Source of the DNA: Psammoneis japonica
Taxonomy: Eukaryota
Assembly: GCA_008632985.1 (NCBI GenBank)
Contig: QPGO01000148.1
Coordinates: 1-64,000, forward strand
Direction of reading: 5' to 3'
DNA length: 64,000 nucleotides
In this document: positions 1-64,000 of the stretch, piece after piece
Position numbering within the stretch: the stretch's first letter is position 1
Layout: every line of letters starts with the position of its first letter
Notes under the pieces: generated by a model
What the model was told of the DNA's origin: nothing
Databases searched by the model: none
The model's input: the letters and a program-made list of their open reading frames with translations, nothing else
Made by a program: the position numbers and the translations under genes

Positions 1-219
1 TGACACCGGTTGAGCTGCTGTCGTGCTTTTGGGTTGTTAGGTATCCTAAATCTGACATCTTGTTCTAAAGTCGTCCCAAGAGCTACTGGCTCGGGCATCG
101 GGCTAGCTTTATTGCTACTTCGGTGGTTTCGGCTACAGTCACGCTGAGTTCTTGCCGTTGAGTGAGATCCGTTGTGAAGTTGGTCGGAAACAACTGCAGA
201 ACTTTAAAGATTTTAAGAA

Positions 220-3122
220 ATGGGCACACGTGGCATTCCATGGTACGGCGACGCTCCGAGGCCTCGATGGCCAGTTGAACAACAACCAGATTTGGTATTT
301 GAGAAACCGAAAGCACCGTTCAAGTTCAAACCTGAGAACGTGAAAAGATATGGATTACTTTCCAAAAAGTGGAAGACGGAATCTGTCAACAGATTAGAGG
401 TGTCGGAAGCTGGAGCTTATATGTTATGGGACGGACACAGTAAACCGCATTGCCAAAATCCCCGTTCTGATCGTGGGAAGCTTAACAAACTGTCGAAAGA
501 ACAAGGTGTTCCTATCAATAGAATAAAAGGGACGTACATTGACCCTGGCGAGTTCGTGCACATTGACCATGAAAGTGATTTTTGGCGTGATTGTTTTGCA
601 CCCCATTTGTCCAAGTTGGATGTCAAGGGATTGGTTGATGACATATCGAAGTCTCATTCGGAAGATACTGGTGACCGCCTAAGGGGCAATGTCACTACAG
701 GCGGTGGATATGCTTCACAAAACACACGGTTGAATGAAGACGGAGTAACAGAACCTCAGGTCACTAAAGGGCTTAGGAAACAGCACGTGGAAACAATGTG
801 TTGCATGTCTGACATACTTTATGATTGGGTGAAAGCTACTCCTGGATGGGACGAAGTGCCGTTCACTGCAGACAAACGGCGGAACGATTACTTTGCCTCC
901 AAACTTTGCGACAAATTTGGTTTGAACCGGATCAACAAGAACGGCAAACAATCACAACTGTTCGAGCACTTTACATTGGCTGTGACTTCGGCGGATGAGT
1001 TAGATCCTATTACCAAACTGGCTGTATTGCTTGGTTGCCATGTAGACGACTTGAATTGTAGGAAAAAGAACTACAACGCTCTTATGTGTATCTACTTTCA
1101 TGTGTGCATTGATGGTGAGTTATTACTGTGGCATGTCTTTCATTTTTGATTTGTTAATGTATACGCTCTAATGTCATTATTGATTTATTACCTGTTAGGC
1201 AAATGGCATCGAATAAGTCTAATCGGATACAGTCGTCGTTGCTGCTCCGAGTACTTCATCCGTCTAGCTGGCAGTGACGAGTTGCTTTGCCAGATGTTGG
1301 ACTTCTTCCACTCCTTGCCGAAAGAGTATCGCCAAATCGATGCACGTTTCTTGCTACCATCACGTTCAGTTGGGGTCCACTGTCCTTTCCCCAACATGAA
1401 CAAAATGGTGTGGCACGCAGCCTTCGCCTCTGCCATGCTGTGCAGGCTGCGGTCTTTTCCAGTCTCTAAGGAGCGAGCTTGCGAATTGCTTCTACCAGTG
1501 GGATGGTTGACCACCCCTAATCAGATGTACGAAGTGTACAAAGGGTGGGCGAAGAACGGTCTTCCCAAGTGTAATCTCACAGAGGCGTTCATTGATGAAT
1601 GCGTGCATCGTTATGGTTGGCTGTTGCGTGGCGACGGCAGTCGCTTGCAGCCGGCATTCACCTGCTCCACTACAAATGTGGGGATTTGTCATTCACTGTT
1701 TGATCTTCTTCAATCCATTCGCAAGTCTGATGCTGGAGAGTTAGATTGTGACGGAGTGCTCAAGCTTCTCACTCACTGCGACAAGAAGAATGGCGTTCCA
1801 GTTCAAAATGTCGTTGGTGTGGCGGACATTGGAGCACAGACTTCGGTTGCAGTCGGCAGCACAGTGGCCATGTACGAGGATGCGACATTGGTGGAGCAAG
1901 CTCGAGTGTGTCCTTCCACACGCACATGCAAGGTCATCAACGAGACGTTTGGCATTAGAACTCCTGTGGTGAATGAGTGTTATAAGAAGTTTGCCCGACT
2001 CACTGGCACAAGTGCAGCTGTGGCCGAGAATGTTCCTTGTGAAAAACTCAGAACTTTGGGTGAAAATGCAGACTGTGTGTGACGTCTGAGCTTGTCAAGA
2101 GTGGCATGTCTCAACGGATTCAAAAGAATGGCCATTGCTGCAGGCCAGACACTGTTCACCACGATCAATCTATCTTTGAAATTGAAAACGGAGTTAGGAT
2201 AGAATCGTTCAAGAAGCACCATTCGGACGAAGGAGAGGAGCATGATCTGGTGCGTGAGCCAATGAAACTTCCCCAATGCAAGATCAACAATAGAATTGAA
2301 ATGGATTGTCCTTGGGTGCTGGGGAAGTTTGCATCCTTGAAGCCGGCAGAAGTAAAAACTTCCGAAACGTCTGTGCTCCCAGAAGACCGCAAGAAGAACG
2401 AGACTCGAAAGAAGAAGAGTGCCAAGTTCAACAAGAACAGTCACTCTGGCATAGGAAGAAACCACGCTTGGGAAGCGTCTCTTCGGGCAAAGATGGACAA
2501 AGATTCTGAGCTTGACTTCGAGATCAGCAAATGTGAAGAGGATGATCAACCTTGCTGCACCAGTGTCAACAAAGATCTTCAGTTAACGCTCACTCTCAGC
2601 AGAAGAAGCGTCACTCGAAACTCGACACGTCCTGACTTGGAAAGCATGTTTGGAGCTAACCGATCAGACGGCACATGTCGAATAATAGAATTGGCGAAGC
2701 TGGCTATGACGAGTCTTGGTGCAGTGGCTTCTCGGAAAAGGAAAAGAGGGAAACGTCAATTGGTCCATTGCACAACCAATGAACAATTTGGTCGGGATCC
2801 AATTTTTACTGCCACCGTTAATTCAGCGAAACAAGTGCTTTTGCGGAGGAACTACAACGATTGCGTCTTGCCATTGGAAGGACTGGTGGCATGTGAAAGA
2901 GATGTCGCGTTCTACCGGACACGTGCACAAGCCGAAGCCGCTGTTCTTCTGAAAGCTATCTTGCATCACACGCCGGAAACTAAGACTCAGTCGGGGATCA
3001 AGACGGACCCAAAATGGGCTGTTGACCTTCTACCAGCTTCAAGAATGAATGTTTGGGTAGAGATTTTGTGGTGTTGTACACATGCACTACCACTGGTCAT
3101 GGCAAAAACTCAAGAGCAGTGA
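220..3122 (+). pseudogene. TET/JBP-like (HxDxxN ... RxSxxxYxR) plus C-terminal HhH/ADDT-like protein; intron 1115-1198; probable 2-bp slip near 2075; 5' end uncertain
   Basis: ORFs 220-1149 and 1171-2082 join in frame via GTGAGT...TTAG (D-G|KWHRISLIGYSRR). Motifs CHVDDLN, RISLIGYSR and AENVPCE. Removing one TG from gactgtgtgtgac fuses 2079-3122. Collinear motifs with ORF 45159-48854. Confidence 0.6.
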
Positions 3123-4175
3123 ATACGTTGCTCGGTGTGTTGTTCTTTCGAGGAGGATGCCGGATTTTGTCCATCCCTACTGACAAAATGGATTTGAAAA
3201 GAATGTGGCAAGACTGCTGTTTACAAAAGTTATAATTAAAGTGTGTAACTGTGAGGAAGTGCTTGTTAACGATTAAGTCGTTCAATGTTATTGTGTCGCT
3301 GACAATTGTTCCGTTTCCACCAAAATCGTCGTACAGCCGTCTTACAATTTGGCAAAATTGCCCATTTGTGAAGGTGTCGACATCACGATTGAGATTATTG
3401 GTCATCCGTTCGTTGGCGTTGTCGACGACGTTGCTCCTCTCTGTCGATGTTTGCTCTTGCACGTCTGTGGCTTCAGATAGATCAGCCACTTTCAACTTGC
3501 TCCATCCGCTTTTCTTTCATCCTTGCAATCTTATTGTGGACAATCTTTCTCCAATGCGACCCATATTCATTTAGTTGAACAACGGTGATTTTTTCTGTTT
3601 CTGGATCAAAGACAATTCCGGCTTGTTCCCATTCTATCTCGACATTCGACACCCTCCGTTGCATCTTCGTCGTCCGTATTGATACACTCGTCAATATCAG
3701 AGTCAACCATAAAGCAATGGTTCTTCCTAAAAGTTCTTCTGGGTATAAGACAACTGCCAACGGTGCCACGACGAAGCTATCATACTCGAGGAGCATCTCA
3801 TTCATGATACCCAGGACTCTCGCATAACTAAAGTCGTCACAAAATTCTCGGTTCCAACGGGTTTAACGTCTGTAATGGAGCACTCCCCATCTGTCTATGC
3901 GCCGCAAGAGCAGGATTGAAAGAGTAGGATTTATCCCTTTCCGTGCACTGGTGCACTTTGAAATAGATATCATGATCGTACGCCTCGTCGTCATGGGCAT
4001 AAATACCAACCTCGTGTCCCGAATCCTTGTAGGTGACGGTCGCGTCGCACTTTGCCTCCCAGTTTACGGTCCACGGTATAAATCTAAAAAACCCTCTTGT
4101 TCCCTCGTAACAACCGCGATTGTTGTCGCCCATCTCTCGACATGTCTGCTCGCAAACGGACGTGCAAAGATGCAA
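3097..4175 (-). CDS. short hypothetical ORFs (3097-3495, 3482-3805, 3837-4175), function unknown
   Basis: Protein-like composition with Tyr retained; no family recognised. Confidence 0.25.
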
Positions 4176-4214
4176 TAACTTCCTCGGTTTGGATGGGGCC
4201 GCCCCTCGGATGGG

Positions 4215-4505
4215 TCAATGGTGGGTAATGTAATGGAATCTTGATAATCTTGTCCCAAATGGAAATAACACTAAAACCAAGCCTTGATGGCTCGGGGCTC
4301 TTGAACATGTTGGAAGACAAACTGTCAGGACAGCTCGAACGGAATCTCCAAAACCCGGCCAGCACACCATGCCGAAGAAGGCTTCAAAGGTAATGACGCA
4401 AAGAATAACTCTCCTATAAACACCGGGAAACTTGGAACGCGCTTCCTCTCCATGGACGGCTTCCTGAAATGGAACTAGTAGGATGATGGAGCCATCAAAC
4501 AGCAA
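4215..4505 (-). pseudogene. fragment of an amino-acid transporter (Aa_trans/SLC36-like)
   Basis: LLVPFQEAV...FPGVYRRVILCVITFEAFFGMVCWPGFGDSVRAVLT resembles an internal segment of AAAP transporters; frameshifted and incomplete. Confidence 0.5.
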
Positions 4506-5109
4506 AACCGGCGCTTAAGACACAAACAAGCACGCATCAGAGAGGAACATTAGATTCAGTTTCCGGACTAGGTCCTAACCAACACACTGTGTCCTGCACT
4601 TTGAGAATGGGCTTCACGGACTGTTCGTTCTTGTTTTCGAGAGCCCAACTCTTGAACAAGCAATCCGAGGAAAACAAAACACTGGAGTAGTCAAGGCTAA
4701 GACAGGCAGCGCAATGGCATAGCCAGAAGTAGCAAAGGCGTGCGGTAGATACAAAGTGGTAGGCCCCACCAGTCCCGCTGAAGGGTGATGACGATAACGG
4801 AGTTGCGCCAACGTCGACAGCGTTGTCGTTGCCATTCTTTCGCACCGATGCGTCTTGAAGCGACACCGCGGAGCGGCGGCGAACCCCTTCCTTTCCAATC
4901 TTTTTCAATGAGACGTGCGACAGCCCGGGATCCTCCAATGAAATCATGGTGACTGGTGCTAACATGCTAGAAACCCACAAGGCAAAACATATAAAGAAAA
5001 AGCGACACGCGTTCTATGCAACGACAGGAATCGCACAACGTACAGCACACTCACAGCAAGTTCACTCTTGACAAGATTAGAAACCATCATTTGAGTTGGT
5101 CCCACGCAT

Positions 5110-5330
5110 CGTTCCAAGAGATTGGATACAACCAGTTTGGCGCTTGACTAGAATGTCGAAACTAATGCCAGGGACAAAGAGAGCAGGTCTCGTTCCGTTG
5201 GCGTTGCAAATCGTGGTGCGAATCTCCTCGTCGCTCAGTCCATCGAAGGCGCCGACAGAATTCATGGAAGACGAAAACGCCTCCGAGAAAATATAGGAGA
5301 CACGCGCTCCTCTAAAGAGCTCATTCAAGG
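5110..5330 (-). pseudogene. dynamin-related protein middle-domain fragment
   Basis: ELFRGARVSYIFSEAF...LSDEEIRTTICNANGTRPALFVPGISFDILVKRQ matches the dynamin/Drp1/Vps1 consensus ELxGGARIxYIF...IRxAIxNxxGxRxxLFVP; no GTPase domain nearby. Confidence 0.75.
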
Positions 5331-5749
5331 AGTTGTGCTTAGCGGCATTACTGGGTATAATGACCACCGCGACCTTCAAGGATCGGCGCAAAGCTGTACA
5401 GTATCGTTCACGGAGAGCGATTCTCCAAAATATCGAGTTTGTGCGTCAGAAGAGCCACGTTCATATCCCATTCGTCGAATCGCGAATCGGCAACACGCAA
5501 CACGTGAAGCCTTGTGCCGGACTCTGTCATTCACAGGCGACAAAAGCCTTAGGTGCAGTAAAGTCACTTCTCGAATCTGGAAACGGATGTTACCCTCTCT
5601 TGTCGTACTGCGCGCTGCTGCTTTGTGCCGGTAGAACGTTATTGAACATGCTCATCGTCATTTTCTTGGAAGCAAATTCACGAATTTCAAAATCACATGT
5701 GGACGAGAGACAAGCCACGTGGAAGCAAAAAAACTGTCCTCGACGTTTA

Positions 5750-8272
5750 GGTCGACTGCGCGATGCTCTCACCCAGGACTTCCCCCGAACCCGTCAACGT
5801 GCTACCGCCACCGACTACCATAAGTTGCTTGGAGAACTCCGTTCGCTCTCGCTTGCCACACCCGGCTCCCGAGGCCTTTTCTCTGAGCTGCAAGACGCTC
5901 TCCGTCACACCCCACCTGACTCCCGTGTCCGTTTGACTCCCACCGCACACAGTGTCTTGGATGATTTCAGCGATCTCACCACAACAATCGAAGATCGACC
6001 CGCACGCATCCAAGAGCTTGCACCGTTGGACTTTACCGTGCATGGCTGCCATGACGCCGCCGGCCATGGTGCTGGTGGTGTCCTCCTCCCAACTCCTGCT
6101 GCTGTCCCCCGGGCGGCCCGGGCAAAGCATTCACCCGGAGGGCGGCCCCGGCGCCAGCAGGATTCAGGCCCCGCGGAGGGCGCATGCCCTTTCCCTGCAA
6201 TGTCACCATGGATTTGGCAACCTTCGACAACCCCAATGGCTCCATTGCCAACACTGACCTCGAATTGGTGGGTGGCATGCTCCACACCCATGCCGCCACG
6301 GATTGTTTTGATCTGCGGGAACGCACCAACCTGCAGTGCACCGACAGTTTGGGCACAATGTGCTGGCAACGTAAGGGCTCTTCCACCACTGCCAAGCCCT
6401 GAGCCAAGCTCCCACACCATGCCGCCTGTCACCAATGTTGTCACCGCCACATTGCGCTGCGCGATTGCCTGCCGCCGGGGCCGTTGAGCACAGCTGCTGA
6501 CGATGCCTCCCGCCTTCAATCACTGACCACTGCTGCCTTTTTGTGACATTTTAACACTTTTCATCCCCAGACCAAATCTTGGCGCTTGTGGATGCTTCCA
6601 CAAGAGCTGCGTTCCTGCGCGATCTCGGCGCTGCGCAGCTCGCAGTCACCAACTCCGTTGCCCCTGCGTGCGCCACTGCCTGCGACACCCATTGGACAAA
6701 ATGGACTGAATTTTGTGCTGACATGGCCATCGACCCATTGCTCCAAGCCATCGACAACCCAGCTCTCTTCCTCCAGGTCATCATGCACTGACACAGAACT
6801 GGCCAAATCACCCCACATGGCCATCCCGTCAAAGCACGCACCGCTGAAGATGCCGTGCGGTCAGTTGGACAAACGCTTTCTGCAATGGGGGCCCCAGACC
6901 CACGCAAAACACCCCAAGGCCAAATGGATTTCCATCTCACCCAACAAATCCGTCGCTGGGTGAAACCCATCCCGATTGCTGTTCTCCATTAGATCCTCAC
7001 GTCGGCGGCCACTGGTCACCACCCCGGCACCATGGGCATTGCCGACATGATCGCTCTTGCACTCTTTTGTTTGATGTGACCCGGCGAATGCACTGCAACA
7101 CCACCCGACTCCGCCCCATTCTGTCTGGCCGATTTGCGTCTGAGCACTGGTCAAGCATGCTTGGATTTATTCACTTGCCCTGCTGCCCATCTCAGCACCG
7201 CTGCCTTTGCCACGCTTGCTTTCACCACCCAGAAAAATGGTGTACGTGGCAAAGTCACTGGTCAAGGCCTCTCTGGGCATCCTCAACTTTGCCCCGTCAA
7301 GGCTGCAGCACGCCAAGCTCTGCATCTCTGCTCCCATGGAGTGCAACCTGACACTCCGCTGTCCGTTCATTTTCACAATGGTGCCTGGCATCGTGTCACT
7401 CCTGCCGACATCACTGCCATCCTCTTCACCGCTGTCCTGGCCTCGGCCCTCAGAACCTCAGTTTTGCACCTGGCAATGTCTCTGCCCACAGTCTTTGAGC
7501 TGCAGGCGCCATGGATTTGCTGTGTGCCCGAGTGGACACGGACATTGCACATCTCTTGGGTCGCTGGCACTCTGATGAAATGCCTTGGCAACTCCACCTT
7601 CAGGCGGAACCGATTGTGCACCATTTCTCTCAACGGATGCTCCAAGGTGGCAACTTTGTTCTCCTTCTGAATGCCGATGTCCCCGTTGACCCTCCGCGAG
7701 CACCACACCCACCAGACGTGGCCCACCCTCCCGCCCAAGTCACAGGCCCTCCACTGCATTGCCACGCTGTTGTGGGTGGCACTGGCAGCCTGCCGTCCAG
7801 CTTGGGTTTGGGAGCAGGGCTTCCTGCAGCGCTGGCAAAGCCATCTCCACTCCTGCCTGTTGGATTTGGTCCTGTTGTGTCTTGTCTCCTAGCTTGAATC
7901 ACTCTGCCGAGGACAAATGAGAAAAGCGGCAACAGCCGCTGTCCTTGTGAGATCCGCAAAGAGGGACTCCCAATTCCTTTCCCATTGAAAGTGCTGTGCG
8001 TTGCAAGGGAGTTAGAATGACTCTTCTCTGGCTTTCATTGTTTTCATTCTTTTGAGAACAACAACAGCAAGCCGGGCTCTAGACAGCCAATCGCTCCCAC
8101 CTCTCCCGCCCTCTGGCCTGCCTGCCGTCCAGCTTGGGTTTGGGAGCGGGGCTTCCCACAGCGCCAGCAAAGCCATCTCCACTCCTGCCTGTTGGATTTG
8201 GTCCTGTCATGTCTTGTCTCCTGGCTTGAATCACTCTGCCAAGGACAAACGAGAAAAGTGGCGACAGCCGCT
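5750..8272 (+). mobile_element. degenerate, 5'-truncated tyrosine-recombinase retrotransposon (DIRS/Ngaro-like): RNase H and YR remnants
   Basis: RNase H motifs DAAGHGAGG, IANTDLEL, TDSLGTMCWQRKGS. YR motifs QKNGVRG, LCPVKA, HSL*AAGAMDLL...LLGRWHSDEM. Split direct repeats at the 3' end. Confidence 0.8.
7788..8272 (+). repeat. 153-bp direct repeat pair (7788-7940 / 8120-8272), split-direct-repeat end of the YR element
   Basis: Direct comparison; all differences fall within TA/CG/TG/CA dinucleotides. Confidence 0.9.
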
Positions 8273-10268
8273 TTCTTCTGTCTTTTGCACCCAAAAAACC
8301 GCCAAGCAACGAAAAAAAAAAGATCGGTTGCTCACGCTTCACGCAGTTAGTCTCAGCTCACAAGGAATGCCTCAACACCAACGAGTGTTTGTTGGACCCT
8401 TTTCTTCCTAATTTGTTTACGTTCAATCCTTTCATGGCCGTGATCCAGTGTGCAAAGATGAGTTTGAACAAGGTGCAGAAGGTCTGAACCTGACGGAGAT
8501 CACCGGGTGCTTTGATGAGCCAGGCAACAGTGCAGACACATGTTGTGAGTTGAGTGGAAGACCAATGAGCTTTGTGCTTGATGCATTCAATGCTCTGGCA
8601 CACAACAGCCAGCTTGACTTGATTTCATGCTCATTTGGCTTCCAGCTCTGTCTTGCCATCTCACCCGACCTGGTTGCCACATTGATCACTCATCAAGTTT
8701 CTTGAGCAAAATTTCAATGTGTGTTTTGCAATGTTTCGCGGGTGCTTGAGGCACAACAAAATTTGGTTCAGCAGCCACAACAATGGGGTGATGTTGGGGG
8801 TCAAGACAAGATGCACATGGAAGTTGATGATGCACACTTTGCAAGTCTGAGTGCTCAATTTGGAGAGTGGATGCACCACAAGGGAGAATCGCTGATGACG
8901 CTCTTGATGGAGTGGGCACGGCACACAGCACATGGCATGCAGTCTCAGCCCTGTGCAAAGTGCTGGCCATTTCAGTTGACATGCATGATTCCTTGATGAG
9001 AGTGCAACATCGTCCAAGAATCGATCAGCTTTGTGTGCAGTCCCTTCTGTGGCAGTGTGGCTTCTTCCCAGTTTTCTTTTGCCAGGCCTTCTCCAAAACA
9101 AAAAATGCTGAATCTGAGCATGGTGGAGAGTGGTGTGCAATCTGAAATCTCCAAATCACCGGCACATGCTGTGCCAACAATCCAAAGCAGTGGCACAAAT
9201 GACAAGACATCCAACAGCAAGTGTGGAACTCAAATGCTCTCACTGCACTGCTGCTGGATGGGCTCCAGTCCCAGGTGGGACTCTGTTTGACATTGGGCCC
9301 GTAGAACCCCACATGTGAGCTGCACAGCACAAGAAATTAATCAGTGGACACATTTGTCTTCAACATCAAATGAATGACCAAATTTGCGGTGCAACTGTGC
9401 CTCTTGCCATGTCAAACTGCACAACAGCAGCTGGGATCCCCCACCCAAAGTTGTGCAATGACTTCTGTCACACAGCTGCAGGAAAAGAAGAAGCTGTTGT
9501 TTTGGTGCTGCAGGGCCTCTCTGCCCTGCAATCCCAACAACAGGCAAGTCCATGCTTGCGCTGCACCTGGCACCAATGCGAAAGTGAGTGCAGCTGGCCT
9601 GTGTTTGCATTGCACAATGACGCCAACCCACATCAAACAAGACAACCACAGCATCACACTGCAGTCAAAAGGGTTGGTGCTCACAATCATTGGAACAAAG
9701 CAAACCACTCAAGCACAGCTGTTCTGTCTTTCAAGAGCAGGTGTGAGGCATTGCAGCAACTCAGATTTGGGTTTGCAGCTTTGGGCACCACCTTTTGTTG
9801 CAGTTGCCAACTTTTGCATGGCCAGGATGCCAGCCCCCATTGGCTCTGACAGGCTGTCTCAACACATTCAAAGGAGGCTCAAATGCACAAGTGATGTTTT
9901 CCACCTTGTGCGCACAAGTTGTGTCAATGTCGCAGGTGGGGGGGGAGGGGGTCTTTTGGTCACAAACCAAAGCTGCTCCTCTCTCCTTTTGCTCTTCTCT
10001 TTTGCTCTCTATCCTCCCACTCTCTCCTGGAGCTGCTGACTGCCACAAACTCTCAGATTCTGTGGAGAGTGTTCTGCAACCATGTCCATTGTCAAAGCAA
10101 CATGAACAAGTCAAAAAACATCCAATGATGGAAAAACACATCATGTGTTTGGATTGACATTTGTGTGAGTGGGAAAACATTGTCAAAGTGTTTTGGTTGC
10201 ACCTTCTCATCAAGGGTGGTTGTAGACCAGCCAGCTGCAAGACTGCATGCCCGCTGCATGGCACTGCA

Positions 10269-13200
10269 CAAGCAAATCCAGCTGCCGGATGGGCTCAGCC
10301 ACTCACAGTCTTGGTGGCTCCAGAGTTCACTTGGTCCCCTTGAAGTGTTCCTGGCAGACTTGGCAGGGACAATTTGTCCTGGTGCTGACCCAGTGTCTCC
10401 CAAACAACAACCGCAATCTCTGAGCATGGTGCAAACCCTCGCTGGGGACAAAATCGCCAGCCACAATCTTTGAGCATGGTGCAAACCCTCACTGGGGAAG
10501 AAAATCACCACTGCTCCATGCATCAAACTCTGTGCATGGACTTGTCCAAGAACAGAAAATTCCATCTGATGGATGACACAATCTTCGTGAACTGATTGCT
10601 CAGGTTTGTCTCTGTTCCTTCCTTCACAATCCCAACAGTCCCTGCAGCAACAGCTTTGCAGTTGCAGTGATGTGCAATGGAATGATGTTTCTTCTTGAGT
10701 GCAGACTCAGCAACAGAACAGCTCTTGCAGACGGCCTTGTTGCCACAAAAGACATTGGTTGGCCCTTTGATTGGCACACCAAACATTTGAAGCTTGCACC
10801 ACAAACCCTCTGTGATCTCAACAGCACTCTTGAGCGTGACAATCTCAGCTCCAAATGTGATGGCCTCCACAGCATTCTGATGCTTCAAGTGCCACATGAC
10901 AGGTGCCTGATTGACAAATGTCAAGATGCCTGCACGGCTGCAATGATCAGCAACATTGCCAGCATGGCTGTCATCCACAAAACAATGTGTTGACACTGCC
11001 TTGCCTTGAGCAGGCAGTGCATTGGTTGGGATGGCTGCCAGTGAAAGTCCTGCCAATCACACTTTACAAATTGCAATTCATCTGTCTCAGGATGAGCCAG
11101 GTCAAATGCAGTTTGGTGCTTTGCAACCTGTTTGAGATGCACAAAGACATGCAGCACCTGTTCCAGGTGGCCAATGCAAGGCAGTGCAAGGTGAGCAGCA
11201 GACACCAATGAAACTTCCAAATGCATGTCCCCTCTGCCAAGTTCTGTGGCTCAAACCAACATGTCAGTCAACCCTTGGCAGCAGATCAGTCCTTTGGCAT
11301 CTAATTTGCCAGTCATGCCCAACTCAGGTTTGTGCTCACTGCTCAGCGGAGTTGTTGCCTTGCCAGGCAGACATTTCCCTTCCTTGCCAAGCCCATCCTT
11401 GACATTCTGAACGGTGGCCTTGCAGCACTTCTCTGCAGACATGGCCCAACCTGCAGCCCCACTGGCCAAAGTCATCTTGCAAAGAGCAGCACCAAGATGA
11501 GAATCTGACTCAGCTGCCTTGTCACCCTTGAGCTTGAACTTGGACCTGATGCCATCCATCATCTTTGTGGGTTCATGACCAATCAACAGCACATCATCAA
11601 CATAAACTGGAGTGCACTTGCAGTGCTTGAATCCATCCATTTTCACCACAGGTCTCATCCATGCATCAGGATTGGCCTTGCTTGGTTTGTGCCCCAGATC
11701 ACAAAGCATCTCCACTGGAAATGCTCTGAGCACTGCTCCGGAACTCTTAAATCTGCACAGAGCCCTGACCACAATCATGATGCAGCCTTCATTCTCACCA
11801 AATTCAGATCCTGCATGTGTCCAAATCTTCTCCCTGCAAAGGGCAGCAAGGCACGCATTCTGGATGTCACATGCAAAAACTTGCAAGTCGTTGATCACTG
11901 CAAGCATGAGTGCAATTCTTGCCAAATGTGGAGAGACAACAGAAGAGCAGGTGATGTGTGCGCGGGGGGTCCTGCCACCACACAAGCTTTGTGCGGCGGA
12001 ATTTTTCTCCCATCTTGATGTCAAAAATCACATGGCACTTCACTTCCAGGAACCCATGCACCATGTCATCAAGCTCCCCTTCACACTTTTCAAAAGCAAC
12101 CCACACACTCTTCATCTCCATGCAAACAGGCATCCTGCCAGAGGGTGTCGCCATTTGCACAATCAATCTGAATTGCCTCCTTGATGCTCCTCAGAATCCA
12201 AATGCCACACTCGTTCTTCGGAAGCCAGCACTTTGACTTGACCTTTGCAATGGAACACTTGCAAGTTCTCACAACATGAGGACCCACCAAACAAACGCTG
12301 CCTCCTTTGAGATCCTGCGTTGAATGGCAAACTTGGCAACTTGCACAAGAAAACTCTCTTTGGTGTCCTTCAAGTCGACCCATGTTGTGCTTCTGTCCTT
12401 CCATTGGAGCACAAGTTCCCACCCTTTGGTGGACTTGCACCCTTTCCCAATGCCCTCCTCAGTCTTGAAGAACATGGATTGTGGAGTGTCCCCATTTGCA
12501 CAGAAATCTGCCATCTCGTCAAATGGGAGGTGCCGGTTCCCAACCTTGGCAATCTGTGCAAGCACTCTCATGGCAATGGAGTCAGCTGAGAGCACAGTGC
12601 AATGCCCGTCAGGGTGCTCTGCCTCATGCATGCTTGCGTCAAGGATGGGACCGCCGTTGTCATCTCTCAACCTCTTTGTGACACAAGCAAAACTCAGGGC
12701 CATCATCATCTCTTGATGGAAGTGCAACTTCCATGTTGAGACATCCCCAGTCAGCTGCCTCCAGCATTGATGCTGATGTCACAAGTCTTTGTGTGGTCTT
12801 CTTGAGTGTGTTTGCCACTTGCTTGAGCCTGATGCACCATCGTTTGCTTGAGTCAGCAGTCAGCAGCCAACACATTGCCATGCCTCTCCTTAGACATGAA
12901 AGTCTTTTGGAGCACTGAGTCTTTCTTGTCCTTCACCAATCGTCTCCATGGCAGAGATCTGGGCTTCCAATGTGGAGATCTGGACTTCCGACTCTGCTTC
13001 CACATTGACAGTCTTGAGCTCAATGGTCTGTGGATTTCAAGGTTGTTGGGAGGTCATCTGGATCTTTGGGCATTCGTGCAAGTCCTGCTCTGTGGGAGTG
13101 CAGGTTGTCACAATGCAACAATGTTGGCCCCCATGGCTTCAAGTGGCACAATGAATGACTTGTCCTCCGCAAGGATGATGTGCAGTGGCAAGTCAGAACA

Positions 13201-16200
13201 GGGATTGTCCTGGACCTTGACGCCAAGGTGCCACAGCTGCTTTGGGTCAACCAACAAGTTCTCCATGGAATCAGGCATCCACAAGCCCTGGTTGAAGACC
13301 AGAGTGAACGTTGCTCCCAATGTTGGTGATGTCCAAGCTGTGGCCACTGAAACTGTTGGGACACTCTTGATGGAATCGCACCCCTCATTGAAAGGCAACA
13401 CACTTCATTCTTGTCCAGAACAACCTGAGAAGGTAAAGCTTTGACCAAAAACAGTGGTGTCAGCATGCAAATCCATTTCATGTGTGAGTGATTCATGTGT
13501 CAGATGGCACTGCTGAGATGCGTCATGTCAAGGCAACAACTGCATGGATTTTGTTTCTCTGACTGACATGGCTGTCTCCAGCCCCAATGTGGCAACCACA
13601 ACATGAGGTCCGTGATGTTGCTGAGCAGGGGATCCAGCTTGGCAGTCAACTCTGCTTTCCATTGCACCTTCTGCTGTGACCGCCAAATGCGTCCCCAGCA
13701 TTGTGCCCATCTTGAGCATCATGCCTTGAACTGCCATTGCCAGAATCAGTGTTGATGCTGGTGTTCAAGGCAGAGATTTTACAGCTTGCTTCTTCAACCC
13801 TTCAACCACCACAGAGCAAATCTCCACGGTGGAGATCTGCTCTGCTCAAAGAATTGTGATGTGTCATGCATTTGCATGACAATGCAGTGCACATGTCATG
13901 AAAAGGCACATCATGTGCAATCTGCGCAAAACACACCACAGGCAATTTTTCAATGCAAGCAAATCTCCGCCAGCGGAGATTTGCTCCAAGGGTGTGGCAT
14001 TTGCTGCTCCGTTGTGATTGTGACACATCACAAATTTCATTGTCAAAGGTTGAGATTTGGTTCCTCTCTGCACATGGATGAAACATGCAAAAAACCTGGT
14101 GCAAAAGTCAACATTGAACTTTCTAAATTGCAAAAATGCCCCCACAGAGCTTTCGTCGAATGCGTGCTCCAAAACAAATTCACGTGGATCAGCTGTTGTT
14201 CACATCTGGAAATGCCACATTTGTCACATTGGTGACACAAGCAAGCAAATTTCCACCCGCAGAGATTTGCTCAAGTCCGGTGGTTGAAGGGTTGAGGATG
14301 GATCATCATTTGTTTGGAGCTTGCAAATGTTTGAAAACAACCCGGATTTGTCACTTTGACAATGCGCGCATTTGCCAAAAACAACTCATTGACAGGTCAA
14401 ACTTTGTTTGTTTGCAAGACAACATGGGGTTCACAACATGTGATGGTTGCAACCATGCACGATGTGCAGCTCAACGACTGCAAATGTGTCCATGGCTGGT
14501 CAAACCCCAGTTGTTGGCATTTCCTGGAAAGTTGTGGCTTGTCTGCCACAAACAGTCCAATTTGGGCAGAAAATGGCGGTTTTTTGCATGTGGCAACAGC
14601 GGCACATGCGACAATTGACATTTGAAGGTCAGCGTGCGCAGTTCACACAGAGGTCGGACAGCCCTGATGGGGGCTGGACACACTCATGTGTGTTTGGGGG
14701 TGCTCAGAGGCATCGTGAGCAACACGGGTGAAGTGCTGGAAAACTCAAAAATCACCAGCCATTTAAAAAAAGAAAACAGTGCAAAACAACAATCCAGCCT
14801 CAAGCTGCAACAACAGCTTCTGGTTCTTCTGCGTGAGCAACTTGACAGATGCAGTGCAGCGTTTGGGGTTTCTGGGTTGTTTGGCAACACCCAGACTGTT
14901 TGTCCTCCTTGTGGCATCCAGCATCAATGAATCTGTCTTCATTGCAGATGGTGCCACCCTCCCTTCCTCCTCTAGAGGCAACTGTGGCAATGGCACGACA
15001 ATGTGCAATCATCTCTGGAAGAGTGGCAACCTTTGTGGCAAGATGGTCAGCTGCCACGGCAAATGTGATGCCTCCTCCAAACTTGTTGTGTGCCTTCAAG
15101 GTTTCAACTGCGGCTTGCAGTTGTTGGTGCTGCGTCTTCTCAAAAAGGATGCACAATTTCTGGGCCTCTGTCTTTGGCTCATCATTCTCTTCAAAGACAT
15201 CAAACATTTCTTGAAGTTTGTCAATGAATGACTCAAAAGGCACAGCGCGCTTGCTCCTGCAGTGGGGAGCATGTTTGGCTTCAGAGATGCAATGGAAGGT
15301 GTTTCCTTCTCCCTGGCAGTGATTGCACAATGCCCTGAAGTCCACTTGTCCGTTCTGCTCATCCTTGTGGTCTTTCAACCACTGTTCACTTGGTGTCCCC
15401 ACAGCAAGGGATTCAATCAACAAGTGAGCTGCATGAGTGTCTGCTTCAAAAACAGAGCCTTTGAGAGGTGCACATGCAATGCACTTCTGGACAAAAGTGT
15501 TGTGACCTTCAGGTTGAGGCTCATCATTGTGGCAAGTGCGGTGCACCAACGGCACCCCAGAGACTCCCAGCATGATGCCAAGCATGTTTGTCAAACCAGC
15601 CCACCACTCAACCCAATCCTTCTTGTTCTCTGACATCCCAGGTGATGCCTTTTTGCCAAGAGATTCAGCAGTGGCCTCAGTCTGGGAGCAAATCTCAGCA
15701 CGACTGAGTGCCATCTACAGTGCAGCACAAAGAGTTGCCTGGTTGAGCCCATCAAGGGCAGGATCTTCACTCATGTGACCAAAGTCCTGAGCCCAGTGTA
15801 TGAGAGCCTTGAGTTGGTGACTGCAGGCCAAACCAAATGAGTGCACCCTTCAGCAGCTGCCCTCCCAGCACATGATGATGCAAGAGAGTCAACACCTTCT
15901 TCCTTGAGGTCTTCCAAATCATCGAAAGATGCAAAGTCTGCCACAAGCAAGACTCGTTGAGCTGGATCAACAAATCCGATCCATTCAAGAGCTGTCTTGA
16001 TTGGATCCAGAGGAGCAGCCGCCATGGTGGTGCCTGGACCAGTGGAGAAACAAAGTTGTGTGAGAGATCACATGATGAGATGATGTCTCAATTTTGTGCT
16101 GATGACAACACATGGCCATTGGAGGCATGGAGATTGACCATGTCATCTTGCTGCTTGCGCGCTCACTGATGCCAGGTGATGACAATCATCACACATCCTT

Positions 16201-16354
16201 CGATCAACTGGCATTTGTTGTCATGACCCTGCCATCATGGCGTGATTGTTTCTTCACAGTTGTTCATCGTTTTTGTCAAACTGAGCATGTGAGCAATGGC
16301 TTGGCTCTGACAAAGCAAGCAAATCTGGCTGCTGGACAGGCTCAGCCACTCACA
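10269..16354 (-). mobile_element. degenerate Ty1/copia LTR retrotransposon (diatom CoDi-like)
   Basis: gag ~16025-14800; protease-region LVFNQGLWM; QWKDRSTTWVDLKD; RT with YVDD (11251-12024); RNase H FVDDSHAGN...TFGAE...KKKHHSIAHH (10523-11056). A 39-bp LTR end is shared by 10269-10307 and 16316-16354 (TGTGAGTGG on minus). Confidence 0.9.
13798..14291. mobile_element. piggyBac-like non-autonomous element (MITE) nested in the copia element
   Basis: TIRs CCCTTCAACCACC ... GGTGGTTGAAGGG, subterminal GAGCAAATCTC / GAGATTTGCTC, flanked by TCAA and TTGA (both one transition from TTAA). Confidence 0.75.
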
Positions 16355-16518
16355 ATCTCAGTGTGATGATGAGAGTGCAACCAATGAGATGCTTCTGGGC
16401 CTGTCACAACTGCAATTGCAACAAGAGTGAGACCGTTTCTGTGGTTGCAGAGTTTCCCTCTGATGCCACGTCACAGTGCCACCACCTCAACTGCCATGGC
16501 ACAGCAGACAATCCCTGA

Positions 16519-16897
16519 TGCAGTGTGCATGCAGACAAGAGGTTGTGACACGTCGCCGTGATGCATCAACTCTTGTCAGTGGCTGCACGTTGCACTCCTC
16601 CCCATGTGTCACGCGTCCACACGGCTCTTTGCTGACGTGTGCTGACACTGCACGGTTTTGGTGGAACAGTGTGGGCACGCACGAAGGAACACACAGAACT
16701 GCACAGAGTTTCATGCGTTCGACAGTGATCAACGTTGCTGCAGACAACTCCCACTCAGGGTTTCGAACCCCTGGCCTCCTGCCCAATGGTTGCGATGAAC
16801 CACTCCGCTGTGAATTCACAATGCAGCATGCATGCAGACAAAAGGTTGCAACACGTCGCCGTGATGCATTGACTCTTGTTGGCAGCTGCATGTTGCA
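16519..16897 (-). mobile_element. tRNA-derived SINE-like insert (~16595-16821) between 76-bp direct repeats (16519-16594 / 16822-16897)
   Basis: Minus-strand A-box CAGCGGAGTGG (16810-16800) and B-box GGTTCGAAACC (~16769-16759) about 30 nt apart. Confidence 0.5.
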
Positions 16898-17551
16898 ATG
16901 ATGCTCTGGATTTCACTCGCGTGTGTTGCGCACGCGGGAATGGAACAAGAGTGCATGCAGCAGGCAATTTTTCACTTGGTGTGGGCAGAGCATTTTGATG
17001 AACTCGACTCAAGTGCAGCAAGAGTCAACACACCAAAGCAACCCAGATGACAAAGTGTTGGAACGAATGCATGACAACAACTCAACTCAATTCAATCCTG
17101 GAATTTACACAGCCCTTCCCGACTGCTGCCCATCCCAAGCTTTCAACAATGCCTGACATGCCATTCAATCCACAACCATTGACAGGGTCAGAGCACACAT
17201 GCAATGCAAAACAAGTGCAACCCAGCATTTGCGGCTTTGTGGGTGGAAACACTGCACAACTGAAAATCACATTGGATTCCCAATCAACATCAAATGCAGC
17301 AATGACTGTTCTTGCCACTGACGCTGCTTTTGTGGCCAACGTCTTTTGCAGTCCTGGTTGTCTGCCAGGGCTGCTTCTGGTCTGGTGAGCCATCATGCCT
17401 GATGGTGGTTGGAGGTGCTGGGGGGTGACCACCAAATTCCCAATTCTTCATCGATGCACCCATCCAAAATGCTGCAATTTTGTAGAAGTTTTTTGCAGTG
17501 CCAGGCAGCAATCACAGCTCAGGATGACTCTGCCATGTGAGATGCTGCACA

Positions 17552-17941
17552 TCAAATGCAAAAGAGAGTGAATTTGCAGAAAATCCAACAGATGCCTCCC
17601 AGCTCCCCACAACAAGCACTCTGATCACTTTCCCTGTCTGGAGCATGATTGACACTGTGACATTGGTGTGAGCGACCTTCTGATGGCAACAGCATCACAT
17701 CTGCCATTGCTGTCATTTTGTTGAACAAGCTGTCTGTCACAATGTTGGCTGTTCCTGCAATGATTTTTTCAGCAAGTGCAGATTCATCAGGTTGCTGTCT
17801 GTGTGGCAGGCAGGGCCATTCAACAGGGTCAGTGTTGTGCTCAAGTTTCGTCGATGCACAGCCAGTGGTCATGAGCCTGTTGCTCCCATTTTGCATCGCT
17901 TCAGCTGGGAAAAATCCTGGGCAATTTGTTCTCATGACCAT
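17552..17941 (-). pseudogene. RNase H relic of a non-LTR (LINE) retrotransposon
   Basis: ALAEKIIAGTANIVTDSLFNK...SDQSACCGELGGI resembles the GTAxxVSDGSF...QSAYRxELGG pattern. Confidence 0.55.
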
Positions 17942-18814
17942 TTAGAAGGCAGACTTGATTCCCTCTGCTGCGCCATTGAGGATGTCTTGAGTGGCACTCC
18001 ACACCCTTGAGTCGTCCCTGACCTCCTTTTGCTTGCTCCTCCTCATCTTGTCCCTGCAGTCTGCCTCGCTCTGCTGTGCTTGCCAGCCTGACCAATCCTG
18101 CCCAACACCTGGCATTGCAAAGAGTCCCAATCATTTGCGCAACAGTTTCTGTGCTCTTCAACCTGTTGAGAATGAACAAGTTGAAGTGCGACAGTTGTGA
18201 GAAAAGACTCCAGTGAGTGTCTCACAGCAAATGTTCTCAGAATGAGTGTTTGCCCATTTTTGGACTTTCTCTCACCTTTCTTTTCTCATGTGTGCTTTTT
18301 CAAGTGTGATGAAGCATGTCATGCATTGGCATTGTTGGCAGGAAAACTTTGGCGGCAAAGTGGCATCAGCTGTTGAAGTTGTGAGATTCGAGCATGCATC
18401 TGGGACGCCAACAATCTGGGTCTGACCGTCTGCCATAATCTGGGCATTTCTTGACTTCAATGCCAGATTTTTGTCAACTCACAAGCCAATTCTCTCCTCA
18501 AACACAATGAGAGAACTGCGCAAGTTCACAAGCTTCTAAAACCCAAATTGCTCCTCACTTTTAAGCACGATCATTCCTTTCACACAATGCAGACCTGCGC
18601 CCCAATTGACATTTGGGGTTTCTTGTTCTTTCAACACAAATGTTGCTGCTTGTGATCCACCCTCCTTTTCTGCCAACTCGTCCTACATTTCATCTCATTG
18701 CCACGCCGTTTTCAAATCCAAATTCCCAATTGCCACACGTTGTTGCATCCAAACCACATCGCAGAATGTTTTTTTTTAATTTTCACTTGTCTGGACATTG
18801 TTGTTTGTTTCAAA

Positions 18815-20189
18815 TTAAGGTTGCACACCAGTTTGGTTGGTGGCCATTGCGGCATTTGCTGCCGCTCCATTGCCTGCAGCCACCGCCTGCAATGGCAGGT
18901 CCTCTCCCATTGGCGCCGCCCACCCTTCCTCTCTCTCCTTTCTTTTTTCCTCTCTTTTGCGTTTCTTGTTTTCCTCCTGAGACAAGTTTGTCTTCTCTTG
19001 CCTTCTCTCCTTGAACCATGCACCGAATCCCTGGTTGTTCTCTCTGTCTTTCACCACCCACTGATGCAGATCATTGCACTTCTCGATCCCCTCCTTGCTC
19101 CATCCTTGGCTCCTCTTTGCCGATTCCCCTGCCGCCTGCGCTGTGTGCTTTGCAGGAGCAGCATCTTTCACAGTTGGCTTTCTTCTCCTTGCAACATTTT
19201 CTTCCTTTTCCAATTTCTCTGCCATGTCCTTCACCTTGTTGCAGCAGTTCAAGTGCACCAGCAGAGCAAACGCCTCCAATGAAACCGAAAGCCATTCCTG
19301 AAGCATGTCGGTTGTGCTTCTGCCAAACTGCGCTTGTCCCACCACCGTCAGCACCACAGTTTCCAAGAACCACGCGTGTGTGTCCTTGTCATTTCTTCCC
19401 TTCATCAAGTCTTTGCAAGCCACCAGCGATCCCTCTGAAGCAGCAACTGCACAGACAACAACAAAGGAAGAGACGCTCATCCCGTTGGACAATCGCCTCC
19501 AACACAATCACCGGCACGCACACATCTGCTTGCCTGTCATTCACCTCCTGATGTTGTCCTGCACATTGTTCCTCTTTTGGTTGAGTTTGGTCCTGAACAC
19601 CTCTTTGCATTCTTCCCAGAACTTCTCCGGTGAAGACGCCATGCTCCTTGACTCCTGCAGAACCAATTTCATGCAATCTCCTCCCACGGCGAGTTCATGA
19701 TCGAAGATTGTGAACATGCGACATGGCCAAACACTCTCATTGATGACCTTGGTGAACATCGATGCTGTCAATTTCTTGCTCACCGCCGGTGCATGATCCA
19801 ACACAAGACATCCCTCTGTGGGAGTCACCACCGAACTTGAACTGCCACCTGCATGCTGGAATCTGTTCAATTCCCCATGTTCGTTTCTTTGTGCATGCAA
19901 CAAGGCCGCCACCGCAGGGCTCATGGTGACTTCATGTGACACCACACAGATCAATCCAATGATTGTGTCAGTTCATCAGCAATTCTTTGTCATGTTCTTT
20001 CTCAATCTCACTTGCCGCTGGAAGTTGCACTTCCTCCCTCCGTCGCTCCTGTGAGAACTGTGTCCTCCATTTTTTTTGCCTTCCCAATGGCTTCCTCTTT
20101 TTTGGAACTTCTGTCCTTTCCTGTTGCTTCATGAAAGGCAAGTTGCGAAAAGAGCGCACTTTTGCGTGTGATTTTCTCGGTTTTGTCAT
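18815..20189 (-). pseudogene. transposon-associated protein of unknown function (fragmented)
   Basis: FWEECKEVFRTKLNQKRNN and SLEAFALLVHLN...KHT...GWSKEGIEKCNDL...VVKDRE, a motif set I associate with DNA-transposon accessory ORFs in diatoms. Confidence 0.45.
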
Positions 20190-20959
20190 TGCTCGCGTGT
20201 CCTCTCTCGATTCAAACAGGTCTTTGTGTCATTTTTGAGTTCTCATTCCCAACCCCATGTTTGTGTTTCTATCAACGTTTCACTGTTTTGAATTGCACAC
20301 CTTTTTTAGCCAATCCAACACACCAATGAAGATTGCCACATCATTTGGGTCAATGCCAAACAACATGTTGCATCTCCTCACATCAATGCATGCATTGTGC
20401 TTCCTTGTTGATGCAACATCTGCTTCCTTTGGTGTGTCAAGTCGTGTCAAACCTCCCATTTGAACAACTTCAAGATTTTCTTCAACAACTGCAATGGGCG
20501 AATGCTTTTTGACAACAACGCGACACAGAACCAACTCAAGGAGATGCTGTCCAACGAGTGTCCTGAAGGTGCTGTTGTCATTTCACTGGACGTGATGTTT
20601 TGTGTTTGTGCGCACAAATGGAGGCATGGAGCATTCTTTGTTCCTGCCTGTCCAGACGATCCATCGTGGGGAGGCGGTGTTGACAGGCACCTGCCTCACA
20701 AGTGCACCAAGAAAAGAGATGATGCCGTGGAGACTGGGCATTCCACTGGGAACGACCTGGGGTCTGACATCAAACGTAAATTCAAGCCTGCCAAAAGTGG
20801 GTGACTTTGCAATTTCACTTTGTTTGTGATGCAACTGTCGTCCATGCAAGCAATGCATTGTAAATTGGCCCTTTGCACAAACCTGCTTTGTGCCCACATC
20901 AACTTGCCACTTCGCCAGTTTTGCACTCCAACACACACTTGTTCACATGCTTGCTGTGT

Positions 20960-21817
20960 TCACACGCATGCCATGTCGAAATTGTGGACTGGACATGCCA
21001 TGTTCCTTCGACCCGAATTCGTTTTGTTGGGCAAAGCTCGGCGCAACATTCTTGCATCAAAAACAAATGCAGTGCCTGCTTCTCCAACCAGCAATTGTTT
21101 TTCCAAACCCAACCCAACCAGTTGTCTTTCGTGTTCCTTCTCACTCAATGTCACCTCACAACTGTCCGGCCATGTCTCCACTGCACCATTGTGCTCCATC
21201 GTGTCATCGAGGAACAGAAACATGGTGAAAATTTTGTTGCCAGGTGATGATTTTGTTTCCACGCAATTGCAATGAATTTCCCCCTTTGACCAGAAGTTGG
21301 ATCTTGAACTTGAAGCAGGAGCGTTTGCTGCTGTGTGCCGGGATGTCTTTCTGCTTAAATCACCCGCCAGGGGAAAGCCAGGAATTGACTCCAACATTTT
21401 TTCTGCCAACCCAATGCCTTCCGCCTTTTCCTTTTTGTCAATGGCGAACTCACCGACAAAACGGTGTCCTTCCTTTTCTCCCTTCCTGCTTGGTGCCTTG
21501 TTTGCAAGCGTTGCCATCTTGTTGAGCAGGGGTGGTGGCGTTTTGAATTTTTGCAAGCAGCCTTTTTTTCTTTCCTGGTGCTCTCTTTCTTTGGACCCCA
21601 CCTTCTCACTCTTGACGACATGAAATTTCATTTTGCCCGGGTGTGTTGGCAACTGGCCATGTTTCTGGCATGACGTTGTCGGCCATCGGGCAAATTTCCG
21701 GCATCCGTTCACAGAACACTTCCGCGCCATTCTCTGAAGTTGCCTGTTCTGCCAAATCAAATGGCACCCAGTCTTTTTCTTTAAGTGGAACAGACCCAAT
21801 GTAGCGAAAGTCTGCAC
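20960..21817 (-). pseudogene. PhyH-like 2OG-Fe(II) dioxygenase, degenerate
   Basis: IFTMFLFLDDTMEHNGAVETWPDS...GEAGTAFVFDARMLRRALPNKTNSGRR matches PhyH-family spacing (LDDxxxxNG, GxxxxFDxxxxHxxxPN, R); metal ligands appear mutated. Confidence 0.65.
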
Positions 21818-22464
21818 CCATCACTTTGCAATGAAAACGGCTTTCTCGCCAAATGTGTGTTGCCAATGGCAGCCCATCTGTTGTGGGCACCACGGGTGTT
21901 TTTTTTTGTAAATGGCCCCATGTGATGTTTTGACAATGGCAGTCCATCTGTCGGGTGCATCACAGATGTTTTTTTTGCCAACAGTTGCATGTGATGTGAT
22001 CTTCGTCAATCCTGTTTGCTGAATGATCTCATCAAATCGGTCATCCTGGCCATCTCAAAAGCGCGGAAAACAATTTTGTTGCTCACAATTCTGTCAGTGA
22101 CAATGTGAGACATTTTCACATCACCACAGCAGCAAAAGCTTCCATCCACCGCACATTCCACACCACAAACAAACTGTTGCTGTTTCAGCATTGCACCTGT
22201 CTGTCAACAGAGCAATTTGTTGTCACTTTTTTGTTGTTAGAACTGTTTGTCAACAAAGTAATTTGGCATCACTTTTCTGTTGTTAAACACATTTGTTGAC
22301 AGAAGAATTTGGCAGCAGTTTTTTGTCAATGCACGTGTGTGGCAATGCACACCTTTGGCATCACTTTTTCACTTGTGCACTTGACACTGGCCTGCACAGC
22401 ATCGTGACATAAAGTGCATCTCCCACAGCAAACCACATTCTCCCGAATCTTGTCCAAGTCGCTG

Positions 22465-23448
22465 ATCAACTCATGTTGAGCAGCAAACAGACATTGTTTG
22501 GGTGACTCCATTTCTTGTCTTCTGCAGCCTTGTCATTCCCTTTGCAGAACAACAACCTCAAAATGATCCCACCCCAAAGAATCACACCAAATCCCTTGCC
22601 TGTTAGGCCACATCACCGCAGTGGAACCAACAAATCTCTTTTCCGTCCGACACATCGCACTTCTCTCCCGATGACATTCCACCCGACTCAACCTGAAGTG
22701 TCAACCAATGATCCATCTGGGTGTTGTCCCCCGCCGGTGCATCTGGCCCCGTTTGGCATAGAAAACAGCCTTGACACCAAATTGAGGCTGTGTCATTCTC
22801 CCACACGTTGGGCAAATGAACACGGTCACGTTCATTCGTCACTCAAAAAAAGTGGTTTGACAGATCACTCAATCCGTGGCATTGTGCTGATGATGTTTGA
22901 TGCGAAAATCTTTACGTTCGAGAGCAGTGGGAAGAGCAATGCATGCAACCCAAACCATCAACTCATGTTGAGCAGCGAACAGATGTCGTTTGGGTGGCTC
23001 CATTTCTTGTCTTCCACAGCCTTGTCATTCCCTTTGCAAAACAACAACCTCAAAATGATCCCACCCTGAAGAATCATGCCCAATCCCTTGCCTGTCAGGC
23101 CACGTCACCGAAATGGAACCAACGAATCTCTTTTCCGTCCAACACATTGCACTTCTCTCCCAATGACATTCCACCCGACTCAACCTGCAGTGTTGACCAA
23201 TGATCCATCTGGGCGTTGTCCCCCGCCAGTGCATCTGGCCCCGTTTGGCACAGAAAACAGCCTTGACACCAAATTGAGGCTGTGTCATTCTCCCACACGT
23301 TGGGCAAATGAACACGGTCACGTTCATTCGTCACTCAAAAAAAGTGGTTTGACAGATCACTCAATCCGTGGCATTGTGCTGATGATGTTTGATGCGAAAA
23401 TCTTTGCATTCGAGAGCAGTGGGAAGAGCAATGCATGCAACCCAAACC
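22465..23448. repeat. tandem duplication, 2 x 492 bp
   Basis: Units 22465-22956 and 22957-23448 align end to end; differences are mostly transitions. Confidence 0.9.
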
Positions 23449-23593
23449 ACCTGTGTGAATTTGCAAAATGGCCGGTGCACCCAAGCTGCGTTAGATTGGC
23501 TTTGAAGGAGGCCGCCCTGCCAGAGCTGGCTCAACGAAAGAAAAAAAAGGCATGCAAAAAAATCATTGATGCTCGCTGCTTCCAAAACAAAAA

Positions 23594-25264
23594 ATGCAAA
23601 AGATCTGCAGCAGCGCAGGCAAGGGATTGCATCTTGCATGCTGCTTCCAATTCCCATCTGTTTCTTGCCTAAAAAAATTGTTGTTGTTGTTTCCTAGAAT
23701 GACACCATGGCCAAAGCTCCAACGATTGCAACTGGTGTTGATTCCTGTGTGGAAGGTGCCAAAGACAATGGCAATGACACAACATGGGCGGAGACGGATG
23801 TCATGGATGACGAACAACAAATTTGGACTGTTGCAGACAGTGAAGAATGTTCGTCGGCAAGGGATTTCATCTGTCACACTGCTTCCCTTTCCTGTCGGTT
23901 CCCTGCCTGACAAAGTGCATGTTGATGTCTCCCAGAATGATGGCAATGATCAAAGTCAAACGATTGCCACCGGTGTCAACTCCGTTGAGGTGGCTGCCCA
24001 TGACAACGACAACGACTCTACATGGGCAGAGACAGATGACATGGTTGACAGCATGGAAGTTGGTGGTGATTTAAATGGAAGTGACAAAGATGCGCTCAAC
24101 AGCATTCAAACTCAACGTCCAGCGGATCTTGGATGTGACGTCTGCACAATTGACAAGAGGATGCGCTGCACTTCCTCGCCAAAGCACACAGAGTGTGATG
24201 TTCTAAGTTTGCACAGATCAGCGGAACGGAAGAGATCATCCAAAGAGACAAAGTTCGATCACATTTGCTTTGACTGCGTGCATTCAAACCCGGCCTGTCT
24301 CTCGGCTTCAGTTCCAAAGGGACCTTTTTTCCAAGACACACTCAGGGAGCTGCTGCGGTTGCTGACGGATGATGGGATGTTCTTCCTGCCTGCACATGAT
24401 CTTGCGTTTTCCGAGTTTTGGATCGAATGGCAGAAACAACATGTGTCGGAAGAGTGCCTGATGCGCTTCTTGCGTGAAGAGCAAGCACACGACGAGGTCC
24501 CCATCCTTCGAGACGAGGCACAAGCAGACATCTCTGCCTGCGGAAAGTTTTGCACAAGGGAAGAATGCACTGAGGATTGTGAGTTAAAACACGAAGAAGT
24601 GAAACGCCTCACAGCAACAGATGAAGGTACATTGGCGCATTTTCCAGATTTCGGGGGTCCAGTCAAACACATCGGATCAACTGGAAGAAGAAAGGACCAT
24701 TGCCATGCACCAGTTTTCACCGGTGATGACTGTGTGCATTGTCCAACATGCAGTCTTAAGAGACACGAGCGTTTTCGGCGATGCCCACATTGCAGGCCAG
24801 TTCCCATCCGGAATGCTGTGCAGTTTGATCTTGGCTACAAAGACGCACCTGACTCAGCATGTGGGATAAAAAACAGCAAGAAAACCAGCAAAGAAACTCT
24901 CCTCCAGCAAATCAAACAGTGCAACGCCGATCTTCTCAGCTGTTGGAGGCAGAAGGACCAACCACATGGGGTTGGTGGCAAGAACTGGGGTTTGTCCTTA
25001 ACACGTCCCAAAAGCATTGGCGAAAATGCGAACAATGAAAGAGAACTCAAGGAAAAATTCTGCCTGAAACAACCTCACCGGAAGTCCAACAAGCCATCTG
25101 ACACGTTCAACAATGACACTCCATTCATTGAAAAACCAGGCAGGGCGGGAACGAGGTGTTCCCTCATCATCCACTTCAAGCTGCATGTGGGTGGGCGCAG
25201 CCCACTTCCGGCAGAGGGAGGACAAGCTGGAGAAGAATTGTCCGTTGGTGTGGGAGGAGATTGA
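23594..25264 (+). pseudogene. 556-aa ORF with a possible Rossmann methyltransferase-like core
   Basis: LGCDVCTIDK...KFDHICFDCVHSNPAC...LLRLLTDDGMFFLP; restoring TpA gives GYDVYTID...FDYICFDY..SNPAY. Confidence 0.35.
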
Positions 25265-25559
25265 GCTGGACTCCAAAGGACTTCGGGGAGGGGAGGAGGG
25301 GGTTCATCGTGGGAGAAACCAAACCCAGCAGGATCATCATGGTCATCCAGTGATTCATCATGGTCGTCATCTGAAGGGGGAAGTGCACGGGTGGCAGCAG
25401 AAGATGCGGCATGCAGGCGAAGGGACAATTCCCAAGTGCTTCTGTAGATGAAGGGCGATGTTGGAAAAGGGAACACGGCAATGGGGACACCTGGGTTTGT
25501 TGGTGTTGGATCCAAGGGAGCCGACGGAGGCAGAATCCAGAGCATGAGAGGAAAGAGAT

Positions 25560-25830
25560 GTTCCGCCAGATGAAGAAGACAATTGGGTTGTGCAGCGCAA
25601 CTGTGTCAATGGGGGATGGAGATCAGATGCTGCGGTGCAGTGCCAAGACAGGTGACACTGCACGTTGTTTTCAGAGTCAAATCCACGTTGTCCGCAACGA
25701 GGACAACTGAAAGACTTGGTGGAAACGGCGGAACGGAGGCAGCCAGTTGCGATGTGCCTGCTGAGGCCACGTTCGGAAAAGAAACCGGTTCGTTCACACC
25801 ATGGACAAACAAGACCATCAGACGACATGG
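25560..25830 (-). pseudogene. N-terminus of a protein with two C2H2-like zinc fingers, truncated (possible transposase start)
   Basis: CPWC...GLSRH and CPRC...VQCHLSWH, oriented inward from the terminus at 26743. Confidence 0.45.
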
Positions 25831-26519
25831 CCGATGTACATGGACGAAGGAGTTGAGAAGAGAATCGAAAGTGAACAGTGGGTGCAGCAACAATCACTTG
25901 GGGGTGCAGTGAGGGCAGAAACACGGAGGTGCAACGTGCGGATGGACGGGGAGGAAGGATGGAATGGGCAGGGAGAGAAAATTGAGAAAACAATTAGAAT
26001 CTAGATTGATGGATGCAGGCGGCGATTTTGATCCAGAAAGTTGATTGACACACAATCCAGAAATTAAAATGGAGTTGAGCACACACATGAGGCTTGTCGG
26101 ATGGGGGGGCAAATGGTTGAATTGAGGAACACAGATGTTTGTTGTTGAATGTTTCAGAAAAGCTGGCTTGTCAAATCAGCACGATCTTGGATTGAAGGGA
26201 GAAAATGTCGGGTTTTATTTCAAGAAATCTTGACGGCCAGTGCGACACCTGGATCGTTGGTGTCCCAGATGTGAGCAGCAGCAAGAAAATCACACAAGGC
26301 GTTTTGTCCACATTTGGACTTTATCTTACCTCTCTTTTCATGGACATGCTTGTCAGAGCAAAATGTGGCATGTAATGTGTTGGTGTTGTTGGTGGCACAA
26401 TCTAGCATCGGCTGTTGCTGCCGTCATGTGGTCTGTTTCATTGTTGTTTTGAGCGAGCGACGTCTGGGAGTCGTGCGTGCGAATTCACTATTTGGAACAA
26501 TGACTGGTGTTAAGTAGTT

Positions 26520-26745
26520 GATCGAATGTCGTTATGTAACGTATAAAACGATGCTTTATGTAGGGCCTAGCATAAACTTCCCATATGTAGCTTACATATA
26601 AAGTTATGCTGCATAAAAGGGTGAGCAATGAAAAGTCGCGTCATGCAGCTTGTACATAAACTTCCCCTACACAGAGCTACATAAGGGTGAGCAATTAAAA
26701 GTCGCGCTATGTAGCTGTCGTTATGATGTAGCTTTACCCACTGTA
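26520..26745 (-). mobile_element. DNA-transposon terminus (CAGTGGGTAAAG on minus, TA flank) with subterminal repeats
   Basis: Two copies of CATAAACTTCCC...CATAA..GGGTGAGCAATnAAAAGTCGCG and several ATGTAG motifs; ends ...CCCACTG|TA, then coding-like sequence begins. Partner terminus not found. Confidence 0.55.
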
Positions 26746-29700
26746 TGCGAAGTGAATCGAATAACGCAACACCAAGGCCGCTTAATATCGCTCTTCCTCG
26801 AAGGTCTCACGAAACCATTTACGCCTGAAGAAAAGGAGCTCTTGGAAATTACGTTTGAAGAGAAGCTTACAACAACCTCTCAGGAGGCTGCAGAGACATT
26901 TACGAGCGAAGCATCAGCAACGTGCAGCTTGTGAACTATGAACTACTCCTAGCTGGCGACGGAACGGTTCCATTTATGGATATGGATTGGACAGTAGATG
27001 TTCTTTGCAATGGGTGCTCTCCGATTGAACCCATGTTCAACTCTGGAATCGAAAATAAGACGATCGAATCTGGGAGTGAGAAGAAAAACCTTTTTGATTG
27101 CAAGCAGTCTTCTCCCTATCCTGAAGATGCTCTTCACAGGAGAACTGAAGAAGAATTCAAAATACGATCCACAACATTTTCTGCATCCGATTTTATGCCG
27201 CAATTAAATTTCAAGTTCCTTGAACTTGGAATTGACGAGTTCGAAGCAATATCCGAGTTGTATGTGATTGATACGAACGGGGTCGAAGCCGAAATCATCA
27301 GAATAGACAATCAGAGCCCTAGTCAGCCAGCCCCGTCGAATTCGCTATCGAGTTCGCCATCGAGTTTGCTATCGAGTTTGCCATCGAGTTCGCAATCGAG
27401 TTCGCCATCGAGTTCGCCTTCGATTTCACCTTCATCTTCTCCCTCTACGCCGAGTACTGTGGCACCGACTCCAGGCTCTACACCCACTCCAGGTGATCCT
27501 CCAGCGAACCCTCCGTCTCTCCCGTCCACATCACAGCCAAATAGTCTTCCGACAGATTCGAAATCGGCTCCAGGTGAAACTCCAACGAACATGCTTCCGC
27601 CATCGCCTTCTACGACACCGCCCAATAGTCTTCCACCATCAGGCTCCACTCCAACTCCAGGTGAACCTCAACCAAATTCACCCGCGACTCCAACAGATTC
27701 AACACCTGCTCCAGGTGGACGTCCATCGAGTTCGCCCCCGAGTCCAAGCTCCACATCACAGCCAAATAGTCCTCCACCGGCAGGTTCAACATCGGCTCCT
27801 GAAGAGCCCAGCACAGAGCCTCCAACCACGTCTTCGCCCGCAGCAACCCCCACCCCGCCGCCAATGGCACCAGAGACGGGGCCACCGACTGCAACTCCAA
27901 CGAAACAGCCTACAAACTCACCAACGCGAAAGCCAAGTCTGCCGCCGACTTTGCAGCCATCACAGAATCCGACTCCGCCTCCTACCGTTGATCCAACACC
28001 ACCCCCGACTCTCGAACCAACTCTGCCGCCGACTCCAAATCCAACATTACCTCCCACACCACCGCCATCACGAAACCCCACTCCGCCTCCCACCATTAAT
28101 CCGACGCCACCGCCATCACCGAAACCGTCCCTACCTCCTACACCAAATCCAACAACACCTCCCACACCACCACCGTCTCAAAATCCTACTCCGCCTCCTA
28201 CAATTAATCCAACACCGCCGCCATCACCGAATCCATCTCTACCACCGACGCCATTTCCAACATTGCCACCGACACCGCCACCTACCATTAATCCAACACC
28301 GCCGCCATCTCCTAATCCATCTCTACCACCGTCGCCGAATGCGACACCGCCACCAGTACTGAACCCAACTCTACCTCTGACACCTGATCCGTCGTCGGCA
28401 ACCCTACCTGCTACAGCTTTACCAGCCTCAGTGTCTCCAACGACCACTCTTGGCATGCCTTCTTCGGCTCCATCCTCGTCTTCAGCAGGACCGATTGGAG
28501 TACCTAGCTCTGCACCTACGGAGTCGCAGCCCTCGTCAGCCCCCTCGGCAATCCCAACAACGGTTTCGGGTAATGAACCGAGTGGAGCTCCGAGCGGTGA
28601 ACCTTCGAATGCTTCTTCCGCATTTTCAAGTCAATCTCCTTCTAGCGAATCTAGTGTCGCTCCGTCTGTGCAGCCATCAACGATACCCAGTGACGTGCCG
28701 ATTTCGGCACCATCTACTACGCCCTCCCACGCTCCTACGGTTGTACCAACTCTGACACCGACAGGACTTGTGCCTTCATCAACTCCTTCGACGGCTCCAT
28801 CATCTGTTTCGAGCATTACGGCAAGTGAAGCTCCGAGCGGAACGCCAAGTGACGAAACTTCTGGTGCTCCGTCTGCTGTGCCAAGTGGATCTCCAACGGT
28901 CGAATCTAGTATCTCGCCGTCTTCGTCACCATCCGCGGTTTCCAGCGACGTGCCGACATCGATGTCGTCTGTTGCGCCCTCCGGCTCTCCTTCTGTTGGG
29001 CCTAGTCCATCGCCTCCAGCACTTGTTCCTTCGCCAGCTCCCTCGACGGCACCATCATCTGATTTGAGCGGTACACCAGGTGAAGGTCCAAGCGGAGCCC
29101 CCAGTGACGAACCCTCTATTGCTCCGTCTGCTTTGCCAAGTCAATCTCCAAGAGGCGAATATAGTTTCGTGCCGTCTTTGTCTCCATCCGCGGTTCCCAG
29201 CGAAGTGCCGACATCGACGTCAATCCCACCGAGCGACGTCCCCTCCTTGACGCCTTCGACAGTTCCCTCATCAAGCCCGTCTGCAGTTCCGAGTGCAGCT
29301 CCCAGTGATCCGCCATCGACAACTCCGTCTTCCAATCCCAGCGAAATGCCGTCCTCTTCACCTTCAAATGCTCCATCGGCTGCACCCTCGACAGTCCCTA
29401 GCTCGGTACCGAGTGATGTGCCATCGACGACTCCATCTTCTGAACCGAGTAGGATGCCGTCCTTATCGCCTTCGACTGCCCCCTCAACTACGCCTTCGAC
29501 AACCCCAAGTGCGGCTCCCAGTAATATCCCGTCGACTGGTCCATCCGCTCAGCCGAGTGATGTGCCTTCTCTGCACCCGTCTACAGTGCCTTCGACAGGC
29601 CCGAGTTCGTCACCCAGTGGCATCCCGTCGACTAGCCCCTCCGTTCACCCCAGTGATGTGCCTTCTCTGCAACCGTCTACGTTGCCTTCAACAAACCCAT

Positions 29701-31826
29701 CAGGTGTCCCGAGTGCTGCTCCCAGTCATATCCCATCGACTAGTCCATCAGATCAACCAAGTGATGTGCCTTCTCTTCAACCGTCTAGAGTGCCTTCAAC
29801 AAGCCCTTCAGCTGTCCCTTCTGCAGCACCAAGTATCGATCCCAGTGTTGCGCCATCGACCACTCCCTCATCAGAACCAAGCGATGTGCCATCTTTGGTG
29901 CCCTCAACTTCACCTTCGGTCGGTCCCAGTGCGGCTCCTTCAGCTAGACCGAGCGACATCCCTTCGTTGACGCCATCAAAAGTGCCCTCAACTGCTCCTT
30001 CTGGAGTCCCGAGTTCCGCTCCCAGTCATGTGCCTTCAACCGTTCCTTCTGCCGTCCCCACTACGGCTCCTAGTGATGTGCCTTCAACAACACCATCGAC
30101 AGAGCCAAGTGATGCCCCGTCTCTCACCCCTTCTACGGTGCCGAGCGATGCTCCCAGTGACGTGCCTTCAACAAACCCATCTGCAGAGCCAAGTGTTACC
30201 CCGTCTCTTGCACCTTCGACGGTGCCCTCTACCGCTCCGTCTGCCATACCGACTACTTCTCCCAGTGACGTGCCTTCAACAATACCATCTGAGGAACCAA
30301 GTGATGTCCCGTCTCACACCCCTTCAACGGTGCCCTCAGCTACTCCATCTGCGGTCCCAAGTGAAGCGCCGAGTGATTTACCTTCTGTAACACCTTCGAC
30401 AGAACCGAGTGATGGCCCGTCTCTCACCCCATCAAAGGTGCCATCTACTACTCCGTCGGCAGTCCCGAGTTCCGCCCCCAGTGACGTGCCTTCAACAAGA
30501 CCATCTGTAGAGCCAAGTGACACCCCGTCTGTCACCCATTCGTCGGTGCCCTCTGCTGCTCCATCTGCAATGCCGAGTGCTGTTCCTAGTGACATGCCTT
30601 CAACAACACCATCTGGAGAACCAAGCGATGTCCCGTCTCTCACCCCTTCAACGGCGCCCTCAGCTACTCCATCTGCGATCCCAAGTGAAGCGCCGAGTGA
30701 TGTACCTTCTACGAGACCTTCGGCAGAACCGAGTGATGGCCCGTCTGTCACCCCATCAAAAGTGCCATGTACTACTCCGTCGGCAATGCCGAGTTCAGCC
30801 CCGAGTGACATACCTTCTACAACACCTTCGATAGAGCCGAGTGATGTTCCGTCTTTGACACCTTCGACGGTGCCCTCTACTACTCCATCTGCAATGCCGA
30901 GTGCTGATCCTAGTGACATGCCTTCAACAAAACCATCTGCGGAACCAAGTGATGTCCCGTCTCTCACCCCTTCAACGGTGCCCTCGGCTACTCCATCTGC
31001 GGTCCCAAGTGAAGCACCGAGTGATGTACCTTCTACAAGACCTTCGGCAGAACCGAGTGATGGCCCGTCTCTCACCCCATCAAAGGTGCCATCTACTACT
31101 CCGTCGGCAATGCCAAGTGCGGCTCCCAGTGATATCCCGTCGTCTAGTCCATCCGCTCAGCCGAGTGATGTGCCTTCTCTGCACCCGTCTATAGTGCCTT
31201 CGATTGGCCCTAGTTCGTCACCCAGTGGCATCCCGTCGACTAGCCCCTCCGTTCAGCCCAGTGATGTGCCTTCTCTTCAACCGTCTACGTTGCCTTCAAC
31301 AAACCCATCAGGTGTCCCGAGTGCTGCTCCCAGTCATATCCCGTCGATTAGTCCATCAGATCAGCCATCGACGACTCCATCTTCTGAACCGAGCAGGATG
31401 CCGTCCTTATCGCCTTCGACTGCCCCCTCAACTACGCCTTCGACAACCCCACGTGCGGCTCCCAGTAATGCCCCGTCGACTAGTCCATCCGCTCAGCCGA
31501 GTGATGTGCCTTCTCTTCAACCGTCTACGTTGCCATCAACGAACCCATCCGCTCTTCCGAGTTTGGCACCCAGCAATGTTCCGTCGACAAACCCATCATC
31601 TGTCCCGAGTTTTATGCCGTCTTCCTTACCATCTGCAGGCCCAAATGATGCAGCTTCAGAGGAAGGGGCTTCATTTTCAGAACGCAACCAGGTGGTACAG
31701 GTTATCTTGTCCATTCCGAGCGCGGCGGACACACTCAATTCGGTACCATGTGACAGAGACGGCCGGCGGTGCCGATCATCAGATCAACGAACTCGAGTTC
31801 TTTGGATTTATCACTCCCCCCTTTGA
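26746..31826 (+). CDS. Pro/Ser/Thr-rich mucin-like extracellular protein (PSxx / PTxx repeats); 5' end truncated, frame change near 26925
   Basis: 1634-aa ORF of PSDVPSTTPSxEPS-type repeats, with higher-order units of ~324 bp near 30293-31100. Confidence 0.8.
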
Positions 31827-32891
31827 CGGTGCCAAGTGATGCGTTTGGGGCTCCTTAATTGGCATTTTTGGCGGTCGGAGTCTTTTGCGCGGCCGTTCAA
31901 GGTACGATTGGTACCACCAGTACGCCATGCCATTTTTCTCTAAAGTCAGGCTGATTCACCCCCATTCAGTTGCATTGACTATTAGCACAACACCTGAGGT
32001 ATCACATCATGGGTCTATGGGAATGCCAAGCGTTGGGCAGAGTTGGTTGGGTTGGCGAGCGTAGCAGGGTGAGGCAGAACGGAGGACGACAGCGAGGAGC
32101 AAAAGGGGATCAGGGGTGACTCTAGGGCGTGGAGCATTCTTCGTGGTAAATCTACAATCTACCACTTTTGGAAAAGTCCGGGAATAACCGGCAGACGAGG
32201 TTGCTCTTGTCTCTAAACATTTGAGTGACTTCCTGGGTTGCTGACTGCAGCGGCACCCAGGCAATTTCTTTCTGCAATGCTGTTCACAGGCTCCCACCCG
32301 CCTCCGAACAGCGTGACGGTCTCAGAGAGCCAATGCGGTGGCATGCCGGCGAGACTGAGAGTGGTGCCTCCAAGGAAGGGGGTGCCACTTGAAGTTGTAG
32401 ACCCGAAATCTCTGTAGATAGGGTTCGGCTGCCCTCGAAAGCTGGTGCGTGTGGATTGTTGCCTTAAAACTCTGTGGAGGACACAACAACCGGAGCAACT
32501 CTAGGTGGTGTAGGAGCAGGCGACATTGGAGCAGCTATGCGACATGGGAGTCGGCGGCGCTGGAATAGCTAGGCTGTGTAGGAGTCGTTGGCGATAGCTG
32601 CTGTGCGGCGTGGGAGTCGATAGAGGTGGAGTTGATGTCATCTTTCGTTTCGAGTCTCCAACAACAGGGCATTGTTGCTCGCGCTTCTTTCGCTACACTG
32701 TAACCACACTTCATGATAGACTATTAGCAGCCGCATTTCTTGGCTAAATTGACGATGTATTTTCTTCTACTAGAGTACTTACTATCATTGGTGCTGTCCG
32801 CCAAACTCAAGCAATGCAGTGAGTACTCGAACGAATGCACTCGACCCTTGACCCCCCTCCTCCCGCATCAAAGTCTACGATGACCACTGCT

Positions 32892-35717
32892 TCACCAGAG
32901 ACCCGGATTATCACGCTGAAACTGCTCCACAAAGGTGTCGAAAAGCAAGGGAAGTACGTCAGGCTTGTTCCCTTGTGGCACAATCCCGAGACTCTTCAAG
33001 ATTTCTTTTGCGGCCGTGAGAGGGAACGCCGTGTACACTATCCCATGCTCCGAAAACATTGCTTTGCGTGCGGCATCGTCCATTTCCAGCCACAAGATTG
33101 CGATAATCGCGGACAATACCAAGGGAAGTGATTCTCCCGGAAGCTCGTAGTCACCATAATTTTGAAGCACAGTTTTCTTTCGCTTCGGCAAAGGCTTCTC
33201 GGCCAGTTTTTCTTTCAACGCAGGTGCGTTCAAAACGCAGGCTACCTGCTCACATGTCATACGCGTGGAGTCTTTTGAGACGTGATCTAGAAGCTTCTTG
33301 TACAGCACGGTGCCCTTCTTGCAGCTCACGTTGTTTAACAATGAAAATACCATCTGCTGGTACCCCAAAGCCTTGTTCAGAGTGTCGGTGGTTTCATTGG
33401 CCAATGCCTCGCGCAAACTCTTGTCAACGGCATAGATCCGGGATGGGGGAGCTATCGATGAGTCTGAGCCGACGTCAATCACCTCAGGCAGCAACGTTTC
33501 CGGAGGTGAGGGCCGAACTTCATTGGCTTCAAAGCCCTGGGATGGCGGAGCCTCGTCAGATACCGCCGGTGATCCGTTTGTGCTTACTACCTTGCCCTCG
33601 GGCGATGGAGGATGCTCGGAGGACACCGCTGACGAGGGCGTAAACAGGAAGGCTGATTCTTGAGAAGCCAATGACGTGGGGGTATCCAGATCAACGTTGT
33701 CGCAATGATGCATGATGGCACGTGCTGCGACGTCGTCGTCCTCAAGACCGTTGCCTTCGATAGAGAGGTGATCCACTTTGACCTTGCTCACAAATTTACC
33801 AAGGAGTTCGAAACTGGCGTTGCCCAAATCGTTAGTAGCAAAGTTCACGTACTTCATCTCCTTGATATGCGGGTTCTCCATTAGAGCATTTATAATACTC
33901 TCAAGGCCATGGTCGCCGAGTTCAGCATCAGCGAAGTTCATCTTCGACAGGCGCTTTTGGGTTTTCAGGAGCTCCCCAAAAGCATCTGCTCCCTCTTTCC
34001 CAACCGTAACGGCTTCAGCACTGAATTGTTCCAACTGGCACCCTTTCTCTTCCAAGCCAATAAACACCTGTTTGCACTCTTGAGGGCCCAGGCTTGTGTC
34101 AGAGACATTCAAGTGCTTGATGCCTCGGCTCAACTCAAGGACAAGGATGAGCAAGCGAACTTGATGCGAAGCTAAATTGGCACCAGTTAGATCCAAAGCC
34201 TTGAGATTGTTGAAAGGCTCAGTCCACGGCTCCAATGTTTTGCTCGCCAAAGCATGGAGAACCCTATTCCACACCTTCGCGGTCATTCCTCCTCGCAAGT
34301 CGTGGAGATCGAGCGTCTTCAGATGAGGCGCCGCCTTGATGAGTTTGCCAATGGCCATCAATGCGGTGTCATCGTCGGTGTCCGAACAAGCCGTAATGTT
34401 GCCAATAGCGAGCGCTTCCAGGGACGCAGCACGTGCCGCGAGCTCTCCGAGAATAGCGGCGATTGTGTTTGCTTCAAGGCCCGCGTCACAGAGCGAAACA
34501 ACTTGAAGTGAGTCCTTTTCCAGCTTGCTGAAGAGGGTTGTCACTGCTAGAGCAACGTCGGGGCCCATCGCATTTTTATCGCATACGAAGTAACGGAGAT
34601 TGGGTGCTGGACTCAAGGCATCGCATATAGCACTCATGACCGCTGGACCGGAATCCGAATGGGTTTGGGTTAGAATCTCGGTGATATCGATGAACTCGAT
34701 ATGTTGTCGCACGTCGTTTTCTTTCAAGAACGATGCGATTTTGGAGGCTCCTTTCTTCGTCATTGGACAGCCCGAAAAAGTCAACTTGGTGACCTTCAGT
34801 CCCTGCTTCAGGCCACGTTTCATACACGGAGCCCAAGCCTCCCCGATGAGCTTCATAGCGCCATGCTTGTCCAAAGTTTGACGGCGAGGTAGTCCACTAA
34901 GAGTTATGCCCTCGCCGTTGTTGTAGAAGCCGTCAAGACCGAGATCGACCGGCATGGAACGGGCCTCCTTGAACAGCTGGGAGAGATTGGAGCGAATGGA
35001 CGCCTCATTGGGTGAAGCTTGATGTGCACCTTGGAGAAAACCGGGTGCAGTGTTGATGCTTGGGGGGCGGAGATGCTCACGCACTCCATCCAACTGGCGG
35101 TGCGGGAGGACAACGGGCTGAGACTTCGGCAAAGCGCGGGCGTCTGGGCCGTCTTCGAAATAAAGGCGCCGCTGGAGCTGGAGCGCGTACTGGCGGTCAT
35201 AGATTTCTTGAGCACGAACGGAGTTGTCGGTGCGTCGGACAGACCGGTCGATATTCGTGCACCTGCTGTTGTCGGTGTGGCGGCGGACCGAGTGGTCGAC
35301 GGTCGAGCGGCTGTTGTGCCCAACGTAGCTGGTGCTGCCGATCGACACGTTCGCTCCTTCGCCCACATTGAGCACCAATGGTGGAGGCTGCTGTAGAGGC
35401 TGCGGTGTCTCTTCCTGCGCCGCTGTTGCCACTGTCGCGATCGGCGTTGTCGGCGCCAAAATGTTCAATTGTCGCTTGCGATACTGCAGCAAGTCGGCTA
35501 GTTTTTTGCGGTTGTGCTTGTGGTTGGGATTGTCCTCATTCCAATATTCCCACAGACTCGGGTACTTGAATCGGTTTTTATGACAGTCGAAGATCGGACC
35601 CAGCCTCGTGGAGTCATCTCCGCGTCCGCAAAACTCGCTGAATCCCCCGTGGTCTTCGGCCATTTGGGTGAATTCAGCATCCAGATCTTCCGTCCAGGGA
35701 TCTGCGAGGCTCTGCAT
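32892..35717 (-). CDS. ribonuclease-inhibitor-type leucine-rich repeat protein, RanGAP-like paralog with low-complexity N-terminus
   Basis: Repeats such as LRYFVCDKNAMG, LKTLDLHD, LKALDLTG, IKHLNVSDTSLG, MNFADAELGDHG; first ATG at 35717. Confidence 0.75.
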   Translation of the reverse strand: MQSLADPWTEDLDAEFTQMAEDHGGFSEFCGRGDDSTRLGPIFDCHKNRFKYPSLWEYWNEDNPNHKHNRKKLADLLQYRKRQLNILAPTTPIATVATAAQEETPQPLQQPPPLVLNVGEGANVSIGSTSYVGHNSRSTVDHSVRRHTDNSRCTNIDRSVRRTDNSVRAQEIYDRQYALQLQRRLYFEDGPDARALPKSQPVVLPHRQLDGVREHLRPPSINTAPGFLQGAHQASPNEASIRSNLSQLFKEARSMPVDLGLDGFYNNGEGITLSGLPRRQTLDKHGAMKLIGEAWAPCMKRGLKQGLKVTKLTFSGCPMTKKGASKIASFLKENDVRQHIEFIDITEILTQTHSDSGPAVMSAICDALSPAPNLRYFVCDKNAMGPDVALAVTTLFSKLEKDSLQVVSLCDAGLEANTIAAILGELAARAASLEALAIGNITACSDTDDDTALMAIGKLIKAAPHLKTLDLHDLRGGMTAKVWNRVLHALASKTLEPWTEPFNNLKALDLTGANLASHQVRLLILVLELSRGIKHLNVSDTSLGPQECKQVFIGLEEKGCQLEQFSAEAVTVGKEGADAFGELLKTQKRLSKMNFADAELGDHGLESIINALMENPHIKEMKYVNFATNDLGNASFELLGKFVSKVKVDHLSIEGNGLEDDDVAARAIMHHCDNVDLDTPTSLASQESAFLFTPSSAVSSEHPPSPEGKVVSTNGSPAVSDEAPPSQGFEANEVRPSPPETLLPEVIDVGSDSSIAPPSRIYAVDKSLREALANETTDTLNKALGYQQMVFSLLNNVSCKKGTVLYKKLLDHVSKDSTRMTCEQVACVLNAPALKEKLAEKPLPKRKKTVLQNYGDYELPGESLPLVLSAIIAILWLEMDDAARKAMFSEHGIVYTAFPLTAAKEILKSLGIVPQGNKPDVLPLLFDTFVEQFQRDNPGLW

Positions 35718-36689
35718 TCTTCTTGTTTGATGAGTTGGTTCTTGTTGACAATCAAAAGGCAAGATTATGAGAGGTAGAGGCACGAGCGCAGTGTGCTCTG
35801 CGTTCGGATTCGTGCCGTGCCTTGTGAGAGATTTTGTGAAATTTCCCGTAGATTTCCGCAGGATTTGTACGAAGAGTCGCGTAGATGACCCGCACACGAC
35901 CCGCTCCAACCGAACGAGCGTTCACAAGACTTCGTGTCGGTTGGAGTAGACATGAAATTTTGCCGACAGAAAGCAAAAATGGAGGGAAAAAGTGGTCGCT
36001 CTCTAAGTGATTTGAGACGAGAATTTGTGTTCAAATCTGATTGGCCGTAAGGTCGCGATTTTTTGAATGCAGCCGTGTGTAACACATGGCAGAGTCGTCT
36101 ACTGAAGCTCTGTTCATTAATATGAACATAAAGTAAGTATCAAAATTAAAGATGAAAATTGCGCGGGGCATTGAATGTGAATTGTTCAAAATGTCCTATG
36201 ATATATTGGAATCCATGCAGTCTCGGTCAGTCATTTGGTTTGTATAGTGATCCTGTAGAAGTGAACGTGAAAATAGTCATAATTAACTTCCGTTGTTAAG
36301 AACCTACGTAGGAATCACAGTATGTTTTCCGCGGGCGGACAGGAATCACGACTCGGAAATCACGATCAGCAACAGGAGGACCAGAAGAAAGACATCGAAG
36401 GGCAGAAAGACATCGTTCACAAACCCGATAGTTCCTAAGTAAATAAAGAGGACCAAAACTCTCGCAAACATCGATAGTGAAATCGTTTGCGTCACCGACC
36501 TACGTCATAGATCAGAAACCGCAGCACTCTTCGCTACGGTACATCCTCCACAAGATTCAAGATGAAAAACAATAGCAATGAAGCCGGTCCGGTTGCTCGC
36601 GTTTTTCATCACATTGCTCTCTCTCTCTCTCTCTACGAGGGGTTGAATCATGGTGCAAGGCTATTTATTCGCACTAGTGGTTGATGACT

Positions 36690-37445
36690 TGGGTATCGTC
36701 TCGAAAGGCACTGCATTGTCTCGAGTGGTGTGTCTCGTGGCGAGTGGCATGTTGAATGTGGCATCGTCTCGTCTATCGTCTCGAGTGTTTTTGCATTGTC
36801 TTGATTGGGTTCGTCGCGTCTTGAGCGGTGTCATCTAGTCTCGATCAGTATCATCTCGAGTAGTATCGTCTTGAGTAGTATCATTTAAATGTTGTCTAGA
36901 GTGGAAATTGCATTGTCTCGAGTAGTAAACACCTAGTCTCGAGTGGTGTCGTCTCGAGTAGTGGTAAATTTCGTCTCGAGTGGCACTGCGTTGTCTCGAG
37001 TAGTGAATATCTTATCTCGAGTGGTATCGTCTCGAGTAGTAAATATCTCTGCTCTCGTCTCAAATGGTAGCGTATAATCTCGAGTGGCATCATCTCGAGT
37101 AGCAAATATCGTCTTGAGTGGTACTGTGTTGTCTCGAGTAGTAAATAGAAGTACAGTATCTAATCTCAAGTGGTGTCGTCTCGAGTAGAAAATTTCTAGT
37201 CTCAAGTGGTATCGTATCATCTCGAGTGGCATCGCACCATCTCGAGTAGTAAACATCTATCTCGAGCAGCACTTGTGTTGTCTCGAGTAGTAAATGCAGT
37301 GTCTAATCTCGAGTGGCCTTGTCTGAAGACGTAAATTTCTACTAGTCTCAAGTGGTGTCGTATTATCTCGAGTGGTGTCATCTAGTCTCGAGTGGTCTCG
37401 AGTGGCATCATGTCGAGCAGTAAATATCTAGAGTCTCGAGTAGCA
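36690..37445. repeat. array of short units built on the palindrome CTCGAG (TCTCGAGTAG / TCTCGAGTGG)
   Basis: Tens of copies at roughly 12-25 bp spacing, with CTTGAG/CTCAAG variants. Confidence 0.9.
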
Positions 37446-38344
37446 TGTAGAGTAGCAGTTTTGCTACAAGATGAATCCCCGATGCAATCTTCTTATAGTT
37501 ACTCTAAAGTATGCCAGAGAACGATGGATCAAGAGTGCGGCTTGTCTTTCGCTGCTGCAGAATCAAACTCTAACAACAAATCAAACCATTCTTTCAATCT
37601 GAACGCCCGCCGGAGTTTCGAGATGACCAAGAACTTGTTTTGTCTTTTCCAGTCAAAAAGAGGTTAATCATCGCCTTCAACTTGAAGAACGAATTCCGAA
37701 CAACCTTCGCCTTTGTGAGTGTGAAAGCACCGCCGGGAAGCTCGTCGAAACCGGAGTAACCATCGGTTTCAATGTGCGCAGTGATGAAAGGCACTATTTC
37801 CTGGGTTGATGATGCAGTTGTGTCAAACTAATGACTCGGCTTCACAGTTTCGAACTTGAATTCGGAGATTGTATGCTTTGGTTCTTTGGAAGACCCCTTT
37901 TTGCTTGGAACAAACACGGTTTTGTCGAAGTGAATGATGAGTTTCGCAGGTTGCGACCCCTCGGTTTCTCGTGGGCTTTCTGAGCCCTCTTCTGAATCAT
38001 ACGAGTCCAAATTGATGACAGAACGTTTTATACTTCGTTTTGATGCACGACTATCGTGTTCGGGTTGCCTGGTTGCGGGCCGCTAGGCGGCGGAGCGGCG
38101 GAGGTCCTCATGGTTGACATCGATGTGTTTTGATGGTTGCATCAAAATTTAGTAGTACTAATTTTGTGTAGGACCGTATTGAAGAGAACCTGATTTTTTT
38201 TTTTCGAAGAAAAAATTTTTTCGAAGAAAAAAAAGAAATTCTCACCATCGCCGCGCCAAATTTTCATTTTTTTCAAGATTTTTCTTAGATTTTTCAAAAA
38301 AAGAGGTTAATAACGTATCTATTCATTGTAAATTGTACTAACAA

Positions 38345-38631
38345 GTTTAACGTCATTAACGTCAAAAATATGAATTATTATCTGTATTAATAAAAAAAAA
38401 GTTATAGAAAGAAAAAAATATTCCGAATTCCAACGTTGGAATGCTCTGTAGAGACTTGGTAACTTTTCTACGGAGTACGAATTCCAACGTTGGAATTCGG
38501 ATTATGTAGAATTATTACTAACGCTCTACAGAGCATTCCAACGTTGGAATTCGGAATATTTTTTTCTTTCTATAACGTTTTATTACTTGTTTATGAACAA
38601 CATATACAGTTTTGACGTTATTGACGTTAAA
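38345..38631. repeat. AT-rich palindrome centred at 38488/38489
   Basis: Perfect 53-bp inverted repeat 38401-38453 / 38524-38576; central 22-bp palindrome CGAATTCCAACGTTGGAATTCG; outer imperfect arms. Confidence 0.95.
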
Positions 38632-38876
38632 TATGTCGGTATAGTTATTAATGAAGGTATATGGAATTAACTGCTACAAAAACAGAAATACGAGAAAAAC
38701 TACTGTTTTTCCATATAATTTTCAATTTTTCATCACTCAGAAATTTTTTTTCTGTCGACGAGCAAAATTTTCAGATTTTTGACAAGTTTTTGAGATTTAG
38801 AATGTATGACACATCCAGTTTTTCTTCTCTCTCACCGCATGTGTTTTCTCCATTGATCACAAACAACAACACAACC

Positions 38877-39671
38877 ATGGCCTTTCCACCATCAATGCGG
38901 TTCATATGTCGATCAGTGTCGTTCACATTCACCCTTTCTTTAGTTCTGCCATCACTATTTATCTACGCCTCCTCATCTAATCCCTCTGCTCCGTCATCTG
39001 AGATTCGCATGGGCACGACCATCGTGGCTTGTCGCTTTGATGGTGGTGTTGTGGTGGGAGCCGATACGCGCACGTCGGTTTCGGGCTATGTCAGCAATCG
39101 TTATGCGCACAAACTATCACCGCTGTGGGATAAATGCATGGTTTGTCGTTCCGGGAGTGCGGCGGATACGCAACATGTAGTGGATCAAGCACGATGGACC
39201 TTCTGGAAAAAGCGGTTCCACAAAACAGTATCGCAAGCTGCTCATTGGTTGAGATATACAGTCAAGAAGGAGAAATTGGAGAGTGTATCATTGATTTGTA
39301 CCGGGTATGATGATGACTTACAACGAGGAATTATTTATAGCATTTCGCCCAGTGGTAGCTTGGTGGAGGAACCATGCTTTACTGCGAGTGGATCCGGTTC
39401 GAGTTATATTTTGGGGCATTTGGTAAATGGCCATGATTTGAAAATGAAGCAAGACGAGGCTGTCAAATTTGTCAAGGATAGTATTCAATTAGCCATGGAT
39501 CAGGATGGCAGTTCTGGAGGATTTGTGAGGATTGTAGTTATCACCAAGGACGGACAACGTGTCATTACGGTGCATCCCTCTCATGTACGAGAAAACAAAA
39601 AGAACAATGACGATCAGTCGTTTCAACGTTTACCAGGCTTTGCGCCGCCAACACTTGTGAAACGAGGGTGA
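38877..39671 (+). CDS. 20S proteasome beta subunit (beta1/PSMB6-like) with hydrophobic N-terminal leader
   Basis: G|TTIVACRFDGGVVVGADTRTS, RSGSAADTQ, SGSGSSY, DGSSGG. Confidence 0.9.
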   Translation: MAFPPSMRFICRSVSFTFTLSLVLPSLFIYASSSNPSAPSSEIRMGTTIVACRFDGGVVVGADTRTSVSGYVSNRYAHKLSPLWDKCMVCRSGSAADTQHVVDQARWTFWKKRFHKTVSQAAHWLRYTVKKEKLESVSLICTGYDDDLQRGIIYSISPSGSLVEEPCFTASGSGSSYILGHLVNGHDLKMKQDEAVKFVKDSIQLAMDQDGSSGGFVRIVVITKDGQRVITVHPSHVRENKKNNDDQSFQRLPGFAPPTLVKRG

Positions 39672-40413
39672 CAAGGACGAAGAGGAAGATGACGAGTAAA
39701 ACGTAAACTCGACTCTAGCATGCTAGAGAATAACAACGTCTCTTAACTCTTCAGTAGAGAGCAGCAATATATTGTCACGCAAACAAAAAAGGACAATGAC
39801 TAGTAGGTACTTCTACATGCCCATCGTGTTTGCAAAAAAAAAGTCGGGCATTTCGAGAAGGAGGAATAGCTGGATCAATCTTGACTACCTGTACTACCAG
39901 TACACAAGCAAAAAATAGTCTCGTCCACACAGGTTGAGGCTATAAGTAAGCCGTAAAACTCGACTAGTCATTCTCGAGAATAATAACATCTCTTATATCT
40001 CTTCCGCGGAGAGCATCTCTTCAGCAGAGAGCAGCAATATAGTCACGCAAATGAATAATGACTACTTGGTATTTCTACATGTTCATCGAGTTCCCAAAAT
40101 ATGTCGGGTATTATTGCGAGAAGGAGTCTCTACGACTCATACAGGTTAAGGCCTGGAAAATAAGGCAATGCTTTTGGAAGTTAAACGTACGCAAGTACAG
40201 CAAGTGGTGCGATCCTAAGATTATCGCTAGTACACACCAGGGTGGTCTTGTGTCTCGTATCCTTATACATGTAGTAGCTTGCGACAATCTCGACTACTTT
40301 TAGTATACTCGAGAACAATCCCGTTAAACGAAATTAGAACACAAATAGTCTTTGTAGTGAGATCCCATATGACAAACACTATCAGGAGACTATAGAATTG
40401 ATGATCCAAAGTT

Positions 40414-41113
40414 TTACTCTGCCTTGAGCGCCGCAGCTTCGTCCCACAAATTCTGAAACAGAGCCGTACTGAGATAGCGTTCTCCAAAACTAGGAATCAC
40501 CACAACCACACGCTTCCCCTTGTTTTCAGGACGCTTTGCAACATTAATGGCTGCCGTTACAGCAGCTCCACAGGAAATTCCACAAAAGAGTCCCTCCTCG
40601 GTGGCCAGCGTCCTAGCCATGGCCATGGCGTCTTCACCCGACACTTGAATGACTTCATCCAAAAGGGAAGTATCAGCATTGCCTGGAATGAATCCAGCAC
40701 CTATACCTTGGATCTTGTGTGGGCCGGGCTTGCCACCACTGAGAACAGCCGACTCGGATGGCTCGACCGCTACAATTTGAAGAGCCGGATTGAGTGGCTT
40801 CAAATGCTGTCCACACCCCGTAAGAGTGAGTTCCTCCTGTGCCGACTCCACCCACTAAAATATCAACCTCACCATCCGTATCCTCCCAAATTTCAGGACC
40901 CGTCGTTTCCCGGTGGATCTTTGGGTTGTCGGGATTGTTAAATTGCTGAAGCAAAAAGCCATCGTCTCCGAGGCTACTGACAATTTCTTCGGCTTTGCCA
41001 ATCGCACCGCCCACACCTTTGGGTGCCGGAGTCAAAATGACCTCAGCACCAAACGCCTTGAGCAATACACGTCGTTCCATGGACATGCTTTCTGGCATGG
41101 TGAGGATCAGTTT
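40414..41113 (-). pseudogene. cysK: cysteine synthase (O-acetylserine thiol-lyase), 3' half; 4-bp duplication frameshift at 40824-40831
   Basis: [15 protein letters not shown]...QQFNNPDNP...GVGTGGT / [12 protein letters not shown]...[10 protein letters not shown]. Confidence 0.95.
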
Positions 41114-41675
41114 CACTGCAAATGAGAATCACTCTGAATAAGCTGTTTTCGCTCTAAATAAAAAATAAACAGAGCATTTTGCTCCGATTGCAAGTGCTAA
41201 ATAATTAATTGTGGCTTTGCTCTATTTAAGCCATAGTCAGAGCGACATGCTCTGTGTATAAGACAATCAGAGCAAAATGCCAACATTTGCCCTGTTCAAC
41301 CGCATTCAGAGGATGCCTTCGATTAAGTGCAATTATTCAGGGCATTCGCTTCAAATAACTGCAGCCTCCTGCGACCTTTTACATTCTCAGAGCAAATGGT
41401 TTTTCTTCAAAGCAAACGAACAATGAACACATGCACACACAATGAGACGCAATGATGGACGATTCAAAGCGTCATTGGCGCACATGCACGCATGCATTCA
41501 TGGTTGCCAGTCAATGCTCGTAATCTCGTCGTTTTTGTTTGCGGCGATCTCGACGAGCATCGTTGTTGCTCTGTTGTTGTCAATTGTCGCCTGTGTCGGC
41601 GCATCGCACACACAACACAATTTTTGCATTTCCACCTTTATGTCTGTGTGAGTCGTGGCCTCCACAGCCTTCTCC

Positions 41676-44600
41676 ATGTGCTGCAAACATTGCTTCTCGA
41701 CTGTTCCATTGACTCAACATGACAACTCCAACAGCATCGTAAACATGGGTGATTGCCTCCATTCCAGCAAATGTCTCAACCCGGAGTGTTCAGTTGATTC
41801 CTTTTTTGTCTGCGAATGCTGCTGGAACAGCAGCAACACAAACAGCAGGTGGTCGTCATCTTCCAGTTCTTAAAGATTGGAAAACCTGCGTTGAGCACGC
41901 CAAAACTCCAACTCATGTGCAATCCTTTAAAGCTTTGAAAGCCGCACCAACAAGCAGTGCAAATGCCGTGTGTGCGCCGGCGGAGCCTGCACACGACGAA
42001 TGTTGGTGCAACGATGACAATGACGCCTCTGTTTCCAAGAGCAAGGAGCCTTCCAACCAAGATGATTGGATTTGCGACGTCAATGATGCCGGCTCACGAT
42101 CCTCCATTGCGCATTGATGATCTCCGACAAGGTTTTGATCCGGACTCCAACAGCCCGGCCTTTTTTTGGTGCGAGCATTCGCACCCCGGACAAGGCATCC
42201 AGAAATTGACAGCTGGCGCTTTCGAATTGCCCGTCACCGAGGTGACCAAAGAAGAGGCCCATTTTTCACTTGTGATGGCTAGCCTGCTTTCACAACTCAC
42301 CGAGAAACAACGTGAATTGTTGGCAGAATGCATGCTGCAAGCCACAAACAGCCGTGATCCAGACTTGTCCATTTTTCGTTGGACTCATGTCCCCACTTCT
42401 GTGAAAGATTTTGAAATGTTGCATTTGTCCAGCAAACGTGCCATTGTGCCAAATTTGCCTCATCCTGTTCCCAGGAAAACCGATGATGGCAGTCATTCCC
42501 ATGTTTCCTTTAAAGACGTGCTTGCAAATGAGTTGGCAAAAGCCACGCAATTTGACAAGTTCTGTTTTGATGCGGACGTCATTGTTCAAGATTCGCAACC
42601 TGCCATTTCGTGCACACCGGCGGCGCATTCCTTGTTCATGGAACTTAAAGAAGATGTCGACAGTTTTGCATTGCATCTTTGGGTGCGAGAATGGCGTGAT
42701 GACTTTGATCCCAATGGCACGAAGAAGTCACGCAATCAAGTGTGGCTCAACACGCACACCTGCTGCCCTCCTCCCAATTCTTCCAGTGGACGCCACACCT
42801 GCTTCATGGCAATGTCGTCCAAGGGAGAAAATCATGAAGTTGTGGAGACAATGTTTGAACGCGAACTGCAGTCGTTGTCTGAAGAAAGCCATTGGTTTTA
42901 CCATGGCGGACTGCAGAAGCTCGCGCGGGTTAAAGCTGGCAAACTCAGTGTTTGTGTGGATCGGCCTGAACGTTCCTGCATGTTTCGTGTTGGAGACCAC
43001 AATGGCAGCTGTTCAACGTTTTGGGAACATGCCTGTCATGCAGATGGAAACTGTTCTTTCAATCACTTGCCTCATTGTCAGCTCTGTCGCAAAGCACATG
43101 TGAGCAACCATTTTAGCACGTCCGAGGATCCTTCTGATGTCGCCGACAATTCACAGGAAGAAGGAGCACCAGTGGATGGCGCAGTTGCAATCAATGTTCC
43201 TCCTGTTTCTAGCACATGTCCACACAATGCTTGTGCATCCTGGAATGTGCTCGACACTGCGTTTCGTTTTCTGGCTCCGGCTGACTGCCCCTGTTCATGT
43301 GACCAACGCGAAGGTGCACCGAAACCTCCCACTGGCAGGGAAGTGACTGTCTTCAACCCGTCGGCACATGACATCCAATCCACTCAAGACTTGGCCACAG
43401 ATCCATCCACATCGACCGATTCTTCTCGTCGCAGATGCAAACGCCAACGTGTGGCCACCCCAAGACAATGGTTGGCCTCCATCAAACTCACTGTTCCCTG
43501 GTTGCAGCAAGCGATCGTGTTTGCGCATCACAACATGAGAACACATCCGCCGGGCACCCCAAGTGCCAAGCGCTTTTGGACCAAAGCTAACCTCACGGCC
43601 CATCTTCGTACTTGTGCCATCATCCAACACCACATCGACACAGCGCACGCAGCTGCAAAATGCAATCTGCCTTGCCCAACACATCCAGCACCTTGGCTTG
43701 ATCCCAAAGCACTTTCACGTTGTCATCATGCACCAATGCACACCATTGGTCTGGGCAATGTTAAAAGTGATTTTGAAATGATGTCCAAATTGTTCTCTCG
43801 ATTTGAACTTCAGGCAACCTTTGGAAAGCAAGCAAACAAATGCTTGCGGTCCATCCAGTCCCTCCGATCAACCAAACATTTTGCGGCTCATCCACTGTCC
43901 ACCAGCAAGTGGGGCACAGGTCCCTGGGTCAGTGAAAATTACTTCTTTTGGGCAAGGACAGTAAAATTCATGGTTGCGCTGCCTGCGCTTCACCAACAAC
44001 GGGTGATGGACAATCACTCGGATTGTGCAGGTGTGTCACGGATGTTGCTTCGATTCGCTTCTGCCACACAAGCTTGTCTGAGCCAAGTCATGTCTTCGGA
44101 GCGCGTTGTTGGGGACCTTCACGAAATGGTTTTGACATGTTTGGATGCAATGGTCGAGATGGACATGTGGTTGATGAAAGCACCCTCAGATGAGGCAGAC
44201 AACGATGCCGTAGAAGGCGACGGTGAAGTTCAGAAGAAAAAGAAAAAAAGGCGAACTTTGTGAAATCTGTTTCACTTGGAATGCTGGGAGTCACGGAATC
44301 CCACCAACATGATGGACCGGCCATTCTGCATTGGGAGGGTGACGATTCTGGAGAAAGTGGTGTGCAAACTGTGAGGCCAGAGGTCAGCATCAAACGCAGC
44401 AATGCAGACTGGCAAACAATCGCTTTGCGTCACATTCACCAACAGGCGACCATTTCTTGGCTTTTAGAACGTGACAGTGAGAAAGGTTCATCGAAGAACA
44501 GACGTCTAGATGGCATCTTCAAAATCCACAGCAACTGGAACACATTGTTGGAGGCAAGACAGCAATGCCTTCCCTTTGCTGGCCTTGTGTCGTCCGATTG

Positions 44601-44955
44601 CACTGTGTGGTTGTTGTTTCAACCAGTGGGTGAAAAAGGAGCTGCTCGCTCCTCTGCAACTGCAGTTGCTTTAGAATTTGTGGATGAGGAAGGTGAAGAA
44701 ATTTTGGACTTGTGTTGGATGGCGCCAGTTCAAGCAACAGACAGGAGAAAATCATTTGATGCGGCAACAGATCTTTGCAACAGTTTGGGACATCAGTTTG
44801 TGCTGGCATTGCCAAGGATGGAAGATGATGGTGAAACTTTCCTAAACAGCTTTTATTGTGTCAGCCATCTGTGGAATGAAAGAACCAGAGATGGATGCTT
44901 TGTGAAAATGGAACTCAGCTTGGACGTTTTCGACGATTGGTTGACAGCCGGCTAA
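41676..44955 (+). pseudogene. CMC/EnSpm-type transposase, frameshifted (A-rich run near 44240)
   Basis: WRDDFDPN, VDRPER...HNG, PMHTIGLGNVK correspond to the CACTA DGF, DxPAR...HxG and MHxxxLGxxK motifs; Cys-rich N-terminus. Confidence 0.8.
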
Positions 44956-45158
44956 CCATCAACTGCTCTGTCATCCATCTCGGTTGACAATCCAGCCTGT
45001 GTGGGGGAGACAATGGCATGAGCAGTGCACGTGCTCCAATGGTGGATGGACCCGTGAAGGAGCAGCGCACATGCTCTTTTGTTTAAAGACGCGCCATTGT
45101 GGCCGACACGCAGCTAGCTGCGGGGGACAAGAAGGACATGCGAGCTGGGTGTCTGCTC

Positions 45159-48100
45159 TCATTTCATGTTCCTCTTTCTCTTTATGAAGTGGAGCTGCAC
45201 AGATTGGTCCCTCATTGCGTTTGACATTTTGTTTTTGGCCAAAATGTCCAACATCGCCTCTGGTGGATTAGACAGCAGTTTGTCAAAATTGAACTCAAAT
45301 GCAATTTGAATGGGACCATGATCCCAGGTCGACCCGGCCCAATCATTGTCCTCACACAGTTCTTTGGCAATCTCCTCCATCTTTTTTTCCTCACTTTTGT
45401 GTGAAAAGTTTTGGATCAATCCACCGGGAGGCAGCTCTTCGGGGTCACTGGAACCATCAAAGTGACAAAGAAAATTCGCCTCATCGTGGAAAACAAAAAA
45501 TGACATTCCTGCAAAACAGACATCGCAGCAGTTTACCCTCCCTTTGCTGATCCAGAAGTGAAACATTTTGCAAAGAATGTTCTCAACAAAACGAATGGTG
45601 AAGTGAGTGTCTTTCTTGTCATCACCCCCGGGGTTGTTCAACTGCACGGTGAATGCACCCTGTGTGGTTTGAGCCAAACGGAACATGTCCGCATCGTCCA
45701 TCTTGCCCAGTCCACATTCTTCGGCAATTTTTATGTCAGGGAGGGAATCCTTTTTGCAGTGGCAATGATGCAGCATCCAAATGGGAAGCTGGCCAATTTC
45801 TGCCATGATCGCAATCGAATGATTGAGACACAAGACGTCGCATTGCGGGGAGAATTCAGACAACTGATTCATCAGTTTCTTGTAAATGGAGACGATGTCT
45901 TTGTTTTGTGGCTTGTTTGCATGCTCATTCCAAATGTCACAAATCCACTTTCCCTTTTCATCATTCCGTTTTTTCCATTCAGCCTTGGTTGGCAAGGGTG
46001 GTCTCTTGCTGCGTGACGCACATCGCAGAGGGATGCCTCTAGAATGTGCCTCTTTTACGTGGACCATCATTTCGTGAATGAGATGTCCCAATCCGCAGGG
46101 GTCGCTTGGTGGCTGGAAGGCATTGACGGATGAAAGAACCAACGCAACTGCTCCAAAGCAACATGACTGCGCCGGGTGCACCTCGAAGCAAGTCTGAACA
46201 GCGACAATCTGCGGCAACGTAAGTGAGAATTTGTCAATCATTGCGACAATGAAGTGCAGAAAGAGCTGGTGGCATGACGTTGGTTCCATGTTGCAGTCGC
46301 CTTTTAATGCATCGATTCCTTTGCATCCCTCAAATCCTGTCAAGTGATCATGGACAATTGCCGGCTCCAGTCGCTGCCGGTGCACGGGCAAGTTTTGGCA
46401 GGTGCGAATGGCTTGTGTTGTGATGGGCAAGGCAAGTCGAATCCTCTTCTCCGCAGTTTCTACAGAACTGCGGGTGCAAGCAATGACAGCATCTCTTGTT
46501 TCTCCATCATTTGTGATTTTTGAAACAGACAAAACTGGGGTCATGTCTTTGTTTTGGCCGTTGCATTCATCCGAGTGGCAATCCGTAATTTTGCCAAATT
46601 TGGCATTTGCCAGACGCAGTGCCTCCACGACATCATTTGCTGAGGCATCCGGCAATGAACCCGCATGGTCTTGACGTTGGTTTTTCATCTCTTCATCGTG
46701 CCACAATCTAGATGTAAAAGCAGGATTCAGTGTCTCCGCAATTTCAGACATTGACTCAAAAAAAGGCATTGCTTCCTCAGTCCCTTTCCCAACTCGAGGC
46801 CGTGCAACGCCATCAGCATGGCCTTCCCTTGTAGTGCTTGTGTTGGTGCAAACGCCGAAATCTGCAAAGTGGTCCTTTGGTTGACGATGGGTCCCAGTTT
46901 TCTTGGGCTTGTTGCTTTTCTTTTTCTGAAAACGTTTTCTCTTGCCAGTTTTCTTGCCAACATTGCCTTTCCTTGTTTTCTTTCCCTGGTTGCTTTTCGA
47001 CTCACGTTCATGGCATTTGTCAATCAGCACGCGCGATCGGTCCCAGTCAATGCGGCAGATTGGGTGTTTGTTTGGAAAGTGGTCAAGCACCAACATGAAG
47101 TCATTGCAATGGTCGGAATCAACATCATGCAAGGACCATTTGATGTCAGTTTCATCCTGTCCAAGTGTCAACGCCAAATCCAGAATTGGCACTTGGCAGT
47201 GGGGGATGTCTGCTCTGCTTGCCAAGTGAACCTGCAGTTTCGACTGGAAGACAACATGCAGATGGGTGGCACACTTTTGCCTGCATTCTCCAGACAGTTT
47301 CCCCAAATTGTCAAGTGCTTTGGCTTTTCCAGAATTACAACGGAAGTGAGCACTGTTCATCTCCTCAAACACAAAAACAACATTGAACATGTTTTTGGCA
47401 TGCAAGCTCTGTTCTTGCAGCAGGGAACGGGACAACACTGTTTTCTCCCGCCGAGTCTTGCAGTTGCCAGTGAAAGTTGGACGCTGCATCTGCAAGGGCA
47501 GTGCTGCCTCAAAAGCGCTTGAATGGCAATCAGATGATTCGTCTCTGCTTCCATTGGGCAAATCAGAATCGGAGAAATCAATGGGAAGTGCTGACACAAC
47601 TGCGCCATCATGCCAATGCGATGATGATTGGTCGCTCTGACTTGAGAAAACAGAATCAATGACATCACTGTTTGTTGATTGTTCCTCGACGTGATGCACA
47701 GAAGCCGAGTCCTCATGGCGTTTTGCTTCTTCCCGCATGTGCTGCACACTCAGCAAGCAAAGCAACCGGTCTGCTGGTCTTCGCTTGCGAGGAGGTGGAG
47801 ACCGTCCCAGGGGAGATTCCAGGCTGCGTGACCTGGATGTGGCAGATCTTGTGCGGTGTGAGATTGGACTGCTGCTTCTGTTTCTGCGGAGTTGCATTTG
47901 ACAAAATGGGACCATGCCACTGTTGGTGGGTTGACTTGTTCTGCTTGAACTCCTTGAGCGGATGCTGTCATCTGCAGAACGTGCGGGAGGATGGCTTTTG
48001 TCCCAACCGCGACTCTCAGATTTCCTCAATGCACCCAACCTGTGTGAGCGCAACGAATGCCTGGGTTTGCGAACACGCGATCGACCCCGACACCTGGATG

Positions 48101-48854
48101 GTGACCTCAACATTGTTGGAGACCTGTTTTTTGACCTGGAGGGTGACCTGCACCTGGATGGTGACCTGTGCGGTGACCTGTGTCTACGCCGAGGTGACAA
48201 TCTAGACCTTTCATTGGAAGAATCCAGAGACCTTCGACAAGACCATTGCGGTGAACTGGATGGAGACCTTTGGCGTGACCTCTGCCGCGATTGCAATCGA
48301 CCTTGGTGATCCCTGCATGGAGAGCAGGGAACAGCACCACAACGTTCCCTGCAACTGTGCCGGGAACTTGAGTTGTGGCAACCCATGGATGGTGACCGAC
48401 ACCGTCGCCGATGCCTTCGACAAGAATGAGACCTAGACCCAGAACAACGAGACCTTGATTGACAAGGAGAACCACGCAAAGAAGCTCCAGAATGACAATG
48501 ATGTCTGGTCCGATGACGCGATCGAGACCGAGAACTTGACAAAGAGCGAGACCGAGAACTTGACCAAGACCGGGACGGCGATTGACACCTTCGTCGTTGG
48601 TGGGAATTCGACCTCGACAGGCATCGCCGTTTAGACAGTCTGCGTTCCCTGGATCCGTCGTTTCGATTTGACCACAACCGACCTGTGGAACTTTGAACAG
48701 GCGATTCGGATCTTTGACGAATCAAGCGACCCGGCGGATCTCTTGATGGACGCGCACTCCTTGTCCTTCTTCCCTTCGGAGCGCCGGATCTGCTCCAAGC
48801 GGGAGCGTCACATTTGCCTTTTCTGTGATGCATGGATGGTTGGAATTTGAGCAA
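45159..48854 (-). CDS. 1231-aa RS-rich protein with TET/JBP-like and HhH/ADDT-like motifs (hypermutated cargo)
   Basis: DGVARP, CHSDECN, RDAVIACTR, FVENILCK; collinear with the 220-3122 protein. Confidence 0.6.
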   Translation of the reverse strand: MLKFQPSMHHRKGKCDAPAWSRSGAPKGRRTRSARPSRDPPGRLIRQRSESPVQSSTGRLWSNRNDGSRERRLSKRRCLSRSNSHQRRRCQSPSRSWSSSRSRSLSSSRSRSRHRTRHHCHSGASLRGSPCQSRSRCSGSRSHSCRRHRRRCRSPSMGCHNSSSRHSCRERCGAVPCSPCRDHQGRLQSRQRSRQRSPSSSPQWSCRRSLDSSNERSRLSPRRRHRSPHRSPSRCRSPSRSKNRSPTMLRSPSRCRGRSRVRKPRHSLRSHRLGALRKSESRGWDKSHPPARSADDSIRSRSSSRTSQPTNSGMVPFCQMQLRRNRSSSPISHRTRSATSRSRSLESPLGRSPPPRKRRPADRLLCLLSVQHMREEAKRHEDSASVHHVEEQSTNSDVIDSVFSSQSDQSSSHWHDGAVVSALPIDFSDSDLPNGSRDESSDCHSSAFEAALPLQMQRPTFTGNCKTRREKTVLSRSLLQEQSLHAKNMFNVVFVFEEMNSAHFRCNSGKAKALDNLGKLSGECRQKCATHLHVVFQSKLQVHLASRADIPHCQVPILDLALTLGQDETDIKWSLHDVDSDHCNDFMLVLDHFPNKHPICRIDWDRSRVLIDKCHERESKSNQGKKTRKGNVGKKTGKRKRFQKKKSNKPKKTGTHRQPKDHFADFGVCTNTSTTREGHADGVARPRVGKGTEEAMPFFESMSEIAETLNPAFTSRLWHDEEMKNQRQDHAGSLPDASANDVVEALRLANAKFGKITDCHSDECNGQNKDMTPVLSVSKITNDGETRDAVIACTRSSVETAEKRIRLALPITTQAIRTCQNLPVHRQRLEPAIVHDHLTGFEGCKGIDALKGDCNMEPTSCHQLFLHFIVAMIDKFSLTLPQIVAVQTCFEVHPAQSCCFGAVALVLSSVNAFQPPSDPCGLGHLIHEMMVHVKEAHSRGIPLRCASRSKRPPLPTKAEWKKRNDEKGKWICDIWNEHANKPQNKDIVSIYKKLMNQLSEFSPQCDVLCLNHSIAIMAEIGQLPIWMLHHCHCKKDSLPDIKIAEECGLGKMDDADMFRLAQTTQGAFTVQLNNPGGDDKKDTHFTIRFVENILCKMFHFWISKGRVNCCDVCFAGMSFFVFHDEANFLCHFDGSSDPEELPPGGLIQNFSHKSEEKKMEEIAKELCEDNDWAGSTWDHGPIQIAFEFNFDKLLSNPPEAMLDILAKNKMSNAMRDQSVQLHFIKRKRNMK

Positions 48855-49524
48855 GCAGATGCTGCAATGAAAAACAATGAGAGCAGAACAGCTTCACAAC
48901 TCCTTTGTCATTTGTGCAAGAGTGTGATTGTGCGATGATGATGTCGCCTTCATCTGGTCGTGATTGAGAGATGATGTATGTTGGGTGAGTCAGAACACCG
49001 GAATCCGGAATTTTGCATGTCATCCCCTCACGTGGCCAACTGGTTGTGGCCGCCTGCAGCGCCACAAACAGAACACCACAAAAATTCTGCATTCATTGTA
49101 GAATTTAATGAGAAAACAAGTCCCCTCTTTTCTGTGACATCACTGCATTTGCCGCATGTTACAATGACACAAATGTCGGAAAAGCGTGCATCCACAACAC
49201 CGCCGCTGACACCGCTGTTGTCATCAAACTTTGCTGTTCATGCAATGCTGTCATCATTCATCCTTCCATTGCATGTTGTCATTCTCATCAACTTGTTGAC
49301 AAGTGTTGACAACATTGTGACCTTTGGTGAAGGTTCATTGCGAGACACCACCAGAACCGAAACTTCATCGCTGCTGTGAGAACAATGCTGAGCTCACGGC
49401 GCAGTCTGCACATTGTTTCTTTATCTCGCATCTCAGACAATTTGGTGTGCATGCTGCACTTCGTTGACTCTTTACAATCATCATCAGGTGCTGCCACGAA
49501 ATTGGTTGCAGACAAAGTCAGCAA

Positions 49525-50757
49525 CTTCCCTGTGTCTCCGCGTCAACTGCTGACAATTGCACAGCAACGGACGAGTGGGACTGCCAGTCCGTCGCCCAGC
49601 GACATTCCGCTGATCGGTTTTCAACAATGAGACCTGGAGAACTGGCTGGGGCACCCTCGTTGTGTTGTGCAGTTTGAAGAAAAGGGGACCGGCTGATCTG
49701 GGTTGTGTTGGCAGACGGCGCAAGCTCCTTTTTCCTTGACATTGTCAAGAACATGTGTGTTCCAAGGCCACCATTGTCGGTGGGTCGTCTCCGTCTGTCA
49801 CATCTCTTCCCTGTGTCTCCGCGTCAACTGCTGACAATTGCACAGCAACGGACGAGTGGGACTGCCAGTCCGTCGCCCAGTGATGTTCCGCCAATCGGTT
49901 TTCAATGACAAGACCTGGAGAACTGGCTGGGGCACCCTCGTTGTGTTGTGCAGTTTGAAGAAAAGGGGACCGGCTGATCTGGGTTGTGTTGGCAGACGGG
50001 GCAAGCTCCTTTTTCCTTGACATTGTCAAGAACACATGTGTTCCAAGGCCACTGTTGTCGGTGGGTCGTCTCCGTCTGTTGCATCTCTTCCCTGTGTCTC
50101 CGCGTCAACTGCTGACAATTGTGCAGCAACGGACGAGTGGGACTGCCAGTCCGTCGCCCAGTGACATTCCGCCAATCGGTTTTCAACAACAAGACCTGGA
50201 GAACTGGCTGGGGCACCCTCGTTGTGTTGCACAGTTTGAAGAAAAGGGGACCGGCTGATCTGGGTTGTGTTGGCAGACGGGGCAAGCTCCTTTTTCCTTG
50301 ACATTGTCAAGAACACATGTGTTCCAAGGCCACTGTTGTCGGTGGGTCGTCTCCGTCTGTTGCATCTCTTCCCTGTGTCTCCGCGTCAACTGCTGACAAT
50401 TGTGCAGCAACGGACGAGTGGGACTGCCAGTCCGTCGCCCAGTGACATTCCGCCAATCGGTTTTCAACAACAAGACCTGGAGAACTGGCTGGGGCACCCT
50501 CGTTGTGTTGTGCAGTTTGAAGAAAAGGGGACCGGCTGATCTGGGTTGTGTTGGCAGACGGCGTGAGCTCCTTTTTCCTTGACGTTGTCAAGAACACACA
50601 CTTTCCAAGGCCACTGTTGTCGGTGGGTCGTCATCGTCTGTTGCATCTCTTCCCTGTGTTTCCGCGTCTGTCGCCCACCGACAGTCCGCCAACTGGGTTT
50701 TCAACAACAAGACCTGGAGAACTGGCTGGGGCACCCTCGTTGTGTTGTGCAGTTTGA
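49525..50757. repeat. 281-bp tandem repeat, ~4.4 copies, inside the CACTA element
   Basis: Unit starts at 49525, 49806, 50087, 50368, 50649; last copy internally deleted. Confidence 0.95.
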
Positions 50758-50800
50758 CGCAAACAAGGCAGCAGCAAAGGGAAGCGAGGATTCGCCTGCG

Positions 50801-53800
50801 ATGTCAAGGGACAATGGAATGAAAGCTCTTGCCAAAGCGGCTGTTGTGGCTTCCCGAGAAGAGAATGAGGAAATCCGGTTGTCACAGGAGGAGAACAACC
50901 ACAATTCCCAGGAAGAAGATGTGGAAGAAGAGGAGGAGGAAATGCCGGAGGAAATGCGGACATCAGAGGAGGACAAGGAAGCTGTGAATTCTAAGGAAAT
51001 GGACAATGATGCTTCTCAGGAGAAGAAAGATGCGGGTTCTTTACCAAAATCATCAAAATCCAAGGAGGGGGACATTCAACACATTCCCACCAAGCTCCGG
51101 CGTTTTGTGAATGCAATCAAACATGACATGTCAAAGCGTGTGTGGGACAATGTCCACCACACTTGTCCCTTGTTTACCGTGGTCAACCCAAGCACAGAAC
51201 CAAAATCACTGACAACACTGGCAAATTCTGGACGCGGGCCGAACAATCGCGGGAAGAAACACATTTTGTTGCATCACAACCAGAAGGGGTTGTCATCCGA
51301 CTTCGGCAAAGAAGCAAGTAAAAAAGCAAGGGCAGCTGTAAAGGATTTTCTTCTTCGTGAATTTAATCAAGAAAACGAAGGCGACATTGTCGACTTGTTG
51401 AACAACAAACACACTCACATTTTGGGAATTTGTGCAATGCCAAAAAATCAAGAAAGTGGCAAACTGGCAACTGATCTTGTCGCTGCATTGTTGTGTCGGT
51501 GCATTGAATTGGTGCCAGCAACAATTGTTGACCATGTTTGAGTCGACAGAGGAGCCAAAGTGCACAACCATGGGTTGTGCCCCTTCCTGATTAGCCTGGC
51601 TCAATCTGTCGGCCACACGGTTGTTGGCACTTGGGACACAATGCTGCATTGTCAAGTCAAGCTCAAACAACACTGCTGTGAAAGTTTGGGTTTCGAGGAC
51701 ATCACAGAGGAAATGAATGAGGAGCCCTCTTGGGAAAGAGTGAGACACCATTGGAGTTGGAATGCTTTGATCAAAGAGGACGGAGATGACACCAGGGCAC
51801 TGATGGTGAAACGCAGAGTCACCACACGTTGTGCAAAAATTGCGTTGCCCATCTCTCACACAGAGGATGATTTCCAGTGCAATGTAAAACATTGGCGAGA
51901 TCGTGTTGGGTTCTGGAGCAGCAAGAAGAGACCCGCCGATCAACACCAAGATTTGGTGGATCAAGAGAAAGACCTCATCTACAAATCGTCAGTGGTGATG
52001 GTTGGTGATGCGACACTGGATTCTTTTAAAGATTCCTGGCAAAAACACATGGATGGACGCCAATGGTTTGACACTGGAAAGTGCATTCACGAATCCTGCG
52101 AATGTTGCGTGGGTGCAAGTGACGCCAACCAAGTTAAGTCACATTTCGAGACAACGGCTTTGTTTGCCGCAAGCGTCAATTTCTCCTGCCAAATGAGCAA
52201 ATTGGCAAATGATGAAACATGGAAAAGAGCGGCATTTTGATCGAGGACTTCCGAGCTGGCTCAAAGAGCGAAATGTGTGAGGGGCAAGTTTGACGCAACT
52301 GCGGAGTCGGGAACTGACAACCGGAAGTGTGTTCTCAACCCCAAGCATTGCCAACGGAGTCGGAGCGATTCAGATGAAGACATGGAAATGGAAATGCCTT
52401 TGGGTGATGATGGAGCCACACGTCAACTTCTTGAAAGCATCCATTTGAAGTGCAACACGTGCAACATGGTGTTTCCCATCGATTACAACCAGGAAGATCA
52501 AGGTGGACTGTCACCAGCAGCAACTTTGTTTTCAGCGCTTGCGGGACCTTGCCATGATCATGCAATGTGTGTTCCGGGCAAGTGCCCCATTTGCACTGCA
52601 CAAAGCAAAAGTGCAGTGTACGAACTGCTGGTTGGTGCTGCATGAGAAGACAGAGAAACTCTGAAGGACCTAGAGAAACGCCAAGTGCGGTTGAACAAAA
52701 AGGATTTCTTTCTGCCACCTTTGCGACACATTGCAATTTGGTGCAAAGAAGCGGAACAACTGCATTGGTGCCAGATCAATCGGTCATTCCGACAATGTCG
52801 TTTTACAGAGCTGGCGAAGGAGGCGATGCTTGACAAAAAATTCTCTGCAAGGGGAAACAAGAGAGAAAAGAAGGAACCGAAACCACAAGAGGGAGATGGT
52901 GACCTAGAGGAAGAGGAGTCCGAATTGGAACCAGAAGATCAAGGTCTCCTTGTGTCACAAAGAAAAGTGTTGTCTGCCAGGGACAAGAAATGTCAAGATC
53001 TACGTCATGAGGCGAGGATGTGCTGTGAGGATGCCAAAGAATTGGAACGGCTGCATGGTTTTGAGCAGGTCGATCGGGCCACACGGCCGGATGAAAGTGA
53101 GGTGCCAGGTGATGCTGTTGATTGTGAAGGACCAGTTTTACATGGATGGTTCGAAGATTTCAAGCACGGCAGAACATTTGCTGGAGACTGTTTTGGAGCG
53201 ACGAATGACAAGGACATTGGAGGAGGGCCGATGAACCTTGTTCGAGCCGCAATTGAGGAAGCTAAAAAGAAACCTGACACAAGAGTGATTTTCAATGCCA
53301 GACAAAAGAGGCAAATTGGCAAAAGAGCTGATCACGCAACAAACAATGGTCAGGTTCACAAAGTGAGATGGCTGACAGCAAAGGAGCCAATGAAGGAGGG
53401 GCTTGTGGCCGATGATGATTTTGAAGGTCCGGAGGGAACGCCAGCATTTGTGGGGGTTGGCACAAGGAAGAAACCGTGCCATCACACCATGGAGTGGGCA
53501 AGAGCCAATTTTCAGCAGCGATGTCCCACAGTGCACAAGGCCATGTGTGATTGGGAACCAGGGAAGAAATGGTGCAGACTGCCGGAGGGTCACGTGTTGG
53601 ATAAAAGCGGGCTGGAATTTCCCAGCTCGGGACCCCCAGTCAAACATCAACAAGGGGAGAAAGACACGTGCGTGTTTTTGAGCCTGGCCAGTGTCCCAAA
53701 TTACATTGGAGATGAAAGGATGGAGCGACACATTGTGAATTGCATGGATCATTCTTGCAGATCAGAGAACACCAACAACAAACGGTTGGAGTTTGCCGTT

Positions 53801-54199
53801 GGCATGTTGTTGGGACAAAAGCAGAAGCTTTGTCCTCCACTGGCTGCATCAATGAAGTGGCGCGCATGCAAGAAGCGTCAGAAAATGGCAGCTGGCAAGA
53901 GGGGATTCTTCGATTTGACCACCCACGTTGCCGATGACATCGTTCTTTGTCGGTTGACAAACAATCACTGCATTGCTTTGCACGGTGGTTGGATCTTCGA
54001 CTCCAATCATGAATTCGCTCTTCCGGCAAAAGACATTCAGTGGTTGAATTGGTGTTTGGGGAATGACACATTTGAAACAGATGCACTGGCAGAAGATCCA
54101 AAATCAGCAGTGGAGGAAGCAGTTTTTTTTGAAATGCCGAAGGCTGTCCAAACAAGGTTGCGTAAATGCAAGCGGCAAGACAATGCAACCACAGGTTAA
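50801..54199 (+). pseudogene. ~1130-codon GNAT acetyltransferase + papain-like (C39-like) peptidase fusion, broken by three in-frame TGA
   Basis: ORFs 50579, 51560, 52277 and 52685 share one frame. GNAT-like NHGL..FLI and CCESLGF (=YYESLGF). Peptidase QQGEKDTCVFLSLAS, NHCIAL, WIFDSN. Confidence 0.65.
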
Positions 54200-55569
54200 T
54201 TCTTCTCACTTGGCATGGTTGTCGGGGCCAACGATTTCCAGGCATGCAGGCGTTTGCGAGTCACCAATGTTTTGCTGACAAGCCCGGCCTTTTCTGCAGC
54301 ACGCAACAGTTGGCACGTTTGCGGCAGTGTGTGAGGCTTCCCACCAAGGACATTCATCATGAGCCCCTTGGTTTGAAAACACGTGCCCGCGGGTTGATCC
54401 GCAAAATGACTGAGCAATTTGTGCACGCCGCTCATTTCCTCGTCCGTGTGCGGGTGTGCGTTTAACCAACAGCGGCATCCATCAACAATGCATTGGCTCA
54501 CAAGAGGCTTCGTCCACTGATCGTGCTTTTGGACTTTCACGTTGTCCAATGGGGTGGCGCAAAGCAAAGGAAGGAAACGATTCTTGGTCGCTGGCGTCAG
54601 ATCACTTCGTTTCACAGGAGCAAACACAAGCAAGCCGCTGCCCCACGCATCTTGCTCTGTCACTTTGAGTTTCTTTAGGACAGTTTGTTGACGCTTGGCT
54701 GTGAGACAAAACTGTGAAGTTGCAGTCTTCCATGTCATGACAATTTGTTTGCAATCCATGCCCGTGGAGGTGCCACGATTGGGAAGAGATGATGTCATGC
54801 TGCAAAACCGATTGTGATGATCGGGTTTTGCTAAAACTGTGCCAGCTTGCAGCCATTTGCCCATGGCAACACAGGCAACAGCATCAACAAAATGCTTGGG
54901 TTTAGCCAGGCATGACAGCATGCATCCACTGCGTCCGCCTGTCACAATTTCGTCAACAACAATCTCAAAGGAATGGCGGTGAGCCAACCGACCAAGAGAT
55001 TCTAGAAAGTTGTCGCTGAGTGTTGCACCATTGTTTGCCAGCATTAATTCTAAAAACAATGCAGCGATTGGCACCTTCTTTGCAGCCTGCATCAAACAAC
55101 GGAGATGAATGTGGTTGAGACAATCGTTTTCGCACTCACTGAGCTCCGCGGAGCTCAGAGTGCCTGGCACATGATGCGGCAGCACAATGGTGTGATTGCG
55201 TGTAAAAGAGTCAAACACGTCGTCCGGATGCATTGCTGCGCTCGGACCATGTTCTGCACTGAACGTGCTGGCAGTCCAACAGTGGACAGGCCCATGATCA
55301 CCGGCCACATAACTTCCACATGCAATCAAACATCCGTCATTGTGCCCTCCCGTCACAGAATTAATTGCAAACAAATTTGCATCGGAGCCGTTTGGCATCA
55401 CTTTGTGCAGCAGCAATTCACCATCAAAGTGACGAAAAACAACTTCTTCTAACTGCTTGTGGTGGCCGATGTCCATGGAAGAATTCATCAAATCTTCGCC
55501 ATTGCGTTTTAAGCCACGCGGGCTAACGGCAACCAAATTGCACCCCCAATTGTTTGCCATGTCGTCCAT
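54196..55569 (-). CDS. class-III PLP-dependent aminotransferase-like protein (hypermutated cargo)
   Basis: NGSDAN, GSYVAG, LFLE, VVDEIVTGGRSG, MGKWLQAG. Confidence 0.75.
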   Translation of the reverse strand: MDDMANNWGCNLVAVSPRGLKRNGEDLMNSSMDIGHHKQLEEVVFRHFDGELLLHKVMPNGSDANLFAINSVTGGHNDGCLIACGSYVAGDHGPVHCWTASTFSAEHGPSAAMHPDDVFDSFTRNHTIVLPHHVPGTLSSAELSECENDCLNHIHLRCLMQAAKKVPIAALFLELMLANNGATLSDNFLESLGRLAHRHSFEIVVDEIVTGGRSGCMLSCLAKPKHFVDAVACVAMGKWLQAGTVLAKPDHHNRFCSMTSSLPNRGTSTGMDCKQIVMTWKTATSQFCLTAKRQQTVLKKLKVTEQDAWGSGLLVFAPVKRSDLTPATKNRFLPLLCATPLDNVKVQKHDQWTKPLVSQCIVDGCRCWLNAHPHTDEEMSGVHKLLSHFADQPAGTCFQTKGLMMNVLGGKPHTLPQTCQLLRAAEKAGLVSKTLVTRKRLHAWKSLAPTTMPSEKN

Positions 55570-56447
55570 GGCGTCGTTTGGGATTGTTCAATGCGCAAAA
55601 GAGCAAGATGCAAGATTCAAGAAGAGTCCCAAAAGATGATTGGATGGAAAAGAGGGGAGGGATCGCAGCTCTGTTGATGGGCTTACACAGCGCAGAGGAT
55701 TTGTGAAAATGAGGTGGAGCAACGCATGTGCTCTCAATCACCAAAAGCGCAAAACACGTGCATTCTGCTGCACTGCGCATTTGCAGACAAGCCCTGCACG
55801 CAGGGCCCCACACATGTTCCACACGCTGAAAGAGCAGCACGCGCGCGCACATGCACTCCCACCCAATCGTGTGATTGCACAATGCATTTCATTCAACAAC
55901 GTAGATGAAGCAAGCACTTTAAAAAAGAACACACATGAAAAATCAAACTTCAATTGTGGAAAATCATGCATTCAAAAGTGAACCAATGAGAACCCAATTT
56001 TTGTTCAAGGAAAATTTTGTTTCAAATGGGAGGAAAGAACAATCTTCTTAACACAACAGGTCGACATGGTTGTCAATGTTCATTTCAGAACAACAATGCT
56101 TGATTGAAACAATGAAAAATGCAGAAAAGAACAAAACTGAATGCAATTCAAAAACCGTGCAATGAGAACATGCAACCGTGACTTTGCAATTGTGTTGAAC
56201 AGATTCGGCTCGTCCCGGACCATCCACAAGCACAAAAAGCGATTAGAAGTCGAAAACACAATGACAAATTCATTTCATCAGACACAGGTGTCGGTCGTCA
56301 GCCTTGATCTTACAAACACATCGAGGGCAAACACTTCAACAGAGGGAAACACAACCCCGTCAAGGACAGATGTTGCAACAGTGGGGAACACAGGTGGGTG
56401 CATTTGAAATCAAAGTGTGCGTTTGGAAGCTAACATTGTGATCTGAC

Positions 56448-57743
56448 ATGCAGTGGGAAGCTTCCACAACAAATCCAGGGGAAAAAATGACAGCACCCAA
56501 TCGTCCATTGGATCATCCAAGAGACTTTTTCCATCCGACGACAGGGGCCAACCCCACAAGACCAGAGGATGCTGCTCTTTTGTGGTCATGCCGAAAGGCA
56601 CGTCCACAACTTGGTGAGGTGGAGACGGTGCCACCCAATGGCAAGAAGATGCTGCAAGAGGTGGCACAAATCCGGTCGTCCCTTCGACAACACGTCATGA
56701 CTCAACACCTGGAGGGCTGTCGGAAAAATGCAATGGACAAGGAAGTGGCAATGCCATCAACAAACACCAATCCCGTCACAACAGAAGACTTCAAAAACAT
56801 TCTGGCAAGCATGGACAACACAACCGAGAATCAGCAGCTCGTGTGTCAAGTTTTCCATGCCTTTCATCACAACAGAGGATGGCTGGCTGCTGCCATTGAC
56901 AAATGGTTCACCGCAAACAACACGAAGCTCATGCTGCACGCCACGGACGCTTCCAGCAAACCTCGCAAAATGTGTCGCGATGACAGAGGCGGGTTTGCTG
57001 TGGTGGCACGCCAAGCCAAATGTCAAATGATTAAAACGTTCATGGAGTTTATGCTGCGGAAAGCAGGCTGGTGTGTGGCAACTACAATGCACAAGAGCAA
57101 CAAGGAGAATGGAGGTAAAACACATGTGGCCGTCCCCGCTGCAACCAATGCGGAAACAACAACCAAAGCAAAGTTTTACGTCGTGTCGATGAAACCAGTG
57201 GCGGTGAGTTAGTCGCACATTGTTTGTTTGTCCTTTTGTTGACAATCTTGTTTGGTTGACGACTTCGTCCCCATTTCCGGTCCTTGACAGCAGGAGGAGA
57301 ACACCGAAGCATCAAAACAAGTTGCTCAGGGAGCATCCAGCAAAGACATTGACATTGCATCCCTTGTGGACCTCACGAAAACAGCAAGCATGTTGTCAGA
57401 ACAAATGGGAGTTCTGCTGTCCAAGGAAGATTTGCTCCAGTCGATTCGTGGCAGCATGACAGTCACCAGTTCATCCCAAATGGTCAACGAAGAGATTGTG
57501 CTTGATCCGCAACATGAGTCCAAAACTCAGGTGTCAACACTGACCATGGACACCGCGCTAAATTGCCCATCCGAACCAACGGCAAAGCGGAAGTTAACCG
57601 AGAAGGAGAAGGAGGCAGAGCAAATTCCTCGTCGGGAGCGCAATGATGAACTAGAACCCCTCACCATGGATTTGGATGTCATCGATGGTTGGAATTCCAA
57701 TGACGAAGAGTTGGCAGAAATGGTGTCACAGGTGACTGTGTGA
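56448..57743 (+). CDS. hypothetical cargo protein, probably two exons (intron starting GTGAGT near 57204)
   Basis: 254-aa ORF plus a downstream charged ORF; no family recognised. Confidence 0.4.
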
Positions 57744-57959
57744 TTTGGTGGTCCAATTGCTGTGGTGTTGGATGGCTCTAACCAACTTCCGCTTTGATGC
57801 CTTGTTTGGCTTGTCAGACACAGTTGTCTGGGTCCCCTTGTTGCAGGACGGAACAAGAGCCCGGGAGCGCTCCAGCGGTGAGAAAAATGTGTTGTGTCAT
57901 GCGGCTGAATTGCACGTCGCTCACACCACTGTTCTTCATGCAAAAGGTTGATGAGATGG

Positions 57960-58530
57960 ACGAGCCAACTGGTGCAAAAGAAAAGGTGAGAGCATTGTCG
58001 GTGCTCCAGCTGTCAATTTGGACTGTTGCTCCAACAGCTCTTTGGCCTCATTGGGTTGCTGGATGCCACACCAAACCATCCCAGACAGTTGAAACACTGG
58101 AGCGAGCACAAAAAAAACAAGTGAGTGAACAGAGTTCTGAGGCAGAGCGCGACACATGGATTGGATTGACCAATCACACTGCTCCTGCTGTTCTTTATGA
58201 CCAGGCAAATGAGGTGGTTGACAGTGGCAACAATGAAAAGGTGAGAGCAATGTCGGTGCTCCAGTTGCAAATGAAACAATTGCTCCAACCACTTTGGGGC
58301 GTCATTGCTGGATGCCAGACTCAACCATCCCCAGTTGCTGAAATGCCAGAGAGAGCACCACAGAAGATGGCAAGATCACATTGTCTTGCAGCCAATTGTG
58401 CAATTCATCGGACACGTCTCACACAGCCATTGTTGTTTGCAATGAGAAAGGTCGAAGAGACAATGGCAAATGGCGCAAATGAAAAGGTGAGAGCATTGTT
58501 GGTGCTCCGGATTGCCATTGAGAAGTTGAT
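57960..58530. repeat. three diverged ~250-bp units sharing GAAAAGGTGAGAGCAwTGTyGGTGCTCC
   Basis: Core motif at ~57980, ~58235 and ~58481. Confidence 0.7.
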
Positions 58531-58889
58531 CTGACGGCATTCAATGTGTGTCATGATGGCATTTCTTTTGCAGACTCAACCAGCCAACCACTCTAAACCA
58601 TTGTTAAATCCATTGCAAAACAAAGCGGTGAGAATGCATGATGAAGTCGTGCGGATTGTGCGCAGCATCTTGGAAACATCACCTCTCACTTTGTTGTTTG
58701 TTTGCAACAAAGACAAAGACAGCAAATGACAAACGCACACACAAAACTACAACACTCGTTGTGGCTCAAGTGGATCAAACAACTGCTTGCAATTTGCAGG
58801 CACAGAGCAAACGTCATTGTTGATTTGGCATGCCTGTTGTTGTGTTGTCTTGTTCACGCACGCAAACCAATTGTGTTTGTTTGTTTGTG

Positions 58890-59205
58890 TTTGCAGTGCA
58901 AGTGCGAGGAGGCTCACTTGTTCCATGCCTTGGTCCATCAAGATGACGGAAAATATTTCACTCAAGCACACTTCAAAACCAACCCACTGTTCCCTGCAAA
59001 GTGCTGTGGCGAAAAGTGTGATGTTGTTTTTGGATCAAGCAGTTACAAGGTTGGACAAAGAAAGGCAGTTTGGGTTTGCATGAACACATTGAATGGTTCT
59101 TGCAATTGCAGGTTTGCATTGTGTGTGCAGTGTCATCAAAAGACCATGTCAGCTGCATCTAACAAACGGCGCCGAAGGACAACCCGAAACAACAACAACA
59201 AATGA
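58890..59205 (+). CDS. Cys-rich zinc-finger-like exon (CCGEKC...WVC...CRFALCVQC) with basic tail
   Basis: Cys spacing; note some Cys may be mutated Tyr. Confidence 0.35.
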
Positions 59206-59782
59206 CAAGGCAACGCAACACATGCGCACGACGCAACACAATGTGCAATTGCTTGGGATTGATTTCACCGGCACAGTCAGGGTTCGGCGGATGTGTTTGT
59301 CAACAGAGTCAATCGAAGCACAGCTTCGTAAATGACAGTTGTTCAGAGCATCAGCAAATTTGTTCACAGTTGTGATCTGTTTAAATGGAGAGGCTGTCGT
59401 CATCCGTTGTTCATTCAGAGCTTTGCTCTAGTTAAATGTCCGTTGTTCATTCAGAGCTTTGCTCCAATTAAATGGAGATTCCACGGGCATCCAAACATTG
59501 TTCAGAGTCGTGCTCTGATTGAATGGACACAATCACAGCAGCGCTCTGAATGTCAGCACAATGCTCTAATTTGCAAATCAATGCTCTGGATGCAATGCTC
59601 CAAACAAAATTCTATGGCTTCGAATGACCAAATTTACTCTGATTGTGCTCTGTGTGGGCGTCATTGCCTCAATTGGCTCTCATTTGCTCTGAATGTCCCA
59701 CATTGTGTCGGGACAATTTAAACAAAGCGTTGCTCAGAATAAAATGTTCGGAGCATGAATGAAGAGAATCTCATCTGCAGTG

Positions 59783-60174
59783 TTGCATCCCTTGGACGCT
59801 GCCACCATGGCGAGACCGACACCCGCATTGCCCGACGTGGGCTCCACCAGAGTCGTTTTGCCAGGTTCAATGTCACCGCGCTTTTCGGCTTCCGCAATCA
59901 TGGAAAAGGCAATGCGGTCCTTGACGGAATTGGCGGGATTCAAGGACTCGAGCTTGGCGACCATTTCAGCGACACAACCGTCTGTGACCTTGTTGAGCTT
60001 CATGAGTGGAGTGTTGCCAATCAGATCCAACATGGAGTCGGCAATCTTGGACTGGGCGTGCAGTGCAACATGACGAGTCTTCTTGGTGGAGGATGACAGA
60101 GAAGGAACAGGCGCAAAGGCACACGACAAGGCCACGAGAGAAGCAGCGACTGCGGCCAAGCAAAGGAACTTCAT
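59783..60174 (-). pseudogene. cysK: cysteine synthase 5' half with bipartite plastid-targeting presequence
   Basis: Signal peptide + [40 protein letters not shown]. Confidence 0.95.
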
Positions 60175-60440
60175 CGTCTTCCGGCAAAATGTTGTGTGGG
60201 GTGAAGATTGAAGATCTTTCGCACATGGGCTCGCCCCGGCTTGGGAGGGCGGACAGCTTCAGGCTCGAATTATTTGACAGTGTGGAGTTCGCGCAGTGTC
60301 GCACTGGTGGGGCCCTGACAAGAATGGACACTGAACAAGCCAAGTGCAGGGGATCTGAGTCCTGTTGTGCAGTTGGAAGAGCTGACAATAGAGAGAATGA
60401 ACAATCTCTCTAATGTGCGTGTGCCGCACTCTAGATTGCC

Positions 60441-60464
60441 AGAGAGAGAGAGAGAGAGAGAGAG
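60441..60464. repeat. (AG)12 microsatellite
   Basis: Direct reading. Confidence 0.95.
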
Positions 60465-63400
60465 TTCGCATTCTTTTGGGCGAGTGCACGCATGGACATG
60501 TTTTCATGCCTTTGGGACAGAGAGTCCTTAAAATCCACACAAGAAGGGGACAACACAAAATGTGGGCTTGCGCAATCAGCACTGCCATCAAACGAACCAG
60601 AAAAACCGAGCTCCACATTTCAGAAAGCCACCTCTCTGGCGGGAGCAAATCAACAGTCGATTTTCATTTCTTCGGACCATTCCCCGTCCACGGACTCAAC
60701 TGTTCAACAGAAATGAATGCTGCAGACACGTCCACCTGCTCCTTGTCTTCCAACTCATGAAAATGTCTTCCAGCTTTGCAAGAGAGCATGTCTTTGTTGG
60801 GGCTGCATTGACCATGCCATGCCCAGTCCATCTTGCAGTTGCAGCAATTGGGCTGATTAAAGGCGCACGAAGCACAGGTGTGGTGTCATCCACAATGGCT
60901 CCCGGTTGCAGGCAGTTGGTCAAAACAATGTTTGGGTGGCCCCCACATGGCGCCAACACCCAAAAGGCAAACACATCACATGGCTTTTCCACCCAATTGG
61001 GTCGATCGCAAAGCATGTTGAGTTGCTCGACATTCTGACAATGAATCTGACAGAAAGAAGAAAAGAGAACACCACGAGTGCAGTGCTGAAACTGCAGAGC
61101 ATTGCCCAACAACAAGAGCTTGCCCAATCATGGTTGCAAATCTCGGTCTGATCCTCAATTCTGCACTTTGATCACCCTCTTCTCCAACGGCACACACTCT
61201 TTGGTGTCGGCTGCACTGTCTTCTTGTTGGTGCATTGCAGAAGGAAGGAGATCCATCATGGTGGGTTGAGGAGTTGGTGGCGCGGGGTTGGTGTCATTTC
61301 CAGGAGCTTCGGGGTTGGAGTCGGGGTGGGGTGTCTGTGACTGGATGCGCACCCGTGATTTCAACTTCAGCAAAAGCTGGGACTCAACGATGTGTCAACA
61401 TTTGTTTCCTTCATGTTCAGAGTGTGTTGCGTGCTTCCAAAGTTTGGGGTGGGAGTGTTCTTGTCCATTGTGTTCAACTTTGCAGCTGGCATCCAGGCAG
61501 TGCAAACCGTTCCCAGTGCACGAGATGTCAGAAGAACTTGAATGGCTCCTTCTTTTTGACCAGCGTTAAAGCCAGTCTTGCAGTTGAAGTTGACACAGCA
61601 GCATTCTTTGGCTTGGTCCCCTGCTGCTCTGACAACAAAATTGCTTCATCCTGGGACGTGCCACAGTCAATGGCGCCAGCTGCCCAGCCGCTCCAAGACT
61701 CATCAAGAGCATTGAATTTGTCACATGCCGGACACTGCACCAACCCAATTGGTGGGGCTTGGTGCCATTGAAGCACAATTTTGTGCCACTCTCACCATGG
61801 GAGTGTCCCACAACACTGCTGAAGAAAAATGGCATGCAAGCACACAGTGTGAGTCCTTTTGCTTTCAACTTGTTTGATCCAACTTGCGCTCAACCTTGCC
61901 TTTTGATTGTCACAGTCCTGCGACTCTCCAGAGTGAGCGAGATTGAGGTTGTGTCCTGAAAAGAGAAGAAGCAGGGTTGCCAGCCATGTGGCAATGGCGG
62001 ATTCTTCCACTGTCGATGCAACAAGCCTCAATCACTCACCAATCTCATGCATTTGAGCAGAGACGAATTTGCACCATTCATTGTTGAAAACCAAAAGTCT
62101 GCCCCTGATGCATTTGCAGGCTGCACAACTTCCCTGCAGACACAGCATGACATGGTCACAGTCATTGGATGGGCTTCCAAGAGCTGCGTTGGCTGCGTTT
62201 TGAATGACCGCCCTGGCGATGCTAAGCTGGCCATGAGAGCATGCACTGCACTGGGAGGTGAGATTGACTTGGTCGCTGATGGGGTTGCCAAAGACTGCAC
62301 TGTGATTGGTTTTGTCATTGATGGCAGTTGAAGAATCAGCTTCGTCGTCTTTGACAGCCAATGTGCTCTTTGGACCGGTGGCAGTCACTGCTGGGTTACG
62401 TCAGCTGCGATCCATCAATCAAAGGACTGGGTTGGCACCAACAGGACACTCGACTCAGTCATCTTTGGCAGACACTCCACCCTTTCCTGCCTCTTCAAAG
62501 AATCTCCACTCAACGCATTTGGCAAGATGAGCAAATCCAATGTTCTGAGCCACGGAGACAGACACTGGGCGAGGTGAAATCAAAGCAACATCTCCTCTGA
62601 GATTGGAAAATGCACAGCAACATTCAAGCGCGCGAGTTGCTGGTGTCCTGGCTGGACAGAGAGCACGGAAGCATGGAACTTGTTCAACGAGCCACATGCA
62701 GGATGTGGGCCATCTGAGAAAATCAAGACACAATCATCTCTGAAGATCCTCTGGCGACAGCAAAGCAAGGGCATCAGTTGGATTGCCAAGAGAGAGATTC
62801 GGACCGTGGCAGCAAAACAATGCCCCATGGTGGGTGGTGATGTGTGTGTGGCTGGCCGCTGGCCGATGCGAAGAAACAGCGATCGCATCAGAAAACGTGT
62901 CTCTCAATGCAGCCCCATGACAAACACAAATGTCTGTCATGTGCGTGTCAACAGAAAGCACGACATAGATTTGTTGCCTCACACAGACTTTTGGCGAAGT
63001 CGCAGGAGCAAACGCAGCAAACAAAAAAACAAATTGTGGCCATGGCGCTGAAGATTGTACAAGTGGCGGTGTTCCAAGTTTGGATTCGAGATGATTACTT
63101 TGATTGAACCCAGTGCCATTTAAATTGTGTCAAAACCAACTTCGCACTTGACGGACACGATTGCCTTCACGCGAAAATCCGAAAGACGCAAGCACGCACT
63201 GTGCCCGCTGTGCCACGCACTTTCTTCATCTCACAATCGCAGTTCTGGCAAGAGAGTGAAGTGTCGCATCAACAATGTCACCATGTTGTCTTCTCTTGTC
63301 TTTGTGAACGTCGTGGTCAGCATTGGCCACCGTGACTTGATTGGAGTTATGATTCATCGCCAGAGCGCGTGCGATTGGCTTCGCGCCGGTCTTTGGTTCG

Positions 63401-64000
63401 GATGTTGCATGTTGCTTCAAGATCTCAACACAGTTGCCATCACGACATTCTCAGTGGTTCTCTGCATGGCTTGCGATGAGTGCATGAAACTCATGGACAC
63501 CTGGTTGCTCATCAAGCGGCAGAGCTTTCCGAGCGCCACTTTCAATTCGGTCTGGTCGTCCATCGTCGGGTCTCCCATCTGGAGCAAAGTCCATCTCTTC
63601 TTTGTCAAGCTCAAGTCATTCGCACTGAAGTGCATGGAGCTTGCTGTTTTCACATTGAAGGGAATCATCAAGCGTGTGGCTGGATGCGCGTTGCTTCTTT
63701 GTTCAAGCGTGCCGACAAGACAAGCGCCGCCGTCGTCTTGTTCAACGTCTGCCTGGCTTTCAAGAATTTCGATGTCAGCAGCCTCATGGGATTTCTCTTG
63801 CGTCTCATCCTGGGAGTGGCGCTGGCCTTTCTCATTCACGTGCATGCAACGGGATCGCATTTACCATCAACCGAGGAGGACCTGTCTGGCCATCGCGACG
63901 ACCATGTCAACAAGCCTTGGAAGGAGCCAACGTCCAAATTCAAGAAGGGACAGTGTGTGTGTCATCGCCATTCACACAAGACGTGGAGAGCAAAGATTTT

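Follow-up and report, generated by a model that had tools for sequence, protein, structure and literature searches.

A putative giant DNA transposon with an aminotransferase-like accessory gene within a cysteine synthase gene of Psammoneis japonica

What kind of DNA separates the two parts of a cysteine synthase gene in Psammoneis japonica, and did the genes that it carries come from the host? In the present study, this question was addressed in a window of 64,000 nt (positions 1 to 64,000 of contig QPGO01000148.1, assembly GCA_008632985.1), in which an insertion of 18,669 bp at 41114-59782 lies within that gene. Herein, we propose with good confidence that the insertion is a copy of a giant DNA transposon of the cut-and-paste type, assigned to the CACTA/EnSpm-Mirage-Chapaev-Transib (CMCT) clade and accompanied by a co-travelling aminotransferase-like accessory gene. 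The evidence on the element itself comes from this single copy and lies entirely within the window.

The interrupted host gene and the ends of the insertion

Judged from its PALP domain and its similarity to solved structures, the host gene is assigned to cysteine synthase/O-acetylserine (thiol) lyase. The 5' part (59785..60174, minus strand) covers PALP profile positions 3-78 (E 2.3e-20) and contains a signal peptide ending ...ALSCAF|AP, and the 3' part (40414..41113, minus strand) is read in two frames, which cover positions 80-170 and 171-294, and matches cysteine synthase structures (7n2t_A, E 5.7e-50). Together, the three pieces span positions 3-294, and the break falls between positions 78 and 80. 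When the insertion and one TT were deleted in silico, the host translation was continuous in one frame across the junction, as the initial annotation had claimed for excision. However, the 3' part has a further lesion near 40824-40831, where 4 inserted bp shift its frame, and therefore excision alone would not give a working host gene.

The terminal inverted repeats at 41114..41130 (plus strand, CACTGCAAATGAGAATC) and 59766..59782 (minus strand, reverse complement CACTGCAGATGAGATTC) agree at 15 of 17 positions, and the termini read CACTG...CAGTG. The left pattern was unique in a search of the 64,000-nt window. Agreement at 15 or more of 17 positions has an analytical chance of 7.4e-8 at one fixed position pair, and this level was reached by 1 of 2,000,000 random pairs drawn within the window. 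The repeats are flanked by TT at 41112..41113, the copy whose deletion along with the element brings back the host frame, and at 59783..59784, adjoining the right repeat. With flanks of TTT| and |TTG, the duplication is 2 bp and not 3 bp, a length fixed by the host reading frame, because a 3-bp version breaks that frame. Moreover, the 5-bp flanks AGTTT and TTGCA differ, so that a Transib-type 5-bp duplication is not seen.

The heptamer TGCTCTG was observed 33 times in the window, compared with a mean of 17.4 and a maximum of 31 in 100 shuffles, and 10 of the 33 copies lie within 460 bp of the ends of the element (five at 41170-41573 and five at 59344-59691). The density of AGAGC/GCTCT in 250-bp bins is highest in the two terminal bins of the element. 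The left cluster (41140..41580) contains TGCTCTG/CAGAGCA in both orientations, with eight AGAGC/GCTCT sites and five exact TGCTCTG, and the right cluster (59340..59700) includes two copies of a 36-bp unit. Thus, both the exact ends of a large CMC-type element in the split cysteine synthase gene and the subterminal CAGAGC arrays, as initially annotated, were confirmed. An internal tandem array (49525..50668; 281-bp unit, 4.1 copies, 95% matches), whose unit contains no strong inverted repeats, separates the divergent genes at 48833 (minus strand) and 50801 (plus strand). Neither a second copy of the element or related DNA nor paralogues of its open reading frames (ORFs) were found elsewhere in the window.

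Genes carried by the element

The transposase-like gene (41963..44955, plus strand) comprises a 766-aa and a 224-aa ORF; by tblastn, these are parts of a single gene lying in two frames, and the reading frame breaks within an A-rich stretch near 44230-44250. This stretch is homopolymer-rich, and the frameshift could be an assembly error; the N-terminal region may extend upstream of 41963. The 86 relatives, at 36-55% identity and several of them in clusters of 107-204 members, define an unannotated, multi-copy family. Invariant in an alignment of 21 sequences are D246/D247/D249, D333-R-P-E336, C372, H588, H593 and E658-N659; C375 occurs in 90% or more of them. The pairs C372-x2-C375 and H588-x4-H593 follow D246/247/249 and D333 and precede E658, and these C(2)C and H(4)H motifs correspond to the signature of the CMCT clade in the available part of PMC12730594. 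The motifs between acidic residues, together with the relatives, bear out the earlier view that a transposase is encoded. No Pfam family matched the window protein at E ≤ 0.1, the curated models Transposase_21, Transposase_24 and Plavaka included, and Pfam searches of the remaining 20 members of the family returned, at E ≤ 0.05, only unrelated Tudor and GRF domains, in one member each. The nearest named Atlas clusters are those of Plavaka (0.91, 19 of 30 hits), followed by RAG1 and Transposase_21. A further mark of the clade is an RNase-H-like DDE transposase fold akin to that of RAG1 and Transib; in Foldseek searches with a model of moderate quality (pLDDT 66), the best matches were the RAG1 core 4wwx_B (E 1.4e-3, prob 0.96) and HzTransib 6pqr_A (prob 0.97), with no match at E ≤ 0.001 and TM values of 0.14-0.25.

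The gene at 54196..55569 (minus strand) is intact and encodes a 457-aa protein resembling PLP-dependent class-III aminotransferases. The window protein scores 24.8 bits against PF00202, under the gathering threshold of 30.5 bits, and 22 of its 59 relatives have a precomputed PF00202 match. In 32 sequences of the family, G61, A64, N65, E174, D206-E207, T210, R213 and K238 are invariant, and S62 and D63 occur in 90% or more of the rows; we take the PLP-binding Lys and the D-E-x-x-T-G-x-x-R-x-G core to be class-III aminotransferase motifs. Across this core, the family profile matches taurine:2-oxoglutarate aminotransferase (6jix_B, E 2.9e-5). The best NCBIfam subfamily score of the family is 29.8 bits, compared with cut-offs of about 400 or more, and the commonest weak match, in 25 of 32 members, is to a daptide-type RiPP aminotransferase. 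The class-III assignment, made from sequence comparison, is thus weak for the window protein alone and firmer for the family. Nine of the 59 relatives are found on contigs identical in length to contigs with transposase relatives, equal length being the basis for taking the contig as shared, and five of these nine contigs are only 7.5-12.2 kb long. For 10 transposase/aminotransferase pairs, the two distance matrices are correlated (r = 0.95), a value reached in 1 of 5,000 permutations. These results suggest that the aminotransferase-like gene is a conserved accessory gene and a long-standing partner of the transposase.

Two further large frames are real or former coding sequence. The ORF at 45159..48833 (minus strand) encodes 1,224 aa, with an Arg/Ser-rich N-terminal third and a conserved multi-domain body containing an invariant H-x-D. 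It has 93 relatives (E ≤ 1e-3, 20-37% identity), and a related Pfam domain was found in none of the 41 rows of the family alignment and in none of 53 further relatives. The protein had no sequence match in the PDB, and a fold search with its AF2 model (pLDDT 80.7, pTM 0.80) gave no PDB or BFVD match at E ≤ 0.001; no PDB fold match exceeded prob 0.11, and the one lead was a BFVD entry, a viral JBP1/TET oxygenase, at prob 0.38. H585, the one remaining invariant His, falls within a predicted helix. A TET/JBP or other 2OG-Fe(II) oxygenase was not supported for this protein, a match to the double-stranded beta-helix being absent from both sequence and fold.

The second frame, of 1,132 codons (50801..54199, plus strand), contains in-frame TGA at 51539, 52238 and 52643 and ends in TAA, and the ORFs at 50579-51541, 51560-52240, 52277-52645 and 52685-54199 are one frame and not four genes. 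It has three stops, whereas the five alternative frames have 22-56 and shuffles have 63 on average. When read through with X at the stops, it had no Pfam or PDB match. The three TGA could in principle fall in in-frame introns. Three smaller ORFs, all on the plus strand, had no match in homology searches confined to Pfam: 56448-57212 (254 aa), 57797-58534 (245 aa, built from three repeats, each about 250 bp long) and the Cys-rich 58726-59205 (159 aa).

Nature of the element and competing explanations

EnSpm/CACTA elements proper have CACTA or CACTG termini with subterminal repeated motifs, and both features are present here. The CMCT clade (EnSpm/CACTA, Mirage, Chapaev, Transib, Plavaka and ESTA, together with Lanisha) was defined in PMC12730594, the available part of which describes 5'-CA..TG-3' termini, target site duplications of 2-5 bp and a C(2)C plus H(4)H signature common to EnSpm, Mirage, Chapaev, Transib, Plavaka and RAG1. 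The ends CACTG...CAGTG and the TT duplication fall within these limits, whereas the 3-bp duplication of EnSpm is not found. According to our proposal, the element integrated into a cysteine synthase gene of plastid type, in a host that is probably a diatom or some other alga with a complex plastid. By analogy with the clade, the DDE transposase of the element would recognize the CACTG ends, probably aided by the subterminal TGCTCTG sites. The candidate catalytic triad comprises one of D246/247/249, D333 and E658. The transposase would then cut the element out and reinsert it with a 2-bp duplication. The PLP-dependent class-III aminotransferase-like gene appears to have travelled and diverged with the transposase, and for this reason it is regarded as a transposon accessory gene.

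At a locus where a single copy is seen and where another lesion in the host gene could mean that the region is decaying, one might instead consider a join made during assembly, an intron of great length or an inserted segment whose ends are similar by chance. However, inverted ends agreeing at 15 of 17 positions (chance 7e-8) lie exactly at the break of the protein alignment, a 2-bp duplication borders the insertion, each of its ends has a motif array, it encodes a multi-copy protein of DDE type, and the boundaries are not GT..AG, so that an origin without transposition is barely credible. More weight is due to a lineage outside CMC proper, be it Transib-like, ESTA-like or a CMCT branch new at the superfamily level, that is CACTA-like in its ends only, although we consider this unlikely. 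The top structural matches to RAG1 and Transib, the second place of the RAG1 clusters in the Atlas and the absence of matches to Pfam Transposase_21 and Plavaka point in this direction; nevertheless, to our knowledge the PDB holds no CMC transposase, and RAG1 and Transib would therefore be the closest relatives of solved structure whichever lineage applies. The TT duplication also differs from the 5-bp duplication of Transib, and the nearest named Atlas clusters are Plavaka. Among the duplications given in the available part of PMC12730594, the 3 bp of EnSpm would favor a lineage outside CMC proper, whereas the TA of ESTA argues against ESTA.

The initial annotation had further described the cargo as full-length enzyme genes, namely an oxygenase-like gene, a GNAT, a peptidase and an aminotransferase, and on this reading the element would be a gene shuttle that captured several such genes from the host. 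Several long ORFs are indeed present, one of them with class-III aminotransferase motifs, and the invariant H-x-D and weak viral JBP1/TET lead of the 45159-48833 protein might be cited in favor of the oxygenase. Similarly, the end of the 50801-54199 frame resembles, by eye, an Ulp1-type H...D...Q..C pattern. However, Pfam models of oxygenases, GNATs and peptidases matched none of the 62 different element ORF translations (63 queries, one ORF being scanned twice), and these three enzyme assignments were not upheld. Three of the at least five supposed cargo ORFs are pieces of the one broken frame, whose in-frame TGA contradict the description of the cargo as full-length genes rather than fragments, and the element ORFs have no paralogue elsewhere in the window. 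The aminotransferase survives in its PLP motifs and sub-threshold PF00202 match, but it stays at or below 30 bits against every NCBIfam subfamily model and, because it co-occurs and co-diverges with the transposase, it is not recently captured host cargo. Capture of several host enzymes is thus improbable, and an element with its own accessory gene is the preferred reading.

Known giant elements and the decay of this copy

Maize En/Spm, a CACTA element, has a 3-bp target site duplication. The present element resembles it in its CACTA/G-type termini, in short inverted repeats at the ends, in having multiple subterminal motifs that point both ways and in encoding two or more proteins, and differs in its 2-bp duplication, in being about twice as large and in having no match to Pfam Transposase_21 or Transposase_24. 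The size of 18.7 kb is indeed large, as initially annotated, but elements of 15-19 kb with accessory genes have been described in the available parts of reports on brown and red algae, and giant EnSpm/Plavaka elements with such genes are, from the same sources and one on fungi, already known from all three groups. The available part of the report on Plavaka elements of Bostrychia moritziana (EnSpm/CACTA superfamily; bioRxiv 10.1101/2025.02.11.637652) describes lengths of 17.4-19.1 kb and accessory genes PAG1-3. The present element is similar in size, in combining a DDE transposase with several accessory genes, some of them domain-less, in an internal tandem array adjoining an accessory gene and in having Plavaka as the nearest named Atlas clusters of its transposase. 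In contrast to the Bostrychia elements as described there, N6-adenine methylase, SET and ParB domains were not found by Pfam in the element ORFs, the termini are CACTG..CAGTG and the Pfam Plavaka model is unmatched; a PLP aminotransferase-like accessory gene is not mentioned in that part of the report.

In fungi, some Plavaka A/B and EnSpm families carry TET/JBP dioxygenase genes, according to the available part of PMC12730594. The present element shares with them the C(2)C and H(3-4)H motifs and an enzyme-coding accessory gene travelling with the transposase, and shares the 2-bp duplication with PlavakaA and some PlavakaB. Its CACTG..CAGTG termini differ from the TGT..ACA of PlavakaA and the CATCA..TGATG of PlavakaB given there, its duplication is 2 bp long and that of fungal EnSpm 3 bp, and no TET/JBP model matches the element ORFs. 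Giant EnSpm, KDZ and Sola-1 transposons have also been reported in Ectocarpus, with EnSpm reaching 15.2 kb and with additional transcribed genes mostly of unknown function (PMC12477816, available part). The stramenopile host group is shared, as are, by their description, the additional genes, and the transposase is often pseudogenised there; the present element exceeds the stated EnSpm maximum, and an aminotransferase is not named in that part of the report.

The Bostrychia copies are mostly degenerate in the account available, and the present copy is likewise. This copy is probably decaying and no longer autonomous, because its transposase frame is broken, three TGA lie in one large frame and CpG is depleted. 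The TGA stops would have arisen through CGA-to-TGA decay. The CpG observed/expected ratio is 0.68 in the element, compared with 0.95-1.19 in the left-hand gene-bearing blocks at 28-40 kb, and this depletion fits the pattern expected of a methylated, decaying transposon.

Element ends and the interrupted cysteine synthase gene

The insertion at 41114-59782 (18,669 bp) begins with CACTGCAAATGAGAATC, and its right end is CACTGCAGATGAGATTC in reverse complement; 15 of 17 positions are identical between the left end and the inverted right end, and a TT flanks the element on either side. The probability of at least 15 matches in 17 at a fixed pair of positions is 7.4e-8, and only one of 2,000,000 random position pairs in the window reached this level. 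The heptamer TGCTCTG was observed 33 times in the window, while 100 shuffles gave 17.4 copies on average and 31 at most, and 10 of these 33 copies, in both orientations, were located within 460 bp of the element ends. The density of AGAGC/GCTCT in 250-bp bins is also highest at the two ends, and a 36-bp unit containing the TGCTCTG motif is repeated twice in tandem at 59403-59474. Thus, the end match, the TT flanks and the clustering of the heptamer confirm the CACTG ends, TT duplication and subterminal arrays described in the initial annotation, and the insertion into a conserved gene is clean and base-exact. Within the 64-kb window, no further occurrence of the end pattern and no second element copy, ORF paralogue or similar DNA were found.

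The flanks of the element encode a cysteine synthase on the minus strand. In-silico removal of the element and one TT yields a single continuous cysteine synthase frame, which at the empty site reads ...GGATGCAAACTGATC... on the gene strand; because 18,669 bp is divisible by three, the 2-bp duplication alone is compatible with a restored host frame. The three host pieces, tested separately, matched positions 3-78, 80-170 and 171-294 of Pfam PALP, and the last of these (171-294) matched solved cysteine synthases with an E value of 5.7e-50. A second, independent lesion was observed approximately 290 bp from the element, near 40824-40831, where a 4-bp insertion (gene strand, GGAACT[CACT]CTTACG) causes a frameshift between positions 170 and 171 of PALP. 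Therefore, excision would mend the junction, not the cysteine synthase gene, and the previously proposed restoration of the CysK frame holds at the junction but fails for the gene as a whole. The 4 bp are readable as a tandem ACTC duplication or, alternatively, as a duplication of 2 bp followed by CA, the dinucleotide with which the element end starts, in which case the insertion would represent an excision footprint from a local hop. The N-terminus of the host protein resembles the ASAFAP motif, at which the signal peptides of proteins destined for complex algal plastids are cleaved, suggesting that the product might be plastid-type and the host diatom-like.

Placement of the transposase

The ORFs at 41963-44263 and 44281-44955 represent one gene, with relatives aligning across both, and the frame changes in an A-rich run near 44230-44250, reflecting either a true frameshift or a homopolymer error. 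At least 86 relatives were obtained at E<=1e-3, with 36-55% identity and lengths mostly of 1,000-1,260 aa. All of these are unnamed or labelled "hypothetical protein", and several belong to clusters of 107, 158 or 204 members, a multiplicity expected of a repeated element. No Pfam family was assigned to the window transposase at E<=0.1, and the Pfam search of 21 family members returned only unrelated Tudor or GRF matches, in one member each. In the alignment of these 21 sequences, D175, W244, D246-D247-F-D249-P250, D333-R-P-E336, C372, H588, H593 and E658-N659 are invariant, and C375 is present in at least 90% of the rows; the choice of a triad among the acidic residues would follow from the predicted strand order. 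The AlphaFold2 model generated from the alignment is of moderate quality (pLDDT 66), and its best PDB matches, all with low TM scores, were the RAG1 core (E 1.4e-3, prob 0.96) and HzTransib (prob 0.97). The family profile produced only chance matches (Tat, syntaxin) against PDB sequences.

Members of the CMCT clade (EnSpm/CACTA, Mirage, Chapaev and Transib, as well as Plavaka, ESTA and Lanisha) mostly have CA..TG termini and 2-5 bp duplications, according to PMC12730594. A C(2)C + H(4)H signature, CA..TG termini and a duplication of 2-5 bp, the three features of the clade, are all observed in the element, supporting its placement in CMCT. The CMC-type assignment made from the sequence alone is therefore retained at the level of the clade, but not as EnSpm proper, which makes 3-bp duplications compared with the 2 bp observed here. 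The nearest named clusters in the Atlas database were Plavaka (score 0.91; 19 of the 30 matches in that set), followed by RAG1 and Transposase_21, and the proximity to Plavaka is a lead only; PlavakaA and PlavakaB were rejected on their termini, which are TGT..ACA and CATCA..TGATG, respectively, compared with CACTG..CAGTG in the element. Transib elements generate 5-bp duplications, and this group was rejected on duplication length.

A conserved gene pair and the remaining reading frames

The intact ORF at 54196-55569 (minus strand, 457 aa) encodes an aminotransferase-like protein with a sub-threshold match to Pfam Aminotran_3 (24.8 bits, under the cut-off of 30.5). It has 59 relatives with 29-53% identity, 22 of which carry precomputed PF00202. 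Across 32 aligned sequences, G61, A64, N65, E174, D206-E207, T210, R213 and K238 are invariant, and at least 90% of the rows retain S62 and D63; these positions presumably correspond to the core that contains the PLP-binding Asp and Lys. The family profile matches taurine:2-oxoglutarate aminotransferase (E 2.9e-5), and the family scored at most approximately 30 bits against NCBIfam subfamily models with cut-offs of approximately 400 or more. Within the superfamily, the protein is highly divergent.

Nine of the 59 relatives are located on contigs exactly equal in size to contigs holding transposase relatives (9,685; 7,483; 8,803; 12,171; 10,555; 241,019; 431,725; 692,887; and 753,180 bp). The location of both genes on the same contig is deduced from these equal sizes, and exact agreement by chance is very unlikely. 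Since five of the shared contigs are only 7.5-12.2 kb in length, both genes would lie within a few kb of each other there. For ten pairs, comprising these nine and the window, the distance matrices of the two proteins are correlated (r = 0.95; as high in 1 of 5,000 permutations), and both proteins show the same three subgroups. This correlation indicates that the transposase and the aminotransferase-like gene diverged together, to a depth of 55-70% sequence difference. Such co-divergence would fit a shared mobile element and not the repeated capture of a host gene, and host relatedness alone could account for some of the correlation. The end-to-end distance between the two genes is 13.6 kb in the window, and the closer spacing required on the short contigs suggests that the genes between them are probably not family-wide. 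Thus, the aminotransferase proposed in the initial annotation is upheld, as an aminotransferase-like protein, by the motifs and the profile match, and the co-divergence with the transposase argues against captured host cargo; a conserved gene pair replaces the enzyme-cargo reading, which is mostly not supported.

No GNAT, peptidase or oxygenase Pfam model matched any of the 62 different ORF translations of the element (63 queries, with one ORF included in two scans), and these three proposed cargo enzymes were not recovered. The other Pfam matches among these ORFs (EGF_Tme5, Lectin_C, MAP10_N and Ferric_reduct) were all below the cut-off and at chance level.

The presumed "oxygenase-like" ORF is the 1,224-aa frame at 45159-48833 (minus strand), herein called the HxD protein. 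Its first third is rich in Arg and Ser and is followed by a conserved body; an H-x-D-x-x-N motif is invariant in the family, and other R, S, C, P and H residues are also conserved. Residues 1-420 (47574-48833, minus strand) form a low-complexity region rich in Arg and Ser, with short tandem repeats in the DNA, and the relatives likewise have long N-terminal extensions ahead of the conserved body. A word-indexed search among proteins of near-equal length returned no match, and a HMMER scan of 1.84 billion representatives revealed 93 relatives at E<=1e-3, of which 35 were at E<=1e-10, with 20-37% identity. No related Pfam domain was present in any of the 41 rows of the family alignment or in 53 further relatives; FG-GAP repeats are present in one distant, probably spurious relative (P0177). 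The AlphaFold2 model has high confidence (pLDDT 80.7, pTM 0.80), and Foldseek gave no PDB match above prob 0.11 and none at E<=0.001 in PDB or BFVD. No match was obtained among PDB sequences using the family profile and a 201-aa piece, in the Atlas at >=0.8, or among phages using tblastn, and PHROGs gave three single-member weak matches only. The sole support for an oxygenase is a BFVD match to a Sylvanvirus JBP1/TET oxygenase (prob 0.38); another BFVD match is to the helical domain of a phage 5-hmdU DNA kinase (prob 0.69, TM 0.54 on the target). Both matches serve as leads and not as evidence.

Four ORFs (50579-51541, 51560-52240, 52277-52645 and 52685-54199) share one frame, which from the ATG at 50801 extends for 1,132 codons to a TAA and is interrupted by three stops, all TGA; the other five frames contain 22-56 stops over the same stretch, and the shuffle mean is 63. 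Hence, 50801-54199 represents a single gene, or former gene, and the four ORFs are its pieces. Neither Pfam nor PDB yielded a match for this frame, including its 457-aa ORF and the read-through translation with X, nor was a match found among the proteins retrieved in the analysis. The observed/expected CpG ratio of the element is 0.68 (TpG/CpA 1.58), compared with 0.95-1.19 in the gene-bearing blocks at 28-40 kb to the left and 0.22-0.26 in the old repeat block at 8-16 kb, and, given this depletion, the three stops could plausibly have arisen as the element was methylated and CGA codons decayed to TGA. An alternative genetic code with TGA as a sense codon would also account for in-frame TGAs, but was rejected, as other element ORFs end in TGA or TAA in the usual way and a TAA also closes this frame; the simpler, although not proven, reading is CpG decay.

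The genes at 48833 and 50801 are divergent, and between them is a tandem array (281 bp x 4.1) in which the only inverted repeats are two 10-nt pairs. On the plus strand, the ORFs at 56448-57212 and 58726-59205 have no Pfam match, and the ORF at 57797-58534, with no homologue or domain match, contains three repeats of approximately 250 bp. These repeats have diverged (75-83% identity over 53-nt cores), and each encodes a segment of the ...EKVRALSVLQL... type.

This copy retains intact ends and an intact duplication. Its transposase frame is disrupted at one or more points, three nonsense codons interrupt the frame at 50801-54199, and the element is poor in CpG. We infer that the copy is unable to move alone and could be moved in trans. 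Many giant elements of Ectocarpus are reported to be in the same non-autonomous state (PMC12477816).

Comparison with giant transposons and the surrounding sequence

Giant enzyme-carrying DNA transposons are already known from fungi and from red and brown algae. The giant Plavaka elements of Bostrychia, which constitute a third of the genome, are 17.4-19.1 kb in length and encode a DDE transposase and three accessory proteins, with a tandem array alongside (bioRxiv 10.1101/2025.02.11.637652); TET/JBP genes are carried by fungal EnSpm, Plavaka and other transposons (PMC12730594); and the giant EnSpm elements of Ectocarpus reach 15.2 kb and contain extra genes (PMC12477816). The present element differs from these in a transposase lineage with no curated model match, in the pairing of CACTG ends and a duplication of 2 bp, and in an aminotransferase-like accessory gene. 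In open-access papers and bioRxiv, no precedent was found for an aminotransferase linked to such an element, and nothing relevant was found concerning a giant EnSpm element in diatoms. The locus provides annotators with a seed for a family currently labelled "hypothetical protein" and raises the question of what a PLP enzyme does for a transposon. It also advises caution, as motif-spotting by eye gave four enzyme names, of which one survives testing.

The extra genes of fungal and algal giant transposons (TET/JBP, methylases and oxygenases) are thought to counter silencing. Herein, we offer a long-shot hypothesis, which is probably wrong, that the element represents a widespread, unnamed giant CMCT lineage carrying a constant omega-transaminase-like PLP enzyme, which, together with the HxD protein, might chemically alter the DNA or chromatin of the transposon itself. 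One possible chemistry would be the conversion of an oxidised (formyl) pyrimidine to an aminomethyl base on transposon DNA. If true, this alteration would be an escape from silencing by methylation, in analogy to the TET/JBP genes that fungal transposons carry and to the methylases and oxygenases encoded by Plavaka of red algae. The only hints of such an alteration are the linkage of the transposase and the aminotransferase-like gene, the intact PLP residues, and the weak JBP1/TET and 5-hmdU kinase leads.

Several other features were observed in the window. An intact proteasome subunit gene (38661-39671, plus strand; Pfam Proteasome, E 3.6e-32) lies approximately 1.4 kb from the left end of the element, surrounded by an AT-rich stretch (39-40% GC). 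Two very long ORFs, of 1,616 aa (26976-31826, plus strand) and 941 aa (32892-35717, minus strand), have no Pfam match and occupy a region of 52-57% GC with normal CpG. The block at 8001-20000 shows strong CpG depletion (observed/expected 0.22-0.41, TpG/CpA approximately 1.8) and includes a weak remnant of a Copia-type reverse transcriptase at 11251-11907 (minus strand); this block is probably old methylated retrotransposon debris. Three successive plus-strand ORFs of 303-338 aa at 220-3122, separated by gaps of 21-23 bp and with no Pfam match, may represent one broken gene or a repeat family.

Follow-up and report, generated by a model that had tools for sequence, protein, structure and literature searches.

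TpA hypermutation with a graded flanking-base bias in two domains of a Psammoneis japonica contig

Introduction

In Neurospora and other ascomycetes, repeats undergo domain-wise transition hypermutation with a dinucleotide preference. This process, repeat-induced point mutation (RIP), ruins transposon genes and can leak into adjoining unique DNA. The APOBEC3 and AID enzymes act on single strands and leave an enzyme-specific flank signature in hypermutated foreign DNA, converting C to U in 5'-TC, CC or WRC. ADAR hyper-editing changes A to G in an RNA substrate, where ADARs tolerate a 5' A and prefer a 3' G. The tRNA deaminases TadA and ADAT2-ADAT3 target an A that follows T/U (U33-A34 in anticodon loops) and turn it into a base read as G. 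The tRNA site of TadA is TACG (U-A-C-G), and at position 35 eukaryotic tRNAs with A34 carry G, C or A and are not known to carry U. We know of no natural DNA activity of the TadA/ADAT deaminases with the pattern found here and, to our knowledge, no natural enzyme introduces A:T>G:C changes into DNA at a specific motif.

The closest described process was reported in 2026 for the chlorarachniophyte Bigelowiella natans, where it affects integrated viral DNA and other foreign DNA. Mettrop et al. (bioRxiv 10.64898/2026.01.13.699255) followed clonal lines of this organism and recorded de novo mutations in viral DNA integrated as a single copy; these fell at TpA alone and were either A>G or T>C. Its mutation-accumulation lines gave 231 de novo mutations. 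The enzyme candidate of that preprint is an ADAT2 homolog, and its main text stays at the dinucleotide level, without flank or CpG analysis; flanks may be treated in the figures or supplements. A literature search returned no other paper on TpA-specific hypermutation. The general phenomenon is thus known, and the flank hierarchy described below is a new detail.

Here we analyze a stretch of 64,000 nucleotides from Psammoneis japonica (contig QPGO01000148.1, positions 1 to 64,000; hereafter the window). At first inspection it resembles the B. natans case: TpA alone is converted to TpG or CpA, in discrete domains with TpA depletion and CpA and TpG enrichment, the targets appear to include genes of transposon type, and DNA present in one copy is also open to attack. 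Beyond what the main text of the preprint covers, the window shows a hierarchy of +1 and +2 flanks, near-saturation (TA observed/expected ratio [O/E] down to 0.00), CpG decay and a host exon inside a domain. RIP runs in the opposite direction, from CpA to TpA with TA enriched. Here TA is destroyed and CpA and TpG are enriched, and low-copy DNA is affected too, a further difference from RIP. APOBEC3 and AID likewise differ in the base attacked, since the changes here are A:T to G:C at TpA.

Results

Two domains of the window have lost nearly all of their TpA. Domain D1 (6,001 to 26,250) has a TA O/E of 0.00-0.14, a TG/CA O/E of 1.4-2.1 and a CG O/E of 0.14-0.70, and retains 70 TA, of which 36 are YTAR and 4 RTAY. 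Domain D2 (41,501 to 64,000, the window end) has a TA O/E of 0.02-0.18 and retains 136 TA, 71 of them YTAR and 5 RTAY; neither domain is assigned a strand. Over both, TA O/E is 0.00-0.18 and TG/CA O/E mostly 1.4-2.1 (CA is 1.02 in one kilobase), against a TA O/E of 0.25-0.78 elsewhere. The domain edges at ~5.75-6.0 kb and 26.25-26.5 kb are sharp. The loss is restricted to TpA: AA shows no depletion (O/E 0.86-1.76), and A-to-G changes are rare outside TpA. A further process, CpG decay, runs in the depleted domains. Within D2, the part from 41,501 to 60,176 is multi-copy in run X1, and the DNA at 60.2-64 kb is low-copy yet depleted.

A Pfam scan of open reading frames (ORFs) found no recognizable content in most of D1 and D2, and no intact gene was found in D1. 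Candidate foreign or mobile content of the domains comprises a multi-copy transposase-like gene in D2 and a weak Copia-type reverse transcriptase fragment in D1 (11,254 to 12,027, minus strand; RVT_2, E = 2.5e-5, under the Pfam cut-off); the depletion also extends over a cysteine synthase exon and over low-copy DNA. The minus-strand ORF at 45,159-48,854 (1,231 aa) has no homolog among 8,000 scored candidates and no Pfam family, and has probably stayed open only through the lack of TAA and TAG. Among the 236 ORFs of the window (a few scanned twice), none matched a deaminase domain in Pfam.

Comparison of repeat copies and of conserved codons shows that the depletion arises by mutation, since repeat copies differ by TG<->CA at the same dinucleotide and Tyr codons now read His or Cys. 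In the tandem array of ~4.4 copies of 281 bp at 49,525-50,763 (plus strand), 14 of the 22 difference events between neighboring copies are TG<->CA swaps, and the copies are 99.0-99.4% identical upon purine/pyrimidine recoding. The two halves of a 492-bp tandem duplication (22,465-23,449, plus strand) differ by 5 such swaps, 3 TA<->TG/CA changes and 10 CG<->TG/CA changes. Two shorter plus-strand pairs carry 3 swaps (7,788-7,943 and 8,120-8,275) and 5 swaps in 77 nt (16,518-16,594 and 16,821-16,897). Altogether, six close repeat pairs in the depleted domains yield 63 difference events: 27 TG<->CA double swaps, 4 TA<->TG/CA, 18 CG<->TG/CA, 6 other transitions and 8 transversions. Repeats in the normal domains show 4 swaps in 275 events. 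Alignment of D2 with 1,543 paralogous contigs of run X1 gave 299 transitions and 28 transversions, and swaps make up 11 of 29 among the events listed; the listing covered 40 of the 327 differing positions, an insufficient number to examine sequence context. When the window was recoded to search for diverged repeats, no new large repeat emerged; the only yield was a 130-nt segment common to 32,022-32,148 and 17,983-18,116, too short for use.

The coding evidence comes from a degraded gene copy at 41,854-45,018 (plus strand, tblastn span), which belongs to an unannotated family of ~1,100-1,200 aa with 56 homologs. Tyr makes up 0.3% of its residues, against 1.5-3.9% in the homologs. At 21 columns with a Tyr majority the gene has His at 10, Cys at 6, Tyr at 3 and Phe at 2, and each of the three Tyr codons that survive is preceded by T. 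Of 14 columns with strict Tyr, 11 align with the gene, which has Cys or His at 9 of them; none of the 15 Tyr-poorest of 55 homologs has more than two. Ile columns (3 Met, 1 Thr) are uninformative. The reading frame is broken near 44,191-44,239, in an A run, and one paralogous contig has one extra A at 44,242. We regard the copy as dead because its frame is broken and 16 of the 21 conserved Tyr are lost.

The first-pass annotation had noted, from a hand count within this gene region (42,241-44,960, no strand assigned), that 13 of 19 surviving TA are YTAR and only one is RTAY. Our recount is identical: TTAA 4, CTAG 3, TTAG 3 and CTAA 3 make up the 13, and the others are TTAC 2, TTAT 1, GTAA 1, GTAG 1 and GTAC 1, the last being the sole RTAY. 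At least 13 YTAR in 19 has a probability of 8.3e-5 at a share of one quarter, 7.7e-6 at the share in the normal domains of the window (155/764) and 7.5e-7 at the share in the DNA of eight unmutated relatives of the gene (138/829). For at most one RTAY in 19, p = 0.03 or 0.014.

The same bias is found throughout the depleted domains. D1 and D2 together retain 107 YTAR and 9 RTAY among 206 survivors, against 155 and 189 among 764 TA in the normal domains. Outside 42,241-44,960 the depleted domains hold 94 YTAR (binomial p = 8e-20) and 8 RTAY (p = 4e-14) in 187. The block-bootstrap 95% intervals are 0.46-0.58 for YTAR and 0.02-0.07 for RTAY. Flanks over all YR steps in the depleted domains are even (RY 0.24, YR 0.24, YY 0.26, RR 0.26), and across normal 1-kb windows TA O/E and flank bias are uncorrelated (rho = -0.13).

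Closer inspection of the flanks revealed a graded, strand-symmetric order. Survival normalized to all YR steps is 0.63 for TTAA, 0.34 for CTAA/TTAG, 0.24 for GTAA/TTAC, 0.17 for CTAG and 0.077 for ATAA/TTAT, and falls at the low end to 0.059 for CTAC/GTAG, 0.048 for GTAC, 0.037 for ATAG/CTAT, 0.010 for ATAT and 0.009 for ATAC/GTAT. The uniform depletion of NTAN tetramers that had been named beforehand as refuting a preference was thus not seen within the 64-kb window. The likelihood ratio (LR) between a uniform and a Y/R model is 144.7 (p = 2.5e-33), and between the Y/R and a four-base model 69.4 on 2 df (p = 8e-16). The fitted hit rate by the base 3' of the A is 2.46 for T, 1.51 for C, 0.97 for G and 0.16 for A (roughly 15:9:6:1). 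The +2 base also counts (p = 8e-11), with A at that position in 53% of survivors against 25-28%. Among half-sites TAAA is best protected (survival 0.50), followed by TAGA (0.26), and TAYY survives at about 0.03-0.05. The order is identical when D1 and D2 are fitted apart, whichever normal domain serves as baseline, and is kept with the DNA of the eight unmutated relatives as baseline (for the gene alone, LR 31.7, p = 2e-8). The ancestral flank distribution is assumed throughout, the stand-in being either the normal domains or relatives whose proteins are 37-55% identical, and the data come from one 64-kb window.

The annotation's rule that TAY is hit and YTAR spared therefore holds as a real flank bias, strand-symmetric, present in both depleted domains and seen against three baselines. 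As a description it is a first approximation only: the four-base grading applies, together with the +2 base, and YTAR is spared only in relative terms, as the survival of CTAG and of CTAA/TTAG shows. A suggested parallel with the TAC preference of TadA fares worse, since hits are more frequent at TAT than at TAC, and TACG, with a survival of 0.15, is the best-surviving of the TAC-N contexts.

Discussion

We consider it probable that the gene at 41,854-45,018 represents a defunct copy in a repeated family of transposase-like genes, located in one of two domains whose DNA was hypermutated in place from TpA to TpG or CpA, and that its surviving TA show the sequence preference of the agent. The process would be the one reported for B. 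natans, an identification made on the shared signature. An A before T would be hit fastest and an A before C next; before G the hit would be slower, and before A about 10-15 times slower, with a second A at +2 adding protection. Because the same rule applies on the opposite strand, TTAA and TTTAAA-like sites survive and ATAT, GTAT/ATAC and GTAC vanish. The mechanism that we prefer is an enzyme that would act on one DNA strand at a time, at the motif 5'-T-A-Y(-Y), and change the A into a base read as G; the simplest chemistry would be deamination of adenine to inosine. What the data show is the depletion, that it arose by mutation, its confinement to TpA, and the flank hierarchy with its strand symmetry; the reading of one strand, the chemistry and the enzyme are inferred. 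The earlier description of the pattern as an enzyme-like signature agrees with this, in that a preference fits better than chance, selection or re-creation of TA.

The chemistry might instead lie on the thymine. The T of R-T-A could be modified, for example to 5hmU or 5fU by a TET/JBP-type enzyme, and pair with G, giving T>C, with A>G as the same event seen from the other strand. 5-Formyluracil mispairs with G, and 5hmU in dinoflagellates is reportedly enriched at TpA and TpC. As had been anticipated in the first-pass annotation, A-targeting (T-A-Y) and T-targeting (R-T-A) are equally compatible with duplex sequence, which does not tell them apart: every result is strand-symmetric and fits equally well as a 5' preference of A > G > C >> T before the T. 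The sequence offers no counter-argument to the thymine route. We think it possible rather than probable; no enzyme and no modified base is known from this organism, and the route shares the difficulty with the direction tests that is described below. The main text of the B. natans preprint does not mention 5hmU (10.64898/2026.01.13.699255).

A different question is whether the agent reads one strand or both. It could bind the palindrome R-T-A-Y as a single site, as a dimeric DNA-modifying enzyme would, and then alter a random strand, with YTAY and RTAR bound less and YTAR least. Per-strand and duplex readings correspond to additive and multiplicative rate models, and these fit about equally. 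The additive model has a deviance of 14.4 on 12 df against 18.1 for the multiplicative model, and 25.3 against 26.4 in a second comparison; it is slightly better, chiefly at TTAT/ATAA. The direction tests are mixed. At conserved Tyr codons the outcome does not depend on the flanks, as the duplex reading expects: in the YTAY context the codons became Cys and His in a ratio of 4:5, where the per-strand model predicts at least ~72% Cys, and in the RTAY context in a ratio of 2:5. TG<->CA swap sites occur in every flank class (YR 11, RY 10, YY 8, RR 6), and the gene shows no product asymmetry relative to its relatives (1.21 in both; gene blocks 1.10-1.19), which also speaks for a duplex site. On the per-strand side, the majority state in the 281-bp array is the one favored by that model at 6 of 6 sites with unequal flanks. 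Moreover, the median of (YTGY+RCAR)/(YCAY+RTGR) is 1.43 over the 21 2-kb blocks of depleted DNA and 1.14 over the 11 normal ones (p = 0.001), although this domain-wide asymmetry depends on the baseline (N1 1.20, N2 0.93) and could be inflated if CpG decay is flank-dependent. By hand arithmetic, were the strand chosen at random, the excess of YTGY and RCAR would imply an ancestral ratio skewed beyond what is plausible. We rate the duplex site as rather unlikely, a little below the thymine route. The annotation's reading of a single strand, with the A in T-A-Y as the target, goes further than the data: the duplex model fits about equally well, and the Tyr codons in the YTAY context did not become mostly Cys.

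A tetramer-excess asymmetry of 801 against 26, in the direction predicted for single strands, was set aside as unreliable in size: palindromic controls scatter by ~40-85 counts, and the value moves with the choice of baseline and with the way in which CpG loss is apportioned.

Could there be no target preference at all, the survivors having been kept by selection on codons or stop codons, or TA having been newly created in A/T-rich spots? Ten of the 17 TA in the gene span a codon boundary, as in NNT|AAA, in which A>G would replace Lys by Glu, and A is abundant at +1 and +2 of survivors. Five others, however, are NTA codons in which A>G is silent, the gene copy is dead, and the same bias is present in D1, where no intact gene was found. 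Re-creation is countered by the alignment table, in which 12 of the 17 survivors match consensus residues of the unmutated homologs, and by a hand-calculated equilibrium of creation and decay, which underpredicts GTAA/TTAC and ATAA/TTAT. The bias depends on orientation (TTAA against ATAT, at either end of the survival range), so it is not simple A/T richness. We consider this account very improbable.

Just as improbable, and close to refuted, is RNA editing, in which an ADAR-like enzyme would act on double-stranded transposon RNA and its changes enter the genome via reverse transcription: the A-to-G direction, the 5' U that ADARs favor (Discussion of the preprint, 10.64898/2026.01.13.699255) and the Copia reverse transcriptase fragment in D1 would suit it, but neighboring array copies differ by swaps at fixed positions, which points to mutation in place after duplication. 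Depletion also covers the host cysteine synthase exon and the low-copy DNA at 60.2-64 kb, the process has no tolerance at all for a 5' A (see AA above) and does not favor a 3' G within the strict TpA context and its 3' order of T > C > G, and the de novo events of the same preprint lay in integrated DNA of a single copy.

Returning to the hypermutation of DNA in place, we tentatively suggest that the agent may be a naturally occurring deaminase of DNA adenine (or a modifier of thymine) with sequence specificity for 5'-T-A-Y-Y, unlike the tRNA-type ADAT/TadA enzymes. It would represent a new enzyme class, distinct from the ADAT2 candidate, and its unit of action might be the chromatin domain and not the repeat itself, with CpG methylation decay going on beside it and with spill-over into adjacent host genes, here a cysteine synthase. 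The target A after T, and depletion of TpA only, are what a TadA/ADAT-like enzyme would share with this agent; the 3' context, with T most hit and A least, is not matched, and as read here the pattern does not favor a tRNA-type ADAT specificity. If the suggestion is right, the flank hierarchy is a fingerprint by which the agent could be identified biochemically. The fingerprint (3' T > C > G >> A, a protective A at +2, strand symmetry) can serve as an assay read-out for candidate enzymes, and loss of RTAY together with retention of TTAA is a sharper detector of hypermutation than TpA depletion alone. The window shows the process reaching near-saturation while running alongside CpG decay.

The process can also take in a host gene. 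The 5' part of a cysteine synthase (PALP) gene lies inside D2 (59,785-60,027, minus strand), contains no TA and shows GNAG and KGC in place of the GNTG and KGY of solved plant enzymes. The middle and 3' parts of the same gene (40,417-41,128, minus strand; PALP profile positions 79-294) lie in a normal domain with a TA O/E of 0.38-0.47, separated from the 5' part by an insert of 18.6 kb.

The family of the degraded gene is possibly one of DDE transposases. The gene matched no Pfam family, and a Foldseek search with a model of the family core (pLDDT 67) gave no match at E <= 0.001, its top rows being weak ones to RAG1/RAGL (E = 0.17-1). The VIA comparison gave Z = 6.3-6.7 across 271-282 residues, under the guide value of Z = 8. 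A RAG1/Transib-like DDE transposase would have an RNase H-like core with D, D and E and a CxxC...HxxxxH zinc site; in an alignment of 25 sequences of the family, D426, D429, D513, C552, C555, H773 and E838 are invariant and H768 is nearly so.

TA depletion is mutational and occurs in place

The window is eukaryotic DNA and encodes a cysteine synthase, part of a dynamin and a proteasome beta subunit. Sharp boundaries separate two TA-depleted domains, D1 (6001-26250) and D2 (41501-64000), from normal domains (1-5750 and 26501-41000). The observed/expected ratio (O/E) of TA is 0.00-0.18 in D1 and D2, where TG and CA stand mostly at 1.4-2.1 and CG at 0.14-0.95, versus 0.25-0.78 in the normal domains; in counts, there are 206 TAs in 42,750 bp versus 764 in 20,250 bp.

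This depletion is mutational, happened in place on the DNA, and is specific to TpA. Repeat copies in the depleted domains differ mainly in that one has TG and the other CA, which is most simply read as an ancestral TA changed independently on either strand. Six close pairs (1,568 aligned nt) gave 63 difference events: 27 TG<->CA swaps, 4 exchanges of TA with TG or CA, 18 of CG with TG or CA, 6 other transitions and 8 transversions. All nine depleted-domain pairs gave 33 swaps in 1,960 nt, versus 4 swaps among 275 events (2,553 nt) for seven normal-domain pairs, two of which aligned poorly and contributed no differences. Depleted-domain repeats are 99.0-99.4% identical when recoded as purine/pyrimidine versus 82-94% as nucleotides. 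In a public DNA run, X1, D2 is a multi-copy repeat (summed depth 335-1,787 over 41501-60176, 75-96 beyond). The 1,543 X1 contigs placed on D2 at a likeness of at least 90% show 299 transitions and 28 transversions; the 29 events listed comprise 11 TG<->CA swaps, 12 CpG-type events, 3 involving TA and 3 others. The low-depth stretch at 60177-64000 nonetheless has a TA O/E of 0.06, so depletion extends beyond multi-copy DNA. A segment of about 130 nt is common to normal DNA (32022-32148, + strand) and depleted DNA (17983-18116, - strand), with 91% identity in purine/pyrimidine code; one GTAG of the normal copy is GCAG in the depleted copy.

A process of this kind is already known. A preprint on Bigelowiella natans reports that, of 302 new mutations in mutation-accumulation lines, 231 fell within two integrated viral regions; those in the viral regions were A>G or T>C with one exception, all of these at TpA, and an ADAT2 homolog was proposed as the candidate enzyme (10.64898/2026.01.13.699255). 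Our window adds another case, one close to saturation. A full-text literature search found no other papers on TpA-type hypermutation.

Surviving TAs have a graded flank preference

The first-pass annotation had counted the TAs remaining in 42241-44960 and proposed that TAY is targeted and YTAR spared. An exact recount returned the same tally: 13 of 19 are YTAR (TTAA 4, CTAG 3, TTAG 3, CTAA 3), and the others are TTAC (2), TTAT, GTAA, GTAG and the sole RTAY, GTAC. The probability of at least 13 YTAR in 19 is 8.3e-5 against a baseline of one quarter, 7.7e-6 against the normal DNA of the window (155/764) and 7.5e-7 against unmutated relatives of the gene in this region (138/829). The bias is real and general: the depleted domains have 107 YTAR and 9 RTAY among 206 TAs, versus 155 and 189 among 764 in normal domains (chi-square 97, p 8e-22), and without 42241-44960 the depleted counts are still 94 and 8 of 187.

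Since TA, TG, CA and CG interconvert under both transition processes, survival in each context was scaled to the total of YR steps that share its flanks and expressed relative to the normal domains. It was highest for TTAA (0.63), followed by CTAA/TTAG (0.34), GTAA/TTAC (0.24), CTAG (0.17), ATAA/TTAT (0.077), CTAC/GTAG (0.059), GTAC (0.048), ATAG/CTAT (0.037), ATAT (0.010) and ATAC/GTAT (0.009). Uniform depletion of NTAN tetramers, the pattern that would speak against a preference, was therefore not what we found within the window. Moreover, the dependence on orientation (TTAA versus ATAT) means that the bias is not plain A/T richness.

A Poisson model that gives each half-site its own rate outperformed a uniform rate (LR 144.7, p 2.5e-33), and four base-specific rates outperformed a Y/R split (LR 69.4, 2 df, p 8e-16). 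Grouped by the base that follows the A, which amounts to the complement of the base preceding the T, the fitted rates were T 2.46, C 1.51, G 0.97 and A 0.16. Their order is identical in D1 (2.52, 1.68, 1.10, 0.36) and D2 (2.42, 1.38, 0.87, 0.04) and unchanged with either normal domain as baseline. With eight unmutated metagenome relatives of the gene as an alternative baseline (DNA with TA O/E 0.47-0.68), the gene alone gave LR 31.7 (p 2e-8) and the depleted DNA as a whole gave rates of T 2.60, C 1.48, G 0.73 and A 0.29. Position +2 also matters: A occupies it in 53% of survivor half-sites versus 25-28% in controls (p 8e-11), and half-site survival runs from 0.50 for TAAA through 0.26 (TAGA) and 0.24 (TAAG) to about 0.02-0.05 for TAYY and TAGT. 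The proposed Y versus R rule thus holds as a first approximation only, the preference being graded T > C > G >> A and extending to +2. This hierarchy is new detail relative to the main text of the B. natans preprint, which does not mention flank context, CpG or 5hmU (10.64898/2026.01.13.699255), and the fingerprint is a useful, testable addition to the process already described.

Survivors are ancestral sites in a dead gene

The region lies in a gene (41854-45018, + strand) of an unannotated family that matches no Pfam entry; its 56 homologs, most of which measure 900-1,260 aa, are 26-55% identical to it (37-55% for all but one). Proteins of this family, about 1,100-1,200 aa long, are common on marine metagenome contigs, some larger than 1 Mb. 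The copy in the window is dead: its frame is broken near 44191-44239, and a paralogous contig has one extra A at 44242. Its product contains 0.3% Tyr versus 1.5-3.9% in homologs, with Cys, His and Met raised and Ile lowered. At 21 Tyr-majority columns it has His 10, Cys 6, Tyr 3 and Phe 2. At 14 stricter Tyr columns it has Cys or His in 9 of the 11 aligned, versus at most two in each of the 15 homologs listed of 55, those with the fewest Tyr.

The surviving TAs are ancestral, neither new nor selected. By our reading of the aligned columns, 12 of 17 TAs in the gene match homolog consensus residues, and five are in NTA codons, where A>G would be silent. Each of the three Tyr codons that survive is preceded by T; survival was 3/6 at Tyr sites with a 5' T versus 0/13 with another 5' base (Fisher p ~0.02, calculated by hand). 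D1, in which no gene was found intact, has the same flank bias.

In 25 sequences of the family, D426, D429, D513, C552, C555, H773 and E838 are invariant and H768 is nearly so, in the layout D, D, CxxC, Hx4H, E. For a predicted core model (pLDDT 67, pTM 0.61), the best full-length matches in two programs were RAG1/RAGL, both below significance (Foldseek E 0.17-1; VIA Z 6.3-6.7 over 271-282 residues). We tentatively regard the gene as encoding a Transib/RAG-like transposase.

Strand reading and candidate agents

The first-pass annotation took the A of T-A-Y, or the T of R-T-A on the other strand, as the target. Additive (independent strands) and multiplicative (one duplex site) rate models did not decide between a per-strand and a duplex reading (deviance 14.4 versus 18.1; 25.3 versus 26.4 with relatives as baseline). 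Per-strand reading would convert YTAY to TG and RTAR to CA. In its favour, the median (YTGY+RCAR)/(YCAY+RTGR) ratio is higher in 21 depleted 2-kb blocks (1.43) than in 11 normal ones (1.14; p 0.001), and in a tandem 281-bp array (49525-50763, + strand) all six sites whose flanks are unequal have the predicted majority state. Against it, the Tyr codons with YTAY context became Cys 4 and His 5, and the product ratio in the gene is 1.21, the same as in its relatives. The domain-wide asymmetry is baseline-dependent, and CpG decay could exaggerate it if that decay itself varies with the flanks. Between the two, we lean modestly toward the per-strand reading.

As for chemistry, A>G on one strand and T>C on the other look alike in duplex sequence, and the earlier remark that T oxidation is equally compatible stands. 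An RNA-editing route is unlikely, because the divergence between tandem copies arose in place, the mutations extend to low-copy DNA and a host exon, a 5' A is never tolerated, and the preprint's de novo events lie in single-copy integrated DNA (10.64898/2026.01.13.699255).

The suggested likeness to TadA/ADAT enzymes is limited to the 5' T. In eukaryotic A34 tRNAs, position 35 is often A and is not known to be U; in contrast, the hottest context here is a 3' T and the coldest a 3' A. Together with TACG being the best survivor among TAC-N contexts, this makes tRNA-like specificity less likely, leaving an adenine deaminase as such unaffected.

Other features of the window

The cysteine synthase (PALP) gene lies in two parts, a piece at 40417-41128 (- strand, Pfam profile positions 79-294) and a 5' piece at 59785-60027 (- strand, positions 3-79), separated by about 18.6 kb of TA-depleted repeats. 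The 5' piece has no TA and reads GNAG and KGC versus GNTG and KGY in solved plant enzymes (7n2t, 1z7w), both TA>TG-type changes, so hypermutation has reached a host exon, and the gene may no longer be functional. A weak class-III aminotransferase fragment in D2 (54199-55587, - strand; E 1.1e-5, below cut-off) may be another host-derived piece. D1 contains a weak Copia-type reverse transcriptase fragment (11254-12027, - strand; RVT_2, E 2.5e-5) that falls short of the Pfam cut-off.

CpG depletion coincides with D1 and D2 (O/E as low as 0.14-0.25 at 9-16 kb), and repeat copies show 26 CG<->TG/CA events versus 39 TA-derived ones, which suggests that the same chromatin has also undergone cytosine methylation decay. 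Two partially depleted stretches, 2001-3000 in the left normal domain (TA O/E 0.25; 17 TAs, 0 RTAY, 5 YTAR) and the similar 41001-42000 (0.31; 2 RTAY, 7 YTAR), may represent early-stage or edge hypermutation.

Because TAA and TAG have almost disappeared from the depleted domains, every frame there should contain long open stretches; there are 109 stop-to-stop frames of at least 120 aa, and an open frame of 1,231 aa (45159-48854, - strand) has no Pfam domain and no homolog among 8,000 candidates scored. In normal DNA, a 1,655-aa frame (26859-31823, + strand) has no Pfam match; it contains Pro/Thr-rich repeats of 12-84 nt at 27.9-28.4 kb and about 15 repeats of 108 nt (36 aa) at 29.2-31.7 kb. 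An inverted repeat at 38306-38671, with 183-nt arms that are 77% complementary and without a spacer, adjoins the proteasome subunit frame on its upstream side, within the kilobase of the window that has the highest A+T content.

Follow-up and report, generated by a model that had tools for sequence, protein, structure and literature searches.

The window analyzed here, a 64,000-nucleotide stretch of Psammoneis japonica DNA (contig QPGO01000148.1), contains a long reading frame on the minus strand, a transposase-like gene that converges on it and a distant paralogue. The positions and predicted parts of these features are as follows.

220..3122, plus strand: distant paralogue with introns, carrying DGVTEP, CHVDDLN and RISLIGYSR, not depleted in TpA
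41743..44955, plus strand: transposase-like gene, convergent with the reading frame (HMM of 25 homologs)
45159..48854, minus strand: whole reading frame, 1231 codons with a TGA stop, a probable mutated copy of a TET-like plus AADT-like fusion gene
47421..48854, minus strand: N-terminal low-complexity part, 478 residues, Ser/Arg-rich (S 23%, R 20%), outside the conserved core
46296..47420, minus strand: TET/JBP-like double-stranded β-helix region (model residues 1–375, ORF residues 479–853)
46881..46967, minus strand: linker rich in Lys and modeled at low confidence, within the oxygenase-like region (model residues 152–180, pLDDT 54–62)
46560..46577, minus strand: HSDECN, the family's HxDxxN (model H282, D284, N287)
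46470..46496, minus strand: RDAVIACTR, the family's R-x5-Y-x-R strand (model R309, C315, R317)
45537..46295, minus strand: AADT (aGPT-Pplase2)-like, HhH-glycosylase-like helical domain (model residues 376–628)
45567..45584, minus strand: ENILCK, the family's ENxxCK (model E613, N614, C617, K618)
45162..45536, minus strand: C-terminal β-rich region and long terminal helix (model residues 629–753)

The reading frame, its family and its genomic setting

The first-pass annotation had placed the reading frame at 45159–48854 on the minus strand and had listed a series of motifs in it. Both descriptions were correct, and the motifs follow one another as listed: DGVARP at residue 681, CHSDECN at 759, RDAVIACTR at 787, CNMEP at 854 and VENILCK at 1090. 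The frame has no introns. Across 42–49 kb the observed/expected ratio of TpA is only 0.02–0.14 and long ORFs occur in all frames; TpA loss removes TAA and TAG stops, and by the codon table a TpA→CpA/TpG change cannot make an in-frame stop, so that an open frame might arise here by chance. However, the frame contains no internal stop, whereas the remaining five frames over this 3.7 kb contain 25–61 stops each. An HMM built from 31 homologs, with the frame's own row left out, matched it with an E value of 8.6e-125 among 1338 six-frame ORFs, and 93 homologs were found. These results rule out a chance frame for the conserved core, and we give that explanation of the whole frame next to no credence. 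The HMM match begins at about residue 489, while Met codons occur at residues 8, 157, 248 and 314 and later, and it is possible that the Ser/Arg-rich N-terminal extension of 478 residues is itself a chance open frame. One relative (P0100) also has a low-complexity N-terminus, of 1034 residues.

The 93 relatives were recovered at E≤1e-3, 35 of them at E≤1e-10 (best 1.2e-41). Pfam returned no family for the reading frame at E≤1 and none for any of the 35 homologs at E≤0.01, neither PF12851 nor PF18724. When the 94 alignment members were searched at E≤10, none of the 25 families listed out of 65 matched more than one member, and PF18724 was absent from those listed. As judged from sequence comparison, the reading frame belongs to an unannotated and unnamed eukaryotic protein family, whose alignment has the named motifs as its most conserved positions.

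The neighboring gene was detected as three collinear pieces, at 41743–42114 (E 9.1e-5), 41939–44260 (1.2e-285) and 44227–44952 (1.1e-79), which jointly cover profile positions 58–1068 of 1076; the gene therefore carries two frame breaks. It has 56 homologs (best E 4.1e-238), located on contigs of up to 3.3 Mb and falling into clusters of up to 204 members, indicating that it is multi-copy. It had no Pfam match and no PDB sequence match. The nearest named Atlas clusters, Plavaka (0.91) and RAG1 (0.88), serve as a lead only. The invariant residues of its family (D248, D251, D335, E660, C374 and C377) presumably fit the CMC transposase pattern.

Both genes bear the same kind of damage. TpA depletion begins about 300 bp upstream of the transposase gene, and Tyr codons have been lost almost completely from both genes. 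A single Tyr codon remains among the 1231 of the reading frame, and six of its seven conserved Tyr residues are now Cys or His. The Cys of RDAVIACTR, at a position where the consensus has Tyr, fits a TAY→TGY change. Because its Tyr codons have been lost to TpA→CpA/TpG mutation, the copy seen here probably no longer functions. If enzymes of this kind oxidized thymine at TpA within repeats, they might be the source of the hypermutation in the window, but we consider this very improbable.

The reading frame and the multi-copy CMC/Plavaka-like transposase gene are arranged tail to tail, and the frame is therefore most likely carried by a transposon as a passenger. Several observations would also suit a normal host gene that happens to have a transposon inserted next to it: neither terminal inverted repeats nor a target-site duplication were found around the pair, the paralogue at 220–3122 has introns, normal TpA content and no adjoining transposase within the window, and the homologs lie mostly on short contigs without gene context. 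By contrast, the frame is intronless and converges on the transposase gene at a distance of 204 bp, the two share extreme TpA depletion and Tyr-codon loss, and among the DNA transposons of fungi, CMC-type elements and others are established carriers of TET/JBP genes (PMC12730594). We therefore regard the host-gene explanation as unlikely. The earlier description of the gene as transposon-borne has a single adjacency behind it, to one multi-copy transposase-like pseudogene, and no terminal repeats were found around the pair.

The gene at 220–3122 is only distantly related to the reading frame. Pairwise BLASTP between the two gave no significant match (best E values, 0.48 and 0.69), but two ORFs of this gene, 217–1146 and 1150–2079, matched family HMM positions 149–286 (E 9.3e-5) and 294–355 (E 6.8e-5), respectively, in collinear order. 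Over the window at E≤10, the HMM matched nothing beyond these two exons and the reading frame. A putative GT-AG intron at 1115–1198 would join the two exons, giving the spliced reading ...HVCIDG|KWHRISLIGYSRR. Their Tyr content is 2.9–3.3%. The motifs said to be common to the two genes were thus borne out for the front, oxygenase-like part, but the HMM did not confirm NM and AENVPCE, which appear to be resemblances only.

The TET/JBP-like front half

AlphaFold2 models of the full core (753 aa; pLDDT 88.4, pTM 0.87) and of the front domain (380 aa; pLDDT 89.0, pTM 0.86) were obtained. In VIA-align, the top matches of the front-domain model were NgTET1, TET2, CcTet and CMD1, followed by the AlkB family, and 48 of the 50 rows were Fe/2OG oxygenases by title. 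A Foldseek search of BFVD listed a Sylvanvirus JBP1/TET protein (prob 0.75), and a search of the PDB at E≤0.001 gave no match for either model. The front domain is thus predicted to form a double-stranded β-helix closest to the solved TET/JBP structures, that is, the 2OG-oxygenase-like fold whose absence would have spoken against the original proposal. The Lys-rich linker at 46881–46967 is possibly a nuclear localization signal.

The His of HxD (H282) is kept in 64/64 homologs, the Asp (D284) in 62/64 and N287 in 51/64; the first Arg of the following strand (R309) is kept in 58/64 and the second (R317) in 59/67. Lack of conservation of HxD and Arg, which had been named as grounds for abandoning the proposal, was therefore not observed. 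Position 315 is Tyr in 36/67 homologs and Cys in the reading frame. In TET2, R1896 is the Arg that binds 2OG. The TET2 residues H1382, R1383, D1384, H1386 and N1387, together with R1896 and Y1902, show an HxDxHN and an R-x5-Y spacing that are the same as in the family, R309 and the Tyr six residues on apparently corresponding to R1896 and Y1902 (TET2 numbering, PMC6244454).

The front half differs from TET2 in the region between these motifs. TET2 H1881 lies about 500 residues past D1384 and 15 before R1896 (PMC6244454), whereas just 24 residues separate D284 from R309. No His is conserved in this interval (at most 13/64 in any alignment column), and at position 300, the expected place of the distal His, 50/65 homologs have Ser. 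The caution, already voiced in the first-pass annotation, that the gap is too short for a complete β-helix was therefore justified. Because no conserved His lies between HxD and Arg, the canonical 2-His-1-carboxylate triad is incomplete and oxygenase activity is doubtful. The N-terminal lobe of the β-helix region contains two conserved His, H55 (40/47) and H74 (44/47), either of which might substitute spatially for the distal His.

It is conceivable that this half, now lacking the distal His, is not an oxygenase but simply a module for binding metal, bases or DNA; the protein would then in effect be an AADT-like enzyme or a reader, whose targets would be host-modified bases, for instance 5hmU or 5hmC. 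The missing His, the silence of Pfam TET_JBP and an HxD-to-Arg gap much shorter than that of TET2 (numbering from PMC6244454) are what such a module would lead one to expect. However, the near-invariance of H282, D284 and R309 is the pattern expected of a working metal/2OG site, and two more His of the same domain are 85–94% conserved. We judge the binding-module explanation unlikely. The proposed likeness to TET/JBP enzymes accordingly holds for the HxD and the fold and, as far as conservation and spacing go, for the Arg, but not for the distal His or for recognition by Pfam.

The AADT-like back half

The helical domain is predicted to adopt the two-bundle, glycosylase-like fold of PaMx11 gp46. 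In BFVD, the top match of the back domain was the SP10 '5-hmdU DNA kinase' (E 8.9e-3, prob 0.97), and a '5-hmdU DNA kinase helical domain' protein was matched with a TMt of 0.49. A first hhalign comparison of the whole-protein profile with the AADTs gave a probability of just 9.5%. With the helical domain against 33 AADTs, the probability was 58% (P 9.7e-5, score 37.2, 114 columns), and 21 of 21 controls scored below 37.2 (reversed profile, 12.5; 20 column-shuffled profiles, 11.6–19.9). The family's ENxxCK aligns in register with the catalytic E243-T244-x-x-C247-K248 of the AADTs (VETILCK in gp46 versus VENILCK here). In the AADT consensus, QEVETILCKWKSH, E243, T244, L246 and C247 are invariant and K248 is nearly so; in the family, E613 is kept in 54/57 homologs, N614 in 54/59, C617 in 59/61 and K618 in 53/60. 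Downstream, D633 is kept in 49/51 homologs and aligns with AADT D262. In gp46, metal and the thymine O4 are bound by E243 and T244, and C247 is proposed to attack C6 as the nucleophile (PMC11472151); M6 gp51 and ViI gp247 lose their activity when either the Cys or the Glu is mutated (PMC8989533).

The correspondence is not complete. The base-stacking Trp of the AADT FGPW motif has no counterpart in the hhalign alignment, which sets the family's G-x-L-x-x-N-H opposite FGPWIGFK with a Leu facing Trp146; a separate GLLPxW motif comes after. The likeness to AADTs that had been proposed from ENxxCK is hence supported by the alignment with the catalytic E-T-x-x-C, but not by Pfam aGPT-Pplase, which was silent. 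In another reading, the helical half would be a DNA glycosylase/lyase and the protein would oxidize and then excise the base, as a one-chain TET-plus-base-excision demethylase; we hold this excision scheme to be quite improbable. Unlike the HhH-type N-glycosidases (QNG1/DUF2419 and the HhH-GPD DNA glycosylases), the family has a conserved catalytic motif of the AADT type.

Phage AADTs act on a phosphorylated base, and in phages T-dioxygenases are found together with kinases and AADTs (PMC13229309, PMC8989533). Pfam detected no 5-hmdU DNA kinase or P-loop in the reading frame, and the 38 ORFs of at least 120 aa in the 48.9–64 kb interval likewise yielded neither.

Relation to known systems and proposed chemistry

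The known TET/JBP oxygenases and the known AADTs are distinct enzymes, which in phages belong to one pathway. We conclude, with a probability of roughly 0.6, that the reading frame is a hypermutated gene copy, probably no longer functional, from a family whose core fuses a TET/JBP-like oxygenase fold and an AADT-like domain, two DNA-base-modifying modules. The gene family, its two folds and conserved motifs, the adjacency to the transposase gene and the decay of this copy are what our analysis demonstrates.

The closest parallel is phage thymidine hypermodification, which employs a 5mYOX (TET/JBP) T-dioxygenase or a dUMP hydroxymethylase, a 5-hmdU DNA kinase and an AADT/aGPT-Pplase2 (for example PaMx11 gp46, M6 gp51 and ViI gp247). 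As in that pathway, a TET/JBP-type fold is paired with an AADT-type fold; E-[TN]-x-x-C-K is in register, the Asp equivalent to D262 is conserved, and the family's best BFVD match is the SP10 kinase–AADT fusion. In phages, however, the modules are separate genes in a phage genome, whereas here both lie in one eukaryotic protein in a probable transposon setting, with no kinase in the frame or the 38 ORFs downstream, no PF18724 match and a Leu opposite the FGPW Trp.

Fungal KDZ, Plavaka, EnSpm and other transposons carry TET/JBP dioxygenases of the PU, AG and PE types (Kojima 2025, PMC12730594). The present gene likewise adjoins a DNA transposase of the CMC/Plavaka kind and, like the PE type, escapes detection except by comparison of structures with CMD1, NgTET and CcTET. 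By contrast, the downstream His that belongs to the facial triad is retained in every fungal type but not in our family, and the PE type has HxE instead of HxD; the sections of that article consulted report no fused AADT-like domain (PMC12730594). In base J synthesis (JBP1/2 and JGT) and in 5-glyceryl-methylcytosine formation by CMD1, one of the four best structural matches of the front domain, TET/JBP oxidation likewise precedes or is coupled to addition of a C5 substituent. The second step there is a glycosyltransferase or same-domain vitamin C chemistry, and not a Cys-dependent HhH-type transferase.

The chemistry that follows, drawn from analogy with phage thymidine hypermodification, is inferred throughout, as are the base acted on and any gain to the transposon. 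The front domain would oxidize the 5-methyl group of a DNA pyrimidine (T or 5mC) to hydroxymethyl. The back domain would then flip out the oxidized base, and its Cys would attack C6, so that the oxidized substituent could be swapped for a nucleophile or removed. A plausible role would be alteration of the element's epigenetic marks, as anti-silencing or self-marking. We propose tentatively, as something that may well prove wrong, that intact members are the first single-chain eukaryotic enzymes to oxidize a DNA 5-methylpyrimidine and process the product by covalent Cys–C6 catalysis. If so, either a new hypermodified base would be written on transposon DNA, or oxidized 5mC would be removed directly, with no base excision, by a self-contained demethylase that lets the element escape silencing.

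The abstract of the founding aGPT-Pplase paper (Iyer et al., 2013) is said to mention related systems in some eukaryotes, and Lee et al. (2018) noted AADT homologs in basidiomycetes. Our literature search returned no TET/JBP–AADT fusion, but a prior description is possible. The family may be a new kind of transposon-carried DNA base-modifying enzyme. A eukaryotic fusion invisible to Pfam suggests that the base chemistry of eukaryotic DNA extends past 5mC oxidation, base J and 5gmC; it provides a concrete protein for expression and assay, and adds to the epigenetic tools that may travel with transposons.

Reading frame and relatives of the ORF

The ORF occupies positions 45159-48854 on the minus strand, as the first-pass annotation had proposed, and comprises 1231 codons with a TGA stop; the five motifs attributed to it were all found, in the order claimed. 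Its frame is free of internal stops, whereas the other five are each interrupted by 25-61, and among the 1338 six-frame ORFs of the window it was matched at E 8.6e-125 by a family HMM of 31 relatives that excluded the row of the window itself. Because TpA is so depleted across 42 to 49 kb (observed/expected 0.02-0.14 per kb), TAA and TAG are nearly absent from this region, where ORFs in other frames reach 234 codons; long ORFs are cheap here, which calls for caution over the reality of the frame. Its Ser/Arg-rich start of 478 residues fits the habit of one relative, P0100, whose low-complexity N-terminus runs to 1034 residues, but could alternatively be read-through.

ORF residues 440-1231 were scanned in full against 1.84 billion representative proteins, which gave 93 relatives at E<=1e-3; of these, 35 reached E<=1e-10 and three E<=1e-30, the closest standing at E 1.2e-41 and 30% identity. 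Ten relatives were checked, and all came from metagenome or run assemblies and were unnamed or annotated as 'hypothetical'. The suggested assignment to the TET_JBP or aGPT-Pplase families was not borne out by Pfam, which matched neither the ORF nor its neighbours nor its homologs: at E<=0.01 no family was found in 35 of 35 homologs, and at E<=10, across 94 alignment members, none of the 25 families listed (of 65) matched more than one member. Nothing useful came of PDB sequence searches, whether the query was the ORF or the transposase, the profile of either, or the exons of the paralogue; with the ORF core as query, a word-index homolog search gave no matches and the ESM Atlas no usable one.

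Parts of the ORF and the most conserved positions of the family (model numbering, i.e. ORF residue minus 478, except in the first line)
ORF residues 1-478, minus strand: Ser/Arg-rich N-terminus, from residue composition
E19, R47, H55, H74: N-terminal lobe
G189, P208: middle of the oxygenase-like region
H282, D284, N287, R309, R317, S319: HxDxxN motif and following strands
325-650: helical half, in the fold comparison
C376: domain junction
G445, R470, H534, G543, P546, W548: helical domain
E613, N614, C617, K618: ENxxCK motif
D633: C-terminal region

Fold and motifs of the two halves

AlphaFold2 with the family alignment gave confident models of both the 753-residue core (pLDDT 88.4, pTM 0.87) and the 380-residue front domain (pLDDT 89.0, pTM 0.86). 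In the PDB, Foldseek gave neither model a match at E<=0.001, and the rows it returned were at chance level. A VIA-align search of 48,161 representative chains placed TET2 (7.4/7.3), CcTet (6.8/6.8) and CMD1 (6.5/6.6) among the best matches of the front half, followed by AlkB, ABH1, ALKBH3/5/6 and FTO. Of the 50 rows listed for the front-domain model, 48 carried titles of Fe/2OG oxygenases, the two exceptions being yeast Cdt1 and one uncharacterised protein. Among predicted viral structures, Foldseek matched a Sylvanvirus JBP1/TET protein (prob 0.75).

The HxD and Arg residues claimed for this half are conserved across homologs: H282 in 64/64, D284 in 62/64 and R309 in 58/64, together with N287 in 51/64. 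A His occupies position 286 in 13/64, and the R-x5-Y-x-R strand has Tyr at 315 in 36/67 and R317 in 59/67. Family N287 and R309 would be the counterparts of TET2 N1387 and R1896. According to PMC6244454, TET2 carries H1382-R1383-D1384-x-H1386-N1387 and R1896 to Y1902, with spacings as in the family, and its distal His, H1881, lies 15 residues before R1896. Between these two anchors, D284 and R309, the family alignment has no His-rich column, and 50/65 homologs carry Ser at position 300. As read from the alignment, the catalytic triad of the TET-like half is incomplete, and the oxygenase reading is weakest at this missing distal His. The caution already voiced over the short HxD-to-Arg spacing also proved justified: D284 and R309 are only 24 residues apart, so that some of the sheet must come from the N-terminal lobe (residues 14-112). 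In that lobe H55 and H74, both conserved, are candidates for a relocated metal ligand. The missing His would suit a front half that is a non-catalytic oxygenase-like module, which we consider unlikely, given the conservation of H282, D284 and R309.

We also searched 80 viral AADT-encoding loci (AADT being the phage enzyme that attaches amino acids to thymine in DNA) for a neighbouring TET/JBP gene with the oxygenase-domain HMM of the family. It found nothing there (best E 3.9); of the five best ORFs, Pfam named three, as thymidylate-synthase-like, exonuclease and DUF3310, and matched nothing in the other two.

For the helical half, the top Foldseek match among predicted viral structures was the SP10 '5-hmdU DNA kinase' (E 8.9e-3, prob 0.97, 340 columns), and a '5-hmdU DNA kinase helical domain' protein was also matched (TMt 0.49, prob 0.72). 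At the level of predicted models, this different program and library agree with the VIA-align picture. To compare sequences, we built an AADT profile from gp46 of the PaMx11 record, which yielded 951 relatives (PF18724 in all those listed), 33 of them aligned. The invariant residues of AADTs include E241, E243, T244, L246 and C247, with K248 nearly so (consensus QEVETILCKWKSH); where this motif stands, the ORF has VENILCK, with ENxxCK as the consensus of the family. The gp46 residues E243 and T244 bind a metal contacting O4 of the flipped thymine, and C247 is the proposed C6 nucleophile (PMC11472151). Mutation of the Cys or a nearby Glu inactivated M6 gp51 and ViI gp247, as stated in PMC8989533.

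With hhalign, the whole family aligned to AADTs at Prob 9.5% (P 0.0034) and the helical domain alone (63 rows) at Prob 58% (P 9.7e-5, 114 columns). The latter scored 37.2, whereas a control with the alignment reversed scored 12.5 and 20 controls with shuffled columns scored 11.6-19.9. The register sets ENILCK on ETILCK, so that the AADT-like ENxxC(K/E) motif of the first-pass annotation falls on the catalytic motif of AADTs. It also sets D633 (49/51) on D262, which is invariant in AADTs and lines the putative leaving-phosphate pocket, and a Leu opposite Trp146 of the AADT FGPW motif. A glycosylase role for the helical half seems improbable.

Transposase-like neighbour, paralogue and TpA loss

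The convergent ORFs at 41957-44263 and 44260-44955 on the plus strand are parts of one transposase-like gene (41743-44955), called the transposase gene below. A profile of 25 homologs matched it in three collinear pieces (positions 58-1068 of 1076; E 9.1e-5, 1.2e-285 and 1.1e-79), indicating two frame breaks. Its 56 relatives (best E 4.1e-238) belong to clusters with as many as 204 member sequences and sit on contigs as long as 3.3 Mb, and Pfam found no family in any of them. D248, D251, D335, E660 and C374-x2-C377 are invariant, a set in keeping with CMC-type transposases; the nearest named ESM Atlas clusters, which serve as leads only, were Plavaka transposase (0.91) and RAG1 (0.88). The ORF adjoins a convergent multi-copy transposase-like gene, as 'transposon-borne' would have it; the terminal repeats such an element should show were not found, a search of 38-54 kb for terminal inverted repeats, including a purine/pyrimidine-collapsed one tolerating transitions, yielding none that convinced. 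Nor did the window contain a second internal copy of the ORF or the transposase gene. Searches for the surroundings of homologs returned no locus for P0009 and one 2-kb contig for P0028. We consider it likely that a transposon carries the ORF. That it is instead a host gene beside a transposon, as the missing termini might suggest, we judge unlikely next to such a neighbour.

TpA observed/expected falls to 0.00-0.18 per kb in two sharp-edged blocks, 6001-26000 and about 41400-64000, compared with 0.25-0.78 elsewhere; within them TG and CA are raised, at 1.5-1.9, and CpG drops to 0.14-0.7. The depletion begins at about 41.4 kb, some 300 bp before the transposase gene. That gene keeps two of eight conserved Tyr columns (three now His, three Cys) and the ORF one of seven (four now Cys, two His). 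Conserved Tyr codons reading His or Cys in two genes indicate TpA to CpA/TpG change on both strands. In the products of the two genes only 0.1-0.3% of residues are Tyr, compared with 3.0-3.5% in relatives; among its 1231 codons the ORF has one Tyr, 64 His and 52 Cys. By the codon table, TA to TG or CA never makes an in-frame stop, so the open frame is uninformative on function, and from its sequence this copy is probably dead, a mutational relic. The blocks look like the product of a repeat-directed point-mutation process opposite in direction to fungal RIP. Dinoflagellate 5hmU is enriched at repeats and was placed by older work preferentially at TA and TC (PMC11572971). With this pattern it stays conceivable that TpA loss stems from thymine oxidation, as had been suggested, but we hold that link to be very improbable.

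The paralogue, an intron-containing gene at 220-3122 on the plus strand, showed no significant pairwise BLASTP match to the ORF. Its ORFs 217-1146 and 1150-2079, joined in frame by a GT-AG intron (1115-1198), matched family HMM positions 149-286 (E 9.3e-5) and 294-355 (E 6.8e-5) collinearly, the ORF itself giving the only further match in the window. The ordered motifs said to be common to both genes thus hold for the front part, and NM and ENxxC amount to resemblance only. With introns and a normal Tyr content (2.9-3.3% in the first two exons), the paralogue is more likely than the ORF to be a live gene.

Further features of the window
11251-12024, minus strand: degraded copia-type reverse transcriptase fragment (RVT_2 E 2.4e-5, below the Pfam cut-off), in the first TpA-poor block
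26922-31826, plus strand: 1634-codon ORF, no Pfam match; G+C 0.56-0.57, strongly C-skewed, internal direct repeats abundant at 28-31.6 kb
32892-35909, minus strand: 1005-codon ORF, no Pfam match, normal-TpA block
38306-38671: inverted repeat (183 nt, no spacer, 77% complementary) with short perfect palindromic units, directly upstream of the proteasome gene
38661-39671, plus strand: ordinary gene for a proteasome beta-1/beta-6 subunit (Pfam E 3.6e-32; best PDB match at E 5.2e-36), normal-TpA block, about 2 kb from the mutated-block edge at about 41.4 kb
49525-50757: about four 281-bp units repeated in tandem (92-96% identical) just past the ORF 5' end, which could be subterminal repeats of the element
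54199-55587, minus strand: weak Aminotran_3 match (E 1.1e-5), TpA-poor block
59737-60258, minus strand: PALP fragment (E 2.7e-20, profile positions 3-79 only), TpA-poor block

The last two, fragments of PLP-dependent enzymes, may be host exons or captured pieces; PLP enzymes also accompany phage AADT clusters. Among sequencing runs, one DNA run contains the stretch and is probably its source; no RNA run was listed for it.

Proposed activity of the family

In phage thymidine hypermodification, oxidation yields 5hmU, a kinase activates it, and the AADT, through attack of its Cys on C6, exchanges the phosphate for an amino acid. The family fuses counterparts of the first and last modules of this pathway. 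Unlike the phage system it lacks the kinase, Pfam finding no kinase family in the ORF or among 38 ORFs of 120 aa or more between 48.9 and 64 kb. The nearest eukaryotic precedent is the fungal transposons with TET/JBP genes, whose enzymes keep the distal His that the family lacks and with which no AADT-like domain is reported in the sections of PMC12730594 consulted. By analogy with these systems, we put at about 0.6 the probability that the family enzymes act in two steps on a 5-methylpyrimidine in DNA and that a CMC-like transposon carries them. The earlier interpretation is supported as to fold and motifs, and intact relatives of the ORF are worth testing at the bench.

Follow-up and report, generated by a model that had tools for sequence, protein, structure and literature searches.

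Evidence for a TpA hypermutation domain that took in one half of a transposon-split cysteine-synthase gene in the diatom Psammoneis japonica

A cysteine-synthase gene of the diatom Psammoneis japonica is cut in two by a DNA transposon, and its 5' fragment is devoid of TpA dinucleotides while its 3' fragment has kept most of them. We interpret this in the following way, with a probability which we put at about 0.8: the diploid diatom is heterozygous for the transposon, and on the chromosome which carries the insertion a regional hypermutation, changing TpA into TpG or CpA, took in the 5' fragment of the gene. The stretch of DNA that we analysed, called here the window, is nuclear DNA and consists of the first 64,000 nucleotides of contig QPGO01000148.1 (assembly GCA_008632985.1). 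The interpretation is built on the split of the gene, on an allele without the insertion, on the dinucleotide pattern, on the direction of the changes and on the independent strikes suffered by different copies of repeats.

The gene encodes a plastid-type cysteine synthase (O-acetylserine (thiol) lyase) and lies on the minus strand. Its 5' fragment (59783..60174) holds codons 1-130 and two further bases, while its 3' fragment (40414..41113) runs through the stop codon in two frames. The 5' fragment has a signal peptide whose end is at LSCAF, before AP, and the open reading frame of this piece continues to 59734, within foreign sequence. Its closest homologues are diatom cysteine synthases (59-84% identity over 59-90% of the query), and like these it begins with MKF and carries an AF motif in the plastid signal; the relatives of the neighbouring proteasome beta-1 gene are also diatom by name. 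For neither protein does the database contain a near-identical one, and Bigelowiella natans was rejected as the source. Three separate matches to the Pfam domain PALP (PF00291; E 1.7e-20, 3.5e-20 and 2.6e-21) cover profile positions 3-79 in the 5' piece and positions 79-181 and 170-294 in the 3' pieces. As positions 3-79 and 79-294 abut, the two halves of the gene meet exactly, with no loss at the break, which falls exactly after KG(Y). The frameshift in the 3' fragment is due to a 4-bp insertion (CACT on the gene strand) at 40825-40828, and a contig of a public sequencing run, called here X2, is without those 4 bp (four letters are left out at 40824). Across both fragments the features of the CysK/OAS-TL enzymes (PDB 1z7w, 2isq, 1oas) can be recognised, namely the PALP fold, the PLP lysine in SVKDR and the TSGNTG loop, which reads TSGNAG in the window and TSGNTG in 120/120 of the best homologues listed. 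This copy descends from the PALP family and has ceased to work: unlike those enzymes it is a pseudogene, split and frameshifted, with a Thr>Ala change in the loop and a Tyr>Cys change after the loop.

Between the two fragments lies a CACTG-ended DNA transposon of 18,669 bp (41114..59782). Its terminal inverted repeats, CACTGCA[A/G]ATGAGA[A/T]TC, are found at 41114-41130 and 59766-59782 and agree in 15 of 17 letters; they are flanked by a 2-bp target duplication, TT, at 41112-41113 and 59783-59784. Subterminal repeats are present on both sides (CAGAGC four times in the first 350 bp, GCTCTG five times in the last 350 bp). In its termini, target duplication and subterminal repeats the element agrees with the CACTA/EnSpm-Mirage-Chapaev kind. 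Among the 46 open reading frames of at least 110 codons inside the transposon, none matches a Pfam transposase; this copy is heavily mutated and may be non-autonomous. We also considered an intron in place of an insertion, as there is an acceptor-like tttgcag at the 3' junction, but there is no GT donor, and this reading is ruled out as well by the inverted repeats, the 2-bp duplication and the contigs described below.

Contigs of public runs over 40400-60300 contain the empty site. They join 41111 to 59783, skipping 18,671 bases with two letters shared by the two sides, which corresponds to an element of 18,669 bp plus a target duplication of 2 bp. This joint is carried by one contig of run X1, which may be the same sample as the assembly of the window, and by one contig of 1,079 nt of run X2. 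An insertion-free allele exists, and the diploid organism would be heterozygous for the transposon. Five X1 contigs starting from 41114 and three starting from 59783 lead into other flanks, and the interior of the transposon is covered by many different contigs; this means that the transposon is multi-copy in the organism. Runs X2 and X3 have no cover over most of the transposon.

We counted TpA in both fragments of the gene. The 392 bp of the 5' fragment contain 0, against an expectation of 19.1 by base composition and of about 10 at the rate of the 3' fragment, which has 18 in 703 bp (40414-41116). The contrast between the two halves is significant (Fisher p = 6e-4; Poisson 4e-5 at the rate of the 3' half). 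The absence of TA is found in coding and non-coding sequence alike: it extends over the 530 bp at 59741-60270, and at least 96 bp directly upstream of the 5' fragment are likewise free of TA.

The homologues indicate what these sites were before. Among the best 120 homologues listed, TSGNTGIGL is found in 120/120 and KGY in 119/120 (the last one has KGH), and none of them has GNAGVG or KGC; the preliminary description of this DNA had named functional orthologues with these motifs as what would speak against a mutational origin. The window reads TSGNAGVGL and KGC. The codons concerned, all on the minus strand, are those of Ala117 (GCG in AAT GCG, 59824-59826, Thr>Ala), Val119 (GTC in GGT GTC, 59818-59820, Ile>Val) and Cys130 (TGC, 59785-59787, Tyr>Cys), and each of the three is an A>G after T, so that the earlier reading of these codons as TA->TG changes was correct. 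A fourth A>G after T gave Ala94 (ttGCG, 59893-59895, minus strand, Thr>Ala) at a less conserved column. The Thr>Ala change of the loop strikes a residue which is never replaced in the sets examined, and the Tyr>Cys change strikes a Tyr kept in 119/120. The Ile>Val change, which had been listed among the TA->TG changes, is indeed an A>G after T, but a Val is also found at this position in the working Arabidopsis enzyme (TSGNTGVGLA, 1z7w/2isq); hence, Ile>Val alone is no sign of damage. Caution also applies to AEMVAK, which had been said to fit ATA->ATG: the ATG is present (59962-59964, minus strand), but the homologues have Ile (81) or Val (39) at this column and GTG>ATG is as possible as ATA>ATG. 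It is one of two Ile/Val>Met changes of ambiguous origin in the 5' fragment. Changes of C:G>T:A are found there too, namely a Ser>Leu (TCG>TTG), a Val>Met (cGTG>cATG) and a Leu>Phe.

The 3' fragment, described earlier as unmutated, does keep its 18 TA and the Tyr of ERYLST as TAT, but it is not intact. One TpA-type change is proven in it: Val35 (GTG, 41012-41014, minus strand), in KGMGG, replaces a Met found in 119/120 homologues. On the gene strand the change is tA>tG; at 41014 of the plus strand the insertion-free allele shows a T, and hence a TA in place of the CA of the window. Two other changes are candidates for the same type, a Lys>Glu giving Glu83 (40868-40870, minus strand, against 106/120 homologues) and a Tyr>His giving His16 (40804-40806, minus strand, against 108/120). 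The fragment also carries transversions at the conserved Ile88 and Ser94, which together with the 4-bp insertion show ordinary decay, and it differs from the allele by two synonymous transitions which are not of the TpA type and which may have gone either way (at 40964, CpG in the window and CpA in the allele; at 40994, AAA/AAG). The surviving TA form no gradient within the 3' fragment: the 350 bp adjoining the transposon have 8 and the distant 353 bp have 10.

Over both halves, we listed the unambiguous A:T>G:C changes at columns which are near-invariant in the best 120 homologues listed. All seven are on TpA: Ala94, Ala117, Val119 and Cys130 in the 5' half, Val35, Glu83 and His16 in the 3' half. 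As about 11% of the A/T bases of the 3' half belong to a TpA, the probability of obtaining seven out of seven by chance is about 1.6e-7. These changes amount to 4 in the 88 codons of the 5' half against 3 in the 232 codons of the 3' half (p = 0.09). The contrast between the halves is strong, not all-or-none, and with one proven and two possible TpA-type changes the 3' half is a less than perfectly clean control.

The insertion-free contig of X2 provides a control for both fragments. It differs from the window at 14 of 331 positions (4.2%) in the 5' fragment, and at 11 of 712 positions (1.5%), plus the 4-bp gap, in the 3' fragment. Counted from window to read, it shows five C>T, five G>A, four T>C and three A>G changes, besides 6 transversions. 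From these totals we infer that about eight changes of the 5' fragment are TA>TG/CA and that five or six are C:G>T:A, the contexts of its 14 differences being derived from the homologues and the run totals rather than base by base.

The depletion is not confined to the gene. One block, from about 41400 to 64000, which runs off the window, and a second block at 5900..26350 (70 TA against 1272 expected, CpG o/e 0.42) are depleted in TpA and enriched in TG/CA. Over these regions (6-26 kb and 41.4-64 kb) the observed over expected ratio is 0.00-0.17 for TpA, 1.3-2.0 for TG/CA and 0.42-0.68 for CpG, while the TpA ratio is 0.25-0.78 elsewhere in the window. The depleted DNA amounts to about 43 kb of the window, and the gain in TG/CA matches the loss. 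In the interior of the transposon we counted 116 TA for 1170 expected, 1784 TG for 1123, 1797 CA for 1136 and 743 CG for 1090; the excess of TG+CA (about 1320) is thus roughly equal to the missing TA (1054) plus the missing CG (347). Upstream of the gene, the stretch 60175-64000 has 15 TA where 232 are expected. None of the 16 open reading frames scanned in that stretch has a Pfam match, and it may be host DNA or another mobile element. In the 132 open reading frames of at least 110 codons of the depleted blocks, the Pfam scan gave only weak sub-threshold matches to RVT_2, zf-C2H2_4 and Aminotran_3, the first of these pointing to a weak remnant of a Copia-type reverse transcriptase in the second block (11254-12027, minus strand); the scan of 6 long open reading frames of the normal DNA gave no match.

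The edges of the blocks are sharp to about 200-400 bp and they do not coincide with those of the transposon. On the side of the 3' fragment the edge is located about 290 bp inside the transposon, the first 284 bp (41117-41400) keeping 16 TA (o/e 0.62), while 5 TA are left in the last 283 bp, on the side of the 5' fragment. The mutation follows a domain and not the borders of the transposon. Depleted DNA lies on both sides of the 5' fragment, which favours the view that a mutated domain engulfed this fragment over a simple leak of mutation outwards from the transposon. The TAs which survive in the depleted DNA are rich in TAA/TTA (193/402 neighbour counts against 329/1534 in normal DNA) and poor in TAT/ATA (26/402 against 380/1534). 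There are no strand runs of TG against CA, as a processive action on one strand would leave: in the runs test, z lies between -0.5 and -1.8 for depleted DNA and between -0.8 and -3.7 for normal DNA.

Repeats within the window record the same process. In pairwise comparisons of four repeat families, CA<->TG doubles make up 47 of the 95 difference events, CpG<->TpG/CpA changes 21 and transversions 14. Finding CA in one copy and TG at the same step in another shows that TA>CA and TA>TG strikes occurred independently after duplication. In the same way, where X1 contigs stem from other copies of the transposon, 408 transitions and 71 transversions separate them from the window, with many adjacent TG<->CA pairs, and hence each copy was mutated after its own insertion. 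The CpG>TpG/CpA component found in the blocks beside the TpA changes is probably a separate and slower process.

At the level of proteins, tyrosine has almost vanished from the open reading frames of the blocks (1 in 1244 codons, 2 in 774 and 1 in 517), in which Cys and His are abundant. In the frame of 1244 codons, which lies inside the transposon (45162..48893, minus strand) and has 88 distant homologues, Cys or His is found in 6 of the 8 columns where the consensus is Tyr; the median content in Tyr of the 88 homologues is 3.5%. As TAA and TAG are removed as well, long overlapping open frames abound in the blocks.

The preliminary description had proposed that the mutation goes from TA to TG, that it occurred after the insertion and that it spreads into host sequence, and all three proposals are supported. 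The first agrees with the TpA context of all seven conserved changes, with the T of the allele at 41014 and with the Tyr>Cys/His columns of the transposon frame. The second agrees with that same T, with the unequal divergence of the two fragments from the insertion-free contig and with the transposon copies having been struck separately. As for the third, a single-copy gene fragment and the sequence directly upstream of it have indeed lost their TA, but as parts of an engulfing domain and not through an outward leak.

These results can be accounted for as follows. Each TpA would become TpG or CpA by one A:T>G:C transition on either strand of this palindromic step. The domain, by now almost saturated, would take in the greater part of the transposon and the stranded 5' fragment and would reach at least 3.8 kb further upstream, while the 3' fragment would lie outside of it and would have kept its TAs save for the one proven and the two possible changes. 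A slower decay of CpG to TpG/CpA would go on alongside, as expected for methylated DNA. The domain probably corresponds to a silenced chromatin state, and the 5' fragment would have been engulfed after the insertion had killed the gene. As TpA is self-complementary, deamination of the A (A>I>G) and oxidation of the T (T>5hmU/5fU>C) are inseparable by sequence. The candidate mutagen that we favour, holding it about twice as probable as thymine oxidation, would be an ADAT2/TadA-type adenine deaminase, the kind of enzyme put forward for Bigelowiella natans.

The frame of 1244 codons bears on the choice of the mutagen. Its 88 homologues, which form an unannotated family, were obtained by exhaustive search, while a word-indexed search gave none. 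We modelled the best homologue (pLDDT 86, pTM 0.81) and compared the model with known structures; all the scores that follow should be read with the fact in mind that Z 7-9 is a range rated common by the structure-comparison tool. Residues 1-352 match NgTET1 (5cg8, Z 8.7, rmsd 3.6, 173 aligned), CcTet (7vpn, Z 7.5), TET2 (9hxv, Z 7.2) and CMD1 (7cy4, Z 7.0), with the AlkB family ranking below. Residues 355-663 match a phage 5-phosphomethyl-dU glycinyltransferase (8z2m, Z 8.0), DUF2419 (7u07, Z 7.8) and also helix-hairpin-helix DNA glycosylases (Z 8.0-7.4 range overall). In this model, then, the family appears to combine a TET/JBP-like double-stranded beta-helix with a helix-hairpin-helix glycosylase-like domain behind it. 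The family has an invariant HxD motif, which the window copy keeps, and conserved Arg residues come after it (R..Y.R.S); a conserved distal His between these two motifs is not seen in the alignment. The window frame has no match to Pfam Tet_JBP, the 16 homologues scanned out of the 88 have no Pfam family at E<=0.01, Foldseek against the PDB returned nothing at E<=0.001, PDB sequences searched with a profile yielded a chance match only (E 0.19) and the ESM Atlas gave no usable match. Fungal DNA transposons, including the EnSpm/CACTA and Plavaka lineages, carry TET/JBP dioxygenase genes (Kojima 2025, PMC12730594). As far as the available text of that study allows a comparison, our element resembles them by its CACTG ends, its short target duplication and its gene with a TET/JBP-like fold. 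It is unlike them in having a diatom host, a fusion to a helix-hairpin-helix glycosylase-like domain, no Pfam Tet_JBP match, no evident distal His and no transposase recognised in the window copy.

One can therefore imagine that a TET/JBP-type dioxygenase, either the transposon's own or a host paralogue, oxidises T at TpA in silenced or self-marked DNA, which would give T>C on either strand. The 5hmU, the 5fU or a further modified base would then mispair with G or be misrepaired, and the hypermutation would be a by-product of a cis mark. The TET-like model of a family of 88 proteins with an invariant HxD speaks for this, and 5-formyluracil causes A:T>G:C changes. Moreover, in a dinoflagellate TA and TC are the preferred sites at which 5hmU takes the place of T, and this 5hmU is the product of a TET/JBP homologue which takes part in the silencing of transposons (PMC11572971, in the text available). 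We nevertheless regard thymine oxidation as unlikely to be the explanation: beside the negative Pfam Tet_JBP and Foldseek searches and an alignment in which no conserved distal His is seen, the window copy of the gene is itself dead, with 1 Tyr left, and no gene of this kind is seen in the second block (6-26 kb).

Two further explanations do without a mutagen specific for TpA. In one of them, which we hold to be very improbable, a base modification of the silenced chromosome is misread by the sequencing, and for every true TA the assembly ends up with either CA or TG by chance. It is true that, if a symmetric TpA mark were misread in a strand-specific way, a random mix of CA and TG would equally result, as well as CA<->TG differences between copies. 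However, 75% of the sampled 31-mers of 59300-60700 are present in X1 contigs, so that the mutated text is reproducible at the k-mer level, and CpG is depleted, whereas double misreads would create CG. We know of no DNA modification which is read as a transition with an efficiency close to 100%. The gene is broken in any case by the insertion and by the 4-bp frameshift. In B. natans, according to the available text of the preprint (bioRxiv 10.64898/2026.01.13.699255), Illumina sequencing of lines found these same changes as heritable mutations. The other explanation is the ordinary decay of a pseudogene, in which both fragments drift neutrally and the absence of TA and the TpA contexts reflect chance or selection on codon usage. 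The transversions at Ile88 and Ser94, the 4-bp frameshift and the synonymous transitions at 40964 and 40994 in the 3' fragment do have this character. We give it hardly any credence for the whole of the data, as it has to face 530 bp without TA in coding and non-coding sequence, seven TpA contexts out of seven and a depletion of about 43 kb with a matching gain in TG/CA, while selection is powerless on a dead fragment and on a Thr>Ala in the substrate loop.

Returning to hypermutation in a domain, we compared it with the systems already described. Targeted hypermutation of the DNA of parasites occurs in fungi (RIP, C>T) and is also the work of animal deaminases. Fungal RIP changes C to T at CpA, turns CpA/TpG into TpA, lowers the GC content, creates stop codons and leaks into adjacent single-copy DNA. 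The window is similar to ascomycete RIP in that mobile DNA is hypermutated after insertion by a transition specific for a dinucleotide, copies are struck independently and neighbouring unique genes are damaged. The RIP signature itself (gain of TpA, loss of CpA/TpG) is the opposite of what is seen: unlike in RIP, TpA goes to CpA/TpG in the window, GC rises, TAA/TAG are destroyed and long open frames coding for Tyr-free proteins result. The enzymes ADAR and APOBEC act on RNA or on the reverse-transcription intermediates of viruses and retroelements. An A>G change with a preference for a 5' U/T (ADAR) and the inactivation of parasites by a mutating deaminase recall our case, but the targets in the window are a DNA transposon and a fragment of a chromosomal gene, struck on both strands and without strand runs.

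The closest precedent is that of Bigelowiella natans. In its mutation-accumulation lines, two integrated viral regions acquired 231 new mutations, of which 230 were A>G or T>C, measured de novo and all on TpA; further clusters poor in TpA and rich in CpA+TpG were found, and an ADAT2-like candidate was named (Mettrop et al., bioRxiv 10.64898/2026.01.13.699255). To the extent of the text available, what this hypermutation of giant-virus and virophage DNA has in common with the window is the change of TpA to TpG/CpA, its regional character over tens of kb, the targeting of foreign DNA, the long-term shortage of TpA, accompanied by much CpA+TpG, and the impossibility of annotating genes within the blocks. 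The differences are of several kinds. The host of the window is a diatom (Stramenopiles) and not a chlorarachniophyte (Rhizaria), and a DNA transposon and a retrotransposon remnant take the place of viral inserts. The depletion is here near saturation, with o/e about 0.05-0.10 against 0.45 in the NCLDV region of B. natans. Changes of the CpG type are present in the window (21/95 repeat differences), while the available text on B. natans reports almost no other mutation type in the block. Finally, a fragment of a single-copy host gene was engulfed here, with an untouched allele as a control, and the available text of the preprint contains no mention of diatoms or of flanking spread (bioRxiv 10.64898/2026.01.13.699255). 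What the SPLASH preprint says on diatoms and on hypermutation has no bearing on this phenomenon. Our search of the literature found no report of such TpA hypermutation in diatoms.

Hypermutation of A:T>G:C restricted to TpA has been described once before (2026, in one chlorarachniophyte), and the diatom is a new lineage for it and a cleaner natural control. The locus adds an internal control, in the form of two halves of one gene of which one is in the block and the other outside, and an allelic control, in the form of an untouched chromosome in the same cells. It also has a consequence for annotation: blocks which lose TAA/TAG and their tyrosines acquire long open reading frames without homologues, which resemble novel genes. 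Several questions become testable at this locus, namely what sets the edge of the domain, whether repeats are needed, whether the process takes place in mitosis or in sex and which base is attacked. One may go further and suppose that TpA hypermutation is a widespread system of the SAR clade, which in diatoms acts on a heritable, allele-specific chromatin domain and not on the identity of repeats, by a TET/JBP-like oxidation of thymine whose mark is itself the mutagen. We find this extension doubtful and offer it as a speculation; if it were true, any unique gene stranded in such a domain would be erased. At the locus described here, unique host sequence is unprotected once it is within the domain, and the near-saturated signature in a diatom suggests a system of old origin or of wide distribution among the major marine algae.

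The inserted transposon (41114-59782) carries on the minus strand, at 45162-48893, an open frame of 1244 codons belonging to a family which is not annotated and of which we found 88 homologues. In a predicted model of the best of these homologues, one can recognize a TET/JBP-like dioxygenase fold in which the HxD motif is present, together with a second domain which is HhH glycosylase-like and also resembles a phage thymidine-hypermodification transferase. Judging from this model, the 1244-codon frame looks like a DNA base-modifying enzyme carried by a diatom transposon. One of the 88 homologues, which we call P0257, contains only 0.48% of Tyr and 8% of Cys and His taken together; it may be a further hypermutated copy, whether its source is this organism or another. 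Two consecutive open frames on the plus strand (217-2079), located in DNA without TpA depletion, give weak matches to the profile of the TET-like family (E 3e-7 for profile positions 20-266 and 5e-6 for positions 272-355). This pair may represent a second relative, either unmutated or kept by the host.

Also within the transposon, a 281 bp sequence is repeated in tandem in at least four to five copies (49525-50800), and at six steps the copies differ by CA versus TG. In the 3' fragment of the split cysteine-synthase gene, a frameshift is caused by a 4 bp insertion (40825-40828) which is absent from the insertion-free allele assembled from the sequencing run X2. On the gene strand it reads CACT, identical to the first four letters of the transposon terminal repeat, and it can alternatively be read as a tandem duplication of ACTC; the insertion could have arisen by slippage or be the footprint of an excision. 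Directly upstream of the proteasome beta-1 gene, in AT-rich DNA (GC 0.35), lies a 183 nt inverted repeat without spacer (38306-38671), whose arms are 77% complementary. DNA of normal composition contains a Pro/Thr-rich open frame of 1634 codons (26922-31826, plus strand), made of 108 nt and 12/24 nt repeats, for which no Pfam match was found.

The second TpA-depleted block (5900-26350, about 20 kb) is more CpG-poor and contains a weak Copia-type reverse-transcriptase remnant (11254-12027, minus strand). The left boundary of this block falls within an unannotated open frame of 384 codons (5333-6487), possibly a further host gene interrupted in this way.

We counted the contexts of the surviving TAs in the depleted blocks (6000-26300, 41401-59499 and 60175-64000) and in normal DNA. 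TAA/TTA contexts make up 48% of them in the former versus 21% in the latter, while TAT/ATA contexts account for 6.5% versus 25%. This bias suggests that the sequence preference of the hypermutation process extends beyond the TpA step. The depleted blocks also contain long open frames, often overlapping and without database relatives (for instance 41939-44260, 52646-54196 and 23570-25261), because TAA and TAG stops have been lost, as have Tyr codons. The long open frames of such blocks are hence an annotation trap.
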